NCBI RefSeq assembly: GCF_044647545.1
Contig: NZ_CP172818.1
Reading direction: 5' to 3' (one strand)
Length of the DNA: 64,000 nucleotides
Origin: Escherichia coli
GTDB lineage: Bacteria; Pseudomonadota; Gammaproteobacteria; Enterobacterales; Enterobacteriaceae
Shown: in pieces, positions 1 through 64,000 of the stretch
Position numbering within the stretch: the stretch's first letter is position 1
How the letters are laid out: each line of letters opens with the position of its first letter
Notes under the pieces: model-generated
What the model was told of the DNA's origin: nothing
Databases searched by the model: none
What the model saw: the letters and a program-made list of their open reading frames with translations, nothing else
Program-made: the position numbers and the translations under genes

Positions 1-47
1 CAAAATAAAAATTATACATTTAAATAGTGATGCGTTATTCTTCGCGG

Positions 48-152
48 GTTATATGCCTTTATTGTCACAAAGATTATTTTCTGTTGGACCCTTGTTACTG
101 TTTATCCAACAAATAATGAGACAAGCCCGAACAGTCGTCCGGGCTTTTTTTT
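48..152 (+). ncRNA. micC: MicC small regulatory RNA (OmpC-repressing, Hfq-dependent)
   Basis: 5' end GTTATATGCCTTTATTGTCACA matches the MicC seed as I remember it; 3' end is a GC hairpin (GCCCGAACAGTCGTCCGGGC) plus T8 intrinsic terminator; sits immediately beyond the ydbK stop as in K-12. The middle of the RNA was not verified. Confidence 0.7.
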
Positions 153-180
153 AGAATTGGATAATCCTTATCCAGAGCAT

Positions 181-3100
181 TTAATCGGTGTTGCTTTTTT
201 CAGCTTTTCCGGCCATTTGTGCCAGGAAGTCATAGCGTTTTTGCAAATCAGCTGCAGCATCTTTCCATAACTGTTCTGCCACTTCTGGCTGCTGCGAATT
301 CAGACGACGGAAACGCTGCTCGTGAAGTAACGTTTCTTCCAGTGCTTCTGACGGCGGGCGTGAATCCAGCGCCAGCGGTAGTTTGCCTTCATCGGCACGA
401 CGAGGATCAAAGCGATATAACGGCCAGAAGCCGGTAGCAGTGAGTTGGCGCATCTGGTCGTGGCTGAGAGCCAGATCGTAACCATGCTCTTCACACGGGC
501 TATAAGCAATGATCAGCGATGGTCCCGGATACGCTTCCGCTTCCTGAATCGCTTTCACCGTCTGGTTCAGCTGCGCGCCGAGAGAAATCTGCGCCACATA
601 AACATGACCGTACATCATCATACTGACGCCAAGATCTTTACGCGCTTTACGTTTGCCGTGCTCGCCGAACTTAGTTACTGCACCCAGCGGTGTCGCTTTC
701 GACGCCTGACCACCAGTGTTGGAATAGCATTGCGTATCCAGCACCAGAATATTGACGTTTTCCGTCAAACTCAATACATGATCCAGACCACCAAAGCCGA
801 TATCGTAAGCCCAGCCGTCACCACCAATCAGCCAGATTGATTTTTCCACCAGAGCATCTGCGTCACGTAGCAGTTCATGTGCTTCGGCAACATCGTTGAG
901 TTGCTGGCGTAAAGCTGCAACCTGTTCACGACGAATCTCTGGCGTAGCGTCTGATTTCAACGCAGTCAGTAATTCCGCCGGGATTTTATCGGCAAATTGA
1001 TCCAGCAGACGCAGCACGCGGACACGGTGTTGATCGACCGTCAGGCGGAAACCCAGGCCAAATTCGGCGTTATCTTCAAACAGCGAGTTCGCCCATGCCG
1101 GCCCGCGACCGTTGGCATCGGTAGTATACGGTGTAGAGGGCAGGTTACCGCCATAAATTGAAGAACATCCCGTAGCGTTAGCGATCAACATCCGGTCGCC
1201 ATACAGCTGAGTCAGCAATTTAATATACGGCGTCTCGCCACAACCGGAGCAAGCACCGGAATATTCAAACAGCGGTGTAATCAGCTGTGATGTACGAATA
1301 TCAATACGTTCCAGTTTGCTACGGTCGATTTCTGGCAGGTTGAGGAAGAAATCGTAATTGATTTTCTCTTCTTCGACATGTTCCAGCCGCGACATCATAT
1401 TGATGGCTTTAATCTCTGGATTCTGACGGTCTTTCGCCGGGCAAACTTCGACGCACAGGTTACAACCGGTGCAATCTTCCGGAGCCACCTGCAAGACATA
1501 TTTCTGCCCGCGCATATCACGCGATTTCACATCCAGCGAATGCAGGCTGGCAGGGGCGTTTTCCATCGCTTCAGGCGGTACCACTTTTGCGCGAATAGCT
1601 GAGTGTGGGCAAGCAGCGACGCAGTGGTTACATTGGGTACAGAGTTCCTCTTTCCAGATGGGGATCTCTTCGGCGATATTGCGTTTTTCCCAGCGCGTGG
1701 TGCCCATCGGCCAGGTGCCGTCTGGCGGCAGCGCCGAAACGGGGAGGGCATCACCAAGCCCGGCGAGCATCGCCGCGGTTACGGTTTTCACGAAATCAGG
1801 GGCGGCATCGGAAACCACTGGCGGTCGATTGGCGCTGTGCGGATTTACTGGTTGCAGCGGAACTTCTTCTACGGATTCACGTGCCAGCGCCAGAGCCTGC
1901 CAGTTGCGTTCCACCAGATCCTGACCTTTGCTACTGTAACTTTTGGCAATCGCACCCTGCAATTCTGCGAGGGCGCTATCGCCAGGCAGAATTTGCGTAA
2001 GATGGAAAAAAGCCATCTGCATGACGGTATTAATACGGGCCGCCAGGCCACATTCGCGGGCGATTTTCGCCGCGTTAATCACATAGAAGCGCGCTTTTTT
2101 CTGGTTTAACACGGCCTGAACTTCCTGCGGCAAGCGCGACCATACTTCATCTGCGCTGTACGGCGTGTTGAGCAGGAAAATGCCGCCAGGTTTTAAACGT
2201 TCAGCCATCTGATATTTATCGATAAACTGCAACTGGTGGCAGCCAACAAAATCAGCCTGGGGAATCAGATAAGCGGAACGAATCGGCTGCTCGCTCACGC
2301 GAAGGTGAGAAACCGTCAGGCCGCCCGCCTTTTTGGAGTCGTAAACAAAATAGCCCTGTGCGTACCACGGCGTGGAATTACCGATAATCTTGATATTGTT
2401 TTTGGTCGCGGAAACGCTGCCATCACTACCAAGGCCATAAAACAAGGCTTCAAGTTTCGCCGAGTTTGGCAGGGTGTTATCCGGCAACGGCAGTGACAGA
2501 TTGGTCACATCATCGTAAATACCAACCGTAAAGCGCGCTTTCGGTTTAGCCGCGTTGAGCTCGGCAAATACCGCCAGTACACAGTCCGGGCCAAATTCTT
2601 TGGATGAAAGACCATAGCGCCCACCAATGACACGGGGCAGGGTTTCGCGCTCACCATTATTAAAGGCTTCTGCCAGTGCGGTCATCACATCCAGATAGAG
2701 CGGTTCTGCCTGGGCACCGGGTTCTTTGGTTCTGTCCAGTACCGCCACGCTGCGTACGGATCCCGGCAGAGCTTGTAGCAAGTGTTTGGCGGAGAAGGGA
2801 CGGTACAGGCGAACTTTCAGCACGCCGACTTTTTCGCCACGGGTTAGCAGTTCATCAACCACTTCTTCACAGGTGCCAATGGCAGAGCCCATCAGGATAA
2901 TCACCCGTTCCGCTTGCGGATGCCCGTAATACTCAAACGGCTGATACTGACGACCTGTCGCGGCAGCGAAATCATTCATCGCCTGTTCAACATGGTCATA
3001 GACCGCGTTGTACCAGGGGTTGGTGGCTTCGCGAGACTGGAAATAAGTGTCAGGATTGGCGGACGTACCGCGGATCACCGGATGTTCCGGGTTGAGCGCC

Positions 3101-3705
3101 CGGGCGCGATGAGCATCAATTTCGGCCTGCGGCATGAGATCAAGAATAGTGTCATCGGCCAGCGGGACAATTTTATTGATTTCGTGGGACGTGCGGAAAC
3201 CATCAAAGAAATGAATAAATGGCACGCGGCTCTTCAGCGTTGCGATGTGCGAAATGAGAGCAAAGTCTTGCGCTTCCTGGACGTTAGCCGCACACAACAT
3301 CGCGCAACCCGTCTGGCGCACCGCCATAACGTCGGAATGATCGCCAAAAATAGAGAGTGCATGTGTGGCAACGGTACGTGCCGCTACATGCAGGACAAAT
3401 GGCGTCAGTTCGCCTGCCAGTTTGTACAGCGTCGGGATCATCAGCAGCAAACCCTGCGATGACGTAAACGATGTTGAAAGGGCACCCGTCTGCAAAGCGC
3501 CATGCACGGTAGCGATAGCACCCGCTTCCGACTGCATTTCAACCACGCGTGGTGTGTCTCCCCAAACGTTCTTCAAGCCGTTTCCGGCCCAGGCATCAGC
3601 CTGTTCTGCCATCGTGGAACTGGGGGTAATAGGGTAGATGGCGATAACTTCACTGGTGCGAAACGCCACCGAAGCAACCGCGCCATTACCGTCAATAGTA
3701 ATCAT
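181..3705 (-). CDS. ydbK: pyruvate:flavodoxin/ferredoxin oxidoreductase (PFOR, NifJ-like), 1174 aa
   Basis: Single 1174-aa ORF; two 4Fe-4S ferredoxin motifs (CTQCNHCVAACP, CTGCNLCVEVCP) and a TPP-binding GGDGW motif visible in the translation; length matches YdbK. Confidence 0.95.
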   Translation of the reverse strand: MITIDGNGAVASVAFRTSEVIAIYPITPSSTMAEQADAWAGNGLKNVWGDTPRVVEMQSEAGAIATVHGALQTGALSTSFTSSQGLLLMIPTLYKLAGELTPFVLHVAARTVATHALSIFGDHSDVMAVRQTGCAMLCAANVQEAQDFALISHIATLKSRVPFIHFFDGFRTSHEINKIVPLADDTILDLMPQAEIDAHRARALNPEHPVIRGTSANPDTYFQSREATNPWYNAVYDHVEQAMNDFAAATGRQYQPFEYYGHPQAERVIILMGSAIGTCEEVVDELLTRGEKVGVLKVRLYRPFSAKHLLQALPGSVRSVAVLDRTKEPGAQAEPLYLDVMTALAEAFNNGERETLPRVIGGRYGLSSKEFGPDCVLAVFAELNAAKPKARFTVGIYDDVTNLSLPLPDNTLPNSAKLEALFYGLGSDGSVSATKNNIKIIGNSTPWYAQGYFVYDSKKAGGLTVSHLRVSEQPIRSAYLIPQADFVGCHQLQFIDKYQMAERLKPGGIFLLNTPYSADEVWSRLPQEVQAVLNQKKARFYVINAAKIARECGLAARINTVMQMAFFHLTQILPGDSALAELQGAIAKSYSSKGQDLVERNWQALALARESVEEVPLQPVNPHSANRPPVVSDAAPDFVKTVTAAMLAGLGDALPVSALPPDGTWPMGTTRWEKRNIAEEIPIWKEELCTQCNHCVAACPHSAIRAKVVPPEAMENAPASLHSLDVKSRDMRGQKYVLQVAPEDCTGCNLCVEVCPAKDRQNPEIKAINMMSRLEHVEEEKINYDFFLNLPEIDRSKLERIDIRTSQLITPLFEYSGACSGCGETPYIKLLTQLYGDRMLIANATGCSSIYGGNLPSTPYTTDANGRGPAWANSLFEDNAEFGLGFRLTVDQHRVRVLRLLDQFADKIPAELLTALKSDATPEIRREQVAALRQQLNDVAEAHELLRDADALVEKSIWLIGGDGWAYDIGFGGLDHVLSLTENVNILVLDTQCYSNTGGQASKATPLGAVTKFGEHGKRKARKDLGVSMMMYGHVYVAQISLGAQLNQTVKAIQEAEAYPGPSLIIAYSPCEEHGYDLALSHDQMRQLTATGFWPLYRFDPRRADEGKLPLALDSRPPSEALEETLLHEQRFRRLNSQQPEVAEQLWKDAAADLQKRYDFLAQMAGKAEKSNTD

Positions 3706-3978
3706 ATGACACCCTTACATTGCGCAAATGAGGGGCGCACGAAATTGCTGCGCGCCCAGTAGTTATCTTTCAATTTTAGCAAATGGCTTTCTTCTGCATT
3801 TTCGCTTTTGTGTCCCCCATATCAGTGTAATGAATGTTTTGATCAAACAGAGGGCAAAAAAATAGCCATAAAAAAGTAAAAATGCGGGGCAACGCGCAGG
3901 ACAGCTCTCGACGCCGCCCTCTGTGCTGCCTATTATTTATGGCGGTGTCGTTTGGCTTGAAGATCAGAGGAAGAAAAG

Positions 3979-4245
3979 ATGCGAGCAGCGTTTTGGGTAG
4001 GGTGTGCCGCTTTATTATTGTCGGCGTGTAGTAGTGAACCTGTTCAGCAGGCGACTGCGGCGCACGTAGCGCCAGGTTTAAAAGCGTCGATGTCCAGTAG
4101 TGGAGAAGCAAATTGTGCAATGATCGGCGGTTCGCTTTCTGTTGCCCGTCAACTGGATGGTACGGCGATTGGGATGTGTGCATTACCCAACGGCAAACGC
4201 TGTAGCGAACAGTCACTTGCCGCCGGGAGCTGTGGCAGCTATTAA
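3979..4245 (+). CDS. ydbJ: small lipoprotein (DUF333 family), 88 aa
   Basis: 88-aa ORF with lipoprotein signal and lipobox (LLLSAC); position between ydbK and hslJ. Confidence 0.8.
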   Translation: MRAAFWVGCAALLLSACSSEPVQQATAAHVAPGLKASMSSSGEANCAMIGGSLSVARQLDGTAIGMCALPNGKRCSEQSLAAGSCGSY

Positions 4246-4664
4246 TTCATTAAATCCGCCAGCTTATAAGTTAATGTCTGTTTCGCGGTCGCCAGCGTTA
4301 ACTGGTTCGCGGTCAGATCCACTTGTGCACCTTCTTTCAGCATTTCGCTAATGGTGTTATCGAGTTCATTAAGCTGTGGGTTGGCGCACATCATACGGGT
4401 CATTGCCAGTCCTTTGGCTGTCAGTTCACCATTAGACAGTTTGCCTTCACCGCTAAAGCGGTTACACATGCTGCCGGAAATCATCATTTTTTCACCAAAG
4501 CTGATTTCTGGCGGATTTTTATCGCTGGTCACGGGCTTACCGTTTACGCTTTCCAGCACAAAGCGATGATGCTGTAGCTGTTCTGGGGTTACAGCAATTT
4601 TGTCATTACTTACACATCCCGCCATCAGCAGGCTTAGCGCAACAAACGCGGCTACTTTCTTCAT
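4242..4664 (-). CDS. hslJ: heat-shock lipoprotein HslJ, 140 aa
   Basis: ORF 4242-4676 trimmed to the MKKVAAFVALSLLMAGC start (lipobox); 140 aa fits HslJ. Confidence 0.85.
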   Translation of the reverse strand: MKKVAAFVALSLLMAGCVSNDKIAVTPEQLQHHRFVLESVNGKPVTSDKNPPEISFGEKMMISGSMCNRFSGEGKLSNGELTAKGLAMTRMMCANPQLNELDNTISEMLKEGAQVDLTANQLTLATAKQTLTYKLADLMN

Positions 4665-4774
4665 TGTGGTTCTCAATTACAGTTTCTGACTCAGGGCTAT
4701 TTTAAGAATAGAGGATGAAAGGTCTTTGGGGATTATCTGAATAAGCTCCCCTGGAATGCAGGGGAGCGGCAAGA

Positions 4775-5764
4775 TTAAACCAGTTCGTTCGGGCAGGTTT
4801 CGCCTTTTTCCAGATTGCTTAAGTTTTGCAGCGTAGTCTGAGAAATACTGGTCAGAGCTTCTGCTGTCAGGAATGCCTGATGCCCGGTAAACAGCACGTT
4901 GTGGCAGGCAGACAGGCGACGGAATACGTCATCCTGAATTACGTCGTTGGATTTATCTTCAAAGAAAAGATCGCGTTCGTTCTCATACACGTCCATACCC
5001 AACGAACCAATTTTCTGATTTTTCAGCGCTTCAATTGCTGCCTGAGAATCAATCAATGCACCGCGACTGGTATTGACGATCATCACGCCATTTTTCATCT
5101 GTTCGAAGGCAGCTTCGTTCAACAGATGATAGTTTTCCGGTGTCAGCGGGCAGTGCAGAGAGATAACGTCTGATTCAGAGAACAGGGTTGGCAGATCGAC
5201 ATACTCCACACCGAGTTCCAGTGCCGCCGCACTTGGATACGGATCGAACGCCAGCAGACGCATACCAAAACCTTTCAGAATGCGCAGCATCGCCACACCG
5301 ATTTTGCCGGTACCGATAACGCCTGCCGTTTTGCCATACATAGTAAAGCCGGTCAGACCTTCCAGAGAGAAGTTGGCGTCACGGGTACGCTGATACGCGC
5401 GGTGAATACGGCGGTTCAGCGTCATCATCATACCGATGGCATGTTCAGCAACGGCTTCTGGATCATAGGCTGGAACACGGACTACTTTCAGCCCCAGTTC
5501 TTTTGCCGCGTCAAGGTCGACGTTATTGAAACCGGCACAGCGCAGGGCGATATATTTAACGCCGTGCTTTTTCAGCTCTTCCAGCACCGGGCGGCTGCCG
5601 TCATCGTTTACGAAAATACATACCGCTTCGCAGCCATTGGCAGTTTTAGCGGTTTTTTCCGTCAGCAGAAAGTCAAAAAATTCCAGCTCAAAGCCAAAGG
5701 ACTCGTTCACCTGTTGCAGGTACTTCTTGTCGTACTGTTTTGTGCTATAAACGGCGAGTTTCAT
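4775..5764 (-). CDS. ldhA: fermentative D-lactate dehydrogenase (NAD-dependent 2-hydroxyacid dehydrogenase), 329 aa
   Basis: 329-aa ORF MKLAVYSTKQYDKKYLQQVNE..., with the NAD-binding GVIGTGKIG motif of D-isomer 2-hydroxyacid dehydrogenases. Confidence 0.95.
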   Translation of the reverse strand: MKLAVYSTKQYDKKYLQQVNESFGFELEFFDFLLTEKTAKTANGCEAVCIFVNDDGSRPVLEELKKHGVKYIALRCAGFNNVDLDAAKELGLKVVRVPAYDPEAVAEHAIGMMMTLNRRIHRAYQRTRDANFSLEGLTGFTMYGKTAGVIGTGKIGVAMLRILKGFGMRLLAFDPYPSAAALELGVEYVDLPTLFSESDVISLHCPLTPENYHLLNEAAFEQMKNGVMIVNTSRGALIDSQAAIEALKNQKIGSLGMDVYENERDLFFEDKSNDVIQDDVFRRLSACHNVLFTGHQAFLTAEALTSISQTTLQNLSNLEKGETCPNELV

Positions 5765-5971
5765 AAGACTTTCTCCAGTGATGTTGAATCACATTTAAGC
5801 TACTAAAAATATTTTACAAAATTTCAAATATAATTGAAAGCTATGGCGATATTGAAAAATTCATCAACAACTATGCTTAGTGTAGGCGCAACCTTCAACT
5901 GAACGGTTAAACATGCCACAATACCCGTATTGAATGCTTAATTTTTCGCTAAATCAGGATATTAACTACCC

Positions 5972-8611
5972 ATGCTGGGTAAATATAAAGCCGTTCTCGC
6001 GCTGTTATTACTGATTATTCTTGTGCCGTTGACGCTGCTGATGACGCTCGGGCTGTGGGTTCCTACGCTGGCGGGCATCTGGCTACCGCTCGGGACACGT
6101 ATTGCATTAGATGAAAGCCCACGCATTACGCGTAAAGGTTTAATCATTCCCGATCTCCGTTATCTGGTGGGAGATTGTCAGCTTGCGCATATCACCAACG
6201 CCAGCCTTTCACATCCCAGCCGCTGGTTATTGAACGTCGGCACGGTAGAACTTGATTCTGCTTGTCTGGCGAAATTGCCGCAGACGGAGCAATCGCCAGC
6301 CGCTCCAAAAACCCTCGCGCAGTGGCAGGCCATGTTGCCTAACACCTGGATCAATATCGATAAACTGATTTTTTCTCCCTGGCAGGAATGGCAGGGAAAA
6401 CTCTCTCTCGCATTAACCTCCGATATCCAGCAACTGCGTTATCAGGGCGAAAAAGTTAAATTTCAAGGCCAGCTGAAAGGGCAACAACTTACAGTCAGCG
6501 AACTGGATGTCGTCGCGTTTGAAAATCAGCCGCCGGTTAAACTGGTGGGGGAATTTACTATGCCGCTCGTGCCGGATGGACTTCCGGTAAGTGGGCATGC
6601 TACTGCGACGTTAAACTTGCCGCAGGAACCGTCACTGGTGGATGCAGAGCTGGACTGGCAGGAAAATAGCGGGCAATTGATCGTGCTGGCACGGGATAAC
6701 GGCGATCCGTTGCTCGATTTGCCGTGGCAAATTACTCGTCAACAATTGACCGTAAGCGATGGTCGCTGGAGCTGGCCGTATGCAGGTTTTCCTTTGAGTG
6801 GCCGACTGGGTGTCAAAGTCGACAACTGGCAGGCAGGGCTCGAGAACGCTCTGGTCAGCGGACGACTGAGTGTGCTGACCCAGGGGCAAGCGGGTAAGGG
6901 CAACGCGGTGCTTAATTTTGGCCCTGGAAAATTAAGCATGGATAACAGCCAGCTGCCTATGCAGCTGACCGGTGAAGCGAAACAGGCGGATCTCATTTTA
7001 TACGCCCGCTTACCTGCGCAGCTAAGCGGAAGTCTGACTGACCCAACGCTGGCCTTTGAGCCAGGCGCGTTATTACGTTCGAAGGGAAGAGTCATCGATT
7101 CGCTGGACATCGATGAAATCCGCTGGCCTTTAGCGGGTGTAAAAGTCACCCAACGTGGTGTTGACGGACGTTTGCAGGCCATTTTGCAGGCGCATGAAAA
7201 TGAACTGGGCGATTTCGTGCTGCATATGGATGGACTGGCGAATGATTTTCTCCCTGACGCTGGCCGCTGGCAGTGGCGCTACTGGGGAAAAGGCAGTTTT
7301 ACACCGATGAATGCCACCTGGGATGTCGCAGGAAAGGGTGAGTGGCATGACAGCACGATTACGCTGACCGATCTCTCCACCGGTTTCGACCAGTTACAAT
7401 ACGGTACGATGACGGTTGAAAAGCCGCGACTAATTCTCGACAAGCCCGTCGTCTGGGTACGTGACGCACAGCATCCCTCCTTTAGCGGCGCGCTGTCACT
7501 GGACGCCGGGCAAACGCTGTTCACTGGCGGCAGTGTGTTACCGCCATCAACCTTAAAATTTAGCGTCGATGGACGCGATCCGACGTATTTCCTCTTTAAA
7601 GGCGATTTACATGCTGGTGAGATTGGCCCGGTTCGGGTAAATGGTCGCTGGGACGGTATTCGTCTGCGCGGTAACGCCTGGTGGCCTAAACAATCACTGA
7701 CCGTATTCCAGCCGCTGGTGCCACCCGACTGGAAGATGAACTTACGCGATGGCGAACTATATGCCCAGGTCGCATTTTCTGCTGCGCCTGAACAAGGATT
7801 CCGCGCGGGAGGGCACGGTGTGTTGAAAGGCGGTAGTGCCTGGATGCCAGATAATCAGGTTAACGGTGTCGATTTTGTCCTGCCTTTCCGTTTTGCCGAT
7901 GGAGCCTGGCATCTGGGGACTCGCGGCCCCGTTACGTTGCGAATTGCCGAAGTGATTAATCTGGTGACAGCGAAAAATATTACGGCTGATTTGCAAGGTC
8001 GTTATCCGTGGACTGAAGAAGAACCATTGCTGTTGACTGATGTTAGCGTTGATGTGTTAGGCGGTAACGTACTGATGAAACAATTACGTATGCCGCAACA
8101 TGACCCGGCGCTGTTGCGGCTGAATAATCTTTCCTCCAGCGAACTGGTTAGCGCCGTCAATCCGAAACAATTCGCCATGTCCGGGGCATTTAGTGGTGCA
8201 TTGCCGTTATGGCTAAACAACGAAAAATGGATAGTGAAAGATGGTTGGCTGGCAAATAGCGGGCCAATGACCTTGCGGCTGGATAAAGACACCGCAGATG
8301 CGGTGGTGAAAGACAATATGACTGCGGGTTCAGCAATTAACTGGTTGCGCTATATGGAAATTAGCCGTTCATCGACAAAAATTAATTTAGATAATCTCGG
8401 TTTATTAACCATGCAGGCCAACATTACAGGTACCAGTCGCGTTGATGGTAAAAGCGGTACGGTAAATCTTAATTACCATCATGAAGAGAATATTTTTACG
8501 CTGTGGCGCAGTTTACGCTTTGGCGATAATCTCCAGGCATGGTTGGAGCAGAACGCACGTCTGCCGGGAAATGACTGTCCGCAAGGAAAAGAGTGTGAGG
8601 AAAAACAATGA
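5972..8611 (+). CDS. ydbH: AsmA-like large inner-membrane-anchored periplasmic protein, 879 aa
   Basis: 879-aa ORF with N-terminal transmembrane anchor; stop overlaps the ynbE start (ATGA), indicating translational coupling. Confidence 0.9.
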   Translation: MLGKYKAVLALLLLIILVPLTLLMTLGLWVPTLAGIWLPLGTRIALDESPRITRKGLIIPDLRYLVGDCQLAHITNASLSHPSRWLLNVGTVELDSACLAKLPQTEQSPAAPKTLAQWQAMLPNTWINIDKLIFSPWQEWQGKLSLALTSDIQQLRYQGEKVKFQGQLKGQQLTVSELDVVAFENQPPVKLVGEFTMPLVPDGLPVSGHATATLNLPQEPSLVDAELDWQENSGQLIVLARDNGDPLLDLPWQITRQQLTVSDGRWSWPYAGFPLSGRLGVKVDNWQAGLENALVSGRLSVLTQGQAGKGNAVLNFGPGKLSMDNSQLPMQLTGEAKQADLILYARLPAQLSGSLTDPTLAFEPGALLRSKGRVIDSLDIDEIRWPLAGVKVTQRGVDGRLQAILQAHENELGDFVLHMDGLANDFLPDAGRWQWRYWGKGSFTPMNATWDVAGKGEWHDSTITLTDLSTGFDQLQYGTMTVEKPRLILDKPVVWVRDAQHPSFSGALSLDAGQTLFTGGSVLPPSTLKFSVDGRDPTYFLFKGDLHAGEIGPVRVNGRWDGIRLRGNAWWPKQSLTVFQPLVPPDWKMNLRDGELYAQVAFSAAPEQGFRAGGHGVLKGGSAWMPDNQVNGVDFVLPFRFADGAWHLGTRGPVTLRIAEVINLVTAKNITADLQGRYPWTEEEPLLLTDVSVDVLGGNVLMKQLRMPQHDPALLRLNNLSSSELVSAVNPKQFAMSGAFSGALPLWLNNEKWIVKDGWLANSGPMTLRLDKDTADAVVKDNMTAGSAINWLRYMEISRSSTKINLDNLGLLTMQANITGTSRVDGKSGTVNLNYHHEENIFTLWRSLRFGDNLQAWLEQNARLPGNDCPQGKECEEKQ

Positions 8612-8793
8612 AAATTTTACTGGCTGCGTTGACGTCATCTTTTATGCTGGTTGGCTGTACGCCTCGCATTGAAGTCGCTGCCCCTAAGGAACCGATCACT
8701 ATCAATATGAACGTTAAAATTGAGCATGAGATCATCATCAAGGCAGACAAAGATGTCGAAGAGCTGCTTGAAACTCGTAGCGATCTTTTCTGA
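8608..8793 (+). CDS. ynbE: small lipoprotein YnbE, 61 aa
   Basis: 61-aa ORF MKILLAALTSSFMLVGC with lipobox; overlaps ydbH stop by 4 bp. Confidence 0.85.
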   Translation: MKILLAALTSSFMLVGCTPRIEVAAPKEPITINMNVKIEHEIIIKADKDVEELLETRSDLF

Positions 8794-8800
8794 GGCGATG

Positions 8801-9127
8801 ATGAAGAAAACATTACTTCTTTGTGCGTTTCTTGTTGGGCTGGTAAGCAGCAATGTAATGGCATTGACTCTGGATGAAGCCAGAACTCAGGGGCGGGTAG
8901 GTGAAACATTTTATGGTTATCTGGTTGCGCTGAAAACAGATGCTGAAACAGAGAAATTAGTAAACGACATTAATGCCGAACGTAAAGCGAGTTACCAACA
9001 ACTGGCAAAGCAAAATAATGTGTCGGTAGATGATATCGCGAAACTCGCCGGGCAAAAGCTCGTAGCTCGGGCCAAACCGGGGGAATATGTACAAGGGATA
9101 AACGGTAAATGGGTGCGAAAATTTTAA
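8801..9127 (+). CDS. ydbL: periplasmic protein YdbL (DUF1318), 108 aa
   Basis: ORF 8720-9127 trimmed to MKKTLLLCAFLVGLVSSNVMA signal peptide start, 8 bp after the ynbE stop; 108 aa. Confidence 0.8.
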   Translation: MKKTLLLCAFLVGLVSSNVMALTLDEARTQGRVGETFYGYLVALKTDAETEKLVNDINAERKASYQQLAKQNNVSVDDIAKLAGQKLVARAKPGEYVQGINGKWVRKF

Positions 9128-9260
9128 TAGCAAAACCGCACTATCGGGATAACGCTACAGGAGAAGGCGATTAATCTATTTTCCGGAAACAAGATGATTA
9201 TTCAAAAACTCCTGTCAAATTGCCTTTCGCCCTGAAAATGAATAGTCAAATATCTGTTTT

Positions 9261-9299
9261 AACTAATTAGCGTTGCTGTACATGCAACGCTAATTAGTT
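9261..9299. repeat. 39-bp hairpin-forming palindrome (16-bp perfect arms, 7-nt loop) at the 3' ends of ydbL and feaR
   Basis: AACTAATTAGCGTTGC-tgtacat-GCAACGCTAATTAGTT read directly; abuts the feaR stop codon (9298-9300); no flanking T-run. Confidence 0.8.
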
Positions 9300-10203
9300 A
9301 GCGGAATTTACGTCGATACTCGCCTGGCGTCATCCCAAAGCGTTGCTTAAATACCGTTGAAAAATGACTCTGGTCGGAAAATCCCCAATGAAAGCCAATG
9401 CCTGCCAGTTTTTCATCATCTGCGGCATGGCGAATCGCATCTGCACAAAAATCGAGACGACGGTTACGGATATATTGCGCGACTACCAAACCTTTATCGG
9501 CAAACATTCGGTACAAACTACGTACTGACATACCTGTCTCTCCGGCTATCCACTCCGGGCGTAATATCTCTTCGCGAATATTATCGTCTATCAACGTAAC
9601 CACTTTTTGAAACTGACGTTCACGACGAGGTTGAACAGATTCCCGCTGATGAAGTACCGGGCGCAGCAGACACACCATCGCCTGTAGCGCAGCTTCACTT
9701 TCTGTTTCAGAAAGTGCCGGATTATTCATGCTCTCCTGTAACAGGCGATGACTGAGTTGCACCATGGGTAAGTCAGCGTCCAGTCTTTCTGCGCAGATAG
9801 GTTTTTGATGGGGAAAATATTGTTCCAGCAGAGTGCGTGGCAAAAGTAATGAAATCTGTTTAGAAGACTCCTGCCAGTAAAGCGAACAGGGGCGTGAGGC
9901 ATCGAGTAACGTAATATCGCCAGCGCCAATCTGCACCTGACGCTCATCCTGCTCCATTATTGCCTGACCACTAAGCTGAAAAACGGTGTAAAACCAGGCA
10001 TCGTCGCTGCCTTTTACTTCCTGCCAGGTGCGGGATAAATTCACCCCGCTGGTTGTCACGGTACTCAGCTTTAGTCCTTTGGCAAAATGCGTGTCCAGTA
10101 CACCCGTGTAACGCTCAGTCAGCAGGCGTCCGGTAAAATTTCCGCATACCTGATTGATTTGGGAAAGCCATTGCTGAAACTCATTATCCACTGCGGGGTT
10201 CAT
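9298..10203 (-). CDS. feaR: AraC/XylS-family transcriptional activator of feaB/tynA, 301 aa
   Basis: 301-aa ORF with C-terminal AraC-type HTH; divergent from feaB. Confidence 0.9.
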   Translation of the reverse strand: MNPAVDNEFQQWLSQINQVCGNFTGRLLTERYTGVLDTHFAKGLKLSTVTTSGVNLSRTWQEVKGSDDAWFYTVFQLSGQAIMEQDERQVQIGAGDITLLDASRPCSLYWQESSKQISLLLPRTLLEQYFPHQKPICAERLDADLPMVQLSHRLLQESMNNPALSETESEAALQAMVCLLRPVLHQRESVQPRRERQFQKVVTLIDDNIREEILRPEWIAGETGMSVRSLYRMFADKGLVVAQYIRNRRLDFCADAIRHAADDEKLAGIGFHWGFSDQSHFSTVFKQRFGMTPGEYRRKFR

Positions 10204-10322
10204 GGCACGTTTTCGCTCTGTGAAATGTATTTTTATTGTTGCATTTGTGTTGCAATAAACGAAGCTAATGAGCCTGACTATAGGAAATAAGTCTTGTCAG
10301 GCATAGAGACATAAGCGGTTAT

Positions 10323-10368
10323 TGTCACGATTTGCGGAGCTTGTCACAGCTGACAAAGCGAATGTCAC
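10323..10368 (+). promoter_or_regulatory. three direct TGTCAC repeats in the feaR-feaB intergenic region (candidate FeaR operator / feaB promoter)
   Basis: TGTCAC at 10323, 10342 and 10363, spaced 19-21 bp, about 70-110 bp upstream of the feaB ATG. Confidence 0.45.
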
Positions 10369-10435
10369 AGCGAAAAAAGTGACTTTTCTTGTCGCTGCGT
10401 ACACTGAAATCACACTGGGTAAATAATAAGGAAAA

Positions 10436-11932
10436 GTGATGACAGAGCCGCATGTAGCAGTATTAAGCCAGGTCCAACAGTTTCTCGATCGTCAACACGG
10501 TCTTTATATTGATGGTCGTCCTGGCCCCGCACAAAGTGAAAAACGGTTGGCGATCTTTGATCCGGCCACCGGGCAAGAAATTGCGTCTACTGCTGATGCC
10601 AACGAAGCGGATGTAGATAACGCAGTCATGTCTGCCTGGCGGGCCTTTGTCTCGCGTCGCTGGGCCGGGCGATTACCCGCAGAGCGTGAACGTATTCTGC
10701 TACGTTTTGCTGATCTGGTGGAGCAGCACAGTGAGGAGCTGGCGCAACTGGAAACCCTGGAGCAAGGCAAGTCAATTGCCATTTCCCGTGCTTTTGAAGT
10801 GGGCTGTACGCTGAACTGGATGCGTTATACCGCCGGGTTAACGACCAAAATCGCGGGTAAAACGCTGGACTTGTCGATTCCCTTACCCCAGGGGGCGCGT
10901 TATCAGGCCTGGACGCGTAAAGAGCCGGTTGGCGTAGTGGCGGGAATTGTGCCATGGAACTTTCCGTTGATGATTGGTATGTGGAAGGTGATGCCAGCAC
11001 TGGCAGCAGGCTGTTCAATCGTGATTAAGCCTTCGGAAACCACGCCACTGACGATGTTGCGCGTGGCGGAACTGGCCAGCGAGGCTGGTATCCCTGATGG
11101 CGTTTTTAATGTCGTCACCGGGTCAGGTGCTGTATGCGGCGCGGCCCTGACGTCACATCCTCATGTTGCGAAAATCAGTTTTACCGGTTCAACCGCGACG
11201 GGAAAAGGTATTGCCAGAACTGCTGCTGATCACTTAACGCGTGTAACGCTGGAACTGGGCGGTAAAAACCCGGCAATTGTATTAAAAGATGCTGATCCGC
11301 AATGGGTTATTGAAGGCTTGATGACCGGAAGCTTCCTGAATCAAGGGCAAGTATGCGCCGCCAGTTCGCGAATTTATATTGAAGCGCCGTTGTTTGACAC
11401 GCTGGTTAGTGGATTTGAGCAGGCGGTAAAATCGTTGCAAGTGGGACCGGGGATGTCACCTGTTGCACAGATTAACCCTTTGGTTTCTCGTGCGCACTGC
11501 GACAAAGTGTGTTCATTCCTCGACGATGCGCAGGCACAGCAAGCAGAGCTGATTCGCGGGTCGAATGGACCACCAGAGGTATTATGTTGCGCCAACGCTA
11601 GTGCGGTAAAATCCCGATGCTAAATTGCGCTTAACTCGTGAAGAGGTGTTTGGTCCGGTGGTAAACCTGGTGCGAGTAAGCGGTGGAAGAGGCGTTACAA
11701 CTGGCAAACGACACGGAATATGGCTTAACTGCCAGTGTCTGGACGCAAAATCTCTCCAGGCTCTGGAATATAGCGATCGCTTACAGGCAGGGACGGTGTG
11801 GGTAAACAGCCATACCTTGATTGACGCTAACTACCGTTTGGTGGGATGAAGCAGTCAGGAACGGGCCGTGATTTTGGCCCCGACTGGCTGGACGGTTGGT
11901 GTGAAACTAAGTCGGTGTGTGTACGGTATTAA
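10436..11932 (+). pseudogene. feaB: phenylacetaldehyde dehydrogenase, frameshifted in its 3' third
   Basis: First ~385 codons intact (ORF 10436-11623, aldehyde dehydrogenase family); expected length 499 aa. Remainder recoverable only in shifted frames (ORF 11625-11849 [18 protein letters not shown]...); original stop context ...KSVCVRY* at 11930-11932. Confidence 0.8.
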
Positions 11933-11953
11933 TATTGGTTCGCTAATTAAGTA

Positions 11954-11979
11954 AAAAACGGCACCTGGTGCCGTTTTTT
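11954..11979. terminator. bidirectional intrinsic terminator between convergent feaB and tynA
   Basis: A6-CGGCACC..GGTGCCG-T6 hairpin flanked by A and T runs. Confidence 0.7.
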
Positions 11980-11991
11980 GTCTGAAAACAA

Positions 11992-14283
11992 TCACTTATC
12001 TTTCTTCAGCGCCCCTAGCGTTGGCGTTTCATAAAGAAGTTCCATGGTTTAAGCAGAGTATGTACCCATTCGGTCGGCATAATCGGCCACTCTTCAGCAC
12101 GGGCCACATGTGTGGTGCCGGTGGGTCATCCAGACAACGGCGTCGGTGTTGTCCAGCGACTCGTTATCTTTACTGTATTGTCCAAGACCGGTGTCATCAG
12201 TAGAACGGTTCAGGATATTTGCCTTCCGGGAAACGCTCGCCAGGATGATAACGCGTTACCCAGAAAGCTGCTTTGTCCATAAAGCTTAAACGATGATAGA
12301 TCCACTCATCCCAGGCGCCACTGGGCACCTTTTGCTACCGGGTGAGTACCGCCTGCATAAGGAATAATTTGATAGGAAACTGGATTGCCCATGCGGTTCT
12401 CTTTGTTGCGGGTTACTCAACAGACGAATCATGCCCCGGATCAAACTACGGCATCCTGTTCATTGCCGATGTTGTACTGATTAACTTGCATCAAGGTACT
12501 GGTGCGTCGGCCACCGGCAGTATTCGGTTTCCACTGGGTCCATCGCCACCAGGCTGTTATTCTCGCCATCTACATAAGGAATCGAGGCAGAAATTATCGA
12601 TCTGTTTGGTGTCAGTACCCACGATACTGTGATCGATAAGCGTGCCGTAGCGCGTGTCATCTTTCGCCGTCTCATCGTGCATGGTTTTCGCTTTAACACC
12701 TTTCACCGCTTCGATGCCCGTAGCACCGGCATCAATGCCAATAGTGCCGTTTTCATGGAAGATCCAGTCAAAATGTAGTCATAGTTACCCACTGTACTGA
12801 TCCAGCGCACCACTGACTCCCAGCATTCAGGTACTGACGTTGGGCTGGCCCATTTCCTGATGCTTATACTCCGGCCCGGCATAACGTTTCAAATACCGCG
12901 ATAGCGCGAGGATCTCCATCGGCACGCCAGTGTAGTCGGCGATGGTTTCATTAAGGAGCACTGCGTTAGACGGGGCATCTTTACCACGGCGAAATTGGTG
13001 AGGTTAGCGTGCCCATACCGTAGTCACCAGAGTCCAGATACGCTTTAAAGTACCAGCCAATATCCAGGATCACCGTAAGGCACAATAATGTCGCCGAGGA
13101 GAACCTTCGTGCATGACTTTGCGTTTGGTGCCGATATTGGTATATAGTCACGGTGGAGATCATAGGCCCGACGCGAGAGTTCATGCTGAGGTGAAAATCC
13201 CAGTTCCGCCAGTGAATAGTATCTCGCCAGTAATGGTGTAATTTTTACCTTCAGGCTCAATGATTTGCATAGGCTTGACTGCCGGAGCAACGCGGTCACG
13301 GCTATCAAATGGGCGTGCGGTCATTCACACGGAACTCCGGACCTTCTTCAATCTTAACGATTTTTTTCTGTTTCTGATCAACGACCGCCACCAGGTTTTC
13401 GATGGGATGTGCCCAGTAGTTCCATCGCCGACAGTCAAGATAGCTGATGACTTTGAGCAACCGGGCATCTTGTTTCAGGCCATCTTTACCATCGAAATAA
13501 CCTACGGTCAGCGGCGTGGTAATCACTTTTTTCGCATCAGTAATACCGCGTTTCTTCACGGCAGCGGCAAATTCTTCACTGTTGTTAATAATGTTCTGCA
13601 CACTGGCGAAATCATCCAGCAACACCATACCCGTGGCGTGTTTAATGGGTTCCAGGAGAGCAGTTTGTTGTTTTGCAGATCCACCACCGCTTCGATGATA
13701 TGTTTGCCGTCGAGCATAATGACGTCGGCTTTGCGCGGCTGGTCAACCGGTTTGTTTTCCAGCGCAAACGCCCAGACAGCTTCTTTATCTGGCGGTAGCA
13801 GGAGATCTCAGTAAAACAGGGTATTGGGTTTGAAGTCCCGCGGAAGCTTTAACAATTTCAACGGCCTGTTTAATTTCGTACCACAGTTCACGCATTAAGT
13901 GGGTGAGGGCGCTTTTATTACCTGAAAGGTTTGATCCAGACCGGACTGGAAAACATCGTTAATAAAGGTGTCGCAAAACCCAGGCCTTATTGTCTTTCAT
14001 ACGCTCCCGGCACTTGCAGTGCCAAGGTAGCCATTAACAATTGCTGTTTTGCGCACCAGGCTTCACTTTCACGTACGCGCCATCTTTAATCAGGGTAAAG
14101 ATCTGGGCGTAGTCGTCCCACTGCACATCGGCACCAAATTCTTTAAGCGTTTCATCCATTGGCACCATATGCGCTTCACCACCGTGGGCAAATACCGGCG
14201 CTTGCCAGGCGAAACTTAAGGCGACTGCCAACGCCAGGGTTGTTTTACGGGCAGAATCCGGAGAAAGAGGGCTTCCAGTTATT
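11992..14283 (-). pseudogene. tynA: copper/topaquinone amine oxidase (tyramine oxidase), heavily frameshifted
   Basis: Minus-strand fragments 14034-14315, 13305-13628, 13045-13308, 12981-13184 and 12481-12699 translate to successive pieces of TynA (e.g. ARKTTLALAVALSFAWQAPVFAHGGEAHMVPMD; MVLLDDFASVQNIINNSEEFAAAVKKRGITDAKK) separated by frame changes; stop ...LKKDK* at 11992-11994; start codon region also altered. Expected 757 aa. Confidence 0.75.
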
Positions 14284-14485
14284 AACCTCGTCAGATGTTG
14301 TGTTCTTGTTAGCAACCGCGCTCTGTGGGCGGTTTAGTCAGGTTCACATTATGAGTACTGATGCAAAGAAATCCTGCACCTCAGAGTTATTTGGCAGGTG
14401 TGCCCACTTTTTCATACAGTGGGTGCCCTGAAAATCAATGTACACATCATGCATAATGTGACAACGTCACAAAAGTTAGTGAAAT

Positions 14486-14516
14486 GAAAAAGGGCAACTG
14501 TTCGGGCCGTTGCCCT
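14486..14516 (-). terminator. intrinsic terminator downstream of paaZ
   Basis: GGGCAAC..GTTGCCC hairpin followed on the minus strand by a T5 run. Confidence 0.6.
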
Positions 14517-14527
14517 TCATTCACCGA

Positions 14528-16563
14528 TTAATCGACAAAATCACCATATCCTGGCCACCAGCGTCAGAATTGAATACAGCGCCACCGGGGTTTGATGCTG
14601 ATTGAATACCTCTACCGCCCATTCCACCACCTGTTGGTTTTTCTTCTGCGCTACGCTGTTTTTTCAGCGTCTTGCGCTTACAGGTGAGACGCACCTGGAT
14701 GGTATCGCCTGGCTTTACGGGTTCGATAAGCGCAAGTTTTCCAGCCCATAATTAGCAATGACCGGACCGACACCGGCATCGACAAACAGACCCGCAGAGC
14801 CGCAGAAAAAGCACAAAATACCCATGCACCACACGCTCACCGAAAATAGATTCGGCAGCAGCAGAATATTATCCATATGCGCATAGAAATAATCGCCGCT
14901 GAGGCAAGCAAAGTTAACAATATCGGCCTCTGTCATTGTGCGGCGGGAGTGGCAGGTATCCGCCTGGTTGTAGCTCCTCAAAATATTTGCGGAACGGATG
15001 AATACGATCTTCTTCGACTTTCGCACCACGCACCCACTGTTTACTGATAGCTGCAAGCATCGTCGGACTACCCTGAACAGCGGTTCGCTGCGTGTGATCC
15101 TTCACCCGCTCGTAAACCACCTAATTCTTCACCGCCTCCTGCGCGACCAGGCCCACCATGTAACAGTTGTGGCAGTCGGAGAGCCATGCCGGTGGATTCT
15201 TTTGCCGATTCCTCATTGAGGATCTGAATTCGCCCATGCGTACGTGCCGCGTCGGTAATAAACTGACGCGCAATTTGCGGATCAGCCGTCACCAGCGTTC
15301 CGCAAGGCTACCGCCGCCTGCACAAGCCAGTTGCAGAGCATGTCGCTGGTTTTGTGCTGGCATCAGCGTTGCGACAGGGCCAAAGGCTTCTGTTGCATGT
15401 ACCGCCGGTGTTTCATCCGGCTGCGGACAGTACAATAAGGTTGGCGGGAAAGAGCACCCGCAGCAGATAAATCCGCCTGACCACCGAGGCGAATCTCGCA
15501 TCCTGCAGCCAGCAATATGTTCACTTTTTCCTGCACATCGGCACGCTGCTCAGCATTTACCAGTGCGCCCATATTCACGCCTTCCTGAGCAGGATCACCG
15601 ACCACGACTTTCTGTAATCGCGCAACCAGGACGATTCACTGACAGCATTAACCAATGCCTGCGGCGCGATAATCCGCCGGATTGCCGTACATTTTTGCCC
15701 GGCTTTTGTGGTCATCTCACGCACAACTTCACGAATAAACAGCGCAAACTCCGAGTTAAATGCGGGTAACATCTTCGCCCAGTACGCAGCAGTTCAGGGA
15801 ATCAGCTTCCATAGTGAAGGGGATAGATTTGGCGACGATATTTGGCTGAACTCGCGGCGTCTCTGCAGGTCGCCGCTGACCCGTGAAAGTCACCACATCC
15901 TGGCTGTCCAGATAATCCAAAAGGTCGCCCGCACTACCGCAGATCAGACTAATTGCGCCTTCGGGAACAAGACCACTATCGACAATTGATTTCACCATCG
16001 CCTGAGTACGTTGGGCCGTCGCGGTAGCTGGTTTGATGATGGCTGGCATTCCGCCCAGCCACGTTGGTGCCAGCTTCCGGCGTTTTGCCACAGGGGAAGT
16101 TAAAGGCGTTAATATGCACTGCCACGCCTGAGCTTTGAGGTCAGTACATGGCGCGCGGCAAATCCACCTTCTTTCGATAAGGGGATCAATTCATCTTCCG
16201 GCCACAGCGTATCGTCGGCGGCTGCCCGGCTACCGAGGCTGGCGTAAGTAAATAACGTCCCAATGCCACCTTCAAATCAACCGAACTGTTGCCGCGTTGC
16301 GCCTGTTTGCGCAGAAAGACATAGAAGCGCTCTTTTTTCACTCAGCAGATGTTTAGCGACCGCTTTAAGCATCGCCGCACGTTCGATAAAGGTCATCACG
16401 CAGAAGCAGCCTTTTCAATGGCAAACTGCAACGGGCCACCGCCATATAGACCTTTCACTGGTCACTTCCCATAACGCCTCGCCGCTGATAGCGTGGTGAA
16501 TCAAACGGCTACCACCCCGCCAGACTGCCAGGTACCGGATAAGAAACTGGCTAACTGCTGCAT
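14528..16563 (-). pseudogene. paaZ: bifunctional oxepin-CoA hydrolase / aldehyde dehydrogenase, multiply frameshifted
   Basis: ATG intact at 16561-16563 and stop ...GDFVD* at 14528-14530, but interior split into fragments (15756-16091, 15575-15772, 15363-15605, 15068-15292, 14715-15056) that each match PaaZ segments; span 2036 nt versus 2046 expected (681 aa). Confidence 0.75.
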
Positions 16564-16792
16564 CGCTACTCTCCAGATGTTTCACATTTATGTTGCTAAT
16601 AGTTAAATTGCGAATCATAAAAAGCAAGGGTTCTTTTAACGAAATGTTAACTATGCAAATATGTATCACAACTGCGGAAAACATTAATGCACTGATAAAT
16701 AATGATTTATAAAAAATCGGGTGCGAAATCCGTCACAGTTCAAGCATACAAAATTTGTGATTTTAGTTAACCATTGTGTAACTTTCATAAAC

Positions 16793-16834
16793 AATGTGAT
16801 TCGTGTTTTTAATTAATTCGCGAACTTGGAATCG
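16793..16834. promoter_or_regulatory. PaaX-type operator half-site in the paaZ-paaA divergent promoter region
   Basis: AATGTGATTCGTGTT at 16793-16807 fits the PaaX box consensus WWTRTGATTCGYGWT as I remember it; an imperfect inverted partner GAATCG lies 26 nt downstream. Confidence 0.45.
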
Positions 16835-16847
16835 TAAAGGTAATAAC

Positions 16848-17773
16848 ATAACCCAAGAAGAACGCTTTGAGCAACGGATAGCCCAGGAAACGGCTATCGA
16901 GCCGCAGGACTGGATGCCAATAAGAAAGCACTGATCCGCCAGATTGGGCAGCATGCACACTGCAAATTGTGGTATGTTCCTGAAGGTAACTGGATCACTG
17001 GCGCACGACCTTTTGCAGCATAAAGCCATTCTGTTCGCCAAAGTCCAGGATGAAGCCGGTCATCGTCTGTATCTCTATAGCGCCGCCGAAACACTGGGCT
17101 GCACAGAGAAGACATCTACCAAAAAATGCTCAAACAACGATAAATATTCCTCCATCTTTAATTATCCGACATTGGTCTCCAGGGGCTGATATCGGCGTTA
17201 TCGGCTGGCTGGTGGAGTAGCAGCGATCGTCAATCAGGTGGCGTTATGTCGCACTTCTTATGGCCCGTATGCCAGAGCAATGGTGAAGATCTGCAAAGAA
17301 GAGAGTTTTTCACCAGCGTCAGGGGTTTGAAGCCTGCATGGCACTGGCGCAGGCGGCGAAGGACGCTCAAAAGCAGATGTTGCAAGACGCCATTAACCGT
17401 TTCTGGTGGCCAGCCTTAATGATGTTCGGGCCAAACGATGATAACTCGCCAAACAGCGCCAGAAGTACCGCCTGGAAAATCAAACGTTTCACCAACGACG
17501 AACTCGCCAGCGTTTCGTGGATAACACCATTCCACAGGTTGAAATGCTCGGTATGACCGTTCCTGACCCGGATCTGCATTTTGACACTGAAAGCGGTCAC
17601 TACCGCTTTGGTGGAAATCAACTGGCAGGAGTTTAACGAAGTAATTAACGGTCGCCGGAATTTGTAATCAGGAGAGGCTCGACGCCAAACGTAAAGCCTG
17701 GGAAGAAGGTACCTGGGTACGGGAAGCAGCGCTGGCCCATGCACAAAAACAACTTGCCCGTAAGGTCGCATAA
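16848..17773 (+). pseudogene. paaA: ring 1,2-phenylacetyl-CoA epoxidase subunit A, start codon lost and frameshifted
   Basis: Conserved N-terminus reads I-TQEERFEQRIAQETAIEPQDW with ATA in place of ATG at 16848-16850; later pieces (e.g. 17338-17556 MALAQAAKDAQKQMLQDAINRFWWPALMMFGPNDDNSPNSARS) in other frames; stop at 17771-17773. Expected 309 aa. Confidence 0.75.
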
Positions 17774-17784
17774 GGAGATTCAAA

Positions 17785-18069
17785 ATGAGTAATGTTTATT
17801 GGCCGTTATACGAAGTTTACCCGTTCGTGGCAAACAGGGCTTATCACACCGCCATGTTGGCAGTTTTTACATGCTGCCGATGAGCGGATGGCACTGAAAA
17901 TGCCGGTGATTGTTACACCGTCGTAGCGAAGGATGTTCAATTTGGGTGGTGAAGGCGAGTGAAATTGTTGCCTCGCAACCGGAAGAACGCGGTGAATTTT
18001 TTGATCCGGCTGAAGCAAGGTCTATCGCCATCCAACGTTTTACACCATCCCTGATGGCATTCAACATGA
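17785..18069 (+). pseudogene. paaB: epoxidase subunit B, frameshifted
   Basis: ATG at 17785 with MSNVYWPLYEV N-terminus; body recovered in a shifted frame (17910-18149 ...SEGCSIWVVKASEIVASQPEERGEFFDPAE...). Expected 95 aa; 3' end approximate. Confidence 0.65.
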
Positions 18070-18077
18070 GGTCGGAA

Positions 18078-18820
18078 ATGAATCAGTTAACGGCTTACAC
18101 CTTCGCCTGGGCGATAACTGCCTGGTGCTTCCAGCGGTTGGGTGAATAGTGCGGTCATGCACCGGAACTGGAAATCGATCTCGCACTGGCAAATATTGGA
18201 CTCGATTTATTAGGCCAGGCACGCAACTTCTTATCGTATGCCGCTGAATTAGCGGGAGAAGGCGATGAAGATACCCTGGCCTTCACCCCAACAAGCACCA
18301 GTTCAGCAACTTATTGTTGGTTGAACAGCCAAACGGCAATTTTGCCGACAACCGTCGCCAGTATTTCATCGATGCATGGCATGTGGCGCTCTTTACCATT
18401 CTGATGGAGAGCCGTGATCCGCGACTGGCGGCGATTTCTGCAAAGCGATTAAAGAAGCGCGTTATAGCCTGCGTTTTATTCGTGGCTGGCTGGAGCAACT
18501 GGGCAATGGTACTGACGTATACGGGCGAAAGAATGCCAGCAGGCCATCAACAAGTTGTGGCGTTTTACCGCCGAACTGTAGATGCCGACGAGATTGATAT
18601 TGCACTGAGTGAAGAGGGTATTGCGGTTGATCCACGCGCTTTTACGCGCAGCGTGGGAAGCCGAAGTTTTTGCCGGGATCAACGAAGCCACATTCAACGT
18701 ACCGCAGAGCAGGCGTATCGCACTGGCGGTAAAAAAGGACTGCATACCGAACACCTTGGACCCATGCTGGCAGAAATGCAGTTATTGTTTGAGCGTGTCT
18801 TGCCCGGTCAGCAATGGTAA
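18078..18820 (+). pseudogene. paaC: epoxidase subunit C, frameshifted
   Basis: Start MNQLTAYT at 18078; C-terminal portion in ORF 18314-18820 ends ...LPGQQW*; span 743 nt, not a multiple of 3, versus 747 expected (248 aa). Confidence 0.7.
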
Positions 18821-18834
18821 CAGAGGAGGTGGGT

Positions 18835-19325
18835 ATGCAACGTATCAGCCACCATTCCGCCGCCACAGGTTCATCCAGATATGGGCGCTACTGGGCGCGA
18901 TCCCGGACCGGAGATCCCGGTGCTGACCATTACCGATTTAGGCATGGTGCGTAATGTGACACAGATGGAAAGAATGGGTGATCGGCTTTACGCCGACTTA
19001 TTCCGGTTGTCCGGCAACGGAACGTTGATTGGCGCGATACGTGAGGCAATGACAACCCACGGGTTTACCCGTACGGTTGTGCTGCAACTCGACCCGGCAT
19101 GGACCACCGACTGGATGACCCCCGATGCCCGTGAGCGTCTGCGACGGTATGGCATTAGCCCGCCCGGCCGGAACAGTTGCCGGCCCATTTGCCGCCAGAA
19201 GTACGTTGCCCGCGCTGCGCCAGCGTCCATCCACACTTATCAGTGAATTTGGTTCCACGGCCTGCAAAGCATTGTACCGCTGCGATAGTTGCCACAAACC
19301 TTTCGATTATTTCAAATGTATTTGA
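18835..19325 (+). pseudogene. paaD: epoxidase subunit D, frameshifted
   Basis: ATG at 18835; fragments 18881-19246 (IPVLTITDLGMVRNVTQM...) and 19125-19325 (...CDSCHKPFDYFKCI*) in different frames. Confidence 0.7.
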
Positions 19326-19332
19326 GGATGCC

Positions 19333-20397
19333 ATGACAACGTTTCATTCCTTAACAGTGGCAAAAGTGGGCCCGGAAACCCGTGATGCGGTGACCATTAC
19401 CTTTGCATGCAGCCTTTGCAGGAGGCGTATCACTTTCGCCCCGGTCAACATTTGACCTTAAAAGCCAGTCTTGATGGTGAAGAATTAGCCATTGTTCTCC
19501 ATTTGCCGCAGCTACCTGCCTGGCGAAATTAGTGTGGCGGTGAAAGCCATTGAAGGCGGACGTTTCTCCCGCTATGCCCGCGAACACATCCGCCAGGGTA
19601 TGACGCTGGAGGTCATGGTGCCGCAGGGGCATTTCGGCTATCAGCCACAGGCCGAACACCAGGGCCGCTATCTGGCTATTGCAGCAGGATCAGGTATTAC
19701 GCCAATGCTGGCGATTATCGCCACCACTTTCAAACCGAGCCTGAAAGTCAGTTCACCCTGATCTACGGTAACCGTACCAGCCAGAGCATGATGTTTCGCC
19801 AGGCACTGGCAGACCTGAAAGACAAATATCCTCAGCGTTTACAGTTGTTGTGCATTTTCAGTCAGGAAACCCTCGACAGCGATCTGCTTCACGGGCGTAT
19901 TGACGGTGAAAAATTACGTGGCTTGGGGCCTCGCTCATTGATTTTTCGTCTTTATGATGAGGCGTTTGCTTTGTGGTCCGGCGGCGATGATGGATGAGAC
20001 GGAAGCCGCCTTAAAAGCACTGGGAATGCCAGATAAAACCATTCATCTGGAGCGGTTTAATACGCCTGGCACGCGCGTCAAAGCGTCGCGTTAACGTGCA
20101 AAGTGACGGACAAAAGTGACTGTACGTCAGGATCGGCGGGATCGGGAAATCGTGCTTAATGCCGACGATGAAAGCATTCTCGATGCGGCATTGCGCCAGG
20201 GGGCTGATCTGCCCTATGCCTGCAAAGGCGGCGTCTGTGCGACCTGCAAATGCAAAGTGCTGCGTGGCGAAGTGGCGATGGAAACCAATTACAGTCTGGA
20301 ACCGGATGAACTGGCCGCAGGTTATGTGTTGAGTTGCCAGGCACTGCCGCTGACCAGCGATGTGGTGGTTGACTTTGACGCGAAGGGGATGGCATCA
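19333..20397 (+). pseudogene. paaE: epoxidase reductase subunit E (ferredoxin-NADPH reductase), frameshifted and stop codon lost
   Basis: Start MTTFHSLTVAK at 19333; fragments 19492-19761 and 20116-20406 (2Fe-2S motif CKGGVCATCKCK) in different frames; the expected overlapping TGA stop reads TCA at 20395-20397. Confidence 0.7.
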
Positions 20398-21172
20398 GCG
20401 AACTGATCGTCAGCCGTCAGCAACAGGTGCTTGCTGCTGACCCTTAACCGTCCCGCCGCACGTAATGCGCTGAGAATAATGCCCTTCTGACGCAACTGGT
20501 AAATGAACTGGAAGCTGCGGCTACCGATAGCAGCATTTCGGTCTGTGTGATTACCGGTAATGCACGCTTTTTTGCCGCTGGGGCCGATCTCAACGAAATG
20601 GCAGAAAAAGATCTCGCGGCCACCTTAAACGATACACGTCCGCAGCTATGGGCGCGATTGCAGGCCTTTAATAAACCACTTATCGCAGCCGTCAATGGTT
20701 ACGCGCTTGGGGCGGGTTGCGAACTGGCATTGTTGTGCGATGTGGTGGTTGCCGGAGAGAACGCGCGTTTTGCGTTGCTTTTTACAGGAAATCACTCTCG
20801 GCATCATGCCAGGCGCAGGAGGAACGCAACGTTTAATCCGTAGTGTCGGTAAATCGTTAGCCAGCAAAAATGGTGCTGAGCGGAGAAAGTATCACCGCTC
20901 AGCAAGCACAGCAGGCCGGGCTGGTTAGCAACATCTTCCCCAGCGATTTAACCCTCGAATACGCCTTACAGCTGGCATCGAAAATGGCACGTCACTCGCC
21001 GCTGGCCTTACAAGCGGCAAAGCAAGCGCTGCGCCAGTCGCAGGAAGTGGCTTTGCAAGCCGGACTTGCCCAGGAGCGACAGTTATTCACCTTGCTGGCG
21101 GCAACAGAAGATCGTCATGAAGGCATCTCCGCTTTCTTACAAAAACGCACGCCCGACTTTAAAGGACGCTAA
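20394..21172 (+). pseudogene. paaF: 2,3-dehydroadipyl-CoA hydratase (enoyl-CoA hydratase), start codon lost and frameshifted in the 5' two-thirds
   Basis: N-terminus reads I-SELIVSRQQ with ATC in place of ATG at 20394-20396; frame breaks near 20775 and 20850; last 100 codons (20870-21172) intact, ending ...RTPDFKGR*. Expected 255 aa. Confidence 0.75.
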
Positions 21173-21960
21173 TGATGGAATTCATCCTCAGTCATGTAGA
21201 AAAGGGCGTGATGACACTAACGCTCAACCGCCCGGAACGCCTGAACAGTTTTAATGATGAGATGCACGCACAACTGGCAGAGTGCCTGAAACAGGTCGAG
21301 CGCGACGACACTATCCGTTGCCTGTTACTTACAGGTGCCGGGCGCGGATTTTGTGCTGGTCAGGATCTTAACGATCGTAACGTTGATCCCACAGGCCCCG
21401 CACCGGATTTAGGGATGTCAGTTGAACGTTTCTATAACCCACTGGTACGTCGCCTGGCAAAACTGCCAAAACCGGTGATCTGTGCAGTCAATGGCGTGGC
21501 GGCAGGGGCAGGCGCAACACTGGCACTGGGGGGCGACATCGTTATTGCTGCCCGTTCAGCAAAATTCGTCATGGCGTTTAGTAAGTTAGGCTTAATACCC
21601 GATTGCGGTGGAACCTGGTTACTGCCACGCGTTGCCGGACGAGCGCGCGCCATGGGGCTGGCACTGCTGGGGAATCAACTGAGTGCTGAACAGGCGCACG
21701 AATGGGGGATGATCTGGCAGGTTGTTGATGATGAAACGCTGGCAGATACCGCGCAACAGCTGGCACGGCATCTGGCGACACAACCGACATTTGGTCTTGG
21801 ACTTATCAAGCAAGCGATAAATAGCGCTGAAACCAATACGCTCGATACGCAACTGGATCTGGAACGTGACTATCAGCGACTTGCCGGACGGAGCGCAGAT
21901 TATCGTGAAGGTGTCAGTGCGTTCCTGGCTAAACGCTCACCGCAGTTCACGGGGAAATAG
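21172..21960 (+). CDS. paaG: 1,2-epoxyphenylacetyl-CoA isomerase (crotonase fold), 262 aa
   Basis: Intact 262-aa ORF MMEFILSHVEKGVMTLTLNRP...; start overlaps paaF stop by 1 bp. Confidence 0.9.
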   Translation: MMEFILSHVEKGVMTLTLNRPERLNSFNDEMHAQLAECLKQVERDDTIRCLLLTGAGRGFCAGQDLNDRNVDPTGPAPDLGMSVERFYNPLVRRLAKLPKPVICAVNGVAAGAGATLALGGDIVIAARSAKFVMAFSKLGLIPDCGGTWLLPRVAGRARAMGLALLGNQLSAEQAHEWGMIWQVVDDETLADTAQQLARHLATQPTFGLGLIKQAINSAETNTLDTQLDLERDYQRLAGRSADYREGVSAFLAKRSPQFTGK

Positions 21961-21961
21961 C

Positions 21962-23389
21962 ATGATGATAAATGTGCAAACTGTGGCAGTGATTGGGAGC
22001 GGCACCATGGGGGCAGGCATTGCTGAAGTTGCTGCCAGTCATGGACACCAGGTTTTACTGTATGACATTTCTGCTGAAGCGCTGACCCGCGCAATCGACG
22101 GGATACACGCGCGGCTAAATTCACGCGTGACGCGGGGAAAACTGACTGCTGAAACCTGTGAACGCACATTGAAACGCCTGATCCCGGTGACCGATATTCA
22201 CGCGCTGGCAGCTGCGGACCTGGTCATTGAAGCGGCGTCTGAACGTCTGGAAGTCAAAAAAGCGCTCTTTGCACAGCTGGCGGAAGTTTGCCCGCCACAA
22301 ACGCTATTGACCACTAACACTTCGTCAATCTCTATAACCGCGATTGCTGCGGAGATAAAAAATCCTGAACGTGTTGCGGGGCTGCATTTTTTTAACCCGG
22401 CACCGGTGATGAAGTTGGTGGAGGTGGTCAGTGGGCTGGCAACGGCGGCGGAAGTTGTTGAGCAGTTGTGTGAACTAACGTTGAGTTGGGGTAAGCAGCC
22501 TGTGCGCTGTCATTCGACTCCTGGATTTATCGTTAACCGTGTTGCGCGTCCTTATTATTCCGAGGCCTGGCGGGCACTGGAAGAGCAGGTTGCTGCACCA
22601 GAAGTGATTGACGCTGCACTTCGCGATGGCGCTGGTTTCCCGATGGGGCCGCTGGAATTAACCGATCTGATTGGTCAGGACGTCAATTTTGCTGTCACCT
22701 GTTCGGTGTTTAACGCTTTCTGGCAGGAGCGTCGTTTTTTACCTTCGCTGGTGCAACAGGAACTGGTGATTGGTGGACGGTTGGGCAAGAAAAGTGGGCT
22801 GGGCGTGTACGACTGGCGCGCGGAACGTGAGGCAGTTGTTGGCCTGGAAGCGGTAAGCGACAGTTTTAGCCCAATGAAAGTAGAAAAGAAAAGTGACGGT
22901 GTCACGGAAATTGACGATGTTTTATTGATTGAGACACAAGGCGAGACGGCACAGGCGCTGGCAATACGACTGGCACGCCCGGTGGTAGTGATCGATAAAA
23001 TGGCGGGCAAGGTGGTGACCATTGCTGCTGCAGCGGTGAACCCGGACTCAGCGACCCGCAAGGCCATTTATTACCTGCAACAGCAGGGCAAAACAGTGCT
23101 GCAAATTGCAGATTACCCAGGAATGCTGATTTGGCGAACGGTAGCAATGATCATCAATGAAGCCCTTGATGCGCTTCAAAAAGGCGTGGCCTCTGAACAG
23201 GATATCGATACCGCCATGCGTCTTGGGGTGAATTATCCATATGGCCCACTTGCCTGGGGAGCGCAACTTGGCTGGCAGCGAATATTAAGGCTCCTTGAAA
23301 ATCTACAGCATCACTATGGCGAAGAACGCTATCGCCCATGTTCATTGCTGCGCCAACGGGCGCTTCTGGAGAGCGGTTATGAGTCATAA
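21962..23389 (+). CDS. paaH: 3-hydroxyadipyl-CoA dehydrogenase, 475 aa
   Basis: ORF 21866-23389 trimmed to MMINVQTVAVIGSGTMGAGIA (Rossmann motif) directly after the paaG stop; 475 aa. Confidence 0.9.
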   Translation: MMINVQTVAVIGSGTMGAGIAEVAASHGHQVLLYDISAEALTRAIDGIHARLNSRVTRGKLTAETCERTLKRLIPVTDIHALAAADLVIEAASERLEVKKALFAQLAEVCPPQTLLTTNTSSISITAIAAEIKNPERVAGLHFFNPAPVMKLVEVVSGLATAAEVVEQLCELTLSWGKQPVRCHSTPGFIVNRVARPYYSEAWRALEEQVAAPEVIDAALRDGAGFPMGPLELTDLIGQDVNFAVTCSVFNAFWQERRFLPSLVQQELVIGGRLGKKSGLGVYDWRAEREAVVGLEAVSDSFSPMKVEKKSDGVTEIDDVLLIETQGETAQALAIRLARPVVVIDKMAGKVVTIAAAAVNPDSATRKAIYYLQQQGKTVLQIADYPGMLIWRTVAMIINEALDALQKGVASEQDIDTAMRLGVNYPYGPLAWGAQLGWQRILRLLENLQHHYGEERYRPCSLLRQRALLESGYES

Positions 23390-23801
23390 GGCCTGGCAAA
23401 ATGCCCATGCAATGTATGAGAACGATGCCTGCGCCAAAGCGCTTGGCATCGACATTATCTCAATGGATGAAGGCTTTGCTGTAGTGACCATGACCGTCAC
23501 TGCACAAATGCTTAACGGTCATCAAAGTTGCCACGGCGGGCAGCTATTTTCACTGGCTGATACTGCCTTTGCCTACGCCTGCAATAGCCAGGGGCTGGCA
23601 GCCGTCGCTTCTGCCTGCACGATTGATTTTTTGCGTCCAGGCTTTGCCGGAGACACCTTAACTGCTACTGCGCAGGTACGTCATCAGGGCAAGCAAACCG
23701 GTGTTTACGACATCGAAATTGTTAACCAACAACAAAAAACGGTTGCGCTGTTTCGCGGTAAATCTCACCGCATCGGCGGCACCATTACAGGAGAAGCCTG
23801 A
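23379..23801 (+). CDS. paaI: hotdog-fold acyl-CoA thioesterase, 140 aa
   Basis: ORF 23295-23801 trimmed to MSHKAWQNAHAMYEND; 140 aa. Confidence 0.85.
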   Translation: MSHKAWQNAHAMYENDACAKALGIDIISMDEGFAVVTMTVTAQMLNGHQSCHGGQLFSLADTAFAYACNSQGLAAVASACTIDFLRPGFAGDTLTATAQVRHQGKQTGVYDIEIVNQQQKTVALFRGKSHRIGGTITGEA

Positions 23802-25006
23802 TGCGTGAAGCCTTTATTTGTGACGGAATTCGTACGCCAATTGGTCGCTACGGCGGGGCATTATCAAGTGTTCGGGCTGATGATCTGGCTGCTATCCCTT
23901 TGCGGGAACTGCTGGTGCGAAACCCGCGTCTCGATGCGGAGTGTATCGATGATGTGATCCTCGGCTGTGCTAATCAGGCGGGAGAAGATAACCGTAACGT
24001 AGCCCGGATGGCGACTTTACTGGCGGGGCTGCCGCAGAGTGTTTCCGGCACAACCATTAACCGCTTGTGTGGTTCCGGGCTGGACGCACTGGGGTTTGCC
24101 GCACGGGCGATTAAAGCGGGCGATGGCGATTTGCTGATCGCCGGTGGCGTGGAGTCAATGTCACGGGCACCGTTTGTTATGGGCAAGGCAGCCAGTGCAT
24201 TTTCTCGTCAGGCTGAGATGTTCGATACCACTATTGGCTGGCGATTTGTGAACCCGCTCATGGCTCAGCAATTTGGAACTGACAGCATGCCGGAAACGGC
24301 AGAGAATGTAGCTGAACTGTTAAAAATCTCACGAGAAGATCAAGATAGTTTTGCGCTACGCAGTCAGCAACGTACGGCAAAAGCGCAATCCTCAGGCATT
24401 CTGGCTGAGGAGATTGTTCCGGTTGTGTTGAAAAACAAGAAAGGTGTTGTAACAGAAATACAACATGATGAGCATCTGCGCCCGGAAACGACGCTGGAAC
24501 AGTTACGTGGGTTAAAAGCACCATTTCGTGCCAATGGGGTGATTACCGCAGGCAATGCTTCCGGGGTGAATGACGGAGCCGCTGCGTTGATTATTGCCAG
24601 TGAACAGATGGCAGCAGCGCAAGGACTGACACCGCGGGCGCGTATCGTAGCCATGGCAACCGCCGGGGTGGAACCGCGCCTGATGGGGCTTGGTCCGGTG
24701 CCTGCAACTCGCCGGGTGCTGGAACGCGCAGGGCTGAGTATTCACGATATGGACGTGATTGAACTGAACGAAGCGTTCGCGGCCCAGGCGTTGGGTGTAC
24801 TACGCGAATTGGGGCTGCCTGATGATGCCCCACATGTTAACCCCAACGGAGGCGCTATCGCCTTAGGCCATCCGTTGGGAATGAGTGGTGCCCGCCTGGC
24901 ACTGGCTGCCAGCCATGAGCTGCATCGGCGTAACGGTCGTTACGCATTGTGCACCATGTGCATCGGTGTCGGTCAGGGCATCGCCATGATTCTGGAGCGT
25001 GTTTGA
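23801..25006 (+). CDS. paaJ: 3-oxoadipyl-CoA / 3-oxo-5,6-dehydrosuberyl-CoA thiolase, 401 aa
   Basis: Intact 401-aa thiolase ORF ([19 protein letters not shown]...CIGVGQG). Confidence 0.9.
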
Positions 25007-25032
25007 GCATATCAACCTGCGAGTACCCTACA

Positions 25033-26346
25033 ATGATAACCAATACAAAGCTTGACCCGATTGAAACCGCGTCTGTTGATGAGTTACAGGCGTTGCAAAC
25101 ACAGCGTCTGAAATGGACGCTCAAACACGCGTATGAAAATGTGCCGATGTATCGGCGCAAATTCGACGCAGCAGGCGTACATCCTGATGATTTCAGGGAA
25201 CTTTCAGACCTGCGTAAATTTCCCTGTACCACCAAACAGGATCTGCGCGACAACTATCCCTTTGACACCTTTGCCGTGCCAATGGAACAAGTGGTGCGCA
25301 TTCATGCTTCTTCGGGAACCACAGGTAAACCGACAGTTGTCGGCTATACGCAAAACGATATTGATAACTGGGCCAATATTGTAGCGCGTTCTTTGCGTGC
25401 GGCAGGGGGCTCGCCCAAAGACAAAATTCATGTTGCCTATGGTTACGGCCTGTTTACTGGTGGGCTGGGTGCGCACTATGGTGCCGAACGTCTGGGCGCT
25501 ACGGTGATCCCGATGTCTGGCGGGCAGACGGAAAAACAAGCGCAACTGATCCGTGATTTTCAACCAGATATGATCATGGTTACGCCATCTTATTGCCTTA
25601 ACCTGATTGAAGAGCTGGAGCGGCAGTTGGGCGGTGATGCCAGCGGTTGCTCGCTGCGGGTTGGAGTATTTGGTGCTGAGCCGTGGACACAGGCCATGCG
25701 TAAAGAGATTGAGCGTCGCCTGGGGATCACCGCACTGGATATTTATGGCCTGTCAGAAGTGATGGGGCCGGGGGTGGCGATGGAGTGTCTGGAAACTACC
25801 GACGGCCCAACCATTTGGGAAGATCATTTCTATCCTGAAATTGTTAATCCTCATGACGGCACACCGCTTGCCGATGGTGAACATGGCGAACTGTTATTCA
25901 CCACGCTGACCAAAGAAGCATTGCCGGTCATTCGTTACCGCACGCGTGATTTAACCCGACTGTTACCAGGAACGGCGCGGACTATGCGCCGCATGGATCG
26001 CATCAGCGGACGCAGCGATGACATGTTGATTATTCGCGGTGTAAATGTCTTTCCGTCACAACTGGAAGAAGAGATTGTCAAATTCGAACATTTATCGCCG
26101 CATTACCAACTGGAGGTGAACCGCCGGGGGCATCTTGATTCACTTTCTGTGAAAGTGGAGTTGAAAGAAAGTAGCCTGACATTGACGCATGAGCAGCGTT
26201 GCCAGGTATGCCACCAGCTGCGCCATCGGATTAAGTCGATGGTGGGGATCTCTACCGATGTGATGATCGTTAACTGTGGCAGTATCCCGCGTTCAGAAGG
26301 CAAGGCGTGTCGGGTGTTTGATCTGCGCAATATTGTTGGTGCCTGA
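25033..26346 (+). CDS. paaK: phenylacetate-CoA ligase, 437 aa
   Basis: ORF 24949-26346 trimmed to MITNTKLDPIETASVDELQALQ; adenylate-forming motif SSGTTGKPT present. Confidence 0.9.
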   Translation: MITNTKLDPIETASVDELQALQTQRLKWTLKHAYENVPMYRRKFDAAGVHPDDFRELSDLRKFPCTTKQDLRDNYPFDTFAVPMEQVVRIHASSGTTGKPTVVGYTQNDIDNWANIVARSLRAAGGSPKDKIHVAYGYGLFTGGLGAHYGAERLGATVIPMSGGQTEKQAQLIRDFQPDMIMVTPSYCLNLIEELERQLGGDASGCSLRVGVFGAEPWTQAMRKEIERRLGITALDIYGLSEVMGPGVAMECLETTDGPTIWEDHFYPEIVNPHDGTPLADGEHGELLFTTLTKEALPVIRYRTRDLTRLLPGTARTMRRMDRISGRSDDMLIIRGVNVFPSQLEEEIVKFEHLSPHYQLEVNRRGHLDSLSVKVELKESSLTLTHEQRCQVCHQLRHRIKSMVGISTDVMIVNCGSIPRSEGKACRVFDLRNIVGA

Positions 26347-26446
26347 CGTATCGTCTGGCCCTGGTGGGGTAAAGCGCCAGGGCCAGAAGTCGATACGACC
26401 TGTGCTATGATTCATAAATCACAACAATAACAACAGACTGAAGCGA

Positions 26447-27397
26447 ATGAGTAAACTTGATACTTTTATCCAACATGCTGTAAACGCTGTTCCGGTCAGT
26501 GGCACATCTTTGATCTCCTCTCTGTATGGTGATTCGCTTTCCCATCGTGGTGGTGAAATCTGGTTGGGTAGTCTGGCTGCTTTGCTGGAAGGGCTGGGAT
26601 TTGGTGAGCGTTTCGTGCGCACCGCTTTGTTTCGTCTTAATAAAGAAGGCTGGCTGGATGTTTCCCGCATCGGGCGACGCAGTTTCTATAGCCTCAGTGA
26701 TAAAGGCTTGCGCCTGACGCGACGGGCAGAAAGTAAAATTTATCGCGCAGAGCAACCTGCATGGGATGGTAAATGGCTCCTGTTGCTCTCGGAAGGTTTA
26801 GATAAATCAACGCTGGCTGATGTCAAAAAGCAGTTGATCTGGCAAGGTTTTGGCGCACTGGCACCCAGCCTGATGGCATCGCCGTCGCAAAAACTGGCCG
26901 ATGTACAGACACTTTTGCATGAAGCGGGTGTGGCGGATAACGTGATTTGTTTTGAAGCGCAAATACCACTGGCGCTTTCTCGCGCAGCACTGCGTGCCAG
27001 AGTAGAAGAGTGCTGGCATTTAACTGAACAAAATGCCATGTACGAAACCTTTATTCAGTCATTCCGCCCGCTGGTGCCGCTTTTAAAAGAGGCGGCAGAC
27101 GAGTTAACCCCGGAGCGGGCATTTCATATTCAGCTTTTACTGATCCATTTTTATCGCCGTGTCGTCCTTAAAGACCCATTGTTGCCGGAGGAGTTGCTTC
27201 CGGCACACTGGGCAGGGCATACGGCGCGTCAGCTGTGTATCAACATTTATCAGCGCGTAGCGCCTGCTGCTTTAGCGTTCGTTAGTGAAAAAGGTGAAAC
27301 CTCGGTCGGTGAATTGCCTGCGCCGGGAAGCCTGTATTTTCAACGTTTTGGCGGCTTGAATATTGAACAGGAGGCGTTATGCCAATTTATCAGATAG
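26447..27397 (+). CDS. paaX: phenylacetyl-CoA-responsive transcriptional repressor of the paa operon, 316 aa
   Basis: Intact 316-aa ORF; preceded by a TGATTC motif at 26407. Confidence 0.9.
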
Positions 27398-28038
27398 ACG
27401 GTCTGACTCCGGTTGTGCCAGAAGAGAGTTTTGTCCATCCGACAGCGGTATTGATCGGCGATGTTATTCTCGGCAAGGGCGTTTACGTTGGGCCAAATGC
27501 CAGCCTGCGTGGCGATTTTGGTCGTATCGTGGTGAAAGATAGCGCGAACATTCAGGATAATTGCGTTATGCACGGTTTTCCCGAGCAGGATACTGTCGTG
27601 GAAGAAGATGGACATATTGGTCATAGCGCTATCCTTCACGGCTGCATTATCCGCCGCAATGCATTAGTGGGAATGAACGCGGTAGTGATAGACGGTGCGG
27701 TGATTGGCGAGAACAGCATTGTTGGCGCATCCGCATTTGTGAAAGCCAAAGCAGAAATGCCAGCTAATTACCTGATTGTCGGCAGCCCGGCGAAAGCGAT
27801 TCGTGAACTCAGTGAGCAGGAGTTGGCATGGAAAAAGCAGGGTACGCATGAGTACCAGGTGCTGGTGACACGCTGTAAGCAGACGTTACATCAAGTCGAG
27901 CCATTGCGGGAAGTTGAACCTGGAGGCAGCGCCTGGTATTTGATGAGAATCTGCGACGAAACAGTAACAGATGTAAAATTATTTTGTCCCTTTAATTATA
28001 AAGCAGAGTTATGTTTAAGCTCTGCTTTATTTATTTGA
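27379..28038 (+). CDS. paaY: hexapeptide-repeat (gamma-carbonic-anhydrase-like) thioesterase PaaY, probably frameshifted near the 3' end
   Basis: ORF of 219 aa overlapping the paaX stop by 19 bp; expected 196 aa. The last ~30 codons read through a terminator hairpin, and an out-of-frame TAA at 27965-27967 sits where the native stop should be if two single-base deletions near 27925-27960 are restored. Confidence 0.7.
28001..28037 (+). terminator. intrinsic terminator after paaY
   Basis: AAGCAGAG (28001-28008) and CTCTGCTT (28020-28027) stem with 11-nt loop followed by a T-rich tail. Confidence 0.6.
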
Positions 28039-28297
28039 GTATTAATTCATACCGTTTTTTCATCATATAATTATTTATAATGAGAATGTGGTTTTAATTT
28101 GTAATTTATATTATATACACAATTTATATATTTCATGGTCTTTTTTTATTCACCTGAATTATAATTGTGAATTATAGGAAAGTATGTTTGATTAGATAAT
28201 AATCTACTGGCAATATTGGATGTCTTCTATGTTTTAAATAACTAATTGGTCGGGTTAGTGCATCCGGCTTTCTTTATATTCGCCAGAAGGATTTATT

Positions 28298-30820
28298 ATG
28301 CAAAGGAAAACTCTATTGTCGGCCTGTATTGCATTAGCTCTGAGTGGTCAGGGTTGGGCGGCAGATATCACAGAGGTAGAAACCACCACAGGTGAAAAGA
28401 AAAATACCAATGTGACTTGTCCGGCAGACCCAGGAAAACTCAGTCCGGAAGAGCTTAAACGCTTACCCTCTGAATGCTCTCCTTTAGTCGAACAAAACCT
28501 GATGCCATGGCTTTCCACAGGCGCTGCTGCGTTAATCACGGCCTTAGCCGTAGTGGAACTAAACGACGATGATGATCATCATCATCGCAACAATTCTCCA
28601 CTCCCACCGACACCCCCTGATGATGAATCAGACGACACTCCAGTTCCCCCAACTCCTGGCGGAGATGAGATAATACCGGACGATCCGGATGATACGCCTA
28701 CACCTCCCAAACCGGTTTCGTTTAATAATGACGTTATTCTCGATAAAACAGAAAAAACGTTAACTATTCGCGATTCAGTTTTTACTTATACCGAGAATGC
28801 TGACGGGACTATATCTCTGCAAGATAGCAATGGTCGTAAGGCAACGATTAATCTTTGGCAGATTGATGAAGCGAATAACACTGTTGCCCTTGAAGGGGTG
28901 AGCGCAGATGGCGCAACGAAGTGGCAATATAATCACAACGGTGAGCTTGTTATTACGGGTGATAATGCCACAGTAAACAACAATGGCAAAACCACCGTTG
29001 ACGGTAAAGATTCCACCGGTACGGAAATCAACGGTAATAACGGGAAAGTGATTCAGGACGGCGATCTGGATGTCAGCGGCGGCGGTCACGGTATTGATAT
29101 CACCGGTGACAGCGCGACGGTGGATAACAAGGGCACCATGACCGTCACCGATCCGGAGTCCATGGGTATCCAGATCGACGGTGACAAGGCCATCGTCAAT
29201 AACGAAGGCGAGAGCACCATCACCAACGGTGGCACCGGCACCCAGATTAATGGTGATGACGCCACGGCAAACAACAACGGCAAAACCACCGTTGACGGCA
29301 AGGATTCCACCGGTACGGAAATCAACGGTAATAACGGAAAAGTTATTCAGGACGGCGATCTGGATGTCAGCGGCGGCGGTCACGGTATTGATATCACCGG
29401 CGACAGCGCAACGGTGGATAACAAGGGCACCATGACCGTCACCGATCCGGAGTCCATCGGTATCCAGGTTGACGGCGACCAGGCGGTTGTTAACAACGAA
29501 GGCGAGAGCGCCATCACCAACGGTGGCACCGGCACGCAGATTAACGGTGATGACGCCACGGCAAACAACAACGGCAAAACCACCGTTGACGGCAAGGATT
29601 CCACCGGTACGGAAATTGCTGGCAATAACGGGAAGGTGATTCAGGACGGCGATCTGGATGTCAGCGGCGGCGGTCACGGTATTGATATCACCGGCGACAG
29701 CGCAACGGTGGATAACAAGGGCACCATGACCGTCACCGATCCGGAGTCCATCGGTATCCAGATTGACGGCGACCAGGCCATCGTCAATAACGAAGGCGAG
29801 AGCACTATCACCAATGGCGGCACCGGCACTCAGATCAACGGTAACGACGCCACCGCGAATAACAGTGGAAAAACCACTGTTGATGGAAAAGATTCCACGG
29901 GTACCAAAATCGCGGGCAATATCGGCATTGTAAATCTGGATGGTAGCCTGACTGTTACAGGCGGTGCGCATGGTGTTGAGAACATTGGTGACAACGGCAC
30001 GGTTAACAACAAAGGAGATATTGTTGTTTCCGATACTGGATCGATTGGCGTGCTCATCAACGGTGAGGGGGCAACAGTATCCAATACGGGTGATGTTAAC
30101 GTTAGCAATGAAGCGACAGGGTTCAGCATCACAACCAACAGTGGGAAGGTTTCGCTGGCAGGCAGTATGCAGGTTGGCGATTTCTCGACCGGGGTAGATC
30201 TTAATGGCAACAATAACAGCGTGACGCTGGCGGCAAAAGATCTAAAAGTGGTCGGGCAGAAAGCGACGGGCATAAACGTTTCTGGCGATGCGAATACAGT
30301 GAATATCACTGGTAACGTTCTGGTTGATAAGGATAAAACCGCAGACAATGCGGCGGAATATTTCTTCGATCCATCCGTGGGTATCAACGTTTACGGCAGT
30401 GATAATAACGTGACGCTGGATGGAAAGTTAACTGTTGTATCAGACAGTGAGGTTACTTCTCGTCAGAGTAATTTATTTGATGGCAGCGCAGAGAAAACGT
30501 CAGGTCTGGTTGTGATTGGCGATGGCAATACCGTTAATATGAATGGTGGACTTGAACTGATTGGAGAGAAAAACGCGCTTGCAGATGGGTCGCAGGTTAC
30601 TTCCTTGCGCACAGGATATAGTTATACCAGCGTTATTGTCGTTAGTGGTGAGTCGTCGGTATATCTGAATGGAGATACGACAATCAGCGGAGAATTCCCT
30701 CTGGGGTTTGCCGGGGTTATTCGGGTACAGGATAAAGCTTTGCTGGAAATTGGCAGTGGCGCTACGCTAACAATGCAGGATATTGACAGTTTTGAACATC
30801 TGGTGACAGTAGTACCCAGG
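28298..30820 (+). pseudogene. ydbA: autotransporter adhesin, N-terminal (signal peptide plus passenger) fragment truncated by IS2
   Basis: ORF begins MQRKTLLSACIALALSGQGWA (signal peptide), followed by a Pro/Asp-rich linker and G/T/N/D-rich beta-helix-type repeats; reading frame runs straight into the IS2 terminal inverted repeat at 30821. Confidence 0.85.
28967..29990 (+). repeat. tandem 294-bp (98-aa) coding repeats, about 3.4 copies, in the ydbA passenger domain
   Basis: Unit ATxNNNGKTTVDGKDSTGTEI.GNNGKVIQDGDLDVSGGGHGIDITGDSATVDNKGTMTVTDPES.GIQ.DGD.A.VNNEGES.ITNGGTGTQINGxD starts at about 28967, 29261, 29555 and 29848; copies 2 and 3 are about 94% identical at protein level. Confidence 0.85.
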
Positions 30821-30831
30821 TGGATTTGCCC

Positions 30832-31737
30832 CTATATTTCCAGACATCTGTTATCACTTAACCCATTACAAGCCCGCTGCCGCAGATATTCCCGTGGCGA
30901 GCGATAACCCAGCGCACTATGCGGATGCCATTCGTTATAATGCTCGAACGCCTCTGCAAGGTTCTTTGCTGCCGTTAACCCGTCTGGTTTGGGCATGATA
31001 CTGATGTAGTCACGCTTTATCGTTTTCACGAAGCTCTCTGCTATTCCGTTACTCTCCGGACTCCGCACCGCCGTGTTCTTCGGTTCAAGTCCCAACATCC
31101 GGGCGAACTGGCGTGTTTCATTAGCCCGGTAGCATGAACCATTATCCGTCAGCCACTCCACTGGAGACGACGGAAGATCGTTGCCGAAGCGGCGTTCCAC
31201 CGCTCCCAGCATGACGTCCTGTACTGTTTCACTGTTGAAGCCGCCGGTAGTGACCGCCCAGTGCAGTGCCTCACGATCACAGCAGTCCAGCGCGAACGTG
31301 ACACGCAGTCTCTCTCCGTTATCACAGCAGAACTCGAACCCGTCAGAGCACCATCGCTGATTGCTTTCTTTCACGGCCACTCTGCCTGTATGTGCCCGTT
31401 TCGATGGCGGTACAGCAGGTTTTCGCTCAAGCAACAGCGCATTCTGGCGCATGATCCGGTAAACACGTTTGGCATTGATCGCAGGCATACCATCAAGTTC
31501 TGCCTGTCTGCGAAGCAGCGCCCATACCCGACGATAACCATACGTTGGCAGCTCTCCGATAACATGGTGTATACGGAGAAGCACATCCGTATCATCAGTG
31601 TGACGACTGCGGCGGCCATCCATCCAGTCATCGGTTCGTCTGAGAATGACGTGCAACTGCGCACGCGACACCCGGAGACAACGGCTGACTAAGCTTACTC
31701 CCCATCCCCGGGCAATAAGGGCGCGTGCGCTATCCAC
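30832..31737 (-). CDS. insD: IS2 transposase OrfB (InsD), 301 aa
   Basis: 301-aa ORF with DDE integrase-core motifs; overlaps insC as expected for the programmed -1 frameshift fusion. Confidence 0.9.
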
Positions 31738-32060
31738 TTTTTTGCCCGTCCATATTCAACGGCTTCTTTGAGGAGTTCATTTTCCATCGTTTTCTTGCCG
31801 AGCAGGCGCTGGAGTTCTTTAATCTGCTTCATGGCGGCAGCAAGTTCAGAGGCAGGAACAACCTGTTCTCCGGCGGCGACAGCAGTAAGACTTCCTTCCT
31901 GGTATTGCTTACGCCAGAGAAATAACTGGCTGGCTGCTACACCATGTTGCCGGGCAACGAGGGAGACCGTCATCCCCGGTTCAAAGCTCTGCTGAACAAT
32001 TGCGATCTTTTCCTGTGTGGTACGCCGTCTGCGTTTCTCCGGCCCTAAGACATCAATCAT
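31695..32060 (-). CDS. insC: IS2 OrfA (InsC) HTH protein, 121 aa
   Basis: ORF 31695-32105 trimmed to [24 protein letters not shown]. Confidence 0.85.
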
Positions 32061-32206
32061 CTGTTCTCCAATGACTAGTCTAAAAACTAGTATTAAGACT
32101 ATCACTTATTTAAGTGATATTGGTTGTCTGGAGATTCAGGGGGCCAGTCTAAACCCCAGAACTTACTTATGCTGATTCCGGTGCGAAAATTGTTAATAAA
32201 GGTACT

Positions 32207-45972: not shown

Positions 45973-48900
45973 ATGACAGAACAACAAAAATTGACCTTTA
46001 CGGCCTTGCAGCAGCGGCTGGATTCGCTGATGCTGCGTGACAGACTGCGTTTTTCCCGCCGTCTGCACGGCGTGAAGAAGGTTAAAAATCCTGATGCACA
46101 ACAGGCCATTTTCCAGGAGATGGCGAAAGAGATTGACCAGGCGGCAGGGAAAGTCCTGCTGCGTGAAGCGGCACGTCCGGAAATTACTTATCCTGACAAT
46201 TTGCCGGTTAGTCAGAAAAAGCAGGACATTCTCGAAGCGATTCGTGATCACCAGGTGGTGATCGTCGCCGGGGAAACCGGTTCCGGTAAAACGACTCAGC
46301 TACCGAAAATCTGTATGGAGCTGGGGCGCGGTATTAAAGGGCTGATCGGTCATACCCAACCGCGTCGCCTGGCGGCACGAACGGTGGCGAACCGTATTGC
46401 GGAAGAGCTGAAAACGGAGCCGGGCGGTTGCATCGGTTACAAAGTGCGTTTCAGCGATCACGTAAGTGATAACACGATGGTCAAGCTGATGACCGACGGT
46501 ATCCTGCTGGCGGAGATCCAGCAAGACCGCCTGCTGATGCAGTACGACACTATCATTATTGACGAAGCGCACGAACGCAGCCTGAATATCGATTTTCTGC
46601 TCGGCTATTTGAAAGAGTTGCTGCCGCGGCGTCCTGACCTAAAAATCATTATCACTTCCGCGACTATCGACCCGGAACGCTTTTCGCGCCACTTTAATAA
46701 TGCGCCGATTATCGAAGTCTCCGGTCGTACCTATCCGGTGGAGGTGCGTTATCGCCCGATTGTTGAAGAAGCTGATGACACCGAGCGCGACCAGTTGCAG
46801 GCGATTTTTGATGCCGTAGACGAACTGAGCCAGGAAAGCCCTGGCGACATTCTGATTTTTATGAGCGGCGAGCGAGAAATTCGCGATACCGCCGATGCGC
46901 TGAACAAGCTGAACTTACGCCATACGGAAATCTTGCCGCTTTATGCGCGGCTTTCGAACAGCGAACAGAACCGCGTCTTCCAGTCGCACAGTGGACGGCG
47001 CATTGTGCTGGCGACCAACGTCGCGGAAACCTCGCTGACCGTACCGGGTATTAAATACGTTATCGACCCCGGTACAGCGCGTATCAGCCGCTACAGCTAT
47101 CGCACCAAAGTGCAGCGTTTGCCGATTGAACCCATTTCGCAGGCGTCTGCCAATCAGCGTAAAGGCCGCTGTGGTCGTGTGTCCGAAGGGATCTGTATTC
47201 GTCTCTATTCCGAAGACGATTTCCTTTCGCGCCCGGAATTTACCGATCCGGAGATTCTGCGTACCAACCTGGCCTCGGTTATTTTGCAGATGACTGCGCT
47301 GGGGCTGGGCGATATCGCTGCGTTCCCGTTTGTTGAAGCACCGGATAAACGCAATATCCAGGATGGCGTGCGTCTGCTCGAAGAACTGGGCGCGATCACC
47401 ACGGATGAACAGGCCAGCGCCTATAAACTGACGCCGCTCGGTCGCCAGCTCTCGCAGTTGCCTGTCGACCCACGTCTGGCGCGTATGGTGCTGGAAGCGC
47501 AAAAACATGGCTGCGTGCGTGAGGCGATGATTATCACGTCCGCGCTCTCCATTCAGGATCCGCGCGAGCGTCCGATGGATAAACAGCAGGCATCGGACGA
47601 AAAACATCGCCGCTTCCACGACAAAGAATCCGACTTCCTCGCGTTTGTAAATCTGTGGAATTATCTTGGCGAGCAGCAAAAGGCGCTTTCTTCCAACGCC
47701 TTCCGTCGCCTGTGTCGTACCGATTATCTCAACTATCTGCGCGTGCGCGAATGGCAGGATATCTACACCCAGTTGCGCCAGGTGGTGAAAGAACTTGGCA
47801 TTCCGGTTAACAGCGAACCGGCGGAGTATCGTGAAATTCACATTGCGTTGCTGACGGGTTTACTTTCCCATATCGGCATGAAAGATGCCGATAAACAAGA
47901 ATATACCGGCGCACGTAACGCGCGTTTCTCCATTTTCCCCGGTTCCGGCTTATTTAAAAAGCCGCCGAAATGGGTAATGGTGGCGGAACTGGTAGAAACC
48001 AGCCGCCTGTGGGGGCGCATTGCTGCGCGTATCGACCCGGAATGGGTAGAACCCGTTGCTCAGCATTTGATTAAACGCACCTACAGCGAACCGCACTGGG
48101 AACGGGCGCAGGGCGCGGTGATGGCAACGGAAAAAGTCACTGTTTATGGTTTGCCGATTGTTGCTGCGCGTAAGGTCAACTACAGCCAGATCGATCCGGC
48201 GTTATGTCGTGAACTCTTTATTCGCCACGCTCTGGTGGAAGGTGACTGGCAGACGCGTCACGCATTCTTCCGTGAAAACCTGAAACTGCGGGCCGAAGTG
48301 GAAGAGCTGGAACACAAATCACGTCGCCGCGATATTCTGGTTGATGACGAAACGCTGTTTGAGTTCTACGACCAGCGCATCAGCCACGATGTAATCTCCG
48401 CTCGTCACTTCGATAGCTGGTGGAAAAAAGTCAGCCGCGAAACGCCTGATTTGCTCAACTTTGAAAAGAGCATGTTGATCAAAGAAGGGGCGGAAAAAAT
48501 CAGCAAGCTGGATTATCCGAACTTCTGGCATCAGGGCAATCTCAAGCTGCGTTTGAGCTATCAGTTTGAGCCCGGCGCGGATGCTGACGGTGTGACTGTG
48601 CATATCCCGCTGCCGCTGCTTAATCAGGTAGAAGAGAGCGGGTTTGAATGGCAAATCCCCGGCCTGCGCCGCGAACTGGTGATTGCTCTGATTAAATCGT
48701 TGCCGAAACCGGTACGCCGTAATTTTGTGCCTGCACCAAACTACGCAGAAGCGTTTTTAGGCCGCGTCACACCGCTGGAGTTACCGTTGCTCGACAGCCT
48801 TGAGCGCGAGTTACGGCGGATGACTGGCGTCACCGTTGACCGCGAAGACTGGCACTGGGATCAGGTGCCCGATCACCTGAAAATCACCTTCCGCGTGGTG

Positions 48901-49875
48901 GATGAAAAAAACAAGAAGCTAAAAGAAGGGCGCTCATTACAGGATCTGAAAGACGCCCTGAAAGGCAAAGTGCAGGAAACGCTGTCTGCCGTGGCGGATG
49001 ACGGTATCGAGCAGAGCGGCTTACATATCTGGAGTTTTGGTCAGCTGCCGGAAAGCTACGAGCAGAAGCGCGGCAACTACAAAGTGAAGGCGTGGCCGGC
49101 GCTGGTGGATGAACGCGACAGCGTGGCGATCAAACTGTTTGATAATCCGCTGGAACAAAAGCAGGCAATGTGGAACGGTCTTCGCCGTCTACTGCTGCTG
49201 AATATTCCATCGCCGATCAAGTATTTGCATGAAAAGTTACCGAACAAAGCCAAGCTGGGGCTGTACTTTAACCCGTATGGCAAAGTGCTGGAGCTGATCG
49301 ACGACTGTATCTCCTGCGGGGTGGATCAACTGATCGACGCCAATGGTGGCCCGGTCTGGACGGAAGAAGGCTTTGCTGCGCTGCATGAGAAAGTGCGTGC
49401 CGAACTGAACGACACGGTGGTGGATATTGCGAAGCAGGTCGAGCAAATTCTTACGGCAGTGTTCAATATCAACAAACGTCTGAAAGGGCGGGTGGATATG
49501 ACCATGGCGCTGGGGCTTTCTGACATTAAAGCGCAGATGGGCGGGCTGGTGTATCGCGGTTTTGTGACTGGTAACGGCTTCAAACGGTTGGGCGACACGC
49601 TGCGTTATTTGCAGGCGATTGAAAAACGGCTGGAAAAACTGGCGGTTGACCCACATCGCGACCGTGCTCAGATGCTGAAAGTCGAAAATGTCCAGCAGGC
49701 GTGGCAGCAATGGATCAATAAACTGCCGCCCGCACGTCGTGAGGATGAAGACGTGAAAGAGATCCGTTGGATGATAGAAGAGTTGCGCGTTAGTTACTTC
49801 GCTCAACAACTTGGTACGCCTTATCCGATTTCAGATAAGCGTATTTTGCAGGCGATGGAGCAGATTAGCGGTTAA
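45973..49875 (+). CDS. hrpA: DEAH-box ATP-dependent RNA helicase HrpA, 1300 aa
   Basis: Intact 1300-aa ORF with Walker A (GETGSGKTTQ), DEAH box (IIDEAHERS) and C-terminal HA2/OB region. Confidence 0.95.
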   Translation: MTEQQKLTFTALQQRLDSLMLRDRLRFSRRLHGVKKVKNPDAQQAIFQEMAKEIDQAAGKVLLREAARPEITYPDNLPVSQKKQDILEAIRDHQVVIVAGETGSGKTTQLPKICMELGRGIKGLIGHTQPRRLAARTVANRIAEELKTEPGGCIGYKVRFSDHVSDNTMVKLMTDGILLAEIQQDRLLMQYDTIIIDEAHERSLNIDFLLGYLKELLPRRPDLKIIITSATIDPERFSRHFNNAPIIEVSGRTYPVEVRYRPIVEEADDTERDQLQAIFDAVDELSQESPGDILIFMSGEREIRDTADALNKLNLRHTEILPLYARLSNSEQNRVFQSHSGRRIVLATNVAETSLTVPGIKYVIDPGTARISRYSYRTKVQRLPIEPISQASANQRKGRCGRVSEGICIRLYSEDDFLSRPEFTDPEILRTNLASVILQMTALGLGDIAAFPFVEAPDKRNIQDGVRLLEELGAITTDEQASAYKLTPLGRQLSQLPVDPRLARMVLEAQKHGCVREAMIITSALSIQDPRERPMDKQQASDEKHRRFHDKESDFLAFVNLWNYLGEQQKALSSNAFRRLCRTDYLNYLRVREWQDIYTQLRQVVKELGIPVNSEPAEYREIHIALLTGLLSHIGMKDADKQEYTGARNARFSIFPGSGLFKKPPKWVMVAELVETSRLWGRIAARIDPEWVEPVAQHLIKRTYSEPHWERAQGAVMATEKVTVYGLPIVAARKVNYSQIDPALCRELFIRHALVEGDWQTRHAFFRENLKLRAEVEELEHKSRRRDILVDDETLFEFYDQRISHDVISARHFDSWWKKVSRETPDLLNFEKSMLIKEGAEKISKLDYPNFWHQGNLKLRLSYQFEPGADADGVTVHIPLPLLNQVEESGFEWQIPGLRRELVIALIKSLPKPVRRNFVPAPNYAEAFLGRVTPLELPLLDSLERELRRMTGVTVDREDWHWDQVPDHLKITFRVVDEKNKKLKEGRSLQDLKDALKGKVQETLSAVADDGIEQSGLHIWSFGQLPESYEQKRGNYKVKAWPALVDERDSVAIKLFDNPLEQKQAMWNGLRRLLLLNIPSPIKYLHEKLPNKAKLGLYFNPYGKVLELIDDCISCGVDQLIDANGGPVWTEEGFAALHEKVRAELNDTVVDIAKQVEQILTAVFNINKRLKGRVDMTMALGLSDIKAQMGGLVYRGFVTGNGFKRLGDTLRYLQAIEKRLEKLAVDPHRDRAQMLKVENVQQAWQQWINKLPPARREDEDVKEIRWMIEELRVSYFAQQLGTPYPISDKRILQAMEQISG

Positions 49876-49900
49876 CACTGCTATTTGCCTGATAAATCTA

Positions 49901-49932
49901 AAACCCGGTAAGCATTTAGCGCCGGGTTTTTT
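49901..49932 (+). terminator. intrinsic terminator after hrpA
   Basis: AACCCGG..CCGGGTT hairpin followed by T6. Confidence 0.7.
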
Positions 49933-50147
49933 ATTAATTCTAAAAACGGTATGGGAAAAAATTCAGGAGTTCAGAAAAATACAATTCTCTGCTGCAAGAT
50001 GAATAATGTTTATCTACAGCATTTCCTTAAAAGATATGTCAGGCTTGCGGAGTGGCGGTTAAGGAAATACGACTTCCTCCTTTCAGAGTGCTCCGCTTCT
50101 CACTATTATCTCACGCAGTATTCTTAAGGGAACGATAAGGAGGAACC

Positions 50148-50948
50148 ATGAACATTACCCCGTTTCCGACGCTTTCGCCGGCAACCATAGATGCCATAAA
50201 TGTTATCGGACAGTGGCTGGCGCAGGATGATTTCTCCGGTGAGGTGCCGTATCAGGCCGATTGCGTGATCCTTGCAGGCAATGCGGTTATGCCGACTATC
50301 GATGCGGCATGTAAGATTGCCCGCGATCAGCAAATTCCTTTACTGATTAGTGGTGGTATCGGTCACTCGACAACTTTTTTGTATAGCGCCATCGCACAGC
50401 ATCCGCACTACAACACTATCCGCACCACTGGCAGAGCAGAAGCTACCATTCTGGCGGATATCGCTCATCAGTTCTGGCACATTCCGCATGAAAAAATCTG
50501 GATTGAAGACCAGTCAACAAACTGCGGTGAAAACGCACGCTTTAGCATCGCGCTATTGAATCAGGCCGTAGAACGAGTTCACACAGCTATCGTTGTTCAG
50601 GACCCCACCATGCAGCGGCGCACGATGGCGACGTTCCGCCGTATGACCGGGGACAATCCCGATGCACCACGCTGGTTAAGTTATCCCGGATTCGTTCCTC
50701 AGTTAGGAAATAACGCAGACAGTGTAATCTTTATTAATCAGTTACAAGGATTATGGCCGGTTGAGCGTTATCTATCACTACTCACTGGCGAGCTGCCGCG
50801 TTTACACGATGATAGCGATGGCTACGGCCCCCGCGGGCGAGATTTTATCGTTCACGTTGATTTTCCTGCAGAAGTCATTCAGGCATGGCAAACGCTGAAA
50901 CACGATGCGGTGCTCATCGAGGCGATGGAAAGTCGCTCGTTACGTTAA
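50148..50948 (+). CDS. ydcF: DUF218-family protein, 266 aa
   Basis: Intact 266-aa [27 protein letters not shown]. Confidence 0.85.
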
Positions 50949-51144
50949 AAATTGCCCGTTTGTGAACCACTTGTTTGCAAACGGGCATAACTCCTGCCTT
51001 TTATTTCTGCCTCTTATTCCTTTTACACTTGTTTTTATGAAGCCCTTCACAGAATTGTCCTTTCATGATGCCGTCTCTCTGATGATTGATGTTAATTAAC
51101 AATGTATTTACCAAAAACAAACATATAAATCACAGGAGTCGCTC

Positions 51145-52584
51145 ATGTCAGTACCCGTTCAACATCCTATGTATATTGATGGACAGTTTGTTACCTGGCG
51201 TGGAGACGCATGGATTGATGTGGTAAACCCTGCTACAGAGGCTGTCATTTCCCGCATTCCCGATGGTCAGGCCGAGGATGCCCGTAAGGCAATCGATGCA
51301 GCAGAACGTGCACAACCAGAATGGGAAGCGTTGCCTGCTATTGAACGCGCCAGTTGGTTGCGCAAAATCTCCGCCGGGATCCGCGAACGCGCCAGTGAAA
51401 TCAGTGCGCTGATTGTTGAAGAAGGGGGTAAGATCCAGCGGCTGGCTGAAGTCGAAGTGGCTTTTACTGCGGACTATATCGATTACATGTCGGAGTGGGC
51501 ACGGCGTTATGAAGGCGAGATTATTCAAAGCGATCGTCCAGGAGAAAATATTCTTCTGTTTAAACGTGCGCTTGGCGTGACTACCGGCATTCTGCCGTGG
51601 AACTTCCCGTTCTTCCTCATTGCCCGCAAAATGGCTCCCGCTCTTTTGACCGGTAATACCATCGTCATTAAACCCAGTGAATTTACGCCAAACAATGCGA
51701 TTGCATTCGCCAAAATCGTCGATGAAATAGGCCTTCCGCGCGGCGTGTTTAACCTTGTTCTGGGGCGTGGTGAAACCGTTGGGCAAGAACTGGCAGGTAA
51801 CCCAAAGGTCGCAATGGTCAGTATGACAGGCAGCGTCTCTGCAGGTGAAAAGATTATGGCGACTGCGGCGAAAAACATCACCAAAGTGTGCCTGGAACTG
51901 GGGGGTAAAGCACCGGCTATCGTAATGGACGATGCCGATCTTGAACTGGCAGTCAAAGCCATCGTTGATTCACGCGTCATTAATAGTGGGCAAGTGTGTA
52001 ACTGTGCAGAACGTGTTTATGTACAGAAAGGCATTTATGATCAGTTTGTCAATCGGTTGGGTGAAGCGATGCAAGCGGTTCAATTTGGTAACCCCGCTGA
52101 ACGCAACGACATTGCGATGGGGCCGTTGATTAACGCCGCGGCGCTGGAAAGGGTCGAGCAAAAAGTGGCGCGCGCAGTAGAAGAAGGGGCGAGAGTGGCG
52201 TTGGGGGGCAAGGCAGTAGAGGGGAAAGGATATTATTATCCGCCGACATTGCTGCTGGATGTTCGCCAGGAAATGTCGATTATGCATGAGGAAACCTTTG
52301 GCCCGGTTCTGCCGGTGGTCGCATTTGACACGCTGGAAGAGGCTATCTCAATGGCGAATGATAGTGATTACGGCCTGACCTCATCAATCTATACCCAAAA
52401 TCTGAACGTCGCGATGAAAGCCATTAAAGGGCTGAAGTTTGGTGAAACTTACATCAACCGTGAAAACTTCGAAGCTATGCAAGGCTTCCACGCCGGATGG
52501 CGTAAATCCGGTATTGGCGGCGCAGATGGCAAACATGGCTTGCATGAATACCTGCAGACCCAGGTGGTTTATTTACAGTCGTAA
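51145..52584 (+). CDS. aldA: NAD-dependent lactaldehyde/glycolaldehyde dehydrogenase, 479 aa
   Basis: Intact 479-aa aldehyde dehydrogenase ORF (catalytic region LELGGKAP...NSGQVCNCAERVYV). Confidence 0.95.
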   Translation: MSVPVQHPMYIDGQFVTWRGDAWIDVVNPATEAVISRIPDGQAEDARKAIDAAERAQPEWEALPAIERASWLRKISAGIRERASEISALIVEEGGKIQRLAEVEVAFTADYIDYMSEWARRYEGEIIQSDRPGENILLFKRALGVTTGILPWNFPFFLIARKMAPALLTGNTIVIKPSEFTPNNAIAFAKIVDEIGLPRGVFNLVLGRGETVGQELAGNPKVAMVSMTGSVSAGEKIMATAAKNITKVCLELGGKAPAIVMDDADLELAVKAIVDSRVINSGQVCNCAERVYVQKGIYDQFVNRLGEAMQAVQFGNPAERNDIAMGPLINAAALERVEQKVARAVEEGARVALGGKAVEGKGYYYPPTLLLDVRQEMSIMHEETFGPVLPVVAFDTLEEAISMANDSDYGLTSSIYTQNLNVAMKAIKGLKFGETYINRENFEAMQGFHAGWRKSGIGGADGKHGLHEYLQTQVVYLQS

Positions 52585-52594
52585 TGAATGAAAG

Positions 52595-52617
52595 AGGCGG
52601 AGGTTTTTCCTCCGCCT
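52595..52617. terminator. bidirectional terminator between convergent aldA and gapC
   Basis: AGGCGGAGG-TTTTT-CCTCCGCCT hairpin. Confidence 0.7.
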
Positions 52618-52624
52618 GTGCTGG

Positions 52625-53625
52625 TCAGAGTTTGGCGAATTTTTCCAGGGTACGAATGAGTTGAGTGACGAAACCATACTCGTTATCGTACCAGGCGACG
52701 GTCTTCACCAGTTGTAAATCGCCCACTGCGGTGATTTCCGTTTGGGTCGCATCAAACACCGAACCGAAATGGCTGCCAATGATATCGGAAGAGACAATTT
52801 CTTCGTCGGTATAACCAAACGATTCGTTATCGGTTGTTGCTTTTTTAAGTGCGTTATTCACCTCTTCAGCAGTCACTTTTTTCCCCAGGATAGACACCAG
52901 CTCGGTCACTGAACCTGTTTTCACTGGCACGCGTTGCGCATGGCCTTTAAGTTTGCCGCTAAGTTCGGGGATCACCAGACCAATGGCTTTTGCCGCACCT
53001 GTAGTGTGGGGAATGATATTTTCTGCCGCTGCACGTGAAGCGCGTAAATCTTTACCTCGCGGACCATCCACCAGTGACTGAGTGCCGGTATAGGCATGAA
53101 TGGTCGTCATCGTGCCGACTTCTATTCCGAAACTGTCATGCAAGGCTTTTGCCATCGGAGCAAGACAGTTAGTGGTACAGGATGCCACGGAAACAATGGT
53201 GTCGTTGCATCCAGAGTGTCGTCATTGACGTTATAAACGATAGTTTTCATTTCACCGGCAGGGGCGGAAATCAACACCTTCTTCGCGCCAGCATCGAGAT
53301 GCGCCTGAGATTTCTCGGCGGAGGTATAAAAGCCAGTACATTCGACAATGATTTCTGCGCCTTTCGCTTTCCACGGAATATTTTTAGCCTCTTTTTCGGC
53401 GTAAACCGCGATACTTTTCCCATCAACGATAAGTGAATCTTCCGTAAAATCAACGCTCCAGGGGAACGGTCCGTAGTTTGAATCATGTTTCAGCAGGTAG
53501 GCGAGAATTTTTGGGGAAGTGAGATCATTAATAGCGACAATGTCTATGTTGCTTTTGACTTCAAGTAATCGACGCAACACCAGTCGACCGATACGACCAA
53601 AACCGTTAATACCAACTTTACTCAT
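52625..53625 (-). pseudogene. gapC: glyceraldehyde-3-phosphate dehydrogenase paralogue, split by frameshift
   Basis: Two overlapping minus-strand ORFs (53122-53625 N-terminal NAD-binding [19 protein letters not shown]; 52625-53188 C-terminal domain) together spanning one GAPDH-length gene. Confidence 0.85.
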
Positions 53626-53813
53626 GGTCTTCTCCTGTCAGGAACGTTCGGATGAAAATTGATCCTTTCCAGGCTTAGACCAGGATGGCGGGATGGGCAA
53701 TCTACATTCTTGCAGTGAAACGTAACGTACTGAAAACGGGTGAACAATATTTAATGAAATTTTAAGAAAAGCCCGTTATGTTAACGGAAAATTATGTTAA
53801 AGCAGGAAATGTT

Positions 53814-54344
53814 ATGGGAAATAAATACTCAAGGTTACAAATCAGCATTCACTGGCTGGTCTTTTTGCTGGTTATCGTAGCGTATTGCGCAATGGAGTTT
53901 CGTGGTTTCTTCCCACGTAGCGATCGGCCCCTCATCAACATGATTCATGTTTCCTGTGGCATCTCAATTCTCGTACTGATGGTGGTTCGTCTTTTGTTAA
54001 GGCTGAAATACCCAACCCCGCCGATTATACCTAAGCCAAAACCGATGATGACGGGACTGGCGCATTTGGGACATTTGGTGATCTATCTCCTGTTTATTGC
54101 GCTGCCAGTGATTGGTTTGGTGATGATGTATAACCGGGGTAACCCGTGGTTTGCGTTTGGTATGACGATGCCTTATGCATCAGAGGCCAATTTCGAACGG
54201 GTTGATAGCTTAAAGTCGTGGCATGAAACGCTGGCGAATCTGGGATACTTTGTCATCGGGTTGCACGCTGCGGCTGCACTGGCACACCACTATTTCTGGA
54301 AGGACAACACACTTCTACGCATGATGCCGCGTAAACGTTCCTGA
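53814..54344 (+). CDS. cybB: cytochrome b561, 176 aa
   Basis: ORF 53778-54344 trimmed to MGNKYSRLQISIHWLVFLLVI; four TM helices with conserved His residues. Confidence 0.9.
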   Translation: MGNKYSRLQISIHWLVFLLVIVAYCAMEFRGFFPRSDRPLINMIHVSCGISILVLMVVRLLLRLKYPTPPIIPKPKPMMTGLAHLGHLVIYLLFIALPVIGLVMMYNRGNPWFAFGMTMPYASEANFERVDSLKSWHETLANLGYFVIGLHAAAALAHHYFWKDNTLLRMMPRKRS

Positions 54345-54354
54345 AGGATATTTA

Positions 54355-54418
54355 AAGAAAACGCCTGTACTAAAACCGACCCGTGGTACAGGCGAAGAAT
54401 ACGGGTCTACATCGGAAG
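54355..54418 (-). ncRNA. rydC: RydC small regulatory RNA (Hfq-dependent), 64 nt
   Basis: Reverse complement reads CTTCCGATGTAGACCCGTATTCTTCGCCTGTACCACGGGTCGGTTTTAGTACAGGCGTTTTCTT, matching the RydC sequence as I remember it; lies in the cybB-ydcA intergenic region. Confidence 0.85.
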
Positions 54419-54588
54419 CGCCTATTATATTTATTTGTATGACAAATAAAACCATAATCCTGGTCCATACGTCCATCTGGCTTATCTTTAATCAATTCAC
54501 CCGATCTTTGATCTCATCAACGGTATCAAAATAAACCAGCGTATAACGTTCAAATCGAACATAAGATTCGATAAACCATGGAGGTTAT

Positions 54589-54762
54589 ATGAAAAAACTG
54601 GCACTTATCTTGGTTTTAGGAGCGCTTGTTTCCTTTTATGCCGATGCCGGGCGCAAACCCTGTTCTGGTTCGAAAGGGGGGATCTCACACTGTACGGCAG
54701 GCGGCAAATTTGTCTGTAATGATGGTTCTATTAGTGCATCGAAAAAAACATGCACTAACTGA
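54589..54762 (+). CDS. ydcA: small secreted Cys-rich protein, 57 aa
   Basis: ATG at 54589 with RBS GGAGG upstream; MKKLALILVLGALVSFYADA signal peptide; below the 60-aa ORF track cutoff. Confidence 0.75.
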   Translation: MKKLALILVLGALVSFYADAGRKPCSGSKGGISHCTAGGKFVCNDGSISASKKTCTN

Positions 54763-54833
54763 AGTGTAAAAGGGGTGCCATGAGAAAATGAATCTGCTAG
54801 TCAGATGCGCGGGGAAAATCCCCGCGCTTGCCC

Positions 54834-54983
<150 letters not shown>

Positions 54984-55357
54984 AGCCTTTCTCCTTGCCG
55001 GATGGCGGGTAAGAGGCTAACAAAATGGGTGCAGTACAGTTGATAGAAATATCGGTCGGGGCCTTCGTCTTTCTGATTCCCGGTTAGCCTGAAAACAGAA
55101 AGTCTCAGGCACCCGCAGGCATCCTATGAGGTTTCCTTAGGGACGAAAATAATCACTTGACGAAATTGCGTGCTGTTTTCCAGAATTTTTCGTCATTCGG
55201 TTTAGCCGTTCGTTACTCTCTTCATTCCAATGGCATTATTCTTCTCTGCCATAATTGTTGTAAAAATGTGACGCAAAGAGGTTTTTGGTCATAAGTAATT
55301 ACCGTCAAGTGCCGATGACTTTCTATCAGGAGTAAACCTGGACGAGAGACAACGGTA

Positions 55358-56998
55358 ATGAATACAACTCCCTCACAGCGATTAGGTTTTTTGCATCACA
55401 TCAGGCTGGTTCCGTTATTTGCCTGCATTCTTGGCGGTATCTTAGTTCTATTAGCATTAAGTTCTGCTCTGGCTGGCTATTTCCTCTGGCAGGCCGATCG
55501 CGATCAGCGTGATGTTACTGCGGAGATTGAGATTCGGACCGGGTTAGCGAACAGTTCAGATTTTTTGCGTTCAGCCCGGATCAATATGATTCAGGCCGGT
55601 GCTGCGAGTCGTATTGCGGAAATGGAAGCAATGAAGCGAAATATTGCGCAAGCCGAATCGGAGATTAAACAGTCGCAGCAAGGTTATCGTGCTTATCAGA
55701 ATCGGTCGGTGAAAACACCTGCTGATGAAGCCCTCGACACTGAATTAAATCAACGCTTCCAGGCTTATATCACGGGTATGCAACCGATGTTGAAATATGC
55801 CAAAAATGGCATGTTTGAAGCGATTATCAATCATGAAAGTGAGCAGATCCGACCGCTGGATAATGCTTATACCGATATTTTGAACAAAGCCGTTAAGATA
55901 CGTAGCACCAGAGCCAACCAACTGGCGGAACTGGCCCATCAGCGCACCCGCCTGGGTGGGATGTTCATGATTGGCGCGTTTGTGCTTGCCCTGGTCATGA
56001 CGCTGATAACATTTATAGTGCTACGTCGGATCGTCATTCGTCCACTGCAACATGCCGCACAACGGATTGAAAAAATCGCCAGTGGCGATCTGACGATGAA
56101 TGATGAACCGGCGGGTCGTAATGAAATCGGTCGCTTAAGTCGTCATTTACAGCAAATGCAGCATTCACTGGGGATGACTGTAGGGACCGTTCGACAGGGC
56201 GCGGAAGAGATTTATCGTGGCACCAGCGAAATTTCCGCTGGCAATGCGGACCTTTCATCTCGCACCGAAGAACAAGCGGCGGCAATTGAACAAACTGCCG
56301 CCAGCATGGAGCAACTCACTGCGACGGTGAAACAGAATGCAGATAACGCGCATCATGCCAGCAAACTGGCGCAGGAGGCTTCTATTAAAGCCAGCGATGG
56401 CGGGCAGACGGTTTCCGGTGTAGTAAAAACGATGGGCGCTATCTCCACGAGTTCGAAGAAAATTTCTGAGATCACCGCCGTCATCAACAGTATTGCTTTC
56501 CAGACGAATATTCTGGCACTGAATGCTGCCGTTGAAGCCGCGCGAGCGGGTGAGCAAGGACGTGGATTTGCCGTTGTCGCCAGCGAAGTACGGACACTCG
56601 CAAGCCGCAGCGCTCAGGCGGCGAAAGAGATTGAAGGCTTGATCAGTGAATCAGTCAGATTAATTGACCTGGGATCGGATGAGGTGGCAACGGCAGGGAA
56701 AACCATGAGCACTATTGTTGATGCCGTCGCGAGTGTCACACATATCATGCAGGAAATTGCCGCCGCCTCGGATGAACAAAGCAGAGGCATAACGCAGGTT
56801 AGCCAGGCGATTTCAGAAATGGATAAGGTGACGCAACAGAATGCTTCTCTGGTAGAAGAGGCCTCAGCGGCGGCGGTGTCCCTTGAAGAACAGGCGGCAC
56901 GATTAACTGAGGCGGTGGACGTATTCCGTCTGAACAAACATTCTGTGTCGGCAGAACCTCGCGGAGCGGGTGAATCAGTTAGTTTCGCTACGGTGTGA
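55358..56998 (+). CDS. trg: methyl-accepting chemotaxis protein III (ribose/galactose sensor), 546 aa
   Basis: Intact 546-aa ORF with two TM segments, HAMP domain and conserved MCP signalling domain. Confidence 0.95.
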
Positions 56999-57010
56999 AA
57001 ATGTTCAAGG

Positions 57011-57030
57011 AAGGGATCGACAGATCCCTT
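57011..57030. terminator. hairpin between convergent trg and ydcI
   Basis: AAGGGATC-gaca-GATCCCTT perfect stem between the two stop codons; no clear T-run. Confidence 0.45.
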
Positions 57031-57036
57031 CACCTT

Positions 57037-64000: not shown

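What the first reader, a model, noticed from the sequence alone, without database searches (positions are those of the whole stretch)
48..152. MicC sRNA at the left edge, identified from its seed and terminator
MicC is recognisable from its 5' seed and terminator and sits where expected beside ydbK. I could not confirm from memory that its central region is the wild-type sequence, so it is a useful control locus for testing whether low-level sequence changes extend outside the main decay block.
Basis: partly seen in the sequence, partly recalled or inferred. Interest (0 to 1): 0.35.

Follow-up and report, generated by a model that had tools for sequence, protein, structure and literature searches.

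The report
MicC small RNA, natural variant allele
This interval is micC, the well-known small RNA that represses the porin OmpC, present here as a natural variant allele carried by about 9% of fully sequenced E. coli, so it is ordinary and shows none of the sequence damage seen elsewhere in the window.

Summary
Window 48-152 (+) is micC. Rfam's MicC model matches 45-160 at 105.7 bits (gathering score 90, E 1.7e-15). The interval aligns end to end with the annotated MG1655 micC (b4427). It lies convergent to nifJ/ydbK (181-3705, minus strand).

There are 12 substitutions, a 5-nt deletion in the loop of the first stem-loop, and one fewer U. This is a natural allele, not decay:
- Window 1-400 is 100% identical to many independent E. 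coli genomes.
- Window 1-9505 is 100% identical to strain FDAARGOS_497.
- The variant centre occurs in 501 of 5426 complete genomes.

The functional parts are unchanged: the -10 element, a conserved upstream motif, the 22-nt seed (16 nt perfectly complementary to the ompC leader), the stem of stem-loop 1, and the terminator with its U tail.

As a control locus it is clean. The sequence damage is confined to about 11.6-20.9 kb, inside a K-12-derived insert (9506-36915) in an otherwise ST648-like backbone.

One side observation: the two E. coli micC alleles differ by 22% over a ~165-bp patch. Adjacent intergenic DNA is identical and the flanking genes differ by about 1-3%. The origin of this patch is unresolved.

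Verdict: known gene, low interest.

The parts
2..18 (+). Conserved upstream promoter element AAAATAAAAATTATACA (-46..-30). It contains a -35-like hexamer TATACA at 13-18. The A-rich part is cut by the window edge.
   Evidence: Positions -46..-31 are invariant or nearly invariant in 35 MicC loci from Escherichia, Salmonella, Citrobacter, Klebsiella, Raoultella, Superficieibacter and Pseudocitrobacter. The role as -35/UP element or regulator site is inferred from position only.
36..41 (+). -10 hexamer TATTCT, 17-bp spacer from TATACA and 6 nt before the start G48.
   Evidence: The hexamer is identical in the window-type and K-12-type alleles, and TAT is invariant across genera. The simple sigma-70 scan did not call it, because it matches 8/12 and the threshold is 9/12.
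48..152 (+). micC transcript, about 103-105 nt: 5' end G48 to the end of the U tail.
   Evidence: Rfam RF00121 at 105.7 bits against gathering score 90. End-to-end alignment with annotated MG1655 micC b4427.
48..69 (+). Seed / antisense region (MicC nt 1-22). Nt 1-16 (48-63) are a perfect complement of ompC leader -30..-15.
   Evidence: Identical in all 36 aligned MicC sequences for nt 1-19. The complement is read directly from the K-12 ompC leader. The duplex of the 5' 30 nt with the leader is -26.5 kcal/mol, against -11.7 +/- 2.7 for 500 shuffles (best -22.3).
70..81 (+). A/U-rich single-stranded linker; 3 substitutions relative to K-12 (70, 72, 73).
   Evidence: Alignments A1 and A3. This region is variable across genera.
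82..111 (+). Stem-loop 1: stem 82-88 / 105-111 (7 bp) and a 16-nt loop at 89-104. The loop is 5 nt shorter than in K-12 and carries 5 substitutions. The closing pair is A-U here and G.U in K-12.
   Evidence: Folding gives -6.6 kcal/mol, z -2.35. Across 35 distinct sequences the helix is 82.8% paired, and 4 of 7 pairs have changes on both sides.
112..119 (+). A/U-rich single-stranded stretch before the terminator (AAUAAUGA); 3 substitutions relative to K-12.
   Evidence: A role in Hfq binding is inferred from general knowledge of Hfq-dependent sRNAs and was not tested.
120..152 (+). Rho-independent terminator: stem 125-132 / 137-144, extended by A-U pairs, with an 8-U tail at 145-152.
   Evidence: Identical to K-12 except for one fewer U. 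The helix is 99% paired across genera. Folding gives -13.6 kcal/mol, z -3.55. On the minus strand the same hairpin pairs even better and is followed by a U-rich stretch, 37 nt after the nifJ stop, so it may also terminate nifJ (inference).
181..3705 (-). nifJ (= ydbK, pyruvate:flavodoxin oxidoreductase), the convergent neighbour that gives the synteny.
   Evidence: An ORF of 1174 aa. It is annotated as nifJ in the identical genome FDAARGOS_497 and as ydbK in NC_000913.3.

Best explanation
Window 48-152 is an intact micC gene. It is transcribed rightward from a weak sigma-70-type promoter (-35-like TATACA at 13-18, -10 TATTCT at 36-41, start at G48) and ends at a rho-independent terminator (125-152). 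The RNA should work as described for E. coli MicC: with Hfq, its 5' end pairs with the ompC mRNA leader just upstream of the Shine-Dalgarno sequence and blocks translation initiation. The copy here is not the K-12 allele. It is a natural second allele of E. coli, found in about 9% of complete genomes, including IAI39, a strain named ST648, and FDAARGOS_497. It differs from K-12 only in the promoter spacer, the linker, the loop of stem-loop 1 and the A/U stretch before the terminator. Shown here: identity, boundaries, conservation, structure, complementarity and allele frequency. Inferred from published work on K-12 MicC: transcription, Hfq dependence and OmpC repression.
For: - Family match: Rfam MicC at 105.7 bits against gathering score 90, E 1.7e-15, full model length.
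- Reference match: full-length alignment to annotated micC b4427, with nt 1-22 and the terminator identical.
- Synteny: nifJ/ydbK is convergent at 181-3705. ompN lies 227 bp upstream in a genome that is 100% identical over window 1-9505.
- Natural allele: window 1-400 is 100% identical to at least 25 listed genomes from unrelated sources. The variant centre (66-125) is present in 501 of 5426 genomes, and 452 of these are identical.
- Target complementarity: 16 contiguous nt pair with the ompC leader at -30..-15, with duplex energy far beyond shuffles. The ompC leader is >=99% identical in 5339 of 5370 genomes.
- Structure: the stem-loop 1 stem and the terminator are supported across genera, with 93.2% of cells paired against 32-56% when partners are slid, and with compensatory C-G/U-A changes. 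The window allele forms all 7 stem pairs.
- Published mechanism: a 109-nt MicC represses OmpC through a 22-bp duplex near the start codon and is divergent from ompN (PMC5745476, citing Chen et al. 2004).
Against: - The score is 19 bits below the K-12 allele (125.0 bits), because of the shorter and altered loop.
- The simple promoter and terminator scans called nothing in 1-400. The promoter matches only 8/12, and the terminator stem has an internal A.C mismatch.
- No expression, Hfq-binding or OmpC data exist for this allele.
- RefSeq/PGAP annotates no feature at this position in the matching genomes.
Confidence: 0.95

Rival explanations
1. The central-region differences from K-12 are part of the low-level sequence decay or editing seen elsewhere in the window, so micC here is a damaged copy.
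For: There are 12 substitutions and a 5-nt deletion relative to MG1655 micC. The Rfam score is lower than for the K-12 allele. The window does contain a heavily altered block at 11572-20933.
Against: The same sequence, base for base, is present in hundreds of independent natural genomes. Window 1-9505 has zero differences from FDAARGOS_497. The differences avoid the seed, the stem of stem-loop 1, the -10 element, the upstream motif and the terminator, and the one stem change converts G.U to A-U. The decay block has a different signature: 1-nt indels, and substitutions spread over all codon positions.
Confidence: 0.02
2. The window-type allele is a functionally diverged MicC. Its altered promoter spacer and discriminator, linker, and stem-loop 1 loop would change expression level, stability, Hfq binding or secondary targets relative to K-12 MicC. 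The repression of ompC would be retained.
For: A ~165-bp patch (-94..+71) differs by 37/171 between alleles. This is as much as between Escherichia species, while the adjacent 135 bp are identical. The allele is stable in 501 genomes with few variants. Differential micC expression among clinical lineages has been reported without a promoter explanation in the strains examined (PMC7177473). MicC has OmpC-independent phenotypes in ExPEC (bioRxiv 10.64898/2026.07.27.741068).
Against: The changed positions are the ones that also vary freely between genera, which is what neutral drift of unconstrained positions predicts. The seed and the target site are invariant. No functional data exist.
Confidence: 0.2
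3. The interval is not an RNA gene. It is either a small protein gene (the 33-aa ORF at 53-154) or merely the nifJ transcription terminator.
For: An ATG ORF spans 53-154 on the plus strand. The hairpin at 125-144 folds well on the minus strand and lies 37 nt after the nifJ stop.
Against: The ORF starts 5 nt after the transcription start and has no Shine-Dalgarno sequence. The 5-nt indel between alleles shifts its frame, and reading the K-12 allele by eye gives a stop after 17 codons. A terminator alone does not explain the invariant 5' 19-22 nt, the conserved promoter, or the full-length covariance-model match. The terminator may serve both genes, which is compatible with micC.
Confidence: 0.01

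Closest known systems
E. coli K-12 MicC (b4427, Rfam RF00121)
   Same: Same locus (ompN-micC-ydbK/nifJ) and same start. Nt 1-22 are identical. The stem of stem-loop 1 is the same. The terminator is identical. The -10 element and the upstream motif are the same.
   Different: 12 substitutions, a 5-nt shorter loop and one fewer U in the RNA. There are 8 substitutions in the promoter spacer and discriminator within the window (positions 18, 24, 26-29, 32, 42). The Rfam score is 105.7 against 125.0 bits.
Salmonella MicC (represses ompC and, inside the coding sequence, ompD)
   Same: Same seed (nt 1-21 identical), same architecture, same terminator core and same upstream motif.
   Different: Different linker and loop sequence. 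The stem of stem-loop 1 uses C-G where E. coli has U-A. The ompD target is absent from E. coli (own knowledge; Pfeiffer et al. 2009, not read here).
MicF (represses ompF; divergent from ompC)
   Same: Analogous logic: an Hfq-dependent antisense sRNA, encoded divergently from another porin gene, that blocks translation initiation of a major porin (PMC5745476).
   Different: Unrelated sequence and family, and a different target. It is not in this window.

Membership tests
MicC (Rfam RF00121) | Scores at or above the curated gathering threshold of the covariance model over its full length | tested here: met
   105.7 bits against gathering score 90, model positions 1-123 of 123, E 1.7e-15.
MicC (Rfam RF00121) | 5' end complementary to the ompC mRNA leader near the ribosome-binding site | tested here: met
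   MicC nt 1-16 are a perfect complement of ompC -30..-15. The duplex energy is -26.5 kcal/mol, against -11.7 +/- 2.7 for shuffles. The leader is >=99% identical in 5339 of 5370 E. coli genomes. The leader of the window's own strain is not in the window.
MicC (Rfam RF00121) | Conserved genomic position between ompN and ydbK/nifJ, divergent from ompN and convergent with nifJ | tested here: met
   nifJ lies at 181-3705 on the minus strand in the window. ompN is beyond the left edge but is present 227 bp upstream in FDAARGOS_497, which is 100% identical over window 1-9505.
MicC (Rfam RF00121) | Internal stem-loop plus a rho-independent terminator with a U tail (the Hfq-binding module of enterobacterial sRNAs) | tested here: met
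   Both helices form in the window allele. Both are supported across 35 sequences, with 93.2% of cells paired and compensatory changes in stem-loop 1. The U tail is 8 nt.
MicC (Rfam RF00121) | Own promoter giving a discrete ~109-nt transcript | tested here: inconclusive
   A conserved -10 element (TATTCT) and upstream motif sit at the correct distance from G48. The consensus scan found no promoter, and no transcript data are available.
MicC (Rfam RF00121) | Hfq-dependent repression of OmpC synthesis | not testable with these tools
   Known for the K-12 allele (PMC5745476, citing Chen et al. 2004) and for UTI89 (bioRxiv 10.64898/2026.07.27.741068). Never tested for this allele, as far as the searched literature shows.

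The most novel reading that the evidence does not exclude
E. coli carries two deeply diverged micC alleles. The window-type allele is present in 501 of 5426 complete genomes, including IAI39 and ST648-type strains. It differs from the common K-12-type allele by 22% over a sharply bounded ~165-bp patch covering the promoter and the first 71 nt of the RNA. This is as much as between Escherichia species. The adjacent intergenic DNA is identical, and ompN and nifJ differ by about 1-3%. This could be a micro-import from an unsampled lineage or an old polymorphism. It could give these clinically important lineages a different MicC expression level or an altered secondary target set, and hence different porin regulation.
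Probability: 0.15. Interest if true: 0.35.

Novelty: already known. Interest (0 to 1): 0.1.

Why it matters
The practical value is as a control. micC, and the whole of window 1-9505, is base-for-base natural sequence, so the heavy substitution and indel load at about 11.6-20.9 kb is local and does not spread to the left edge.

It also carries a warning. Comparison with K-12 alone would wrongly flag micC as mutated, because a natural allele differs from K-12 in about 16% of alignment columns. The same applies to primers or probes designed on the K-12 central region: they would mismatch in about 9% of E. coli genomes, including ST648-type strains in which porin regulation is clinically relevant.

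Tried and rejected
- Promoter and terminator scan. The consensus scan of 1-400 found nothing. The promoter matches 8/12, below the threshold of 9/12. The terminator stem has an internal A.C mismatch. This reflects the limits of the scan and is not evidence of absence.
- Full-length duplex prediction. Folding full-length MicC against the ompC leader gave meaningless long duplexes, because intramolecular structure is ignored. Only the result for the 5' 30 nt was used.
- Chen et al. 2004 (PMC522180) is not held. Its content is cited through PMC5745476.
- Scan of GTDB species representatives with ATGCCTTTATTN{45,75}GACAAGCCCG. It returned 39 loci. Five are chance matches outside Enterobacteriaceae (L014, L017, L019, L023, L026). 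None of the 34 real MicC loci carries the window-type centre, so no donor species was found.
- Literature on micC allelic variation. PMC3318445, PMC4114697, PMC7177473, PMC5745476 and the 2026 bioRxiv preprint do not mention it.
- The 33-aa ORF at 53-154 was rejected as a gene (see rival explanations).
- Phylogroup assignment of the 501 carriers could not be done with these tools. Calling IAI39 and ST648 phylogroup F rests on my own knowledge.

Full report
**Observation.** The left edge of the window reads GTTATATGCCTTTATTGTCAC... from position 48 and ends in a G+C-rich hairpin (125-144) followed by eight T (145-152). A scan of the whole window against Rfam 15 at gathering thresholds gives three hits. 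One is RF00121 MicC at 45-160 (+), with 105.7 bits against a gathering score of 90, E 1.7e-15, and model positions 1-123 of 123. In NC_000913.3 micC (b4427) is annotated at 1437121-1437231, between ompN and ydbK. Window 48-152 aligns with it end to end. The ORF at 181-3705 on the minus strand is nifJ, which is the same gene as ydbK. The observation and its coordinates are therefore confirmed.

**Is the central region wild type?** It is not the K-12 sequence. Relative to MG1655 there are 12 substitutions (window 70, 72, 73, 88, 91, 95, 96, 101, 104, 112, 117, 118), a 5-nt deletion in the loop of the first stem-loop, and 8 rather than 9 terminal T. The promoter spacer also differs, at positions 18, 24, 26-29, 32 and 42. 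It is nevertheless a natural allele:
- Window 1-400 is 100% identical to at least 25 listed complete genomes from humans, dogs, birds, a dolphin and wastewater.
- The region 40-165 is >=99% identical in 497 genomes and 80-90% identical in about 4900.
- The allele-specific centre (66-125) is found in 501 of 5426 genomes. Of these, 452 are identical and 49 have one or two changes; IAI39 is among the 49.
- The K-12-type allele scores 125.0 bits and a one-base variant of the window type scores 107.8 bits, so the lower score is a property of the allele.

**Anatomy and conservation.** I collected 34 enterobacterial MicC loci from GTDB species representatives (five further hits were chance matches) and aligned them with both E. 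coli alleles.
- Nt 1-19 and the terminator core are invariant.
- The named structure (stem-loop 1 stem at window 82-88/105-111, plus the terminator) has 93.2% of cells paired, against 32-56% when partners are slid by 1-3 columns. Four of the seven stem-loop 1 pairs show changes on both sides.
- The window allele forms all seven stem pairs. Its one stem substitution turns K-12's G.U into A-U.
- The other differences fall in the linker, the loop and the A/U stretch before the terminator. These are also the positions that vary between genera.
- Upstream, AAAATAAAAATTATAC (-46..-31; window 2-17) is invariant or nearly so in 35 loci of at least seven genera. TATTCT sits at -12..-7.
- The simple sigma-70 scan did not call this promoter, because it matches 8/12.

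**Mechanism.** MicC nt 1-16 are the perfect complement of ompC leader -30..-15, immediately upstream of the Shine-Dalgarno AGAGGG. The duplex of the 5' 30 nt with the leader is -26.5 kcal/mol, against -11.7 +/- 2.7 for 500 shuffles (best -22.3). The ompC leader (-80..+10) is >=99% identical in 5339 of 5370 genomes, so the target site is essentially fixed in E. coli, including most carriers of this allele. Published work on the K-12 allele describes a 109-nt, Hfq-associated RNA. It blocks 30S binding through a 22-bp duplex near the ompC start codon, and it is transcribed divergently from ompN (PMC5745476, citing Chen et al. 2004). Repression of OmpC has also been seen in ExPEC strain UTI89 (bioRxiv 10.64898/2026.07.27.741068). 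Applying this mechanism to the window allele is an inference from the identical seed, structure and terminator. Expression and Hfq dependence cannot be tested here.

**Rivals.**
- Decay reaching micC is excluded by the base-for-base matches to natural genomes and by zero differences over 1-9505 against FDAARGOS_497.
- The 33-aa ORF at 53-154 has no ribosome-binding site, and its frame is broken by the 5-nt indel between alleles.
- The hairpin also folds well on the minus strand, 37 nt after the nifJ stop. It may terminate both convergent genes, which is compatible with micC.
- A functionally diverged allele cannot be excluded. This is the novel case.

**Allele divergence (side finding).** I compared FDAARGOS_497 with a K-12-type strain over 6 kb. 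There are 37 differences within about 165 bp (-94..+71 relative to the start), against 0-7 per 100 bp in ompN and nifJ. In this patch the two alleles differ at 37/171 positions. That is as far apart as either allele is from four other Escherichia species representatives (33-45/171). The adjacent 135 bp upstream are identical between the alleles (0/135) and differ from those species at 12-15/135. These outgroups share the window-type base at 14 sites, mostly upstream of the promoter. They share the K-12-type base at 19 sites, mostly in the RNA body and including the loop deletion. Four sites are ties. Rare intragenic recombinants exist, such as EC2202095. No species representative carries the window-type centre. 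I found no mention of this dimorphism in the papers searched. Its origin is unresolved.

**Context of the control.** The window is a mosaic.
- Regions 1-9505 and 36916-64000 match FDAARGOS_497 at 100% and 99.993%.
- Region 9506-36915 (feaR through paaY, and ydbA with IS2 and IS30) is absent from that genome, apart from the short paaX'-paaY segment at 27242-27968. The rest is K-12 sequence, with zero differences over long stretches.
- Inside this region, 11572-20933 carries 294 substitutions and 188 small indels relative to K-12. The substitutions are spread almost evenly over codon positions (tynA 18/18/27). Natural nifJ divergence gives 7/2/78.
- No complete RefSeq E. coli genome matches 9300-34000 better than K-12 at 97.8%, or the 8800-11500 junction better than 99.3%.
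- micC lies in the untouched natural flank.

**Verdict.** This is a correctly identified, already known sRNA gene, carried as a natural non-K-12 allele. Interest is low.

Noticed in passing
window 9506-36915, especially 11572-20933: The window is a mosaic. The flanks 1-9505 and 36916-64000 match strain FDAARGOS_497 at 100% and 99.993%. Region 9506-36915 (feaR-feaB-tynA-paaZ-paaA..K-paaXY and ydbA::IS2/IS30) is largely absent from that genome and is K-12 sequence. Inside it, 11572-20933 has 294 substitutions, 89 small insertions and 99 small deletions relative to K-12. The substitutions are spread nearly evenly over codon positions and have a strand-asymmetric spectrum (G>A 69 against C>T 24; A>C 29 against T>G 3). 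No complete RefSeq E. coli genome matches the block or its left junction better than K-12 (97.8% and 99.3%). This looks chimeric and artificially or erroneously mutated, not like natural pseudogene decay.
   Followed up: partly
window 27242-27968 (paaX remnant and paaY): This segment is of the native FDAARGOS_497 type (0 substitutions; 10 substitutions against K-12). It lacks two single C bases, at about 27923 and 27957, that both FDAARGOS_497 and K-12 have. These would frameshift the 3' end of paaY.
   Followed up: partly
window 30800-30820: A small cluster of indels and one substitution relative to K-12, just before the IS2 insertion in ydbA. The K-12-like insert is otherwise identical to MG1655 there.
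   Followed up: no
window 52154 and 54060: These are the only two differences (T/G and G/A) from FDAARGOS_497 across the 27 kb of 36916-64000.
   Followed up: no
window 54355-54418 (-) and 54978-55114 (-): Rfam gathering-level hits to RydC (92.5 bits) and to the sok antitoxin RNA of the hokB locus (72.4 bits). hokB is annotated at the corresponding place in FDAARGOS_497.
   Followed up: no
window 2-18, and L009-L047 upstream of micC: A 16-17-nt A/T-rich element, AAAATAAAAATTATAC(A), at -46..-30 of micC is invariant or nearly so from Klebsiella and Raoultella to Escherichia, while the promoter spacer next to it varies freely. It may be a combined UP/-35 element or a regulator site. PMC5745476 reports that the regulators of micC are largely unknown.
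   Followed up: partly
L001 2915-3079 against L002 (window -46 to 118): The two E. coli micC alleles differ by 22% over a sharply bounded ~165-bp patch. The adjacent 135 bp are identical, and ompN and nifJ differ by about 1-3%. Divergence within the patch equals that between Escherichia species. The origin is unresolved.
   Followed up: partly
window 125-144 (-), 37 nt downstream of the nifJ stop at 181-183: On the minus strand the micC terminator hairpin pairs better: the A.C mismatch becomes G.U. It is followed by a U-rich stretch, so it probably acts as a bidirectional terminator shared by micC and nifJ.
   Followed up: partly
L048 (NZ_CP033850.1) 9298-9657 and 25953-26953: The natural backbone strain FDAARGOS_497 has deletion scars: a feaR remnant fused to a paaX remnant, with no feaB-tynA-paa genes and no ydbA. 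It also has a frameshifted gap (gapC) pseudogene.
   Followed up: no

What the first reader, a model, noticed from the sequence alone, without database searches (positions are those of the whole stretch)
5972..9127. ydbH-ynbE-ydbL: translationally coupled AsmA-like protein with two small envelope partners
The ydbH stop overlaps the ynbE start (ATGA) and ydbL begins 8 bp after the ynbE stop, implying stoichiometric co-expression of a large AsmA-like membrane-anchored periplasmic protein (879 aa), a 61-aa lipoprotein and a 108-aa periplasmic protein. AsmA-like proteins are implicated in phospholipid transport to the outer membrane; the small partners are plausible docking or chaperone components.
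Basis: partly seen in the sequence, partly recalled or inferred. Interest (0 to 1): 0.45.

Follow-up and report, generated by a model that had tools for sequence, protein, structure and literature searches.

The report
Known YdbH-YnbE-YdbL envelope bridge operon

Summary
ydbH and ynbE overlap in ATGA. A 7-nt spacer precedes ydbL, and the ydbL Shine-Dalgarno (SD) sequence GAGG overlaps the ynbE stop codon.

The locus is core E. coli chromosome, present in 5417 of 5426 complete genomes. All three products match their named families: NF007971/PF11739, PF13617 and PF07027. YdbL matches PDB 28oj.

- tamB/yhdP/ydbH synthetic lethality (mBio 2021).
- The YdbH-YnbE bridge formed by beta-strand augmentation, with YdbL acting like a chaperone (PNAS 2024).
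- The YdbL crystal structure and its binding to the YnbE C-terminal helix (bioRxiv 2026).
- Direct experimental proof of ydbH/ynbE translational coupling (Nat Commun 2019).

My comparative check adds that the three-gene order is kept in distant relatives. There YnbE stays about 50% identical, while YdbH similarity is only about 21-26% and confined to its C-terminus. Junction spacing ranges from -4 to +101 nt.

One caveat: "stoichiometric" overstates the case. YnbE multimerises, the stoichiometry is unknown, and what matters is the YdbL:YnbE ratio.

Verdict: already known, low interest.

The parts
5834..5860 (+). Putative sigma-70 promoter of the operon, TTGAAA-15 nt-AAAAAT, in the divergent ldhA-ydbH spacer
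   Evidence: The motif Shimada et al. 2014 (PMC3946193) assigned to 'ydbH--ydbL' from RpoD genomic SELEX is present verbatim in the window. It is a prediction inside a SELEX fragment, not a mapped transcription start. My consensus scan did not call it.
5956..5959 (+). Weak Shine-Dalgarno (AGGA) for ydbH, 12 nt from the ATG
   Evidence: Best anti-SD duplex is only -4.1 kcal/mol and the spacing is long. This is consistent with low expression, which is my inference.
5972..8611 (+). ydbH: 879-aa inner-membrane-anchored AsmA-like / repeating beta-groove protein
   Evidence: NCBIfam NF007971 equivalog at 1399.6 bits against a cutoff of 824, covering residues 1-878. Pfam PF11739 YdbH-like at E = 2e-291. 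The N-terminal hydrophobic segment spans about residues 8-26, KD 2.95. There are 5 aa differences from K-12.
8596..8601 (+). Shine-Dalgarno TGAGGA for ynbE, inside the 3' end of ydbH
   Evidence: -6.2 kcal/mol for the scored segment UGUGAGGAA (8594-8602), which ends 5 nt before the ATG; GAGG itself (8597-8600) ends 7 nt before it. Huber et al. 2019 found the SD strictly essential for reinitiation at this junction.
8608..8611 (+). ATGA stop/start overlap between ydbH and ynbE (termination-reinitiation site)
   Evidence: Seen in the sequence. Strong translational coupling was shown experimentally on the K-12 junction (PMC6728339; PMC10666635). The junction fragment differs from K-12 at one base, away from the SD and ATGA.
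8608..8793 (+). ynbE: 61-aa outer-membrane lipoprotein (45 aa once mature)
   Evidence: Pfam PF13617 at E = 3.7e-16. Lipobox LVGC with Cys17 and Thr18 at +2. The alternating strand I30-T-I-N-M-N-V-K-I38 and the C-terminal helix are as described in PMC11126948. The protein is identical to K-12 YnbE.
8792..8795 (+). Shine-Dalgarno GAGG for ydbL, overlapping the ynbE TGA stop (8791-8793)
   Evidence: -5.6 kcal/mol for the scored segment UUCUGAGGC (8788-8796), which ends 4 nt before the ATG at 8801; GAGG itself ends 5 nt before it. The arrangement suits reinitiation, but coupling here is inferred and has not been tested.
8801..9127 (+). ydbL: 108-aa periplasmic DUF1318 protein, chaperone-like modulator of YnbE (alternative start at 8798 gives 109 aa)
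   Evidence: Pfam PF07027 at E = 2.4e-31. PDB 28oj 'Probable chaperone-like protein YdbL' matches residues 22-108 with one difference, A55N. The signal peptide ends at VMA/LT after A21.
9260..9300 (.). Perfect 17-bp hairpin between the convergent ydbL and feaR genes; probable transcript-end or terminator structure
   Evidence: The fold of 9120-9310 gives -53.3 kcal/mol, z = -4.95, and 0 of 200 shuffles fold as well. K-12 and the window differ by a compensatory G-C to A-T pair in the stem. There is no U-tract on either strand and the terminator scan did not call it, so the function is inferred. Its 3' arm covers the feaR stop codon.

Best explanation
This is the E. coli ydbH-ynbE-ydbL operon. 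It encodes one of three redundant AsmA-like intermembrane bridges; the others are TamB and YhdP.

YdbH is anchored in the inner membrane by an N-terminal helix. It extends a roughly 180-angstrom hydrophobic beta-groove into the periplasm, which is too short to reach the outer membrane on its own.

YnbE is a 45-residue mature lipoprotein anchored in the outer membrane. [quoted passage not shown] One or several copies extend the groove and tether it to the outer membrane.

YdbL is a soluble periplasmic protein that binds the C-terminal helix of YnbE. This restrains runaway, amyloid-like YnbE multimerisation so that YnbE is available for YdbH. Too much YdbL titrates YnbE and is toxic when the cell depends on this bridge.

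The gene layout serves that ratio control. There is a single transcript, ynbE translation depends strictly on ribosomes terminating at the ydbH stop (ATGA overlap plus an upstream SD), and ydbL follows 7 nt later with its SD laid over the ynbE stop.

Shown by published experiment: synthetic lethality, the YdbH-YnbE crosslinks, YnbE multimerisation, the YdbL-YnbE interaction and the YdbL structure, and the ydbH-to-ynbE coupling. Inferred: that phospholipids actually move along the groove, the direction of transport, the number of YnbE copies in the bridge, the ynbE-to-ydbL coupling, and the promoter and terminator assignments.
For: - **Coordinates and signals:**
- **Identity of the locus:** it is 100% identical to several E. 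coli chromosomes, is present in 5417 of 5426 complete genomes, and is annotated ydbH/ynbE/ydbL.
- **Family matches:** NF007971 equivalog, PF11739, PF13617, PF07027, and the YdbL structure 28oj.
- **No internal signals:** there is no + strand terminator-like site inside the operon, and promoter-like hits are at chance level.
- **Literature:** PMC8593681 shows that tamB, yhdP and ydbH are synthetically lethal. PMC11126948 shows that YnbE, but not YdbL, is essential without TamB and YhdP, and reports the crosslinks, the proline disruptions and the chaperone model. bioRxiv 10.64898/2026.03.16.712125 reports the YdbL structure, the interface with the YnbE helix and the DegP result. PMC6728339 and PMC10666635 measured the coupling. 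PMC12447247 shows that P. aeruginosa YdbH also depends on YnbE. PMC3112155 reports that a ynbE knockout is thermosensitive and rescued by Mg2+.
- **My comparative check:** all 9 loci of YdbL homologues at about 33-47% identity whose contigs reach upstream carry a YnbE-like or small-lipoprotein ORF directly upstream (7 are confirmed as YnbE-like by Pfam or BLAST). A YdbH-like gene lies upstream in all three loci where the contig reaches it uninterrupted (L003, L004, L007). YnbE stays 47-56% identical, while YdbH similarity is 21-26% and limited to the C-terminal 140-215 residues. This is what one would expect if the docking interface is the constrained part.
Against: - I found no direct biochemical demonstration of lipid transfer by YdbH-YnbE. 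[quoted passage not shown]
- A bridge with a single YnbE is still predicted to be too short, about 180 versus about 250 angstroms. The P. aeruginosa study raises the possibility of additional outer-membrane partners.
- Huber et al. explain the lack of de novo initiation at ynbE by local mRNA structure. My fold of the same fragment was not more stable than shuffled sequence (z = +1.48, and 192 of 200 shuffles fold at least as well), so that step of the coupling mechanism is not supported by my calculation.
- Junction spacing is not conserved in distant relatives (-4 to +79 nt for ydbH-ynbE, -4 to +101 nt for ynbE-ydbL). Tight coupling is therefore not a universal requirement of the system.
Confidence: 0.9

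Rival explanations
1. YdbH-YnbE is an envelope tether, or a conduit for a cargo other than bulk phospholipid (for example lipoproteins or outer-membrane protein assembly). On this reading the lipid-homeostasis phenotypes are indirect.
For: Biochemical evidence of lipid transport by YdbH is lacking. Other AsmA-like proteins have been linked to non-lipid cargo: TAM to outer-membrane protein insertion, and GspN to lipoprotein surface transport (titles and abstracts).
Against: YdbH is redundant with TamB and YhdP specifically for outer-membrane lipid homeostasis (PMC8593681). The non-polar face of the YnbE strand continues a hydrophobic groove. A 2025 preprint (10.1101/2025.03.12.642747) reports that lipids traverse the groove of the paralogue TamB; I saw only its title and abstract.
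Confidence: 0.07
2. YdbL is a stable structural subunit of the finished bridge, bound at the YdbH C-terminus, and not only a transient chaperone of YnbE.
For: AlphaFold-Multimer and MultiFold2 both place YdbL on the YdbH C-terminus together with YnbE. Substitutions W104A and K107A, at the predicted YdbH-YdbL interface, impair YdbL function, and the authors state that function is not solely dependent on the YnbE interaction. ydbL immediately follows ynbE in all 9 informative distant loci.
Against: YdbL is dispensable in a tamB yhdP background, whereas YdbH and YnbE are essential. Excess YdbL is lethal and reduces YnbE multimers, which fits titration better than a subunit role. Whether YdbL contacts the assembled complex is stated to be unknown.
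Confidence: 0.2
3. The ATGA overlap is only genome compaction. On this reading ynbE and ydbL are translated independently from their own Shine-Dalgarno sites and the layout has no regulatory meaning.
For: Such overlaps are very common (PMC6728339 abstract). Both downstream genes have good SD sequences. The mRNA around the junction is not predicted to be unusually structured. Spacing varies widely among distant relatives.
Against: A premature stop in the upstream reading frame made ynbE reporter translation extremely low or undetectable, and moving the stop away lowered reinitiation. This excludes independent initiation for ydbH-ynbE. For ynbE-ydbL the rival remains open.
Confidence: 0.03

Closest known systems
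E. coli K-12 YdbH-YnbE-YdbL system (b1381-b1383; Kumar, Davis & Ruiz, PNAS 2024)
   Same: This is the same locus. Gene order, lengths, ATGA overlap, 7-nt spacer and neighbouring genes (ldhA upstream and divergent, feaR downstream and convergent) are all identical. The YnbE protein is identical, YdbL differs by 1 aa and YdbH by 5 aa.
   Different: Only strain-level polymorphism: 56 nt differences in ydbH, 1 in ynbE and 4 in ydbL. There is also a compensatory base-pair change in the downstream hairpin.
TamB-TamA (TAM) and YhdP, the two redundant AsmA-like bridges of E. coli
   Same: All are inner-membrane-anchored repeating beta-groove proteins. The three are collectively essential for outer-membrane lipid homeostasis (PMC8593681).
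   Different: TamB docks on an Omp85 beta-barrel (TamA). YhdP is thought to be long enough to reach the outer membrane by itself. YdbH is shorter and is completed by a 45-residue lipoprotein through strand augmentation, with a dedicated periplasmic modulator.
CsgC-CsgA (curli) chaperone-amyloid pair
   Same: The authors' own analogy: a small periplasmic protein prevents premature runaway beta-strand polymerisation of a partner.
   Different: I have no evidence of homology. YdbL is a helical DUF1318 protein that binds the C-terminal helix of YnbE, and its closest structural match is the handle region of ClpP. The YnbE oligomer is part of a membrane bridge, not a secreted fibre.
Termination-reinitiation coupled gene pairs (for example hyfH-hyfI, astD-astB, menD-menH)
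   Same: A 4-nt ATGA overlap with the SD inside the upstream gene. The ydbH/ynbE junction was one of the five E. coli pairs tested and was among the most tightly coupled.
   Different: At ydbH/ynbE the SD was strictly essential, whereas removing the SD reduced reinitiation by 60-90% in three pairs and had no effect at bioBF, which was not coupled.

Membership tests
YdbH family (NCBIfam NF007971 equivalog; Pfam PF11739, AsmA-like) | Full-length match to the family profile above the curated cutoff | tested here: met
   1399.6 bits against a cutoff of 824, residues 1-878 on model positions 1-874 of 875. PF11739 at E = 2.2e-291, residues 14-862.
YdbH family (NCBIfam NF007971 equivalog; Pfam PF11739, AsmA-like) | Single N-terminal transmembrane anchor followed by a long periplasmic domain | tested here: met
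   The highest Kyte-Doolittle 19-residue window is at residues 8-26 (2.95), and all three top-scoring windows start at residues 7-10. The topology itself was not tested here.
YdbH family (NCBIfam NF007971 equivalog; Pfam PF11739, AsmA-like) | Continuous hydrophobic beta-groove (repeating beta-groove fold) | not tested
   I ran no structure prediction. There is no solved YdbH structure in the PDB. The fold comes from published AlphaFold models.
YnbE-like lipoprotein (Pfam PF13617) | Profile match plus a lipobox with an invariant Cys and an outer-membrane sorting residue at +2 | tested here: met
   PF13617 at E = 3.7e-16. Lipobox LVGC with Cys17 and Thr at +2, not Asp.
YnbE-like lipoprotein (Pfam PF13617) | Amphipathic beta-strand (alternating non-polar and polar residues) followed by a C-terminal helix | tested here: met
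   I30-T-I-N-M-N-V-K-I38 is read directly from the sequence. The motif PITINxNxKIxHEI...DxxL is conserved at 47-56% identity in distant loci. Folding into a strand on YdbH is published, not tested here.
YdbL / DUF1318 (Pfam PF07027) | Profile match, Sec signal peptide, identity to the solved structure | tested here: met
   PF07027 at E = 2.4e-31. PDB 28oj matches residues 22-108 with one substitution. The predicted cleavage after A21 coincides with the start of the crystallised chain.
YdbH-YnbE-YdbL intermembrane bridge system | Three genes adjacent, same strand, in the order ydbH-ynbE-ydbL | tested here: met
   Seen in the window and in K-12. In distant metagenome loci the full three-gene order is seen in L003, L004 and L007, probably also in L009, where N-run gaps break the ydbH region. 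L002, L005, L008, L010, L011 and L012 show the ynbE-ydbL pair, but their contigs are too short to reach ydbH or, in L011/L012, the upstream protein is unassigned.
YdbH-YnbE-YdbL intermembrane bridge system | Physical YdbH-YnbE and YnbE-YdbL interaction; synthetic lethality of ydbH or ynbE with tamB and yhdP | not testable with these tools
   Published for K-12 (PMC11126948, PMC8593681, bioRxiv 2026). The window proteins are identical or nearly identical to those of K-12.
Termination-reinitiation (TeRe) coupled gene pair | Stop/start overlap or a very short distance, with an SD upstream inside the preceding gene | tested here: met
   ATGA at 8608-8611 and TGAGGA at 8596-8601. For ynbE-ydbL there is a 7-nt spacer with GAGG over the stop codon.
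Termination-reinitiation (TeRe) coupled gene pair | Downstream translation depends on upstream translation reaching the junction | not testable with these tools
   Shown by reporter assays for ydbH/ynbE. Not reported for ynbE/ydbL.
Termination-reinitiation (TeRe) coupled gene pair | Local mRNA structure that blocks de novo initiation at the downstream start (proposed by Huber et al.) | tested here: not met
   The fold of window 8509-8640 gives -27.5 kcal/mol against a shuffle mean of -32.5 (z = +1.48). The SD and AUG are mostly unpaired in the minimum-free-energy structure. This weakens the proposed blocking mechanism but not the measured coupling.

The most novel reading that the evidence does not exclude
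The most novel reading still open is that junction architecture acts as an evolutionary dial for the YdbH:YnbE:YdbL synthesis ratio. On this reading, tight termination-reinitiation in E. coli (-4 and +7 nt) versus free-standing genes in other lineages (+79 and +101 nt) would reflect different solutions to keeping an amyloid-prone lipoprotein in check.

A related point is a divergent variant of the module (loci L011/L012). It has a tandem double-DUF1318 YdbL and a shortened 73-aa YnbE-like lipoprotein. The upstream partner matches no YdbH profile, and all three genes are joined by 4-nt overlaps.

Neither idea concerns anything unusual in the window itself.
Probability: 0.15. Interest if true: 0.3.

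Novelty: already known. Interest (0 to 1): 0.08.

Why it matters
How phospholipids reach the Gram-negative outer membrane was a long-standing open question, and the YdbH-YnbE-YdbL bridge is one of its three redundant answers and a possible drug target. That importance belongs to published work from 2019 to 2026, and this window adds only a strain-level copy of the locus. What the scan gains is confirmation that a tool-free reading of the raw sequence recovered the correct biology. Genuinely open questions remain: the YnbE copy number in the bridge, direct lipid-transfer evidence, the direction of transport, a possible extra outer-membrane partner, and whether ynbE-ydbL is translationally coupled.

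Tried and rejected
- **Broad species survey.** I ran no further search on a single-protein query, because the finding is already known. Instead I used eight exact-protein context look-ups.
- **RNA families.** An Rfam search of 5600-9500 gave only two sub-threshold chance hits, a eukaryotic miRNA and a scaRNA. There is no known RNA element here.
- **Promoter and terminator scans.** Hit counts were at chance level, and the scans called neither the published promoter nor the 9260-9300 hairpin.
- **Antisense ORFs.** Those inside ydbH/ynbE (8496-8909, 6739-7182 and 8002-8316 on the minus strand) have no NCBIfam match. I treat them as chance ORFs.
- **mRNA occlusion of the ynbE start.** My fold does not support it.
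- **Complex structure prediction.** I considered predicting a fused YdbH C-terminus/YnbE chain. I did not run it, because a paired alignment deep enough would have cost two large database searches to reproduce a published AlphaFold-Multimer result.
- **Upstream protein in L011/L012.** It has no Pfam YdbH match, and its match to a 4-sequence YdbH profile is insignificant, so it is left unassigned.
Full report
**1. Observation.** The ORF list and raw sequence confirm the coordinates.
- ydbH runs 5972-8611 (ATG to TGA, 879 aa).
- ynbE runs 8608-8793 (61 aa). Its ATG and the ydbH TGA share the ATGA at 8608-8611.
- ydbL runs 8801-9127 (108 aa).
- The ynbE-ydbL spacer is 7 nt. A second in-frame ATG at 8798 would give 109 aa. 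NCBI's PGAP annotation pipeline uses either start in different records.
- The GAGG at 8792-8795 overlaps the ynbE stop codon. It lies 5 nt from 8801 and only 2 nt from 8798, which favours the 108-aa start.
- ynbE has a good Shine-Dalgarno (SD) sequence, TGAGGA at 8596-8601, inside ydbH. ydbH itself has only a weak AGGA 12 nt upstream of its start.

**2. Identity.**
- The 3.6-kb segment is 100% identical to several E. coli chromosomes and is present in 5417 of 5426 complete E. coli genomes. It is annotated ydbH / ynbE / ydbL, and the gene tables agree.
- Against K-12 MG1655, YnbE is identical, YdbL differs by A55N and YdbH by five residues.
- YdbH matches the NCBIfam equivalog NF007971 at 1399.6 bits (cutoff 824) and Pfam PF11739 over its whole length.
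- YnbE matches PF13617 and YdbL matches PF07027/DUF1318.
- The PDB holds a YdbL structure, 28oj, named 'Probable chaperone-like protein YdbL'. It covers residues 22-108. There is no solved YdbH structure.
- Read from the sequence, YdbH has one N-terminal hydrophobic anchor at about residues 8-26.
- YnbE has the lipobox LVGC (Cys17) with Thr at +2. Under the established Lol sorting rule this predicts an outer-membrane location.
- YdbL has a signal peptide ending VMA/LT after A21, exactly where the crystallised chain begins.

**3. Surroundings and both strands.**
- ldhA lies upstream and divergent (4775-5764, minus strand). feaR lies downstream and convergent (9298-10203, minus strand).
- The promoter motif TTGAAA-15-AAAAAT was assigned to 'ydbH--ydbL' by RpoD genomic SELEX (PMC3946193). 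It is present at 5834-5860.
- There is no terminator-like site on the + strand inside the operon. Promoter-like hits are at the level expected by chance.
- Downstream, a perfect 17-bp hairpin at 9260-9300 abuts the feaR stop codon. The fold of 9120-9310 has z = -4.95.
- K-12 and the window differ in that stem by a compensatory G-C to A-T change. The hairpin lacks a U-tract on either strand, so its role as a terminator is an inference.
- Rfam finds nothing real here. Antisense ORFs have no family match.

**4. What it does: published evidence.**
- YdbH is predicted to be too short (about 180 angstroms) to cross the periplasm.
- YnbE, but not YdbL, is essential when TamB and YhdP are absent.
- YnbE crosslinks to the YdbH C-terminal domain in vivo and multimerises. 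Prolines placed in its I30-I38 strand abolish function.
- Without YdbL, YdbH levels fall and YnbE multimers rise, while excess YdbL is lethal in a yhdP tamB mutant (PMC11126948).
- A 2026 preprint solves YdbL at 2.12 angstroms and maps its binding to the YnbE C-terminal helix. It also shows that YnbE protects YdbL from DegP in vitro.
- The dependence of YdbH on YnbE also holds in P. aeruginosa (PMC12447247).
- A ynbE knockout is thermosensitive at 47 C and is rescued by Mg2+ (PMC3112155).

**5. Translational coupling.**
- The ydbH/ynbE junction was one of five native E. coli overlaps tested with reporters.
- A premature stop upstream made ynbE reporter translation extremely low or undetectable. 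The SD was strictly essential (PMC6728339).
- Moving the stop away from the junction reduced reinitiation (PMC10666635).
- The tested fragment differs from the window at a single base, away from the SD and the ATGA. The 'translationally coupled' claim is therefore established for the first junction.
- The authors' explanation for the lack of independent initiation is occluding mRNA structure. My fold does not reproduce it (z = +1.48).
- Coupling at ynbE-ydbL is plausible from the SD-over-stop layout, but I found no report of it being tested.

**6. Comparative check (my own).**
- A search of 1.84 billion representative proteins found 1265 YdbL relatives at E-value 0.001 or better.
- I looked up the genomic context of eight relatives at about 33-47% identity. 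Nine loci have sequence upstream of ydbL, and all nine carry a small ORF there. Seven are confirmed as YnbE-like by Pfam or BLAST (L002-L004, L007-L010).
- The other two are less certain. In L005 the ORF is cut by the contig end and was not checked. L011 carries a divergent 73-aa lipoprotein with no Pfam or BLAST match (its duplicate, L012, is not counted separately).
- A YdbH-like gene precedes the lipoprotein in all three loci where the contig reaches it uninterrupted (L003, L004, L007). L009 carries fragments of one, broken by runs of N.
- Junction gaps are -4, 2, 9 and 79 nt for ydbH-ynbE, and -4, -1, 7, 9, 9, 37, 83 and 101 nt for ynbE-ydbL (both lists include the window's own -4 and +7).
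- YnbE remains 47-56% identical to the E. coli protein. YdbH similarity drops to 21-26% and is confined to the C-terminal 140-215 residues.
- This pattern fits the published model, in which the YdbH C-terminus, the YnbE strand and helix, and YdbL form the constrained interface. It also shows that the exact overlap is a lineage-specific feature, not a defining one.

**7. Judgement.** The only overstatement is 'stoichiometric': YnbE multimerises, the stoichiometry of the complex is unknown, and what is known to matter is the YdbL:YnbE ratio. The feature is already known, so interest is low.

**8. Seen in passing.**
- Window 11575-20866 (the 3' part of feaB, tynA, paaZ and paaA-E) carries 155 gap openings and about 270 mismatches relative to a normal E. 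coli, while its flanks are clean. Nearly all long ORFs there are broken. This looks like an error-rich patch of sequence, not natural decay.
- The strains that are 100% identical across ydbH-ydbL have instead a deletion joining feaR to paaX.

Noticed in passing
window 11575-20866: Relative to a normal E. coli (BS-04, L014), this 9.3-kb stretch (the 3' part of feaB, tynA, paaZ and paaA-E) has 155 gap openings, 223 indel columns (118 deletions and 105 insertions) and about 270 mismatches. The flanks 9100-11574 and beyond 20900 are nearly clean. Nearly all long ORFs in the stretch are broken: feaB ends at 395 aa where BS-04 annotates a 1500-nt gene. The best complete-genome match over 9300-21300 is 96.2%, against 100% for the ydbH region. 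The indel-to-substitution ratio looks like uncorrected sequencing error in an assembly patch, not natural pseudogene decay.
   Followed up: partly
L001 6527-6886 and L013 10027-10386 (window equivalent: downstream of 9298): The strains that are 100% identical to the window across ydbH-ydbL (CFSAN061771 and FDAARGOS_497) carry a deletion that fuses a feaR remnant to a paaX remnant. This removes feaB, tynA and most of the paa cluster. The window keeps a full feaR.
   Followed up: no
window 9260-9300: A perfect 17-bp hairpin lies between the convergent ydbL and feaR genes, and its 3' arm covers the feaR stop codon. K-12 and the window differ by a compensatory G-C to A-T pair in the stem. There is no U-tract on either strand, so it is not a canonical intrinsic terminator.
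   Followed up: partly
L011 3-1485 and L012 1-1282: A variant of the module has a 239-aa YdbL with two tandem DUF1318 domains. It is preceded by a divergent 73-aa lipoprotein (lipobox LLASC, a shortened YnbE-like motif, no Pfam hit) and by an upstream protein with no YdbH Pfam match. All three genes are joined by 4-nt ATGA overlaps.
   Followed up: partly
proteins P0001, P0003, P0006, P0007: A few single-contig gene calls of 155-173 aa carry both PF13617 and PF07027, so they look like YnbE-YdbL fusions. The two genes are in different reading frames in the window, so a fusion would need a frameshift in or near the 7-nt spacer. Sequencing or assembly error is the likely cause.
   Followed up: no
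window 8509-8640: The mRNA around the ydbH/ynbE overlap is not predicted to be more structured than shuffled sequence (z = +1.48). This is at odds with the published suggestion that local structure blocks independent initiation at ynbE.
   Followed up: partly
summary (E. coli genomes): Five of the 5419 matches to the ydbH-ydbL segment lie on records labelled as plasmids, not chromosomes.
   Followed up: no

What the first reader, a model, noticed from the sequence alone, without database searches (positions are those of the whole stretch)
9261..9299. Perfect 16-bp-arm palindrome abutting the feaR stop codon
AACTAATTAGCGTTGC-tgtacat-GCAACGCTAATTAGTT forms a strong hairpin in either transcript orientation but lacks a T-run. 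It could be a Rho-independent-like pause or stability element, or a protein-binding palindrome between convergent ydbL and feaR.
Basis: seen in the sequence. Interest (0 to 1): 0.3.

Follow-up and report, generated by a model that had tools for sequence, protein, structure and literature searches.

The report
Self-correcting palindrome between ydbL and feaR
A real, single-copy, perfectly symmetrical 41-base hairpin sequence sits where two E. coli genes meet tail to tail; it is not a transcription stop signal, and its symmetry seems to be kept by the DNA copying itself arm to arm, so it is a neat but fairly ordinary feature.

Summary
The palindrome is real. Its arms are 17 nt (9260-9276 / 9284-9300) around a 7-nt loop, and the right arm contains the feaR stop codon. 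It is the longest perfect inverted repeat in the window, well beyond chance.

- **Distribution:** it is single-copy and confined to E. coli proper. In relatives the ydbL and feaR stop codons abut or are separated by unrelated DNA.
- **Alleles:** about 4,192 of 5,426 complete E. coli genomes carry it, as five main alleles without indels. One mirrored pair (9269:9291) occurs as G-C, C-G, A-T and a G·G mismatch (409 genomes). All changes there are transversions.
- **Timing:** the A-T allele (this window) most likely arose after feaR had been cut to a promoterless stub.
- **Not a terminator:** there is no U-tract on either strand. Published K-12 data show + strand transcripts passing it and stopping Rho-dependently about 120 nt further on, and no 3' end was called at the site.

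Best reading (about 0.45): a DNA palindrome kept symmetrical by replication template switching. It folds into a -24 kcal/mol hairpin in both convergent transcripts, acting at most as an exonuclease barrier or pause site.

The window looks like a mosaic. Beyond 9505, "feaR" is K-12-identical sequence that natural genomes with this allele lack.

The parts
9260..9276 (.). Left arm of the perfect palindrome (TAACTAATTAGCGTTGC)
9277..9283 (.). Loop TGTACAT. The first base is T or A among E. coli; A (the K-12 allele) pairs with 9283 to give an 18-bp stem and a 5-nt loop.
9284..9300 (.). Right arm (GCAACGCTAATTAGTTA)
9298..9300 (-). feaR stop codon (TAA), lying inside the base of the stem
9269..9269 (.). 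Variable arm position 10 (A here; G or C in other alleles). It mirrors 9291.
9291..9291 (.). Variable arm position 32 (T here; C or G in other alleles). It is the pairing partner of 9269. Observed states: G-C, C-G, A-T and G·G.
9283..9284 (.). Site of the common TG to CA dinucleotide polymorphism (allele V2, 1,327 genomes). It opens the two innermost pairs on the + strand RNA but leaves a G·U pair in feaR-sense RNA.
9257..9260 (+). Short T-run that lies upstream of the stem on the + strand (an A-run after the stem on the - strand). This is the wrong side for an intrinsic terminator in either direction.
9128..9259 (.). Rest of the ydbL-feaR spacer. It is specific to E. coli, highly polymorphic, and contains a second, imperfect inverted repeat (9157-9176 / 9196-9215).
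8801..9127 (+). ydbL, last gene of ydbH-ynbE-ydbL. Its read-through transcript contains the hairpin.
9298..10203 (-). feaR reading frame (301 aa) as it stands in the window. Only 9298-9505 matches the natural genomes that carry this allele; the remainder is K-12-identical.

Best explanation
This is a single-copy DNA palindrome that arose in the E. coli lineage, in a spacer inserted between the formerly abutting stop codons of ydbL and feaR.

Its perfect symmetry is kept at the DNA level. When one arm mutates, intramolecular template switching during replication (quasipalindrome correction) either reverts the change or copies it onto the other arm. The element therefore drifts from one perfect palindrome to another (G-C to G·G to C-G to A-T at pair 9269:9291).

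Both convergent transcription units run through it, so it is transcribed into a hairpin of about -24 kcal/mol in either RNA. That hairpin is not an intrinsic terminator, and on the + strand Rho ends transcription about 120 nt further on. Its most likely physical effects are passive: a block to 3'-to-5' exonucleases that sets a protected 3' end, and an RNA polymerase pause at the gene boundary.

What is shown: the anatomy, population pattern, lineage restriction, lack of a U-tract, and read-through in K-12. What is inferred: the template-switch mechanism and the exonuclease-barrier or pause role.
For: - **Not chance:** perfect 17-nt arms, far beyond the chance expectation.
- **Not a repeat family:** single copy per genome. 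No true mobile copy was found in plasmid or phage records, and no exact core match in viral contigs.
- **Lineage-specific:** the spacer and palindrome are absent from a divergent Escherichia lineage (73-nt unrelated spacer). They are also absent from Pseudocitrobacter and Pluralibacter, where the two stop codons abut.
- **Alleles:** five alleles account for about 4,147 of 4,195 genomes that hold the spacer. All have stems of at least 16 bp, and the 125 sampled loci show no indels.
- **Covariation:** pair 10:32 shows three Watson-Crick states plus a G·G state in 409 genomes.
- **Route of change:** every change at that pair is a transversion, so no G·U route exists. A single mismatch still leaves -20 to -24 kcal/mol, so selection for exact repair should be weak.
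- **Timing:** all inspected A-T genomes have feaR reduced to a 207-bp stub. A C-G genome shares that junction and an identical right flank. The C-G to A-T switch therefore most likely happened without a functional feaR.
- **Intermediates:** no A·G or C·T intermediate was found in 5,426 genomes.
- **Rate:** the palindrome carries about as many mutational events per base as the neutral-looking spacer.
- **Literature:** perfect inverted repeats with arms of 13 bp or more are about 150-fold enriched in MG1655 non-coding DNA, and their conservation was attributed to template switching (PMC5941160). Template switching can create stems and make compensatory changes (PMC8794818).
- **Not a terminator:**
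Against: - No experiment at this locus shows templated mutation.
- The covariation rests on one pair and a few events (38 of 500 shuffles reach the score), and recombination has scrambled the flanks. The order of events is therefore parsimony, not proof.
- Common polymorphism is somewhat lower in the stem (3 of 34 sites) than in the spacer (20 of about 119) or the loop (2 of 7). The V2 change keeps a G·U pair in feaR-sense RNA. Both leave room for selection on RNA.
- No 3' end at the hairpin was reported by Term-seq in three conditions, so the exonuclease-barrier role has no direct support. Expression there is low (54 reads per 800 nt).
Confidence: 0.45

Rival explanations
1. A selected RNA element shared by the two convergent units. 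The hairpin traps or pauses RNA polymerase from either side and programmes head-on collisions, and/or stabilises both mRNAs. This would be a collision-type bidirectional terminator. The compensatory changes would then reflect selection on RNA pairing.
For: - The site lies between convergent genes and gives the same hairpin in both RNAs.
- It is conserved in about 4,192 of 4,195 genomes that hold the spacer, and the 125 sampled loci show no indels.
- The stem is about half as polymorphic as the spacer.
- V2 keeps a G·U pair in feaR-sense RNA.
- Wang et al. describe hairpin elements between convergent genes that do not terminate by themselves but are needed for positioned collisions (bioRxiv 10.1101/2022.10.23.513370).
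- REPs between convergent genes behave as terminators and degradation blocks (bioRxiv 10.64898/2026.03.23.713779).
Against: - The class described by Ju and Wang is reported as Rho-independent. Here + strand termination is Rho-dependent and lies downstream of the hairpin.
- No 3' ends were called at the site.
- Both genes are weakly expressed, and collision termination scales with expression.
- Perfection is retained, and a double change arose, in lineages where feaR is a promoterless stub.
- The changes are transversions with a G·G intermediate at 10% frequency, not the G·U route expected for RNA selection.
Confidence: 0.25
2. A stop-codon-proximal hairpin that throttles FeaR synthesis. Because the stem starts at the stop codon, the terminating ribosome must unwind it. 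This could stall translation and trigger mRNA cleavage or tmRNA action, as reported for REPs less than 16 nt from a stop codon.
For: - The stop codon lies inside the stem base.
- The REP precedent (Liang, Rudd and Deutscher 2015) is known here only as summarised in PMC12306157.
- FeaR is a regulator, for which low expression is plausible (own knowledge).
Against: - The effect is untested here, and the original paper could not be read.
- The palindrome is equally well kept in about 1,000 genomes where feaR is often a truncated, untranslatable stub.
- Relatives manage without any hairpin.
Confidence: 0.1
3. A palindromic operator or cruciform recognised by a dimeric DNA-binding protein.
For: The element has perfect dyad symmetry. 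The outer arms are AT-rich and the core is GC-rich. The variable base sits at the junction of the two parts, as a non-contacted spacer position might.
Against: - It lies between two 3' ends, far from any promoter, and no promoter-like site was found in the spacer.
- The 17-18 bp perfect arms are much longer and more perfect than typical operators.
- The half-site is not repeated elsewhere in the window beyond chance, and there is one copy per genome.
- It is absent from close relatives that have the same genes.
Confidence: 0.07
4. A canonical Rho-independent (intrinsic) terminator for feaR and/or ydbL.
For: There is a stable stem with a GC-rich inner part. The outer arm is moderately U-rich (UAAUUAGUUA) and could weakly mimic a U-tract.
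Against: - There is no U-run after the stem on either strand, and the scan does not call the site.
- With bicyclomycin, coverage downstream equals upstream (91 versus 87 reads) across the palindrome in K-12.
- No Term-seq 3' end was called.
Confidence: 0.03
5. A scar or remnant of a small mobile element (MITE, REP or IS end) that inserted between the two stop codons.
For: - The spacer is a lineage-specific insertion that brought new stop codons for both genes.
- It contains two inverted repeats.
- The junction is insertion-prone, with IS1 there in strain DP051.
Against: - There is one copy per genome at blastn sensitivity.
- No true extrachromosomal or phage copy was found. The full-length hits in those collections are chromosome-like or unannotated E. 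coli sequence; the core pattern is absent from viral contigs.
- There is no REP consensus and no Rfam match.
Confidence: 0.05

Closest known systems
Quasipalindromes and perfect short inverted repeats maintained by replication template switching (Lovett-type quasipalindrome mutagenesis in E. coli; Lavi et al. 2018, PMC5941160; Monttinen and Loytynoja 2022, PMC8794818)
   Same: An inverted repeat with a short spacer in non-coding DNA, with arms well above the 13 bp that are about 150-fold enriched in MG1655. Variation is seen as symmetrical two-arm changes, with a mismatch allele as a transitional state.
   Different: No experimental demonstration exists at this locus. Here the process is seen as standing polymorphism within one species: five alleles across 5,426 genomes, and three Watson-Crick states at one pair.
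Bidirectional terminators between convergent genes that rely on RNA polymerase collisions (Ju et al. 2019; Wang et al., bioRxiv 10.1101/2022.10.23.513370)
   Same: It lies between convergent genes, encodes a hairpin in both directions, has weak or no U-tracts, and does not terminate unidirectional transcription by itself.
   Different: That class is described as Rho-independent with overlapping mapped 3' ends. Here the only in vivo datum is Rho-dependent termination 121 nt beyond the hairpin, with no 3' end called at it. Both genes are lowly expressed.
Intrinsic (Rho-independent) terminator
   Same: A stable stem-loop with a GC-rich core at the end of a gene.
   Different: There is no U-tract on either strand, and the T-run is on the wrong side. 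Published data show full read-through when Rho is inhibited.
REP/BIME elements in 3' UTRs (exonuclease barriers; translation down-regulators when less than 16 nt from a stop codon)
   Same: An extragenic palindrome in a shared 3' region, a stable hairpin, and immediate proximity to a stop codon.
   Different: It is single-copy and has no REP consensus. Its stem is perfect rather than mismatched, and it does not belong to a repeat family.

Membership tests
Intrinsic terminator | GC-rich stem-loop | tested here: met
   A 17-bp stem with a 7-bp GC-rich core; -24 kcal/mol.
Intrinsic terminator | U-tract (about 5 or more U in 8 nt) immediately 3' of the stem | tested here: not met
   + strand tail is GCGGAAUUUACG; - strand tail is AAACAGAUAUUU. 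The site is not called by the scan.
Intrinsic terminator | Rho-independent RNA 3' ends at the site in vivo | tested here: not met
   Literature data for K-12 (PMC7815308): no Term-seq 3' end in 1446000-1446599. The + strand stop is bicyclomycin-sensitive, peaking at 1446501, and read counts are 87 upstream versus 91 downstream with bicyclomycin. The - strand was not assessable because feaR was not expressed.
Collision-type bidirectional terminator of convergent genes | Located between convergent genes, with a hairpin encoded in both directions | tested here: met
Collision-type bidirectional terminator of convergent genes | Overlapping 3' ends of both transcripts at the element, independent of Rho | tested here: inconclusive
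   The SEnd-seq tables (Ju et al. 2019) are not held. The available data show Rho dependence downstream of the element on the + strand, and there are no data for the - strand.
REP/BIME | Member of a multi-copy family with a shared consensus | tested here: not met
   One place per genome at blastn sensitivity. The arm motif is not repeated in the window beyond chance.
MITE or IS remnant | Related copies elsewhere (chromosome, plasmids, phages) | tested here: not met
   Plasmid and phage hits are the same chromosomal-type E. coli locus (chromosome-sized records, plus a 253-kb 'plasmid' and an unannotated 23-kb 'phage' record) or chance 22-nt matches, not a distinct mobile copy. The core pattern has none in viral contigs.
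Template-switch-maintained quasipalindrome | Inverted repeat with a short spacer, able to fold on a single DNA strand | tested here: met
   DNA hairpin of -17 to -20 kcal/mol for all perfect alleles.
Template-switch-maintained quasipalindrome | Substitutions appear as mirrored changes in both arms, including ones with no wobble intermediate | tested here: met
   Pair 9269:9291 occurs as G-C, C-G and A-T plus G·G. All steps are transversions. There are 0 genomes with A·G or C·T.
Template-switch-maintained quasipalindrome | Elevated, templated mutation rate at an arm mismatch, dependent on replication and exonucleases | not testable with these tools
   This needs a genetic reversion or deep-sequencing assay.
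Operator palindrome of a transcription factor | Position at a promoter, or similar sites elsewhere in a regulon | tested here: not met
   It lies between two 3' ends, with no promoter-like site in the spacer, and the half-site is unique in the window.
Any Rfam RNA family | Covariance-model match at the gathering score | tested here: not met
   Only sub-threshold microRNA-precursor hits (23 bits against gathering scores of 95-110), as expected for any perfect hairpin.

The most novel reading that the evidence does not exclude
This locus is a natural, population-scale record of template-switch 'compensatory evolution' in progress. It is a non-essential palindrome in which one base pair has moved through G-C, G·G, C-G and A-T within E. 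coli. The mismatch intermediate is still present in about 10% of genomes, and one switch occurred after the adjacent gene was dead. If so, covariation in a hairpin can arise with no selection on RNA, and the site would be a ready-made in vivo system to measure arm-to-arm correction rates.
Probability: 0.45. Interest if true: 0.45.

Novelty: new member of a known kind. Interest (0 to 1): 0.28.

Why it matters
Covarying base pairs are usually read as proof that an RNA structure is functional. Here mirrored changes occur in a hairpin that does not terminate transcription. They are all transversions, and one arose beside a dead gene.

That pattern fits DNA-level self-templating. It is a caution for covariation-based RNA discovery in bacteria, especially for perfect palindromes.

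For annotation, the practical point is that this hairpin should not be labelled a terminator. In K-12, ydbH-ynbE-ydbL transcripts are ended by Rho inside antisense feaR.

Tried and rejected
- **Rfam search of 8500-10500:** only sub-threshold microRNA-precursor matches, which any perfect hairpin produces.
- **Copies elsewhere:** none found in the window, in E. coli genomes at blastn sensitivity, or in viral contigs. Plasmid and phage records gave only the same E. coli locus (chromosome-sized or unannotated records) and chance 22-nt Leuconostoc matches. Mobile-element and repeat-family readings were therefore dropped.
- **Cross-genus covariation test downstream of feaR:** only four relatives were recovered and none has a homologous spacer, so the test was impossible. 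It did show that the element is lineage-specific.
- **Published 3'-end tables:**
  - Adams et al. 2021 was usable.
  - The SMRT-Cappable-seq supplements have no ydbL, feaR or ynbE entry.
  - Dar and Sorek 2018 has no supplement held.
  - Ju et al. 2019 and Liang et al. 2015 are not held.
  - The RepRanger supplements have no entry.
- **Literature searches:** feaR plus ydbL, and feaR plus bicyclomycin, returned nothing relevant; the hits were the name 'Fearnhead' or the ordinary word 'fear'.
- **Six-frame stop block:** the arm TAACTAATTAG has stop codons in all three frames on both strands, but only in this allele. K-12 (TTGG) and the C-G allele lose the third stop, so it is a coincidence.
- **Known operator motifs:** LexA, TyrR, CRP-like and other operators were considered from memory. 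None matches, and this was not tested with a motif database.
- **A templating source for the V2 TG to CA change:** considered by eye in the flanks, without a dedicated search; none was evident.

Full report
**1. The observation**

The window reads TAACTAATTAGCGTTGC-TGTACAT-GCAACGCTAATTAGTTA at 9260-9300. The arms are 17 nt and perfect, one base longer on each side than reported.

The feaR reading frame (9298-10203, - strand) ends with TAA at 9298-9300. The stop codon is therefore part of the stem, not merely next to it. ydbL ends at 9127, 132 nt upstream.

The 41-mer is unique in the window. It is the longest perfect inverted repeat in 64 kb, whereas 40 Markov-chain simulations gave longest arms of 8-13 nt.

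Folded as RNA, the hairpin dominates both strands. The 41-mer gives -24.1 and -23.5 kcal/mol. In 101-nt contexts z is about -5, and 0 of 200 shuffles fold as well.

No T-run follows the stem on either strand. The only T-run (9257-9260) precedes it on the + strand, and the terminator scan does not call the site.

**2. Context and distribution**

The neighbourhood is ydbH-ynbE-ydbL (+), then feaR (-), then feaB (+), as in K-12.

The spacer with the palindrome is present once per genome in 4,195 of 5,426 complete E. coli genomes. Where it is missing, the region has been replaced or deleted.

Plasmid and phage records hold no distinct mobile copy. Their full-length hits are the same E. coli locus, and the core pattern is absent from viral contigs. 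Rfam gives only sub-threshold microRNA-precursor noise.

A scan of one genome per species with FeaR found only four relatives.
- In Pseudocitrobacter and Pluralibacter, the feaR and ydbL stop codons abut with no spacer.
- In a divergent Escherichia lineage (record labelled E. coli SCPM-O-B-8794; 87-93% nucleotide identity), an unrelated 73-nt spacer without this palindrome separates them, and feaR ends in TGA.

The 170-nt spacer, the palindrome and the present stop codons of both genes are therefore an innovation of E. coli proper. The sampling of relatives is thin.

**3. Population variation**

I collected 120 metagenome loci, anchored on the flanks so that the palindrome itself was unconstrained. 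With the complete-genome loci already fetched and the window, this made 125 sequences. They contain six alleles and no indels.

Counts in complete genomes, from exact 41-mer queries:

| Allele | Pair 10:32 | Loop base 1 | Other change | Genomes |
|---|---|---|---|---|
| V1 (K-12) | G-C | A (18-bp stem) | none | 1,403 |
| V2 | G-C | A | TG to CA at positions 24-25 | 1,327 |
| V3 | C-G | T | none | 880 |
| V4 | G·G mismatch | A | none | 409 |
| V5 (this window) | A-T | T | none | 128 |

These alleles, plus about 45 single-difference neighbours, account for about 4,192 of the 4,195 genomes.

One mirrored pair (9269:9291) therefore exists in three Watson-Crick states and one mismatch state. Fourteen of the 18 pairs never vary. 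With only six distinct rows the formal covariation statistic is weak: 38 of 500 shuffles reach the observed score.

All alleles keep a stem of at least 16 bp and -19 to -28 kcal/mol.

Common polymorphisms:
- 20 per roughly 119 nt in the rest of the spacer;
- 3 per 34 stem positions, two of which are the mirrored pair;
- 2 per 7 loop positions.

The stem is thus somewhat, but not significantly, less variable. The number of mutational events per base is similar to that of the spacer.

**4. What the pattern says about mechanism**

Four features argue that the symmetry is kept at the DNA level rather than by selection on RNA pairing.

(a) Every step at pair 10:32 is a transversion (G to C, C to G, C to A, G to T). 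The usual RNA route through G·U is not available, and the observed intermediate is G·G.

(b) A single mismatch costs only 4-7 kcal/mol out of about 27. Selection to restore exactly that pair should therefore be very weak.

(c) The A-T allele is always found with feaR cut down to a 207-bp promoterless stub fused to the 3' remnant of paaX.
- This holds in three complete genomes that were inspected, in four metagenome contigs, and in 30 of 30 sampled annotation rows.
- A C-G genome (FDAARGOS_1287) has the same junction and an identical 200-nt right flank.
- C-G also occurs with intact feaR.
- By parsimony, the C-G to A-T double change happened after feaR was dead. Recombination on the left flank makes this an inference rather than a proof.

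(d) No A·G or C·T intermediate exists among 5,426 genomes. This fits fast conversion once one arm has mutated.

Published work supports this process.
- Perfect inverted repeats with arms of 13 bp or more are about 150-fold enriched in MG1655 non-coding DNA. Their conservation was attributed to template switching (PMC5941160).
- Template switching can create stems and produce compensatory changes (PMC8794818).
- Quasipalindrome-associated template-switch mutagenesis is an established E. coli mechanism (for example PMC7202029).

**5. What it does as RNA**

It is not an intrinsic terminator. In K-12 coordinates the palindrome is 1446340-1446380.

Adams et al. 2021 (PMC7815308) report a Rho termination region on the + strand that peaks at 1446501, 121 nt beyond the palindrome. 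Reads upstream and downstream were 54 and 14 without bicyclomycin, and 87 and 91 with it. They call no Term-seq 3' end in 1446000-1446599 in three growth conditions.

So ydbH-ynbE-ydbL transcripts pass the most stable allele (V1) and are stopped by Rho inside antisense feaR. Expression is low, so a minor trimmed 3' end could have been missed. The - strand could not be judged.

Any transcript that crosses the site must contain a hairpin of about -24 kcal/mol. The remaining plausible RNA effects are therefore passive:
- a barrier to 3'-to-5' exonucleases (general knowledge of PNPase and RNase II behaviour);
- an RNA polymerase pause at the gene boundary, as in the hairpin elements that position head-on collisions between convergent genes (bioRxiv 10.1101/2022.10.23.513370);
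- for feaR, interference with the terminating ribosome, by analogy with REPs less than 16 nt from a stop codon (summarised in PMC12306157).

None of these is shown here.

**6. Comparison with known kinds**

It works most like a template-switch-maintained quasipalindrome. Anatomically it resembles the U-tract-poor hairpins between convergent genes.
- It fails the defining tests for an intrinsic terminator: U-tract, and Rho-independent 3' ends.
- It fails the tests for REP/BIME or MITE: it belongs to no multi-copy family.
- It matches no Rfam family.
- Protein binding is unlikely, given its position between two 3' ends and its symmetrical drift.

**7. Verdict**

This is a new, well-documented member of a known kind: a perfect inverted repeat in a convergent 3' region.

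Its main interest is as a clean natural example of mirrored 'compensatory' change that probably needs no RNA function. Interest is about 0.28.

**8. Caveat on the window**

The window is 100% identical to FDAARGOS_497 and WB61 over 6760-9505 and 36916-38472, and 99.6% identical over 27242-27968. These are exactly the parts those genomes possess.

The parts those genomes lack (9506-27241 and 27969-36915) are different.
- Most of this sequence is identical to K-12, including K-12's IS2 and IS30 insertions in ydbA.
- Between about 11.57 and 20.x kb, it is riddled with single-base indels.

This looks like reference-guided fill-in or a hybrid. The 'intact' feaR and the frameshifted feaB of the window should not be taken at face value.

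Noticed in passing
window 9506-27241 and 27969-36915: The window is a mosaic. Segments shared with FDAARGOS_497/WB61-type genomes are 99.6-100% identical to them. The segments those genomes lack are K-12-identical over 9506-11571, 21-27 kb and 31-36 kb, including K-12's IS2 and IS30 in ydbA. This suggests reference-guided fill-in or a K-12 hybrid.
   Followed up: partly
window about 11572-20900: Compared with K-12, this stretch has a dense mix of single-base indels (12-41 per kb) and substitutions, covering the feaB 3' end, tynA and paaZ to paaE. As a result feaB is split: an ORF ends at 11623 after 395 aa, against 499 aa in K-12. It looks like sequence error rather than natural decay.
   Followed up: partly
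window 11953-11979: AAAAAACGGCACC-G-GGTGCCGTTTTTT is a textbook A-tract/U-tract bidirectional terminator between convergent feaB and tynA. It is a useful contrast to the U-tract-less palindrome.
   Followed up: no
L002/L132/L133 about 1905/2745; L134 about 2790; L005 2643-2660: There are recurrent rearrangements next to the palindrome. Two different deletions end inside the feaR 3' part: a 207-bp stub fused to the paaX 3' remnant, and a stub of about 250 bp fused to a paaY fragment. Strain DP051 has an IS1 insertion in the spacer, and MS20657 has the region replaced from about 9192.
   Followed up: partly
window 9157-9176 / 9196-9215: A second, imperfect inverted repeat lies in the spacer (20-nt arms, 70% complementary). 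The window's haplotype has A at 9173 and T at 9198, which turn a G·T and an A·A of K-12 into two A-T pairs. This may be another arm-homogenising change.
   Followed up: no
L128 3904-3909; L129; L130 3907-3912: In Pseudocitrobacter and Pluralibacter, the feaR and ydbL stop codons are directly adjacent (TGA followed by TTA or TCA), with no spacer. This is probably the ancestral arrangement.
   Followed up: yes
window 9260-9270 and 9290-9300: In this allele only, the arm TAACTAATTAG carries stop codons in all three frames, and so on both strands. The K-12 and C-G alleles lose the third stop, so this is a coincidence.
   Followed up: yes
window 37990-38039; 45118-45157; 28564-28587; 28952-29925: Other inverted repeats are present: a terminator-like CAAAAGGGAAA/TTTCCCTTTTG, a 16-nt pair, and a coding-type GATGATGATCATCATC palindrome. 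There are also internal direct repeats of about 294 nt in the ydbA region.
   Followed up: no

What the first reader, a model, noticed from the sequence alone, without database searches (positions are those of the whole stretch)
16793..16834. PaaX operator-like half-site intact but its inverted partner degenerate in the paaZ-paaA control region
AATGTGATTCGTGTT at 16793-16807 fits the PaaX box consensus as I remember it, while the partner 26 nt downstream reads GAATCG rather than a clean inverted half-site. This region lies inside the decay block, so regulatory DNA may be damaged as well as coding DNA.
Basis: partly seen in the sequence, partly recalled or inferred. Interest (0 to 1): 0.3.

Follow-up and report, generated by a model that had tools for sequence, protein, structure and literature searches.

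The report
Wild-type PaaX operator, noisy patch
The "degenerate" half of this repressor-binding site is the normal E. coli sequence, and the real damage nearby sits in a 9.4-kb stretch that looks like a sequencing or assembly artefact, not natural gene decay.

Summary
The sequence is as described. AATGTGATTCGTGTT lies at 16793-16807 and GAATCG at 16829-16834, 26 nt apart, in the paaZ-paaA intergenic region. This is the known PaaX operator of the paaA promoter (Pa).

K-12 MG1655 and seven other natural E. coli carry the identical 15-bp box and the identical GAATCG partner, so the imperfect partner is wild type.

The changes private to the window are elsewhere:
- The spacer is 26 nt instead of the 27 nt seen in all eight references, with three substitutions and a 1-nt deletion.
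- One A is lost upstream of the box.
- Four G>A changes destroy the paaA Shine-Dalgarno sequence and turn the GTG start into ATA.

These lie in a sharply bounded block, 11573-20933, with 248 private substitutions and 150 indel events. The block does not look like natural decay:
- Its flanks are identical to K-12.
- Insertions roughly equal deletions.
- Substitutions fall evenly on all three codon positions.
- The substitution spectrum is strongly strand-asymmetric in the same direction over genes on both strands.
- Its background alleles come from a different strain than its flanks.
- It was not found in any collection searched.

The window as a whole is a three-source mosaic whose joints coincide with a deletion junction in its closest relative. 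Interest is low.

The parts
16793..16807 (+). 15-bp PaaX box of the paaA promoter (Pa), AATGTGATTCGTGTT. Left hexamer TGATTC is at 16797-16802.
   Evidence: sequence; exact match to the remembered consensus; identical in K-12 and BS-04; the other six E. coli differ only by T/C at the third base.
16803..16828 (+). Operator spacer, 26 nt here and 27 nt in all eight references. Private changes: A>G at 16820, a 1-nt deletion after 16822, A>C at 16825, C>T at 16826.
16829..16834 (+). Right hexamer GAATCG, 5 of 6 matches to GAATCA. Native and unchanged.
   Evidence: invariant in 8 of 8 natural E. coli; published site TGATTC(N27)GAATCA.
16839..16850 (+). paaA Shine-Dalgarno sequence and start codon, destroyed. 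The reference reads GGTGATGACGTG and the window reads GGTAATAACATA (four G>A; GTG start becomes ATA).
   Evidence: The reference sequence is invariant in 8 of 8.
16607..16621 (-). PaaX box of the paaZ promoter (Pz), TTTATGATTCGCAAT. Its one mismatch to the remembered consensus is a natural variant shared with strain BS-04. The partner GAAACA lies 28 nt away at 16578-16583.
16722..16737 (.). CRP-like site TGCGAAATCCGTCACA between the two promoters, with no private change. The assignment is my inference from the CRP consensus.
   Evidence: sequence; no private differences between 16719 and 16787.
26447..27397 (+). paaX repressor gene, intact at 316 aa. Its one difference from K-12 (27314) is synonymous by my calculation from the coordinates (CTG>TTG, Leu).
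   Evidence: ORF. Pfam PaaX, PaaX_M and PaaX_C all above cut-off..
11573..20933 (.). Noisy block running from the 3' part of feaB through tynA, paaZ and paaA-E into mid paaF. It has 248 private substitutions, 77 deletion events and 73 insertion events on a BS-04-type background, between flanks identical to K-12.

Best explanation
The feature is the ordinary, already characterised PaaX operator of the paaA promoter. It consists of TGATTC, inside a 15-bp box just downstream of the promoter, and an inverted partner GAATCG.

In E. coli the repressor PaaX (GntR type) binds such sites and is released by phenylacetyl-CoA. The partner's single mismatch to GAATCA is the wild-type state of this operator, not damage.

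Both hexamers are untouched in this window. The spacer between them is one base short and carries three substitutions. The paaA ribosome-binding site and start codon are gone, and paaZ and paaA-F are riddled with frameshifts.

Those private changes belong to a 9.4-kb patch (11573-20933). Its pattern fits an uncorrected, single-strand-type sequencing error profile, or an equivalent artificial perturbation, spliced into a chimeric assembly. It does not fit mutational decay in a living lineage.

Shown: the identity of the site, the native imperfect partner, the location and nature of the private changes, the mosaic structure and the mutation statistics. Inferred: that the block is technical in origin, and that a 26-nt spacer would weaken PaaX binding.
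For: Identity of the locus: searches align it to annotated paaZ and paaA.

Native partner: searches show 8 of 8 natural E. coli with GAATCG and a 27-nt spacer. In one search all 3131 paa-bearing complete genomes match the 77-nt K-12 operator/SD/start segment at 90% or more. Of these, 1622 match exactly, and none of the 40 sampled rows shows a net length change. By my count from the private differences, the window's copy is about 68/77 identical.

Published site: TGATTC(N27)GAATCA (review PMC9493321). The native Pz and putative Px operators also have imperfect partners. The repressor gene is intact.

The block is not natural:
- Flanks 9506-11572 and 20934-27245 have zero differences from K-12, while the block has 398 events in 9361 nt.
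- There are 150 indel events against 248 substitutions, with 73 insertions and 77 deletions.
- Substitutions fall on codon positions 72/75/77.
- G>A versus C>T is 62:17 (p = 4e-7) and A>G versus T>C is 46:10 (p = 1e-6). The bias runs the same way over minus-strand and plus-strand genes. Natural differences outside the block are symmetric.
- The spectrum depends on the preceding base.
- The block carries BS-04-type alleles at 77 of 79 discriminating sites, and its flanks carry K-12 alleles at 89 of 89.
- The edges fall inside feaB and paaF.
- The altered version is absent from 5426 E. coli genomes, GTDB genomes, metagenomes and plasmids.

Mosaic: window 1-9505 and 36916-39916 are 100% identical to strain MS6198, as is 37000-61000. 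Window 27246-27968 matches it apart from two private 1-nt deletions. The MS6198 feaR'-'paaX deletion junction coincides exactly with the switches to K-12-identical DNA.
Against: I have no reads, quality values or assembly metadata, so the technical origin is inferred from pattern alone.

Single-base indels are only mildly enriched in homopolymers (31% in runs of 3 or more, against 17% background). That is weaker than expected for typical nanopore error.

A deliberate in-silico perturbation would look similar, and I cannot tell the two apart.

The primary papers that mapped the PaaX footprints were not available. The 15-bp consensus and the promoter positions rest on my memory and one review.
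Confidence: 0.85

Rival explanations
1. Genuine natural decay. The tynA-paaZ-paaA-F segment is real DNA that has been non-functional for a long time, was brought in by recombination from a BS-04-like donor lineage, and has accumulated neutral mutations in coding and regulatory DNA alike.
For: Private substitutions are uniform over codon positions. Their density is the same in the intergenic region as in genes. These are the expectations for unconstrained DNA. The background alleles come from a real E. coli lineage. A substitution level of 2.6% is within species-level divergence.
Against: The indel-to-substitution ratio is 0.6 with no deletion bias. From my own knowledge, not checked here, E. 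coli mutation-accumulation studies and bacterial pseudogenes give roughly 0.1 with a deletion bias. The fourfold strand asymmetry ignores gene orientation. The edges are sharp, fall inside genes and abut DNA with zero divergence from K-12. No other genome, metagenome or plasmid carries any version of it.
Confidence: 0.05
2. Deliberate or software-made construct. The window, or the record it comes from, was assembled from several references, with K-12 filling the regions that the MS6198-type strain lacks. The block was altered in silico or copied from a low-quality source.
For: The joints coincide exactly with the MS6198 deletion junction on both sides. The K-12-type ydbA::IS2::IS30 fills the second region that MS6198 lacks. 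No complete genome joins these pieces. There are small private lesions elsewhere: two in the paaY 3' end and a 15-to-20-nt replacement at the ydbA/IS2 joint.
Against: A simple simulator would not be expected to produce a strand-specific substitution profile that depends on the preceding base, or clustered events. This rival overlaps with the best explanation, since both are non-biological, and differs only in how the noise arose.
Confidence: 0.1
3. The GAATCG hexamer is irrelevant. PaaX recognises only the 15-bp box, and the downstream hexamer is a chance match.
For: The bipartite pattern alone is not statistically unusual (17 of 100 shuffles). The partners at Pz and Px are weak and sit at different spacings.
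Against: GAATCG and the 27-nt distance are invariant in eight E. coli that differ at 35 other columns of the region. The published PaaX site is bipartite. However, the hexamer sits next to the ribosome-binding site, which could explain its conservation.
Confidence: 0.15

Closest known systems
E. coli Pa (paaA promoter) PaaX operator, TGATTC-N27-GAATCG. From memory: Ferrandez, Garcia and Diaz 2000, and Kim et al. 2004. Cited through review PMC9493321.
   Same: Same locus by synteny. Identical 15-bp box and identical GAATCG partner. The cognate paaX gene is intact about 9.6 kb downstream.
   Different: The spacer is 26 nt instead of 27, with three substitutions. One A is lost between the presumed -10 element and the box. 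The gene it controls has lost its ribosome-binding site and start codon and is frameshifted.
E. coli Pz (paaZ promoter) PaaX operator
   Same: Same box family (TTTATGATTCGCAAT at 16607-16621, minus strand). It also has an imperfect partner (GAAACA).
   Different: 28-nt spacing. It overlaps the presumed -10 element, where PaaX competes with RNA polymerase according to the review. It has no private change; its one variant base is shared with BS-04.
Uncorrected long-read error patches and reference fill-in in draft assemblies
   Same: Sharp edges unrelated to genes. Mostly 1-nt indels with insertions roughly equal to deletions. A strand-specific, context-dependent substitution profile. Flanks identical to a reference exactly where the nearest relative has deletions.
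   Different: No read data are available to confirm it. Homopolymer enrichment is modest.

Membership tests
PaaX operator (E. coli paa regulon) | TGATTC hexamer within the conserved 15-bp box | tested here: met
   exact match at 16793-16807. Identical to K-12.
PaaX operator (E. coli paa regulon) | Inverted partner resembling GAATCA | tested here: met
   GAATCG, 5 of 6, the same as in 8 of 8 natural E. coli.
PaaX operator (E. coli paa regulon) | Spacing of 27 nt between the hexamers (published N27) | tested here: not met
   26 nt in the window and 27 nt in all references. Native Pz has 28 and the putative Px has 26, so the tolerance is unknown.
PaaX operator (E. coli paa regulon) | Position in the paaZ-paaA divergent control region, upstream of paaA | tested here: met
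   Alignment to annotated references.
PaaX operator (E. coli paa regulon) | Cognate PaaX repressor encoded in the cluster | tested here: met
   316-aa ORF at 26447-27397 with the three Pfam PaaX domains.
PaaX operator (E. coli paa regulon) | PaaX binding that is relieved by phenylacetyl-CoA | not testable with these tools
   Needs EMSA, footprinting or reporter assays.
Natural pseudogene decay | Neutral divergence of flanking DNA comparable with that of the decayed DNA | tested here: not met
   There are zero differences from K-12 in 9506-11572 and 20934-27245, against 398 events in the block.
Natural pseudogene decay | Substitutions outnumber indels several-fold, with deletions exceeding insertions | tested here: not met
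   248 substitutions against 150 indel events, with 73 insertions and 77 deletions. The expected ratio comes from my knowledge of E. coli mutation-accumulation studies and pseudogene surveys.
Natural pseudogene decay | Near strand-symmetric mutation spectrum | tested here: not met
   G>A 62 against C>T 17, and A>G 46 against T>C 10, in the same direction over genes of both orientations.
Sequencing or assembly artefact | Low coverage or quality, or a single-read origin, in the raw data | not testable with these tools
   No reads or assembly metadata are available.
Sequencing or assembly artefact | Chimeric joints that coincide with real structural differences from a reference | tested here: met
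   The switches between MS6198-type and K-12-type DNA lie at exactly the MS6198 deletion junction. The change of background alleles is compatible with the block edges, within 0.6-1.3 kb on each side.

The most novel reading that the evidence does not exclude
The block is real DNA. A living E. coli would carry a re-acquired feaB'-tynA-paaZ-paaA-F' segment that passed through a localised, strand-specific, indel-prone hypermutation process, for example error-prone synthesis from a single-stranded intermediate. That would leave a PaaX operator with intact hexamers but a shortened spacer next to an intact repressor gene.
Probability: 0.04. Interest if true: 0.6.

Novelty: already known. Interest (0 to 1): 0.05.

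Why it matters
It matters little for biology. The operator is a textbook site and its imperfect right half is the normal state, so the hexamers give no evidence of regulatory decay.

The practical value is a warning. The surrounding 9.4 kb and the wider window look like a chimeric, partly low-quality sequence. Any claim of operon decay drawn from this window should be held until the source data are checked.

Tried and rejected
- **Primary papers.** Ferrandez 2000, Kim 2004, Galan 2004 and del Peso-Santos 2006 were not held. A full-text search for the 15-bp consensus string found nothing. The only citable source for the site was review PMC9493321.
- **Promoter scan.** The sigma-70 consensus scan of the intergenic region was uninformative for these weak, activator-dependent promoters.
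- **Plasmid-borne copy.** I considered that the block came from a plasmid copy of the paa region. The only hit in the plasmid collection is a mislabelled 4.8-Mb chromosome at 95.3% identity.
- **Functional homologue.** I considered that the private changes were copied from a functional homologue in another species. The uniform codon-position distribution and out-of-frame indels argue against it.
- **Transcription-linked mutation.** I considered this as the cause of the strand bias. It is rejected because the bias does not flip between minus-strand and plus-strand genes.
- **A correction to my own profile.** The apparent high divergence in ydbA at 28950-30015 came from secondary repeat alignments that I had wrongly included.
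- **Cross-genus comparison.** I did not run the expensive comparison of paaA upstream regions, because the E. coli references already answer the question.

Full report
**Observation.** The window reads AATGTGATTCGTGTT at 16793-16807 and GAATCG at 16829-16834, with 26 nt between TGATTC (16797-16802) and GAATCG. The region aligns to the annotated paaZ-paaA intergenic region of E. coli. The paaZ start codon is at 16561-16563 on the minus strand, and the paaA start position is 16848-16850. Both copies are in this intergenic region, against 0.22 expected by chance.

It does. K-12 MG1655 and strain BS-04 have the identical 15-bp box and the identical GAATCG. Six more E. coli, taken at even steps down the natural diversity of this region (95-100% identity to K-12), also all read GAATCG. 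All have a spacer of exactly 27 nt, although they differ at 35 other columns of the alignment.

At population level, all 3131 paa-bearing genomes among 5426 complete E. coli match the 77-nt K-12 segment spanning box, spacer, partner, ribosome-binding site and start codon at 90% or more. Of these, 1622 match exactly, and none of the 40 sampled rows shows a net length change. The published E. coli PaaX site is TGATTC(N27)GAATCA (review PMC9493321). Pa is therefore natively 5 of 6 in its right half. The Pz operator is TGATTC-N28-GAAACA, and a putative Px site upstream of paaX is TGATTC-N26-GAAGCG. No native paa operator has a perfect partner.

**What is actually altered.** Sixteen differences are private to the window within 16657-16850. 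None touches the box or either hexamer.
- Four lie in the spacer: A>G at 16820, a 1-nt deletion after 16822, A>C at 16825 and C>T at 16826. Together they shorten it from 27 to 26 nt.
- One A of an AAAA run just upstream of the box is lost (after 16788).
- Four G>A changes at 16842, 16845, 16848 and 16850 convert GGTGATGACGTG to GGTAATAACATA. This removes the paaA Shine-Dalgarno sequence and turns the GTG start into ATA. That stretch is invariant in all eight references.

Downstream, paaA is frameshifted from codon 24. paaZ is frameshifted from about codon 15. No long ORF survives between 12000 and 21000. The repressor gene paaX is intact (316 aa, three Pfam PaaX domains). Its single nucleotide difference from K-12 is synonymous by my calculation from the coordinates.

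That the box and hexamer escaped is not evidence of selection. At the block's event density (0.043 per nt), 21 nt escape 40% of the time, and the intergenic density (16 events against 12 expected) is not unusual.

**The block.** Against both K-12 and BS-04 the window shows a sharply bounded stretch, 11573-20933, with 248 private substitutions, 77 deletion events and 73 insertion events, mostly of 1 nt. It starts inside feaB and ends inside paaF. Immediately outside, 9506-11572 and 20934-27245 have no difference at all from K-12. Several features argue against natural decay:
- The indel-to-substitution ratio is 0.6 with no deletion bias.
- The transition/transversion ratio is 1.2, against about 2.6 for natural differences outside the block.
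- Substitutions fall on codon positions 72/75/77.
- The spectrum is strongly strand-asymmetric: G>A 62 against C>T 17 (p = 4e-7), and A>G 46 against T>C 10 (p = 1e-6). The direction is the same over the minus-strand genes tynA and paaZ and the plus-strand genes paaA-F. Natural differences outside the block are symmetric.
- The changes depend on the preceding base. Purine swaps mostly follow C, and transversions mostly follow T.
- The events are clustered.

The expectation of about one indel per ten substitutions, with a deletion bias, comes from my own knowledge of E. coli mutation-accumulation work and bacterial pseudogene surveys. It was not checked here.

**Mosaic structure.** At sites where K-12 and BS-04 differ, the block carries the BS-04 allele at 77 of 79 sites, while its flanks carry the K-12 allele at 89 of 89. 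Further out, window 1-9505 and 36916-39916 are 100% identical to strain MS6198, as is 37000-61000. Window 27246-27968 matches MS6198 apart from two private 1-nt deletions.

MS6198 has a deletion running from within feaR to within paaX. Its junction coincides exactly with the two switches to K-12-identical DNA. MS6198 also lacks ydbA, which in the window is the K-12-type ydbA::IS2::IS30. No complete genome joins the MS6198-type left flank to feaR-feaB; the best full-length match is 98.8%. An exact 45-mer from the altered operator region is absent from the GTDB genome set and from the metagenome set. The plasmid collection holds no such copy.

Natural recombination would have to cross over within 36 and 68 bp of a deletion junction on both sides to give this picture. 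Reference fill-in plus a patch from a noisy source explains it simply.

**Most likely reading.** The site is the known Pa operator. In wild-type cells PaaX binds the two hexamers and blocks expression of paaABCDEFGHIJK until phenylacetyl-CoA releases it (and my memory of Ferrandez 2000). Taken at face value, the window's operator keeps both recognition hexamers but brings them one base closer together. I infer that this would rotate them by roughly a tenth of a helical turn and might weaken binding. Native sites span 26-28 nt if my Px assignment is right, so the effect is uncertain. It would be moot in any case, since paaA cannot be translated and paaZ and paaA-F are broken.

I think it much more likely (about 0.85) that these private changes are not biological. 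They would be either errors of an uncorrected single-molecule read used as a patch, or an equivalent artificial perturbation, inside a chimeric assembly.

**Weaknesses.**
- I have no reads.
- Homopolymer enrichment of the indels is modest.
- I cannot tell sequencing noise from in-silico noise.
- The primary footprinting papers were not available, so the promoter positions and the 15-bp consensus rest on memory.

**Verdict.** It is right only in the loose sense that the control region carries changes. The feature is already known and interest is low. The useful outcome is the flag on the provenance of this window.

Noticed in passing
window 1-9505, 9506-27245, 27246-27968, 27969-36915, 36916-64000: The window is a mosaic. 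The outer parts match strain MS6198: 1-9505 and 36916-39916 at 100%, 37000-61000 at 100%, and 27246-27968 apart from two private 1-nt deletions. The parts MS6198 lacks, the feaR'-'paaX deletion and ydbA, are K-12-type. The joints fall exactly at the MS6198 deletion junction, and no complete E. coli genome joins these pieces.
   Followed up: yes
window 27919 and 27953 (paaY 3' end; ORF 27379-28038): There are two private 1-nt deletions, found in neither MS6198 nor K-12. They shift the end of paaY and extend the ORF to 219 aa instead of 196.
   Followed up: partly
window 30801-30820 (ydbA/IS2 joint): The last 15 nt of ydbA before IS2 in K-12 (ATGGGACAAGAACCC) are replaced by 20 different nt (TGGTGACAGTAGTACCCAGG). 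This is a third small private lesion outside the block.
   Followed up: partly
window 16609 (Pz PaaX box, 16607-16621 minus strand): The Pz box reads TTTATGATTCGCAAT, against K-12 TTTATGATTCGCGAT. This is a natural polymorphism shared with BS-04, not part of the private damage. Other strains have GTGAT here, so this box position varies naturally.
   Followed up: yes
window 26408-26451 (upstream of paaX): There is a putative Px operator, TGATTC-N26-GAAGCG, just upstream of the paaX start and identical to K-12. If the assignment is right, a 26-nt spacing occurs natively.
   Followed up: no
window 16657-16668: Five private changes fall within 12 nt (the reference GC-GATCTGTATAG becomes GCAAATATGTATCA), between the Pz promoter and the CRP-like site. 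I did not establish whether they hit a known IHF or SlyA site.
   Followed up: no
window 11573-20933: The substitution contexts are peculiar. G>A and A>G mostly follow C (30 of 62 and 30 of 46). A>C, G>C, C>A and C>T mostly follow T. T is rarely the mutated base or the product.
   Followed up: partly

Follow-up and report, generated by a model that had tools for sequence, protein, structure and literature searches.

Altered start and stop codons within an error-dense feaB-paaF block of an Escherichia coli assembly, very probably of technical origin

The fea/tyn/paa region of Escherichia coli K-12 (feaRB-tynA-paaZ-paaABCDEFGHIJK-paaXY) is a known presence/absence polymorphism, the paa region being present in 3,158 of 5,426 complete E. 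coli genomes. Pseudogene decay in bacteria is known, for example, from Shigella and Mycobacterium leprae, and the decay of bacterial genes is deletion-biased. In a reference-guided consensus, positions that are not covered by reads keep the base of the reference (reference bias). For raw reads of Oxford Nanopore (ONT), a total error of about 5.7% was reported for bacteria, with deletions more frequent than mismatches and mismatches more frequent than insertions; in read orientation, A<->G changes were 3-5 times as frequent as transversions, and C<->T changes slightly more frequent than transversions (Delahaye & Nicolas 2021, PLoS One; PMC8486125).

The whole stretch of E. coli DNA analyzed in this study (hereafter the window) is 64 kb in length. 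It resembles the K-12 fea/tyn/paa region in gene order and DNA backbone. In the window, however, the 3' end of feaB, tynA, paaZ and paaA to paaF are unreadable. We consider it very likely that the unreadable block is an uncorrected patch of single-pass long-read quality in a chimeric, reference-templated assembly, and that the altered start and stop codons in it are ordinary members of this patch.

Three sources of sequence in the window

The window was found to be composed of three sources: a backbone identical to EM10-18-28, fill identical to K-12, and a block of a third allele. The backbone occupies positions 1-9505 and 36916-64000. The left part shows 100% identity with genomes of the EM10-18-28 type and about 2% divergence from K-12, with the bias towards third codon positions of natural divergence (18:3:150 at codon positions 1, 2 and 3). 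The right part is 100%/99.98% identical to EM10-18-28, without the ISVsa5 that EM10-18-28 has in gapC. Fill identical to K-12 MG1655 was found at 9506-11572 (5' feaR and the start of feaB), at 20934-27241 (the end of paaF through paaX) and at 27969-36915 (ydbA with the K-12-specific IS2D and IS30C), and all three segments are absent from the backbone lineage. Between the latter two lies a backbone segment, 27242-27968, again 100% of the EM10-18-28 type, with a remnant of paaX and with paaY. Thus paaG to paaX are letter-perfect K-12, while paaY is the backbone allele save for two private deletions of 1 bp each in its 3' tail.

The switches between these sources are sharp. At the left switch, the last site discordant with K-12 is 9469 and the backbone identity stops at 9505; no difference from K-12 was found across 9470-11572 and 20934-27313. 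The EM10-18-28 lineage lacks all of the segments between the backbone parts (feaR'-paaX' and ydbA), and all four switches between backbone and K-12 coincide with deletion endpoints of this lineage. In EM10-18-28 the feaR'-paaX' junction lies at about 1320040 of NZ_CP063476.1. The whole window is nevertheless colinear with MG1655 in a single alignment. Small private errors were observed at coverage edges, namely the paaY deletions at about 27923 and 27956 and a garbled stretch of 20 bp just outside IS2 (30801-30820). Searched as a possible flank of a natural IS2 copy elsewhere, the latter matched no genome, the best hits being K-12 strains at 90.2%. An ydbA split by IS2 and IS30 occurs in 365 genomes, and the best 30 of these 365 include laboratory strains of K-12 such as MG1655, C600, J53 and ER1709.

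These features resemble reference bias. K-12 DNA, including IS2 and IS30, stands exactly where the nearest genomes have deletions, the alleles of the sample stand elsewhere, the window keeps the MG1655 colinearity, and errors are found at the edges; the pipeline itself is deduced from the sequence. The K-12 mobile elements in ydbA are kept while the ISVsa5 of EM10-18-28 is absent, although the latter is a weak point, as a sister strain could lack ISVsa5. We ruled out that the window represents a K-12 strain, since the backbone is of the EM10-18-28 type and differs from K-12 by about 2%. The split ydbA and the four switches at deletion endpoints also ruled out that the region had been retained in a natural relative of EM10-18-28. 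The sequenced organism, therefore, probably has no paa cluster apart from paaY, and about 27 kb of the window (9506-27241 and 27969-36915) is probably foreign to it.

Ancestry and error spectrum of the block

The error-dense block extends over 9,361 bp (11573-20933), from the middle of feaB to the middle of paaF, so that both edges fall within genes. At 11573 the differences from K-12 rise from 0 to about 5 per 100 bp, and they return to 0 past 20933. The block contains 316 private substitutions (3.4%) and about 130-155 small indels, and its flanks contain no private changes.

Every gene from tynA to paaF is broken in the block. On the plus strand, feaB (10439-11932) is intact and identical to K-12 up to 11572, and then carries 8 indel events with the first stop at codon 395 of 500. 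On the minus strand, the tynA remnant (11992-14279) has 73 substitutions and 40 indel events with the first stop at codon 82 of 758, and the paaZ remnant (14528-16563) has 75 substitutions and 32 indel events with the first stop at codon 21. The remaining genes lie on the plus strand. The paaA remnant (16848-17773) has 40 substitutions, 18 indel events and a first stop at codon 29; the paaB, paaC and paaD remnants (17785-19325) have 6-12 indel events each; and in the paaE remnant (19333-20397), 27 substitutions and 10 indel events were counted, and the frame is first interrupted by a stop at codon 41. In paaF (20394-21172) the first 540 bp are broken by 15 substitutions and 4 indel events, one of which is an insertion of 7 bp at 20778; the sequence after 20933 is identical to K-12.

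The ancestry of the block was analyzed at sites that separate strain BS-04 from K-12. The block has the BS-04-type base at all 79 such sites, whereas the K-12-type base occupies 7 of 7 informative sites in the left flank and 89 of 89 in the right one (20934-27241, where there are no differences from MG1655). The block thus derives as a single physical unit from a different strain, and the idea that it is mutated K-12 sequence was ruled out by the same 79 sites. It is contiguous, of a single non-K-12 ancestry and of a read-like length, and the boundaries of ancestry and of error coincide.

The private changes are shared by none of the 5,426 complete E. coli genomes. Among these genomes the best full-length identity was 95.2% for 16500-20600 and 93.7% for 16700-17900. 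One record was at least 99% identical to a part of 16500-20600. Since the densest sub-region (16700-17900) had no match of at least 99% in the complete E. coli genomes, this partial match is probably a short error-free stretch. A search with an exact 28-mer gave no match in the genome contig or metagenome contig collections, and neither the truncated FeaB nor the tail-shifted PaaY had an exact-protein match in the gene index.

The private substitutions are distributed evenly over codon positions (93:91:97 at positions 1, 2 and 3), in contrast to the 79 inherited ones (17:6:47). The private changes thus carry no signal of selection, and this uniformity, taken by itself, is expected of a true pseudogene and of random read errors alike. 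The substitutions are asymmetric between the strands: G>A outnumbers C>T (82 vs 28, p=2.5e-7) and A>G outnumbers T>C (65 vs 13, p=1.8e-9), and the asymmetry is alike in genes on the plus and minus strands. The A<->G changes average 73.5 per type and the C<->T changes 20.5, compared with a mean of 16 for each type of transversion (4.6 and 1.3 times, respectively), and transversions account for 40% of the private substitutions. The substitutions are also strongly clustered, with 148 pairs within 3 nt where 30 were expected and a variance/mean ratio of 4.3. Garbled stretches are visible in the alignment of the block.

The indels are small and symmetric, with 80 deletions and 75 insertions relative to K-12, or 65 and 64 relative to BS-04. 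They amount to 109-128 deleted and 97-113 inserted bases, and the total error in the block, (316 + 206 to 241)/9361, is 5.6-6.0%. The initial annotation had argued that substitutions occur in the block alongside indels and that it is thus not a pure homopolymer artefact. Both statements hold: 316 substitutions stand beside 65-80 deletion and 64-75 insertion events, and just 36% of the 1-bp deletions fall in runs of at least 3 bases (17% expected), so that a pure homopolymer artefact does not account for the block. The changes are, nonetheless, not thereby biological.

Origin of the block

The block resembles ONT raw reads (PMC8486125) in its total error (5.6-6.0% vs 5.7%), in the excess of A<->G changes (4.6 vs 3-5 times transversions) and in that of C<->T changes (1.3 times), as well as in its bursty errors, its moderate enrichment of deletions in homopolymers and an asymmetry that is seen in read orientation alone. 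It differs from them in that mismatches (316) exceed deleted bases and insertions about equal deletions, and the platform is one that we infer. Taken together, the spectrum, the clustering, the indels, the edges, the ancestry and the chimeric context point to unpolished single-pass long-read sequence.

The following course of events would explain the window. The sequenced organism is EM10-18-28-like, and its known relatives lack feaR'-paaX' and ydbA; the window has the MG1655 architecture nonetheless. A consensus may have been built on the MG1655 reference, whose bases would have been kept wherever reads were missing. One stray long read, derived from a different E. coli that carries paa, would then have overwritten the reference along its own length. 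Such a read, most likely an Oxford Nanopore read in plus orientation, could have come from a contaminant or from barcode bleed-through. Its read errors, about 6%, would have entered the record with it, and would have happened to strike the GTG of paaA, the ATG of tynA and the ATGA of paaE/paaF. Some points speak against this explanation. The block has more mismatches than deleted bases and about as many inserted as deleted bases, an order that differs from the published one for ONT, and a read simulator would yield an identical pattern.

If the block is such a technical artefact, its biological significance is very small and its value is practical. The window is unfit for inferring pseudogenization of phenylacetate and tyramine catabolism, unusual initiators or local hypermutation. 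It provides, on the other hand, a clean worked example of how read error can be told from decay in a consensus sequence. Codon-position uniformity together with a strand-tied excess of purine transitions, burstiness and symmetric small indels are useful tests, as are coincident boundaries of ancestry and error and reference-identical fill at deletion endpoints.

It is worth considering an origin in silico, in which a long-read error simulator or a planted decoy degraded the block and the window is a constructed composite. The exact sequence is found in none of the collections searched and the error profile fits a standard ONT error model, as would be expected in such a case. The progenitor of the block is, however, a third natural allele and not the flanking K-12 sequence, and small private errors also occur at edges of coverage that are biologically meaningless, in the paaY tail and beside IS2. 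Both facts are awkward for a procedure that mutates a region and natural for read mapping, and we therefore regard an origin in silico as unlikely. Sequence alone cannot separate it from a pipeline artefact, and the feature is non-biological either way.

De novo long-read assembly of a mixed culture, containing a wild isolate and a K-12 strain such as J53, with a stretch of low coverage left unpolished, appears to be quite improbable. This reading, which is an artefact explanation too, would account for K-12-only DNA within a wild backbone, and J53, a routine recipient in conjugation, is among the best 30 of the 365 genomes that share the split ydbA. K-12 reads would, however, span feaB-paaF together with its flanks, so that the block should be K-12-type, yet none of its 79 informative sites is.

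Genuine decay was considered in two forms, in which a real, long-inactivated pseudogene array from feaB to paaF decayed in place, or was imported by recombination from a lineage where the decay had already taken place, and the start and stop changes are true mutations. The block has the frameshifts, premature stops and lost initiators of a decaying catabolic cluster, which is dispensable and which 42% of complete E. coli genomes lack. All of the block genes are disrupted, the private substitutions show no codon-position bias, as under relaxed selection, and the ancestry of the block differs from that of its flanks, as a recombination import would. Against these points, 3.4% private substitutions adjoin pristine flanks with no private change at all, and although all 79 informative sites match a common modern allele, the block carries 316 changes found in 0 of 5,426 genomes, no lesion being common to any relative. 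The excess of purine transitions follows one strand regardless of gene orientation, and the substitutions fall in tight bursts. Insertions equal deletions, without the deletion bias, large deletions or IS elements of pseudogene decay. In addition, the block is surrounded by K-12 reference set in a backbone that is not K-12, and the switches fall exactly on deletion endpoints. We therefore regard genuine decay as very improbable. More broadly, it is hardly credible that the block is real DNA, a decayed or hypermutated feaB-paaF from another E. coli in a strain that also has K-12-derived segments. If it were real, it would imply an unknown process by which 9.4 kb acquired substitutions and indels at about 6% with a strand bias, while the adjacent DNA stayed untouched.

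Localized hypermutation of real DNA (by a targeted deaminase/T7 system, an error-prone polymerase or DGR-like retro-mutagenesis) would fit a sharply bounded tract with a transition-rich, strand-biased spectrum, but has a negligible probability given the 40% transversions and the about 130-155 indels, the co-occurrence of A>G and G>A on the same strand, which implies deamination of opposite strands, the differing ancestry of tract and flanks, and the divergently transcribed genes in the tract, owing to which no single transcript or template spans it.

Altered start and stop codons

At the paaA start, 16848-16850 on the plus strand, the window reads ATA followed by ACC CAA GAA GAA CGC (TQEER...), as the initial annotation had noticed. 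It had described the change as ATG to ATA, which is wrong with respect to the reference codon. Since the annotated initiator of paaA is GTG both in K-12 MG1655 (1453927) and in strain BS-04, the change is GTG to ATA, that is, G>A at 16848 and 16850 in the base-by-base alignment with MG1655. The K-12-type signal, a GTG preceded by an AAGG ribosome-binding site, is thus absent and replaced by ATA.

At the overlap of the paaE stop and the paaF start (20394-20397, plus strand), direct reading confirmed ATCA followed by SELIVSRQQ. In the alignment with MG1655, the claimed change from ATGA is a single G>C at 20396, and the K-12-type overlap of the paaE TGA and the paaF ATG is therefore lost. The paaE stop is indeed altered, as had been proposed, but its loss is moot, because paaE is already broken by its indels and early stop and the local frame past ATCA meets another TGA only 3 codons on, at 20404-20406.

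Both sites are thus really altered, and the only error of the initial annotation here was the reference codon of paaA. It had named, as grounds for withdrawal, a reference with ATA or ATCA at these sites or different initiators. The reference has neither, and the initiator of paaA does differ, being GTG, so that the second of these grounds applies in part; the site is altered all the same. Substitutions do stand beside indels, as that reading required, and the artefact appears to be of another kind than the homopolymer type against which it had argued. A third lost initiator, which had not been mentioned earlier, was found in tynA (14277-14279, minus strand), where ATG is destroyed and reads ACT.

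In total, 4 of the 16 start and stop codons in the block are altered. With 6.2% of the reference positions of the block altered, circular shifts that preserve the clustering gave an expectation of 2.2 (P(>=4)=0.18). Start and stop codons are therefore altered at a frequency compatible with chance. Almost certainly, those altered in the paa genes are three of about 450 random errors and not biological mutations.

The two substitutions in the paaA initiator belong to a 9-nt burst of four G>A changes in its ribosome-binding and initiator region (16842-16850, plus strand; at 16842, 16845, 16848 and 16850), which turns GGTGATGACGTGACC into GGTAATAACATAACC. An APOBEC-like origin of this burst at TpC was considered and dropped, since that strand shows an equal excess of A>G and transversions make up 40% of the private substitutions. 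The burst is typical of the clustering of substitutions throughout the block.

Altered start and stop codons in the block

The window was aligned with two references, K-12 MG1655 (NC_000913.3; hereafter K-12) and a second E. coli strain, BS-04. Direct reading of the window confirmed the altered codons reported at two places in the initial annotation. On the plus strand, the paaA initiator position (16848-16850) reads ATA, followed by ACC CAA GAA GAA CGC, and the overlap of the paaE stop and the paaF start (20394-20397) reads ATCA, followed by AGC GAA CTG ATC GTC. The alignment with K-12 upheld the change from ATGA to ATCA as a single G>C at 20396. For paaA, however, the reference codon had been taken wrongly as ATG: the annotated initiator is GTG in both K-12 and BS-04, and the change is hence GTG>ATA, comprising two of four G>A substitutions within 9 nt (16842, 16845, 16848 and 16850). 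The tynA initiator on the minus strand (14277-14279), missing from the earlier list, is also destroyed (ATG>ACT).

These sites lie in an error-dense block (11573-20933, 9,361 bp), in which 6.2% of the reference positions and 4 of the 16 start and stop codons are altered. When the altered positions were shifted circularly with their clustering kept, 2.2 start or stop codons were hit on average (P(>=4) = 0.18). The start and stop changes are therefore no more than random scatter at the density of the block would give. Since the genes concerned are already frameshifted within the first 18-82 codons, the changes are without functional meaning in themselves. The altered codons are present in the sequence text and are no real biological feature. 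The earlier argument that substitutions speak against a pure homopolymer artefact holds in this narrow sense, but the data point to a sequencing and assembly artefact of another kind.

Mosaic composition of the window

Compared with K-12, the zones 1-9470 and 36900-42900 carry about 2% substitutions and hardly any indels, and 150 of the 171 coding changes in the left zone fall at the third codon position; these differences are natural divergence. No difference from K-12 was found in 9470-11572 and 20934-27313. The block, which runs from mid-feaB to mid-paaF, showed 326 substitutions and 155 indel events, and all its genes are broken repeatedly (indel events: tynA 40, paaZ 32, paaA 18, paaB 6, paaC 12, paaD 11, paaE 10 and paaF 4).

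The genome of strain EM10-18-28 (NZ_CP063476.1) is 100% identical to the window over 1-9505 and 36916-52915 and 99.98% identical over 52907-64000, and it matches 27242-27968 save for three 1-bp gaps. Thousands of assemblies encode a YdbH protein exactly like that of the window. The gene order after ydbL, found at three distinct places from 32 contigs, is feaR remnant, paaX remnant, paaY and pdxI; genomes of this kind, of which EM10-18-28 is one example, hence lack feaR'-paaX' and ydbA. In the window, K-12 sequence stands in all segments missing from genomes of the EM10-18-28 type. Part of this fill is a ydbA interrupted by IS2D and IS30C, an arrangement found in 365 complete genomes; among the best 30 of these are laboratory strains of K-12, e.g. 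MG1655, C600, J53 and ER1709.

The sequence type switches at 9505/9506, 11572/11573, 20933/20934, 27241/27242, 27968/27969 and 36915/36916. All four switches between the EM10-18-28-like backbone and K-12 sequence lie at deletion endpoints, which is automatic in reference-templated consensus calling and not expected from homologous recombination. The entire window forms one colinear alignment with MG1655 1437074-1501111, with no window-only insertion of at least 9 bp. The window is a mosaic of three sources, namely the EM10-18-28-like backbone, MG1655-identical fill in exactly the segments missing from the backbone lineage, and the error-dense block, whose source is a third E. coli allele. Probably about 27 kb of the window is foreign to the sequenced organism.

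In a widespread E. coli lineage, a clean deletion fuses the 3' feaR remnant to the 3' paaX remnant (e.g. NZ_CP063476.1 1319888-1320247), and a second deletion removes ydbA. Only 3,158 of 5,426 complete E. coli genomes contain paaA-E DNA. In gapC, at about 52907-52915, EM10-18-28, the nearest of the natural genomes, has a 1,338-bp ISVsa5 insertion, which is absent from the window and K-12; this may be a difference between sister strains or an insertion dropped by a reference-based consensus.

Ancestry and error profile of the block

The window, K-12 and BS-04 were compared with one another to sort the changes in the block into two classes. At 79 informative sites the window agreed with BS-04 against K-12, and at none with K-12 against BS-04, whereas the directly flanking DNA was of the K-12 type at 7/7 and 89/89 such sites. 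The block therefore goes back to another, common allele of E. coli. The 79 sites are distributed over the codon positions as 17:6:47, a signature of natural polymorphism. Ancestry changes just where the error-dense zone begins and ends.

The private substitutions, absent from both references (n = 316), are spread over the codon positions as 93:91:97. They are strongly clustered, with 148 neighbouring pairs at most 3 nt apart against 30 expected and a variance/mean of 4.3 in 468-bp bins. Their strand asymmetry is strong: G>A outnumbers C>T (82 vs 28, p = 2.5e-7) and A>G outnumbers T>C (65 vs 13, p = 1.8e-9). The asymmetry is alike in genes of both strands and hence follows the strand of the sequence, not transcription. 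The indels are of 1-8 bp and symmetric (deletions and insertions: 80 and 75 against K-12, 65 and 64 against BS-04), with only a moderate link to homopolymers. Some stretches are garbled in local alignment, such as CGACGGACGGATGAAAT > CAAACAACGA--TAAAT. At 16657-16670, in a Dam site region, GCGATCTGTATAG of the references became GCAAATATGTATCA, a single case in which a burst of errors covers a methylation motif. Such bursts are frequent with nanopore basecalling.

None of the block's private lesions was found among the 5,426 complete E. coli genomes. One complete-genome record has at least 99% identity to part of 16500-20600. As the error-dense 16700-17900 gave no match of at least 99% in complete genomes, this record presumably reflects a short stretch free of errors.

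Raw Oxford Nanopore reads of bacteria have a total error of about 5.7% (Delahaye & Nicolas, PMC8486125), similar to the 5.6-6.0% of the block. With read orientation taken into account, A<->G is 3-5 times as frequent as transversions in such reads and C<->T just slightly above them (PMC8486125); in the block the values are 4.6 and 1.3 times the mean transversion type. The sole discordance is that raw reads have deletions > mismatches > insertions (PMC8486125), whereas in the block mismatches exceed deletions and insertions about equal them. This point aside, the profile closely matches a single Oxford Nanopore read in plus orientation.

Proposed origin and errors at coverage edges

A consensus would have been called from the reads of an isolate lacking paa, with MG1655 as the reference, positions without read coverage keeping the reference base. 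One stray long read, derived from a different E. coli that has paa, would then have mapped into the uncovered region and been taken at depth 1, bringing the 79 real variants of its donor together with read errors at about 6%. Three of these error sites would be the changes in start and stop codons.

Degradation of the block in silico, which would be just as non-biological, seems unlikely to us. A mixed culture with K-12, assembled de novo, is still less probable, since the block is not of the K-12 type. True pseudogene decay would fit the lost codon bias, but the pristine flanks, the strand-tied asymmetry, the bursty changes, the lack of deletion bias, lesions found in 0 of 5,426 complete genomes and the chimeric context make it very improbable, marginally more so than a mixed culture. 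Targeted hypermutation is hardly credible given the indels, the transversions, the opposite-strand deamination logic and the ancestry of the block.

Outside the block, small private errors lie at coverage edges. The backbone-type paaY (27379-27967) has two private 1-bp deletions near its 3' end, at 27923 and 27956, found in neither K-12 nor EM10-18-28. A CCTGG Dcm-type motif precedes one of them, and the other lies in a CC run. They shift the tail, extending the ORF to 28038 (219 aa vs 196), and adjoin the edge of the ydbA fill. About 20 bp of ydbA bordering the left end of IS2 on the outside (30801-30820) are garbled relative to K-12, with 4 substitutions and 5 inserted bases. This stretch had no match among complete E. 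coli genomes (best 90.2%), and may reflect a mapped consensus distorted by IS2 reads that overhang from other loci.

Follow-up and report, generated by a model that had tools for sequence, protein, structure and literature searches.

An extended paaY reading frame across a terminator in Escherichia coli is probably an artifact of a chimeric chromosome sequence

The paaY reading frame and its C-terminal extension

PaaY is a hexapeptide-repeat (gamma-carbonic-anhydrase-like) thioesterase of the paaXY operon. It hydrolyses a dead-end CoA ester that inhibits PaaZ, and it is co-transcribed with paaX (PMC9493321). The same context is present in the window (the entire 64,000-nt stretch of contig NZ_CP172818.1 analysed here), where paaX (26447-27397) overlaps the paaY start at 27379, and only the last ~152 nt of this paaX come from the genome that is the source of paaY. 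A preliminary description of the stretch proposed that the open reading frame (ORF) from 27379 is 219 codons long and runs across a terminator, that PaaY has 196 amino acids, and that two single-base deletions lie upstream of an out-of-frame TAA. All three points were confirmed. The reading frame and its surroundings consist of the following features:

27379 to 28038, plus strand: chimeric paaY ORF of 219 codons; codons 1-182 are native ST648-type PaaY, and 183-219 are an out-of-frame tail
27923 to 27924, plus strand: deletion 1, a C missing between these positions (native CCTGG-C-AGG), 45 nt from the seam at 27968/27969
27956 to 27958, plus strand: deletion 2, native CGA-CC-GAA and window CGA-C-GAA (C lost at 27957), 12 nt from the seam
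27965 to 27967, plus strand: native paaY stop codon TAA, out of frame in the window
27998 to 28037, plus strand: intrinsic terminator of K-12 paaY, a 13-bp hairpin (27998-28030) and a T-rich tail, part of the K-12 filler described below

The annotated paaY genes of K-12 MG1655, NCTC9699, and MS6198, a genome of the ST648 lineage, are all 591 nt long and encode 196 aa; a reference PaaY with the same extension, or one annotated at about 219 aa, was not found. In a three-way alignment, the window gene lacks two single C nucleotides relative to both K-12 and MS6198. These deletions are 33 nt apart, and the first is immediately 3′ of a CCTGG (Dcm) motif. The frame shifts after codon 182, so that 37 unrelated residues stand in place of 14 native ones, and the shifted ORF ends at a TGA (28036-28038) beyond the hairpin. 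Putting both C nucleotides back in silico yields the native 196-aa protein with its stop at the TAA, while restoring either one leaves the tail shifted, with a product of 205 aa. Placed in a true ST648 context, the doubly deleted ORF would stop after 198 aa.

The 13-pair hairpin is followed by TTATTTGAGT and was detected as terminator-like, with a fold energy of -19.3 kcal/mol (z = -3.2). The stem-loop and T-tract described previously are therefore present, although the stem begins at 27998 and not at 28001. Its assignment as the terminator of this paaY did not hold: it is K-12 filler and lies 3′ of paaY in no ST648 genome. Comparison of the locus and its alignment in MS6198 found the K-12 terminator absent 3′ of paaY, and the sequence 3′ of paaY in ST648 genomes differs from the K-12 terminator region. 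Judged from these comparisons, the hairpin does not share a genome of origin with the ORF. In a real arrangement of this kind, the hairpin would presumably form less readily, and termination be weaker, when a ribosome halts within the T-tract.

At the protein level, the 219-aa product scores 356.6 bits against the NCBIfam PaaY equivalog model TIGR02287 and passes its cutoff of 319.6, compared with 371.7 bits for native ST648 PaaY. It covers the profile only at positions 1-183 of 192, and thus does not give a full-length match with the conserved C-terminal tail and a length of ~195-201 aa. Hexapep domains are present in the product. The alignment with 8gpm, the nearest solved structure and homologue, spans residues 1-180; since homology ends only at residue 180, the hexapeptide-repeat core is untouched. 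Compared with E. coli PaaY (paaXY operon, TIGR02287), residues 1-182 are the same as in the ST648 allele WP_022645645.1 of MS6198, and the difference is confined to the 14 native C-terminal residues replaced by 37 others. The native tail (...EPxRKRLVFDxxLxPK) is moderately conserved in an alignment with 13 orthologues, and the window tail is unrelated to it.

These comparisons bear on whether the 219-aa form could be a functional, C-terminally extended PaaY isoform, or the product of programmed frameshifting, with translation through the hairpin modulating termination. The position of the stop within the T-tract fits this idea, because ribosomes translating to that point could in principle keep the hairpin from forming. 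However, most PaaY orthologues among the matches listed in a protein search have 195-201 aa and share the conserved tail, and no protein cluster in that search carries the extension of the window ORF. Partly similar extended PaaY proteins occur only as singleton clusters, each with different frameshifts, and the exact 219-aa product was absent from an assembly index of 153 billion gene calls. With an ORF and a hairpin of different genome origin as well, such an isoform is scarcely credible. A conserved extended isoform was rejected, being effectively refuted by the three-way alignment, the orthologue tails, and the intact genes of the listed genomes presented below.

Three sources of sequence in the window

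The window is a mosaic of three sources: an ST648-type backbone, filler from K-12 MG1655, and a noisy block that carries a third allele. The parts that interrupt the backbone, and the island of backbone sequence between them, are as follows (features without orientation are marked unstranded):

9506 to 27245, unstranded: filler from feaR to paaX, at the site of the ST648 feaR'-paaX' deletion, identical to K-12 except for the noisy block
11572 to 20933, unstranded: the "main decay block" of the preliminary description, a third natural allele, similar to that of strain BS-04, copied with ~5% error
27246 to 27968, plus strand: ST648-type island with a paaX 3′ remnant and paaY; 10 of 10 SNPs relative to K-12 are common to MS6198
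27969 to 36915, unstranded: filler with the paaY-ydbA spacer and ydbA::IS2/IS30, identical to MG1655 except at 30800-30820, at the site of the ST648 ydbA deletion
30800 to 30820, unstranded: 21-nt graft that differs from K-12 ydbA and adjoins the left end of IS2

Positions 1-9505, 27246-27968, and 36916-64000 (37.3 kb) are identical to MS6198 except for the two paaY deletions. Identity to this genome is 100.000% over 1-9505, 36916-41916, and 40916-64000, and many ST648-type genomes match 37000-61000 at 100% identity. The filler is equally exact with respect to its own source, with 0 differences from MG1655 in 9506-11571, 20934-27245, and 27969-36915 except for the 21-nt patch. The ydbA::IS2/IS30 arrangement is held by 352 genomes, and 40 of 40 among those listed are K-12 laboratory derivatives.

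The boundaries between these sources coincide with deletions in the ST648 lineage. In MS6198 and its relatives, the segment feaB-tynA-paaZ-paaA..K and ydbA are deleted, and a truncated feaR abuts the last ~150 nt of paaX, followed by paaY and directly by pdxI. Of the paa region, ST648 genomes retain only the 723-nt paaX'-paaY island. The seams lie at 9505/9506, 27245/27246, 27968/27969, and 36915/36916, and each of the four source switches can be placed to within at most 72 nt, the interval from a deletion junction to the informative SNP closest to it. The ST648 left flank joined to K-12 feaR-feaB was found in no complete genome, and the best full-length match to positions 1-11000 has 98.5% identity.

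The natural form of the locus is visible in MS6198, where L003 43055-43986 corresponds to window positions 9300-9505 joined to 27246-27968 and retains the paaX remnant with a full-length orphan paaY. In MS6198, 13 nt (L003 43988-44000), possibly a remnant of the ydbA 3′ end, separate the region of the paaY stop from the sequence 5′ of pdxI. These 13 nt are missing from the window, which has an 8.9-kb K-12 segment instead.

The noisy block and the IS2 flank

The noisy block holds the feaB 3′ end, tynA, paaZ, paaA-E, and the paaF 5′ end. It departs from K-12 by 294 substitutions and 188 indel events; most indels are of 1-2 nt, and insertions and deletions occur in similar numbers. The substitutions are strand-asymmetric over its whole length, with A<->G at 121 and C<->T at 45 (p ~3e-9), and A<->C at 60 and G<->T at 12 (p ~8e-9). 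They are also in excess at third codon positions, and this prompted a comparison with BS-04, the natural sequence that matches the block best. Across 11000-21500, the window has the BS-04 base at 79 of the 82 sites that differ between K-12 and BS-04 and the K-12 base at 1, a site outside the noisy block. After allowing for natural SNPs, the errors are roughly uniform over codon positions. A reading of the block as K-12 sequence with added noise was rejected on the basis of the third-position excess and the BS-04 alleles.

Errors in the block are not enriched at methylation motifs (Dcm, 9 observed and 13.5 expected; Dam, 15 observed and 15.3 expected), nor are indels enriched in homopolymers (72 of 151 lie beside an identical base, with ~44% expected by chance). 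Because enrichment at Dam or Dcm sites and in homopolymers is lacking, the errors do not name a sequencing platform. Most simply, the block would be one long read of another strain that escaped error correction, introduced for example as a contaminant or by barcode cross-talk. The preliminary description took the altered interval as decay and suggested that damage extends past it. This biological reading is not supported, as the interval is a noisy third-allele copy inside K-12 filler. Beyond the main block, altered patches do occur, a second in paaY and a third at 30800-30820, but they are most likely not biological damage.

The patch at 30800-30820 has a recognizable source. Together with the adjoining IS2 end (30800-30850), it matches 51 of 51 nt of an IS2 copy in a fimbrial gene of ST648 genomes (in strain ST648, NZ_CP008697.1, ~2443962), located ~120 kb from the paa locus. 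The sequence 5′ of 30800 is K-12 ydbA again. A graft of this kind had been predicted beforehand from the hypothesis that ST648 reads were placed on a K-12 template, and the match then bore it out. No biological process known to us would move 21 nt from the flank of a distant IS in this manner; mapping of reads onto a reference yields grafts of this kind. Deliberate in-silico simulation of decay was rejected as the main reading, since the strand asymmetry, the third-strain SNPs, and the IS2-flank graft speak against it; if true, it would equally make the feature not real.

A true recombinant chromosome between K-12 and an ST648 strain, formed for example by conjugation, would have paaY really reading into the K-12 terminator. 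Clinical isolates are commonly mated with K-12 strains, J53 among them, and the filler is DNA of a K-12 laboratory strain. However, recombination would need four crossovers, each within ~70 nt or less of a heterology boundary, with the 723-nt recipient island kept between them. It would leave unexplained both the graft of a distant IS2 flank and a 9.4-kb third-allele block with 188 indel events. Given also that the junction of ST648 flank and K-12 feaR-feaB is found in no complete genome, we consider a recombinant chromosome very unlikely.

Origin of the paaY frameshift

Based on these sequence comparisons, the paaY frameshift very probably arose as an error in the consensus, at the margin of an island with presumably thin read support, within a chimera built on a reference template. 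The isolate would be of the ST648 lineage and the template E. coli K-12 MG1655, with isolate DNA used where it was present and K-12 sequence left where the isolate has its deletions (feaR'..paaX' and ydbA). One stretch of filler would then have been overwritten by what appears to be a single noisy long read of a third strain. Between the two filled gaps, isolate DNA would survive only as the paaX'-paaY island. The 219-aa read-through ORF would then come from two causes, the erroneous deletions and the fusion of the island to K-12 filler with the K-12 paaY terminator in it. If so, paaY of the isolate itself would show CCTGGCAGG and CGACCGAAA at the deletion sites. The mosaic with its seams, the IS2-flank graft, the third-allele block, and the lack of the deletions in all other genomes searched are demonstrated, whereas the origin of the deletions is inferred, as is the exact pipeline, which may have been a consensus on a reference template or the polishing of a draft from mixed material.

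The position of the deletions is a reason to regard them as consensus errors. They are 45 and 12 nt from the right edge of the island, where thin support and ragged ends are expected, and simple arithmetic gives a chance of ~2e-5 that both events in 37.3 kb would fall within 45 nt of one of four seams. Two observations weigh against a consensus error: long homopolymers are absent at both deletions, and no anomaly marks the seams at 9505/9506, 27245/27246, and 36915/36916. Overhanging reads were considered as a cause by searching the ST648 sequence 3′ of paaY, which does not account for the deletions.

To see whether the deletions recur in nature, we surveyed 5426 complete E. coli genomes, 4011 of which carry paaY. 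Neither deletion is present in any of these 4011, and the exact 64-nt pattern across both deletions has no match among GTDB species-representative genomes. The best full-length matches are always 2 nt longer than the window sequence (744 and 742 nt, 183 and 181 nt, and 725 and 723 nt, respectively). For the island (27246-27968), all 15 of the best-matching complete genomes listed are 99.7% identical over 725 nt as compared with 723 nt, and they therefore differ from it only by the two C nucleotides. Each of the 15 has an intact 196-aa paaY. The extension thus does not appear to be a natural variant. A genuine frameshift pseudogene is expected to be reproducible in independent sequence of the same lineage, and the available genomes indicate that this one is not.

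It is nevertheless conceivable, although improbable, that both C deletions are genuine in the ST648 isolate and that an orphan paaY is beginning to decay, with only the K-12 continuation being artifactual. In ST648, paaY is an orphan since the catabolic paa genes are deleted, so its inactivation would be unsurprising, and selection may be relaxed on a gene left beside a truncated paaX. The deletions are not typical homopolymer errors, and the remainder of the island is the exact ST648 allele. Under such a scenario, paaY would be at the first step of an ordinary early pseudogenization, with a product of 198 aa that does not cross the K-12 terminator. Weighing against it are the intact genes of the 15 listed genomes and the location of the deletions beside a seam, in a sequence with other demonstrated artifacts. 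In addition, mutation is very unlikely to have produced two independent indels at a spacing of 33 nt and left the rest of 37.3 kb unaltered.

The consensus error that we favor has counterparts in other template-filled sequences. These likewise have reference sequence at sample deletions, source switches where the deletions of the sample are joined, repeat boundaries of the reference overwritten by flanking sequence from a repeat copy elsewhere in the sample, and small indels beside coverage edges. The window differs from them in its 9.4-kb noisy block, for which an additional source, presumably a stray long read of a third strain, would be needed. The locus also resembles frameshifted pseudogenes within decaying operons, as in Shigella or host-restricted lineages, in which small indels break reading frames in a dispensable catabolic cluster. 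In contrast to decay of that type, the surroundings here are base-perfect K-12 or ST648 sequence, the errors are strand-asymmetric, and the paa cluster is simply absent from the backbone lineage.

A reading as biological decay fails because the window is a chimera; the preliminary description was right about the anatomy of the frameshift, and the biological feature is most likely not real. About 27 kb (9506-36915) are not the genome of the organism that supplied the rest, which matters for data quality and not for biology. Calls of decay, frameshifts, or pseudogenes within 9506-36915 are suspect and should be discarded or re-examined against the reads. Identifying the nearest complete genome for each flank, and looking for repeat-copy flanks grafted onto repeat boundaries, are checks for chimeras that can be reused elsewhere.

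Outside this interval, gap (type I glyceraldehyde-3-phosphate dehydrogenase; window ~52625-53625, L004 11710-12710) is annotated as a frameshifted pseudogene in MS6198. The window is 100% identical to MS6198 there, so the gap frameshift is a trait of the lineage and has no connection with the artifacts. The gene ynbC is annotated as frameshifted in the K-12 record (L001 34668-36426) and is intact in MS6198 (L004 1135-2892); the window follows MS6198 at this position (~42050-43800), and its ynbC is therefore intact.

What the first reader, a model, noticed from the sequence alone, without database searches (positions are those of the whole stretch)
30816..32206. IS2 lacks an obvious 5-bp target-site duplication, whereas neighbouring IS30 has a clean 2-bp CT duplication
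The 5 bp left of IS2 (CCAGG) do not match the 5 bp to its right (AACCC), whereas IS30 is flanked by CT on both sides. The absence of an IS2 duplication suggests an IS2-mediated adjacent deletion or rearrangement after insertion, so some ydbA sequence may be missing at this junction.
Basis: seen in the sequence. Interest (0 to 1): 0.3.

Follow-up and report, generated by a model that had tools for sequence, protein, structure and literature searches.

The report
IS2 flank swapped by assembly artefact
The IS2 copy really has no matching 5-bp repeats in this window, but only because the 20 bases on its left come from a different IS2 copy in another E. coli lineage. The window itself is a stitched K-12/ST648 composite, so this is most likely a sequence-construction artefact and not a transposon-mediated deletion.

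Summary
**Observation: confirmed.**
- IS2 is window 30821-32151 (1331 bp, minus orientation), flanked by CCAGG on the left and AACCC on the right.
- IS30 is 32207-33427, with a true CT/CT duplication.

**Interpretation: mostly wrong.**
- In reference K-12 MG1655 the same IS2 (IS2D) has a perfect AACCC/AACCC duplication.
- In the window, the 15 bp ATGGGACAAGAACCC left of IS2 are replaced by 20 bp, TGGTGACAGTAGTACCCAGG (30801-30820).
- Those 20 bp, plus the preceding C, are the exact flank of another IS2 insertion. That insertion sits in a fimA-annotated fimbrial gene of the ST648 lineage, about 126 kb away, in the same orientation, with its own clean CCAGG duplication.

**The window is a composite.**
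- It is 100% ST648-type wherever ST648 has sequence.
- It is 100% K-12 exactly where ST648 carries two deletions (feaR-paaX and ydbA). All four switch points fall on the deletion endpoints.
- A 9.4-kb stretch is K-12 sequence carrying unconstrained substitutions and indels that break every ORF.

**Other evidence.** The chimeric junction was not found in 5,426 complete E. coli genomes, the GTDB representative genomes or the JGI metagenomes.

**Best reading.** A consensus or polishing artefact pasted ST648 fim::IS2 junction sequence onto K-12's ydbA::IS2 junction. A real templated-repair event remains a minor possibility. Interest is low.

The parts
28298..30800 (+). ydbA fragment 1 (autotransporter pseudogene, N-terminal part). 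It is K-12-identical up to ...GAACATC and lacks the last 15 bp that K-12 has before IS2.
   Evidence: 0 differences from NC_000913.3 over 27969-30799. K-12 fragment 1 ends ...CATCATGGGACAAGAACCC.
30801..30820 (+). 20-bp foreign patch, TGGTGACAGTAGTACCCAGG, replacing the K-12 sequence ATGGGACAAGAACCC. With the preceding C it is identical to the IRR-side flank, including the CCAGG target duplication, of an IS2 inserted in a fimA-annotated fimbrial gene of ST648-lineage E. coli.
   Evidence: the 21-mer lies in fimA-annotated genes of 3537/5426 genomes. FDAARGOS_497 reads ...CATTACTGGTGACAGTAGTACCCAGG|IS2|CCAGGAATGC; 49 genomes carry this junction; the patch is unique in the window; it is absent from K-12 fimA.
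30821..32151 (-). IS2 (IS3 family), 1331 bp, identical to K-12 IS2D. The transposase reads on the minus strand (orfA 31695-32105, orfB 30832-31737).
   Evidence: 1331/1331 identity to IS2D; annotation.
30821..30861 (-). IS2 right inverted repeat (IRR, the donor end, ...CA-3' on the minus strand), 41 bp.
   Evidence: inverted repeat I1; end lengths and roles from PMC3299598.
32110..32151 (-). IS2 left inverted repeat (IRL, the recipient end), 42 bp.
   Evidence: PMC3299598.
32152..32156 (+). AACCC, the surviving right-hand copy of the genuine 5-bp target duplication of the K-12 ydbA::IS2D insertion.
   Evidence: K-12 reads AACCC|IS2|AACCC; intact ydbA has one AACCC.
32152..32206 (+). ydbA fragment 2 (55 bp between IS2 and IS30), K-12-identical.
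32207..33427 (+). IS30 (identical to K-12 IS30C), 1221 bp, 26-nt terminal inverted repeats, flanked by a CT/CT target duplication (32205-06 and 33428-29).
33428..36924 (+). ydbA fragment 3 (C-terminal part), K-12-identical up to 36915.
9506..27241 (.). First K-12-derived fill (feaR-paaX). It occupies exactly the interval deleted in ST648 genomes. Positions 9506-11571 and 20934-27241 have 0 differences from MG1655; 11572-20933 is K-12 sequence plus noise.
11572..20933 (.). Noisy stretch (feaB-paaF). It has 294 substitutions, 112 inserted and 124 deleted bases relative to K-12, no codon-position bias, strand-asymmetric changes, and all ORFs broken.
   Evidence: no E. coli genome exceeds 96.9% identity over 1-21000.
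27969..36915 (.). Second K-12-derived fill (ydbA::IS2::IS30). It occupies exactly the second interval deleted in ST648 genomes.

Best explanation
The missing IS2 target duplication is an artefact of how this sequence was built; it is not a transposition or deletion event.

**How the window is put together.**
- The window merges two genomes.
- It carries ST648-lineage sequence wherever that lineage has DNA.
- It carries K-12 MG1655 sequence, base for base, in the two intervals that ST648 has deleted (feaR-paaX and ydbA).
- Two build routes would give this pattern. One is a reference-guided consensus of ST648 reads on the K-12 reference. The other is an assembly or polish of a mixed ST648 + K-12 sample.

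**How the junction arose (inferred).**
- ST648 genomes carry their own IS2 in a fimbrial gene about 126 kb away, in the same orientation.
- Reads or sequence spanning that junction (...CTGGTGACAGTAGTACCCAGG|IS2) were placed on the K-12 ydbA::IS2D junction.
- Of the six K-12 IS2 copies, IS2D has the flank most similar to the fim flank.
- The consensus then overwrote the 15 bp next to the IS2 IRR end, including the left AACCC repeat, with the 20-bp fim flank, including its CCAGG repeat.
- The window therefore pairs the left repeat of one insertion (CCAGG) with the right repeat of another (AACCC).

**Shown and inferred.**
- Shown: the identity and origin of the 20 bp, the clean duplications in both parental contexts, the composite structure, and the noise.
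- Inferred: the exact software step.
For: 1. K-12 MG1655 and about 366 K-12-like genomes read ...CATCATGGGACAAGAACCC|IS2|AACCCCAG, a clean 5-bp duplication. They match the window junction at only 98.0%.
2. The 21-mer CTGGTGACAGTAGTACCCAGG is an exact match to fimA-annotated genes in 3537 genomes. An exact 21-mer is not expected by chance in a roughly 5-Mb genome.
3. In 49 ST648-lineage genomes that gene is interrupted by IS2 exactly there, with a CCAGG/CCAGG duplication.
4. Eleven of the 15 genomes listed as 100% identical to window 37000-61000 are among those fim::IS2 carriers. In ECONIH1 the two sites are on the same strand and about 126 kb apart in window coordinates.
5. Window 1-9505 and 36916-39916 are 100% identical to MS6198, and 37000-61000 is 100% identical to MS6198. 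MS6198 lacks feaR-paaX and ydbA.
6. The window is 0 differences from MG1655 in 9506-11571, 20934-27241 and 27969-36915 apart from the patch. All four switches fall on the ST648 deletion endpoints.
7. Positions 11572-20933 carry 530 differences with no codon bias (for example tynA 18/18/27 by codon position, against hrpA 11/2/117). There are 236 indel columns and all ORFs are broken. paaY has two 1-base deletions absent from both parents. The window therefore contains technical errors.
8. The ydbA 15-mer and the fim 20-mer share an ordered 13/15 bases (P about 0.004 against shuffles). IS2D has the best-scoring flank among the six K-12 IS2 copies.
9. The chimeric junction is absent from 5,426 E. 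coli genomes, the GTDB representatives and the JGI metagenomes. The chimeric ORF product is not on record.
Against: - No reads are available, so the artefact is inferred from sequence patterns only.
- The right IS2 flank was not overwritten, although the fim right flank is also moderately similar to it (LCS 12/20).
- The window's IS2 keeps the K-12 bases at the two positions where fim::IS2 differs (726 and 1300 from the IRR end). Any ST648 contribution was therefore confined to the junction and at most 725 bp of IS2.
- Standard short-read aligners would usually soft-clip such a flank instead of forcing it, so a particular polisher, local-reassembly step or long-read consensus has to be assumed.
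Confidence: 0.82

Rival explanations
1. This is a real templated repair event in a genuine ST648/K-12 hybrid chromosome.
- A break just left of ydbA::IS2 was repaired using the fim::IS2 copy as template.
- Invasion occurred within IS2 homology.
- Synthesis ran 20-21 nt out into the fim flank.
- The new strand then rejoined ydbA at a 1-nt (C) or patchy microhomology, as in synthesis-dependent strand annealing with template switching.
- The result was a loss of 15 bp and a gain of 20 bp.
For: - The patch is exactly the flank of another IS2 copy of the backbone lineage, in the same orientation.
- The change is one-sided, as expected for a break on one side.
- The first 725 bp of IS2 from the IRR end are identical in the two copies, so a short conversion tract would leave no other trace.
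- The patchy similarity of the two flanks could aid re-annealing.
Against: - It needs a cell holding both K-12 ydbA::IS2 and ST648 fim::IS2. ST648 genomes lack ydbA and K-12 lacks that fim allele.
- The hybrid pattern switches at all four deletion endpoints, which homologous recombination would not do.
- The same window carries obvious non-biological noise.
- The junction is seen nowhere else.
Confidence: 0.08
2. IS2 inserted with a normal duplication, and a later IS2-mediated adjacent deletion or rearrangement (intramolecular transposition) removed ydbA sequence and one repeat copy.
For: No duplication is present in the window, and 10 unique ydbA bp are missing relative to intact orthologues. 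K-12 does hold one natural IS2 without a duplication (IS2H: TTTAT against AACTT), so such events occur.
Against: An adjacent deletion joins the IS end directly to more distant host DNA and adds nothing. Here, 20 foreign bp that match another locus's IS2 flank sit between IS2 and ydbA, and ydbA resumes only 15 bp away. The ancestral K-12 state has an intact duplication.
Confidence: 0.03
3. An aberrant transposition moved IS2 together with 20 bp of its fim flank, using a pseudo-end outside IRR, from the fimbrial gene into ydbA.
For: The IS2-plus-flank unit is contiguous in the ST648 fim locus.
Against: - The IRL-side junction, the AACCC repeat, the neighbouring IS30 and the IS2 sequence variants (T at 726, T at 1300) are all those of the pre-existing K-12 IS2D, not of fim::IS2.
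- A second insertion landing at the identical nucleotide is implausible.
- The target shows a 10-bp loss instead of a duplication.
Confidence: 0.01

Closest known systems
K-12 MG1655 ydbA::IS2D / IS30C (b4492, NC_000913.3 1467910-1469240 and 1469296-1470516)
   Same: Same gene, same insertion nucleotide on the IRL side, same orientation, IS2 1331/1331 identical, same IS30 with a CT duplication, and ydbA fragments identical.
   Different: K-12 has the AACCC/AACCC duplication. The window has 20 foreign bp in place of the last 15 bp of fragment 1.
ST648-lineage fimbrial gene::IS2 insertion (e.g. FDAARGOS_497 NZ_CP033850.1 ~4046310; ECONIH1; strain ST648)
   Same: The 21 nt abutting the IS2 IRR end are identical, including the CCAGG repeat, and the orientation relative to the window backbone is the same.
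   Different: There the flank continues as the fimbrial gene and the other side carries CCAGG. That IS2 differs at 2 of 1331 positions.
IS-mediated adjacent deletion (e.g. K-12 IS2H in the ygeO-ygeP region, no duplication)
   Same: An IS2 copy without matching 5-bp repeats.
   Different: No foreign patch is expected in an adjacent deletion. Here the loss is 15 bp with a 20-bp gain of another copy's flank.
Reference-bias or mis-polishing artefacts at repeat boundaries in reference-guided or mixed-sample assemblies
   Same: Reference sequence is retained where the sample has none, switches fall at deletion endpoints, and a few bases next to a multi-copy repeat are overwritten by another copy's flank.
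   Different: The software and reads are unknown. The 9.4-kb indel-rich stretch needs an additional cause, such as low-coverage long reads or mismapped reads.

Membership tests
IS2 (IS3 family insertion sequence) | Length of 1331 bp with imperfect terminal inverted repeats of 41 bp (IRR) and 42 bp (IRL). | tested here: met
   30821-32151 is 1331 bp. One search finds the inverted repeat. It is identical to annotated IS2D. End lengths are from PMC3299598.
IS2 (IS3 family insertion sequence) | Two overlapping transposase frames (orfA/orfB) joined by a programmed frameshift. | tested here: met
   ORFs at 31695-32105 (-) and 30832-31737 (-). RefSeq annotates the identical sequence as 'IS3-like element IS2 family transposase, programmed frameshift'.
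IS2 (IS3 family insertion sequence) | 5-bp direct target duplication flanking the element. | tested here: not met
   The window has CCAGG against AACCC. The same insertion in K-12 has AACCC/AACCC, and five of six K-12 IS2 copies have clean 5-bp repeats. The failure is a property of this window's left flank, not of the element.
IS30 | Length of 1221 bp, 26-nt terminal inverted repeats, one transposase ORF and a 2-bp target duplication. | tested here: met
   32207-33427; inverted repeat I2; ORF 32269-33420 of 383 aa; CT/CT flanks with a single CT in the empty site.
IS-mediated adjacent deletion | The IS end is joined directly to host DNA that was formerly distant. Intervening DNA is lost and no foreign DNA is added. 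| tested here: not met
   Only 15 bp are lost, 20 bp from another IS2 copy's flank are added, and ydbA is otherwise contiguous.
Composite / reference-guided consensus artefact | The sequence switches between two parental genomes exactly at the indel endpoints of one parent, and is base-identical to the other parent inside those intervals. | tested here: met
   The switches are at 9505/9506, 27241/27242, 27968/27969 and 36915/36916. There are 0 differences from MG1655 inside the fills and 100% identity to MS6198 outside them.
Composite / reference-guided consensus artefact | Non-biological error signature nearby. | tested here: met
   Positions 11572-20933 show no codon-position bias, 236 indel columns, strand-asymmetric substitutions and all ORFs broken. 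paaY has 1-base deletions absent from both parents.
Composite / reference-guided consensus artefact | Read-level evidence: a coverage drop or clipped and multi-mapping reads at the junction. | not testable with these tools
   No reads and no source accession are available. Exact-product look-ups found no public record.

The most novel reading that the evidence does not exclude
The junction is real. In a genuine ST648/K-12 hybrid chromosome, a break beside ydbA::IS2 was repaired off a second IS2 copy 126 kb away. The repair copied 20 nt of that copy's unique flank before the strand returned. This would be a natural footprint of inter-IS synthesis-dependent repair that erases a target-site duplication without any transposase action.
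Probability: 0.07. Interest if true: 0.35.

Novelty: not a real feature. Interest (0 to 1): 0.08.

Why it matters
There are two practical lessons.

- **For IS annotation.** A missing target-site duplication is routinely read as evidence of IS-mediated deletion or recombination. This case shows that the signal can be produced by sequence construction, when another repeat copy's flank is pasted at a repeat boundary. It is resolved at once by comparing with the empty site and with other copies of the element.
- **For this window.** The window should not be treated as a natural contiguous chromosome. Other anomalies found in 9506-36915, such as broken paa/tynA/feaB genes and the frameshifted paaY, are likely to be artefacts too.

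If the junction were real, it would be a modest curiosity about repair between IS copies.

Tried and rejected
1. **Re-placing the IS2 ends.** The ends are unambiguous (1331/1331 identity to IS2D) and no 5-bp repeat appears at any nearby offset.
2. **CCCAG near both sides.** I noticed CCCAG at 30815-19 and 32155-59 and considered a displaced duplication with extra bases. This was rejected once K-12 and intact ydbA showed that the true target repeat is AACCC.
3. **Origin of the 20-mer inside the window.** It is unique even with 3 mismatches allowed.
4. **An allelic ydbA variant.** Rejected because intact ydbA genes are otherwise near-identical and read ATGGGACAAG there, and because the patch shifts the frame (+10 nt).
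5. **A natural divergent strain.** Rejected by the codon-position and indel analysis and by the exact coincidence of the switches with the ST648 deletion endpoints.
6. **Finding the source record.** I tried exact products of two window-specific ORFs and the chimeric junction in the GTDB representatives and JGI metagenomes. Nothing was found.
7. **Simple IS2 x IS2 homologous recombination.** Rejected because only 21 nt of the fim flank are present, not the whole fim side.
Full report
**1. The observation**

Reading the sequence and the inverted-repeat scan places the two elements as follows.
- IS2 lies at 30821-32151 (1331 bp).
  - The transposase is on the minus strand.
  - The IRR end, TGGATTTGCCCC..., is at 30821.
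  - The IRL end, ...GGGGGCCAGTCTA, is at 32151.
- IS30 lies at 32207-33427 (1221 bp).

The element is 1331/1331 identical to annotated K-12 IS2D, so the ends are not in doubt. The flanking pentamers are CCAGG (30816-20) and AACCC (32152-56), which do not form a duplication.

IS30 is flanked by CT on both sides. The uninterrupted gene has a single CT at that point, so the IS30 duplication is genuine.

**2. What the empty site and the reference say**

A reconstructed empty site was searched against 5,426 complete E. coli genomes. Many uninterrupted ydbA genes were found. E. coli C and M217 read:

...TTTTGAACATC ATGGGACAAG AACCC CAGAACTTAC...

K-12 MG1655 reads:

...CATCATGGGACAAG AACCC | IS2 | AACCC CAGAAC...

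That is a textbook 5-bp duplication. The roughly 366 genomes that carry this junction match the window at only 98.0%.

The window reads:

...CATC TGGTGACAGTAGTACCCAGG | IS2 | AACCC CAGAAC...

Fifteen bp (ATGGGACAAGAACCC, which includes the left repeat) have been replaced by 20 bp. The IRL side, the 55-bp ydbA fragment 2, IS30 and the rest of ydbA are identical to K-12.

**3. Where the 20 bp come from**

- The 20-mer is unique in the window.
- Against the E. coli collection, the 21-mer CTGGTGACAGTAGTACCCAGG is an exact match inside fimA-annotated fimbrial genes of 3,537 genomes. It does not match K-12 fimA.
- In strain FDAARGOS_497 the match extends into IS2.
  - That gene is itself interrupted by IS2 at exactly this point and in the same end orientation.
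  - It reads ...CATTACTGGTGACAGTAGTACCCAGG | IS2 | CCAGGAATGC, with a clean CCAGG duplication.
- Forty-nine genomes share this insertion, including strain ST648, ECONIH1 and others.

The window's left flank is therefore the left flank of a different IS2 insertion. The unmatched pentamers are one half each of two perfectly normal duplications.

**4. What the window is**

Aligned to MG1655, the window is only 97.6% identical, with 214 gap openings. The differences are sharply partitioned.

| Window interval | Relation to parental genomes |
|---|---|
| 1-9505 | 100% identical to ST648-lineage MS6198 |
| 36916-39916 | 100% identical to MS6198 |
| 37000-61000 | 100% identical to MS6198, ECONIH1 and others |
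| 9506-11571 | 0 differences from MG1655 |
| 11572-20933 | K-12 sequence plus noise |
| 20934-27241 | 0 differences from MG1655 |
| 27242-27968 | paaX'-paaY island retained by ST648; carries the ST648 alleles |
| 27969-36915 | 0 differences from MG1655, apart from the 20-bp patch |

- The ST648-type segments differ from K-12 by 22-28 differences per kb. These have a strong third-codon-position bias and no indels in the genes examined.
- ST648-lineage genomes lack feaR-paaX and ydbA entirely.
- All four switches between parental types coincide with the ST648 deletion endpoints.
- Homologous recombination in a natural hybrid would not place every crossover on those endpoints. An alignment-based merge would: ST648 data laid on a K-12 reference, or a polished mixed sample.

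**5. Technical noise in the same window**

- Positions 11572-20933 (feaB-paaF) are K-12 sequence with 294 substitutions, 112 inserted and 124 deleted bases.
- The substitutions show no codon-position bias and are strand-asymmetric (G>A 69 against C>T 24; A>C 29 against T>G 3).
- Every ORF in that stretch is broken.
- No E. coli genome matches 1-21000 above 96.9%.
- paaY carries two single-C deletions that neither parent has.

The window thus demonstrably contains non-biological errors within a few kb of the junction.

**6. Mechanism**

*Shown:*
- the composite structure of the window;
- the origin of the patch;
- the fim::IS2 copy belongs to the same lineage as the backbone. Eleven of the 15 best backbone matches carry it, and in ECONIH1 it is on the same strand about 126 kb from the ydbA position.

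*Inferred:* during consensus building or polishing, sequence from the ST648 fim::IS2 junction was laid on the K-12 ydbA::IS2D junction and overwrote the bases next to the repeat boundary.

*Two observations make this plausible:*
- The ydbA 15-mer and the fim 20-mer share 13 of 15 bases in order (P about 0.004 against shuffles). The change can therefore be written as a few small indels plus one substitution, which is how BLAST aligns it.
- Among the six K-12 IS2 copies, IS2D has the IRR-side flank that aligns best to the fim flank. It is thus the natural landing place for such reads.

*Against this reading:*
- The right flank was not overwritten.
- The two IS2-internal variants of fim::IS2 (positions 726 and 1300) were not transferred.
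- Ordinary short-read aligners would normally clip such a flank instead of forcing it.

**7. Rivals**

- **Real templated repair.** This would be synthesis-dependent strand annealing primed inside IS2 on the fim::IS2 copy, running 20 nt into its flank and then returning.
  - It would give the same junction and is not excluded by the sequence alone.
  - It requires a true hybrid cell.
  - It conflicts with the endpoint-coincident mosaic and does not explain the noise.
It fails because foreign DNA was gained and the ancestral insertion has an intact duplication.
- **Transposition of IS2 plus 20 bp from the fim locus.** It fails because everything except the 20 bp is K-12 IS2D: the IRL junction, the AACCC repeat, the IS30 neighbour and both IS2 variants.

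**8. Comparison with the known, and novelty**

The IS2 pathway is described in PMC3299598. IRR acts as the donor end, a one-base-pair minicircle spacer is used, and symmetrical attack on the target gives direct repeats.

Nothing at this site departs from it. Both parental insertions obey the 5-bp rule, as do five of the six K-12 copies. The element is an ordinary IS2 and an ordinary IS30 in the well-known K-12 ydbA pseudogene.

The chimeric junction occurs nowhere else that I could search. The finding is best filed as not a real feature.

**9. Verdict**

| Item | Verdict |
|---|---|
| Observation | Confirmed |
| Interpretation | Partly supported: sequence is missing, but not through IS2-mediated deletion |
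| Most likely cause | Composite or consensus artefact (about 0.8) |
| Interest | Low |

Noticed in passing
window 11572-20933: feaB, tynA, paaZ and paaA-F are K-12 sequence riddled with 294 substitutions and 236 indel columns. There is no codon-position bias, the changes are strand-asymmetric (mostly to or from A on the + strand), and every ORF is broken. This looks like uncorrected read error or mismapped-read consensus, not pseudogene decay.
   Followed up: yes
window 9505/9506, 27241/27242, 27968/27969, 36915/36916: The window switches between 100% ST648-type and 100% K-12 MG1655-type sequence exactly at the endpoints of two deletions carried by ST648-lineage genomes (feaR-paaX and ydbA). 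The whole window is therefore a composite of two genomes.
   Followed up: yes
window 27245, 27923, 27957 (paaX'-paaY island): One extra A and two single-C deletions relative to MS6198. The two C deletions are also absent from K-12. They frameshift the end of paaY, giving an ORF of 219 aa instead of 196 aa.
   Followed up: partly
L012 (NC_000913.3 2996361-2997691, IS2H): K-12's own IS2H has no target duplication (TTTAT against AACTT), whereas IS2A, D, F, I and K all have clean 5-bp repeats.
   Followed up: no
window 28952-29925: ydbA fragment 1 contains internal tandem repeats with an offset of about 294 bp (about 90% identity between copies), typical of repeat-rich autotransporter passenger domains.
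   Followed up: no
L004 (VL40, NZ_CM177011.1) and H1 (UMNF18): Other strains carry independent IS insertions in ydbA. VL40 has an IS2 about 660 bp downstream of the K-12 site, and UMNF18 has an IS1. ydbA therefore seems to be hit repeatedly by insertion sequences.
   Followed up: no
window 55021-55208 (hokB/sokB region): The ST648-type backbone lacks three short blocks (9, 11 and 9 nt) that K-12 has around hokB/mokB/sokB. This is natural strain variation in a toxin-antitoxin locus.
   Followed up: no
L007 2263-4162 (FDAARGOS_497) and 49 ST648-lineage genomes: A fimA-annotated fimbrial major-subunit gene, next to chaperone and usher genes, is inactivated by IS2 with a CCAGG duplication throughout the ST648 lineage. 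It could serve as a lineage marker.
   Followed up: partly

Follow-up and report, generated by a model that had tools for sequence, protein, structure and literature searches.

A Single-Base Deletion, Distinct from the K-12 Lesions, Splits gapC in an ST648-Type Allele of Escherichia coli

Introduction

In the stretch of Escherichia coli DNA analysed here (64,000 nucleotides, hereafter called the window), the gapC gene has very probably been inactivated by a one-base deletion (a G) at codon 140, a lesion that is of an ST648 type, independent of the lesions known from K-12, and recent. The locus is gapC, the gene between aldA and cybB for the second type I NAD-dependent glyceraldehyde-3-phosphate dehydrogenase (GAPDH) of E. 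coli. This gene is conserved, functional and selectively maintained in most E. coli, and within the species it has suffered at least two independent inactivations.

The gapC Locus and Its Two Reading Frames

The gene order aldA-gapC-cybB, with gapC convergent with aldA, is that of the E. coli gapC orthologue (Table 1). The open reading frame (ORF) listing for the gapC interval contains exactly two minus-strand ORFs, which lie in different frames and overlap by 67 nt; no single intact frame was seen. Pfam assigns the domain Gp_dh_N to the 167-aa ORF (E 3.3e-36) and Gp_dh_C to the 187-aa ORF (E 1.9e-58), so the pairing of the two ORFs is not a matter of chance. A preliminary description of this DNA had reported a GAPDH paralogue split over two overlapping minus-strand ORFs, with the NAD-binding and the catalytic domain in different frames, and the ORF listing, synteny, Pfam and alignment bear it out on both points, the coordinates being exact.

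The glycine-rich loop NGFGRIGR, characteristic of NAD binding in type I GAPDH, is found at residues 7-14 of the 167-aa ORF. The active-site cysteine, in the motif SCTTNC, and histidine are also encoded (C150 and H177), but in a frame that is unreachable from the start codon. A functional type I GAPDH is expected to have a single frame of about 333 codons, whereas in this gene of 1001 bp the frame stops after codon 167.

The gene is monocistronic, with cybB divergent and aldA convergent, and because of this arrangement no polar effects of the gapC lesion on its neighbours are expected. A scan for promoters at gapC gave one weak sigma-70-like site, which does not exceed chance expectation, and no promoter is claimed.

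Table 1. Positions in the window of gapC, its parts and its neighbours
Feature	Position	Strand	Remarks
Whole gapC pseudogene	52625..53625	-	1001 bp; ATG 53625-53623, TGA 52627-52625
gapC ORF 1	53122..53625	-	167 aa, ATG start (ORF listing)
gapC ORF 2	52625..53188	-	187 aa, GTG start (ORF listing)
5' segment in the native frame	53209..53625	-	codons 1-139, NAD-binding part with GFGRIG
Lesion site	53208..53210	-	GAT-GGC-AAC to GAT-GC-AAC (Asp139-Gly140-Asn141); gene nt 417/418
Out-of-frame tail	53122..53208	-	28 wrong residues and TAG stop at 53124-53122
3' segment in the other frame	52625..53208	-	codons 141-333, catalytic domain
Cys150 codon	53179-53177	-	beyond the frameshift
His177 codon	53098-53096	-	beyond the frameshift
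Shine-Dalgarno AGGAG (ctgacAGGAGaagaccATG)	53632..53636	-	6 nt 5' of the ATG, intact; read from the sequence
Terminator-like G+C-rich hairpin and T-run	52595..52617	-	between convergent gapC and aldA; 9-bp stem, 7 G-C pairs
aldA	51145-52584	+	neighbour of gapC
cybB	53778-54344	+	neighbour of gapC

The Frameshift Lesion and Its Predicted Product

The intact reference genes were those of six other E. coli strains (A13, 746, O157:H7 ATCC 43890, ZH193, O111 FWSEC0005 and AR_0077), each 1002 bp long and coding for 333 aa. The gapC gene of the window is 1 bp shorter, and its only gap against the six is at alignment column 418. One G of a GG dinucleotide in the Gly140 codon is gone there; either G may be the missing one, and the remaining G is at 53209. 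The dinucleotide is present at this site in all seven aligned sequences, that is, in K-12, A13, 746, O157:H7, ZH193, O111 and AR_0077. Alignment to intact GapC orthologues, which the preliminary description had suggested as a check, thus locates the frame change at gene nt 417/418 (about 53209), and the GTG that opens the 187-aa ORF follows 21 nt downstream.

Ribosomes starting from the intact Shine-Dalgarno sequence and ATG would add 139 native residues and then 28 wrong ones before reaching the TAG stop. The truncated GapC would lack Cys150, His177 and the entire catalytic domain and, because of this, could not be an active GAPDH. The downstream 187-aa ORF, which has no ribosome-binding site, would be a relic of the old frame and is most likely untranslated. 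The reading frames as they stand argue strongly for a loss-of-function allele.

A broken gene may still work by a programmed -1 frameshift, by transcriptional slippage or as a split GAPDH made of two polypeptides, and the perfect conservation of both halves, the intact Shine-Dalgarno sequence and ATG and a zone of 97 nt that is open in both frames (gene nt 405-501) would fit such a gene. Yet this zone contains neither an X XXY YYZ heptamer nor a homopolymer of five or more, and therefore no slippery site was found in it; no Shine-Dalgarno sequence is found 5' of the restart candidates GTG 53188, ATG 53155 and TTG 53143; and stop-start coupling is impossible, because the first ORF runs on for 66 nt beyond the GTG. 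Moreover, the break takes residues 140-145 away from the strand leading to Cys150, and a recent lesion is the simpler explanation for the conservation of both halves. A gene still functional by recoding or as a split enzyme is hence quite improbable, and it was rejected for want of recoding and restart signals.

Comparison with the gapC Pseudogene of K-12

The preliminary description regarded the split gene as the known K-12 state and as a probably old lesion. Such a reading, in which a classical K-12 pseudogene is inherited in common with K-12, has in its favour that K-12 has the same gene with the same neighbours, that its gapC is a known pseudogene (PMC7677707, PMC4447067), and that K-12-identical DNA occurs in the window 16 kb from gapC, which may have hinted at K-12. 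The K-12 pseudogene (gapC_1/gapC_2) and the gapC of the window also have in common that both are annotated as pseudogenes and that neither has a large deletion. The lesions, however, differ. In the alignment, K-12 gapC has a TAA at codon 39 (K39stop, in TSP*ILAY) and is short of 1 bp at nt 744, and it is labelled "frameshifted; internal stop" in RefSeq. In the window, codon 39 is AAA (K39, in TSPKILAY) and a G stands at alignment column 744, where K-12 has a gap; conversely, at the site of the window's deletion K-12 is sound and reads GG. Between the two genes there are 57 differing positions (94.3% identity, the K-12 allele being about 5.7% divergent), and MG1655 is 94.4% identical to the window at the gapC locus by megablast, while the gapC region of the window is 100% identical to ST648-type genomes. 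The alignment therefore refutes a K-12 identity of this gapC, and an old lesion shared with K-12 has practically no probability left. What the window carries is its own deletion at nt 417/418, without K39stop and without the nt 744 deletion, and the lesions of the two alleles are independent.

The lesions of the K-12 type are also far commoner. With exact 71-mers, the TAA at codon 39 was found in 1152 and the nt 744 deletion in 1041 of 5426 complete E. coli genomes, against 82 for the lesion of the window.

The K-12 gapC pseudogene was reportedly first described by Hidalgo, Limon and Aguilar in 1996. Their paper (Hidalgo et al. 1996, PMID 9019141) is cited in PMC10614358 and PMC12663938. Elsewhere, K-12 gapC was used as a neutral integration site and treated as a pseudogene (PMC7677707), and "gapC_1 (pseudogene)" was listed beside a peak of RNA polymerase-sigma S binding that lies between gapC and cybB (PMC4447067). 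In addition, a gapC deletion strain was used in a study that does not mention the pseudogene status (PMC3080795).

Distribution of the Deletion in Complete Genomes

The collection searched comprises 5426 complete E. coli genomes, in which the locus was compared by megablast over 1281 bp. The gapC locus was found in 5417 of them, at an identity of at least 99% in 82 genomes, of 95-99% in 181 and of 90-95% in 5154; the 30 genomes listed out of the 82 were all 100% identical over the 1281 bp. A 71-mer spanning the deletion was likewise found exactly in 82 of the 5426 genomes, and the repaired gene as a query gave 82 genomes as top matches at 99.9%. The three counts of 82 very likely refer to the same genomes. 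Seven more genomes have the 71-mer of the window with the G intact, and one of them, AR_0077, was confirmed to have an intact gene. No intact gapC allele at least 99% identical to the repaired gene was found among the 5426 complete genomes. With the same query, 183 of the 5417 genomes were at least 95% identical, so that the class of window-like alleles is rare.

The matches at 100% include the strains "ST648" and IMT16316; these are the two of the 82 that are tied to ST648, the former by its name and the latter by the literature, where it is an ST648 strain (PMC6003029). For the identical 1001 bp in strain ST648, the NCBI annotation reads [quoted passage not shown]. The carriers of the deletion came from humans, dogs, birds, pigs, a dolphin and wastewater. 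An identical lesion in independent assemblies which is limited to one allele is the mark of a real unitary pseudogene, and the nt 417/418 deletion has become fixed in a single lineage found in nature, the ST648 type. The lesion had been called strain-typical, which is right in that it is typical of a lineage (82 of 5426 genomes) and wrong in that the lineage is the ST648 type and not K-12. A literature search found no description of a gapC lesion in the ST648 allele.

The Composite Nature of the Window

ST648-type and K-12-type DNA are combined in the window. The ST648-lineage record NZ_CP008697.1 matches positions 1-9505 at 100% and positions 36916-56780 at 99.99% identity, the outer part having been compared up to 56780. 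Between them lie 27.4 kb (9506-36915) with feaR, tynA and the paa genes to ydbA, including IS2 and IS30 insertions, and this stretch has in essence the sequence of K-12 MG1655 except for a block at 11573-20933 and two small patches. One of the patches (27314-27956, the 3' end of paaX and paaY) has 12 differences from K-12 and is like the ST648-type remnant, and the other (30801-30820) is 20 nt long, differs from K-12 and is near the junction of ydbA and IS2. The record NZ_CP008697.1 is without the 9506-36915 stretch save for a short paaX-paaY remnant (window 27242-27968): at its positions 35970-36329 there is a deletion from inside feaR to inside paaX, ydbA is also gone, and the remnants are annotated as partial pseudogenes. 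The natural ST648 lineage is thus without the phenylacetate/tyramine block, whereas the window has the block in its K-12 form. The junction at about 9505 occurs in none of the 5426 complete E. coli genomes, and a search with 8800-10400 gave K-12 as its top match, at 98.9%.

The block at 11573-20933, from the 3' end of feaB to paaF, is what the preliminary description named the main decay block. Compared with K-12, it has 325 substitutions (188 transitions and 137 transversions) and 156 indel events, mostly of 1-2 nt, while its K-12-like flanks match K-12 without a difference over about 2 kb on the upstream side and about 6 kb on the downstream side. Because the changes are too dense and their bounds too sharp, this pattern is not one of natural decay; simulated mutation, a low-quality consensus or misassembly would produce it. 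The gapC lesion had been set apart from this block, and rightly so, because it sits in the ST648-type part of the window and is present in RefSeq genomes.

In such surroundings, the gapC frameshift itself could be taken for an error of sequencing or assembly, or for an artefact of the composite window, in which case the true gene would be intact. Single-base indels are the commonest assembly error, and the window does hold a block with 156 indel events that looks artificial or of low quality. On the other hand, the site is a GG dinucleotide without any homopolymer run, positions 36916-56780 show 2 mismatches and no indel against a RefSeq ST648 genome, and the same deletion occurs in 82 independently deposited complete genomes from diverse hosts, always on one allele, with GG in the nearest other alleles. 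A lesion that is allele-coherent in 82 genomes rules out a sequencing error, and an artefact of any of these kinds is scarcely credible.

Two further places in the ST648-type part of the window were conspicuous in a comparison with K-12. In bins of 500 bp over 26 kb, the most divergent one is 52500-52999, the 3' half of gapC, with 91.2% identity against a background of about 97%, and its differences are nearly all synonymous. The second most divergent bin is 55000-55499 (92.0%), in the intergenic area from hokB/sokB to trg.

The Repaired Gene and Its Relation to Active GAPDH

When the G is restored in silico, a frame of 333 codons opens, without any further indel or stop. The repaired protein scores 446.5 bits on TIGR01534 (cutoff 367.2), and it is above this cutoff only once the G is restored. 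It is identical in 330 of 333 residues to PDB 7C5F (EcGAPDH1), and purified EcGAPDH1 is an active NAD-dependent GAPDH whose activity is abolished by C150A and by C150A together with H177A and is about 8,000-fold lower with H177A alone (PMC8615399). Compared with intact GapC/EcGAPDH1 (UniProt P58072 in O157:H7; PDB 7C5F series), the window has the same locus and neighbours, its gapC is 93.8-98.6% identical to intact gapC alleles in nucleotide sequence, and the catalytic and NAD-binding residues R11, I12, D34, S120, C150 and H177 (PMC8615399) are all encoded; the difference is that codon 140 is short of one G, which makes a full-length protein impossible. GapA, the principal GAPDH of glycolysis in E. 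coli, and Epd/GapB (erythrose-4-phosphate dehydrogenase) belong to the same superfamily and have the same two-domain architecture, and the repaired protein hits their models too, but it is far under the cutoffs of PRK15425 (301.7 bits, cutoff 662) and TIGR01532 (276.3, cutoff 530.55). The gapC gene is a paralogue distinct from GapA and Epd/GapB.

Selection on gapC and Age of the Deletion

Values of dN/dS were obtained by the method of Nei and Gojobori with the intact alleles and two repaired pseudogenes. They are 0.01-0.075 across the gapC alleles and about 0.02 in each comparison with the repaired gene of the window, and dS between the class formed by the window, A13 and AR_0077 and the majority class is 0.26-0.31. 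The repaired gene differs from that of AR_0077 by 13 synonymous and 1 non-synonymous differences and from that of A13 by 17 synonymous and 1 non-synonymous differences, and the repaired protein is one amino acid away from each of the two. Extra indels or stops and a raised dN/dS, as expected of an old decaying pseudogene, were not found. Consequently the preliminary description's view of the lesion as old finds no support: once the G is restored the gene is free of defects, and its differences from the nearest intact relatives are almost only synonymous. Because the rest of the gene is undecayed, the lesion is recent relative to the divergence of the alleles.

AR_0077 departs from the window only within nt 501-722, matching it throughout nt 1-500 and again from nt 723 to the gene's last base, and nearly all differences of A13 from the window are in nt 1-500, with two beyond nt 500. 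AR_0077 and A13 are therefore recombinant mosaics relative to the window, and because the three form such a mosaic, a clock date for the deletion is unreliable. The search gave no intact allele that matches the window in all else, so the deletion is placed no more narrowly than after the split from AR_0077/A13-like alleles. The mosaic points, furthermore, to an old allelic dimorphism with recombination at gapC. Two of the reference records have peculiarities next to gapC: in O111 FWSEC0005 the adjoining aldA (1499-1883 of the record) is annotated as frameshifted, and in AR_0077 (1-1158 of the record) an IS150 is upstream of hokB, where other strains have the trg side.

Concluding Remarks

The gapC pseudogene of the window is an ordinary and lineage-specific one, already flagged "frameshifted" in RefSeq, and is of small importance alone. 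It does correct a tempting mis-assignment, since a broken gapC need not be that of K-12, and the lesions are usable as lineage markers: the nt 417/418 deletion would mark the ST648-type allele, and K39stop together with the nt 744 deletion would mark K-12-like strains. In addition, gapC is an E. coli marker in qPCR (PMC10614358), and the allelic divergence of about 6%, together with an intact gapC in most strains, is relevant to this use and to uses as a "neutral" integration site.

Mild interest attaches solely to the repeated and independent loss of a gene under strong constraint, in which the K-12-type lesions account for about 20% and the ST648-type lesion for 1.5% of the complete genomes. 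It seems unlikely, if conceivable, that gapC loss is repeatedly advantageous in certain niches or backgrounds and that the ST648 deletion marks an adaptive loss of function in an emerging multidrug-resistant clone. The essential housekeeping GAPDH of E. coli is encoded by gapA, which would account for the loss of gapC being tolerated. The losses of this maintained gene, at least two of them and independent, bear on the physiological role of the second GAPDH in E. coli.
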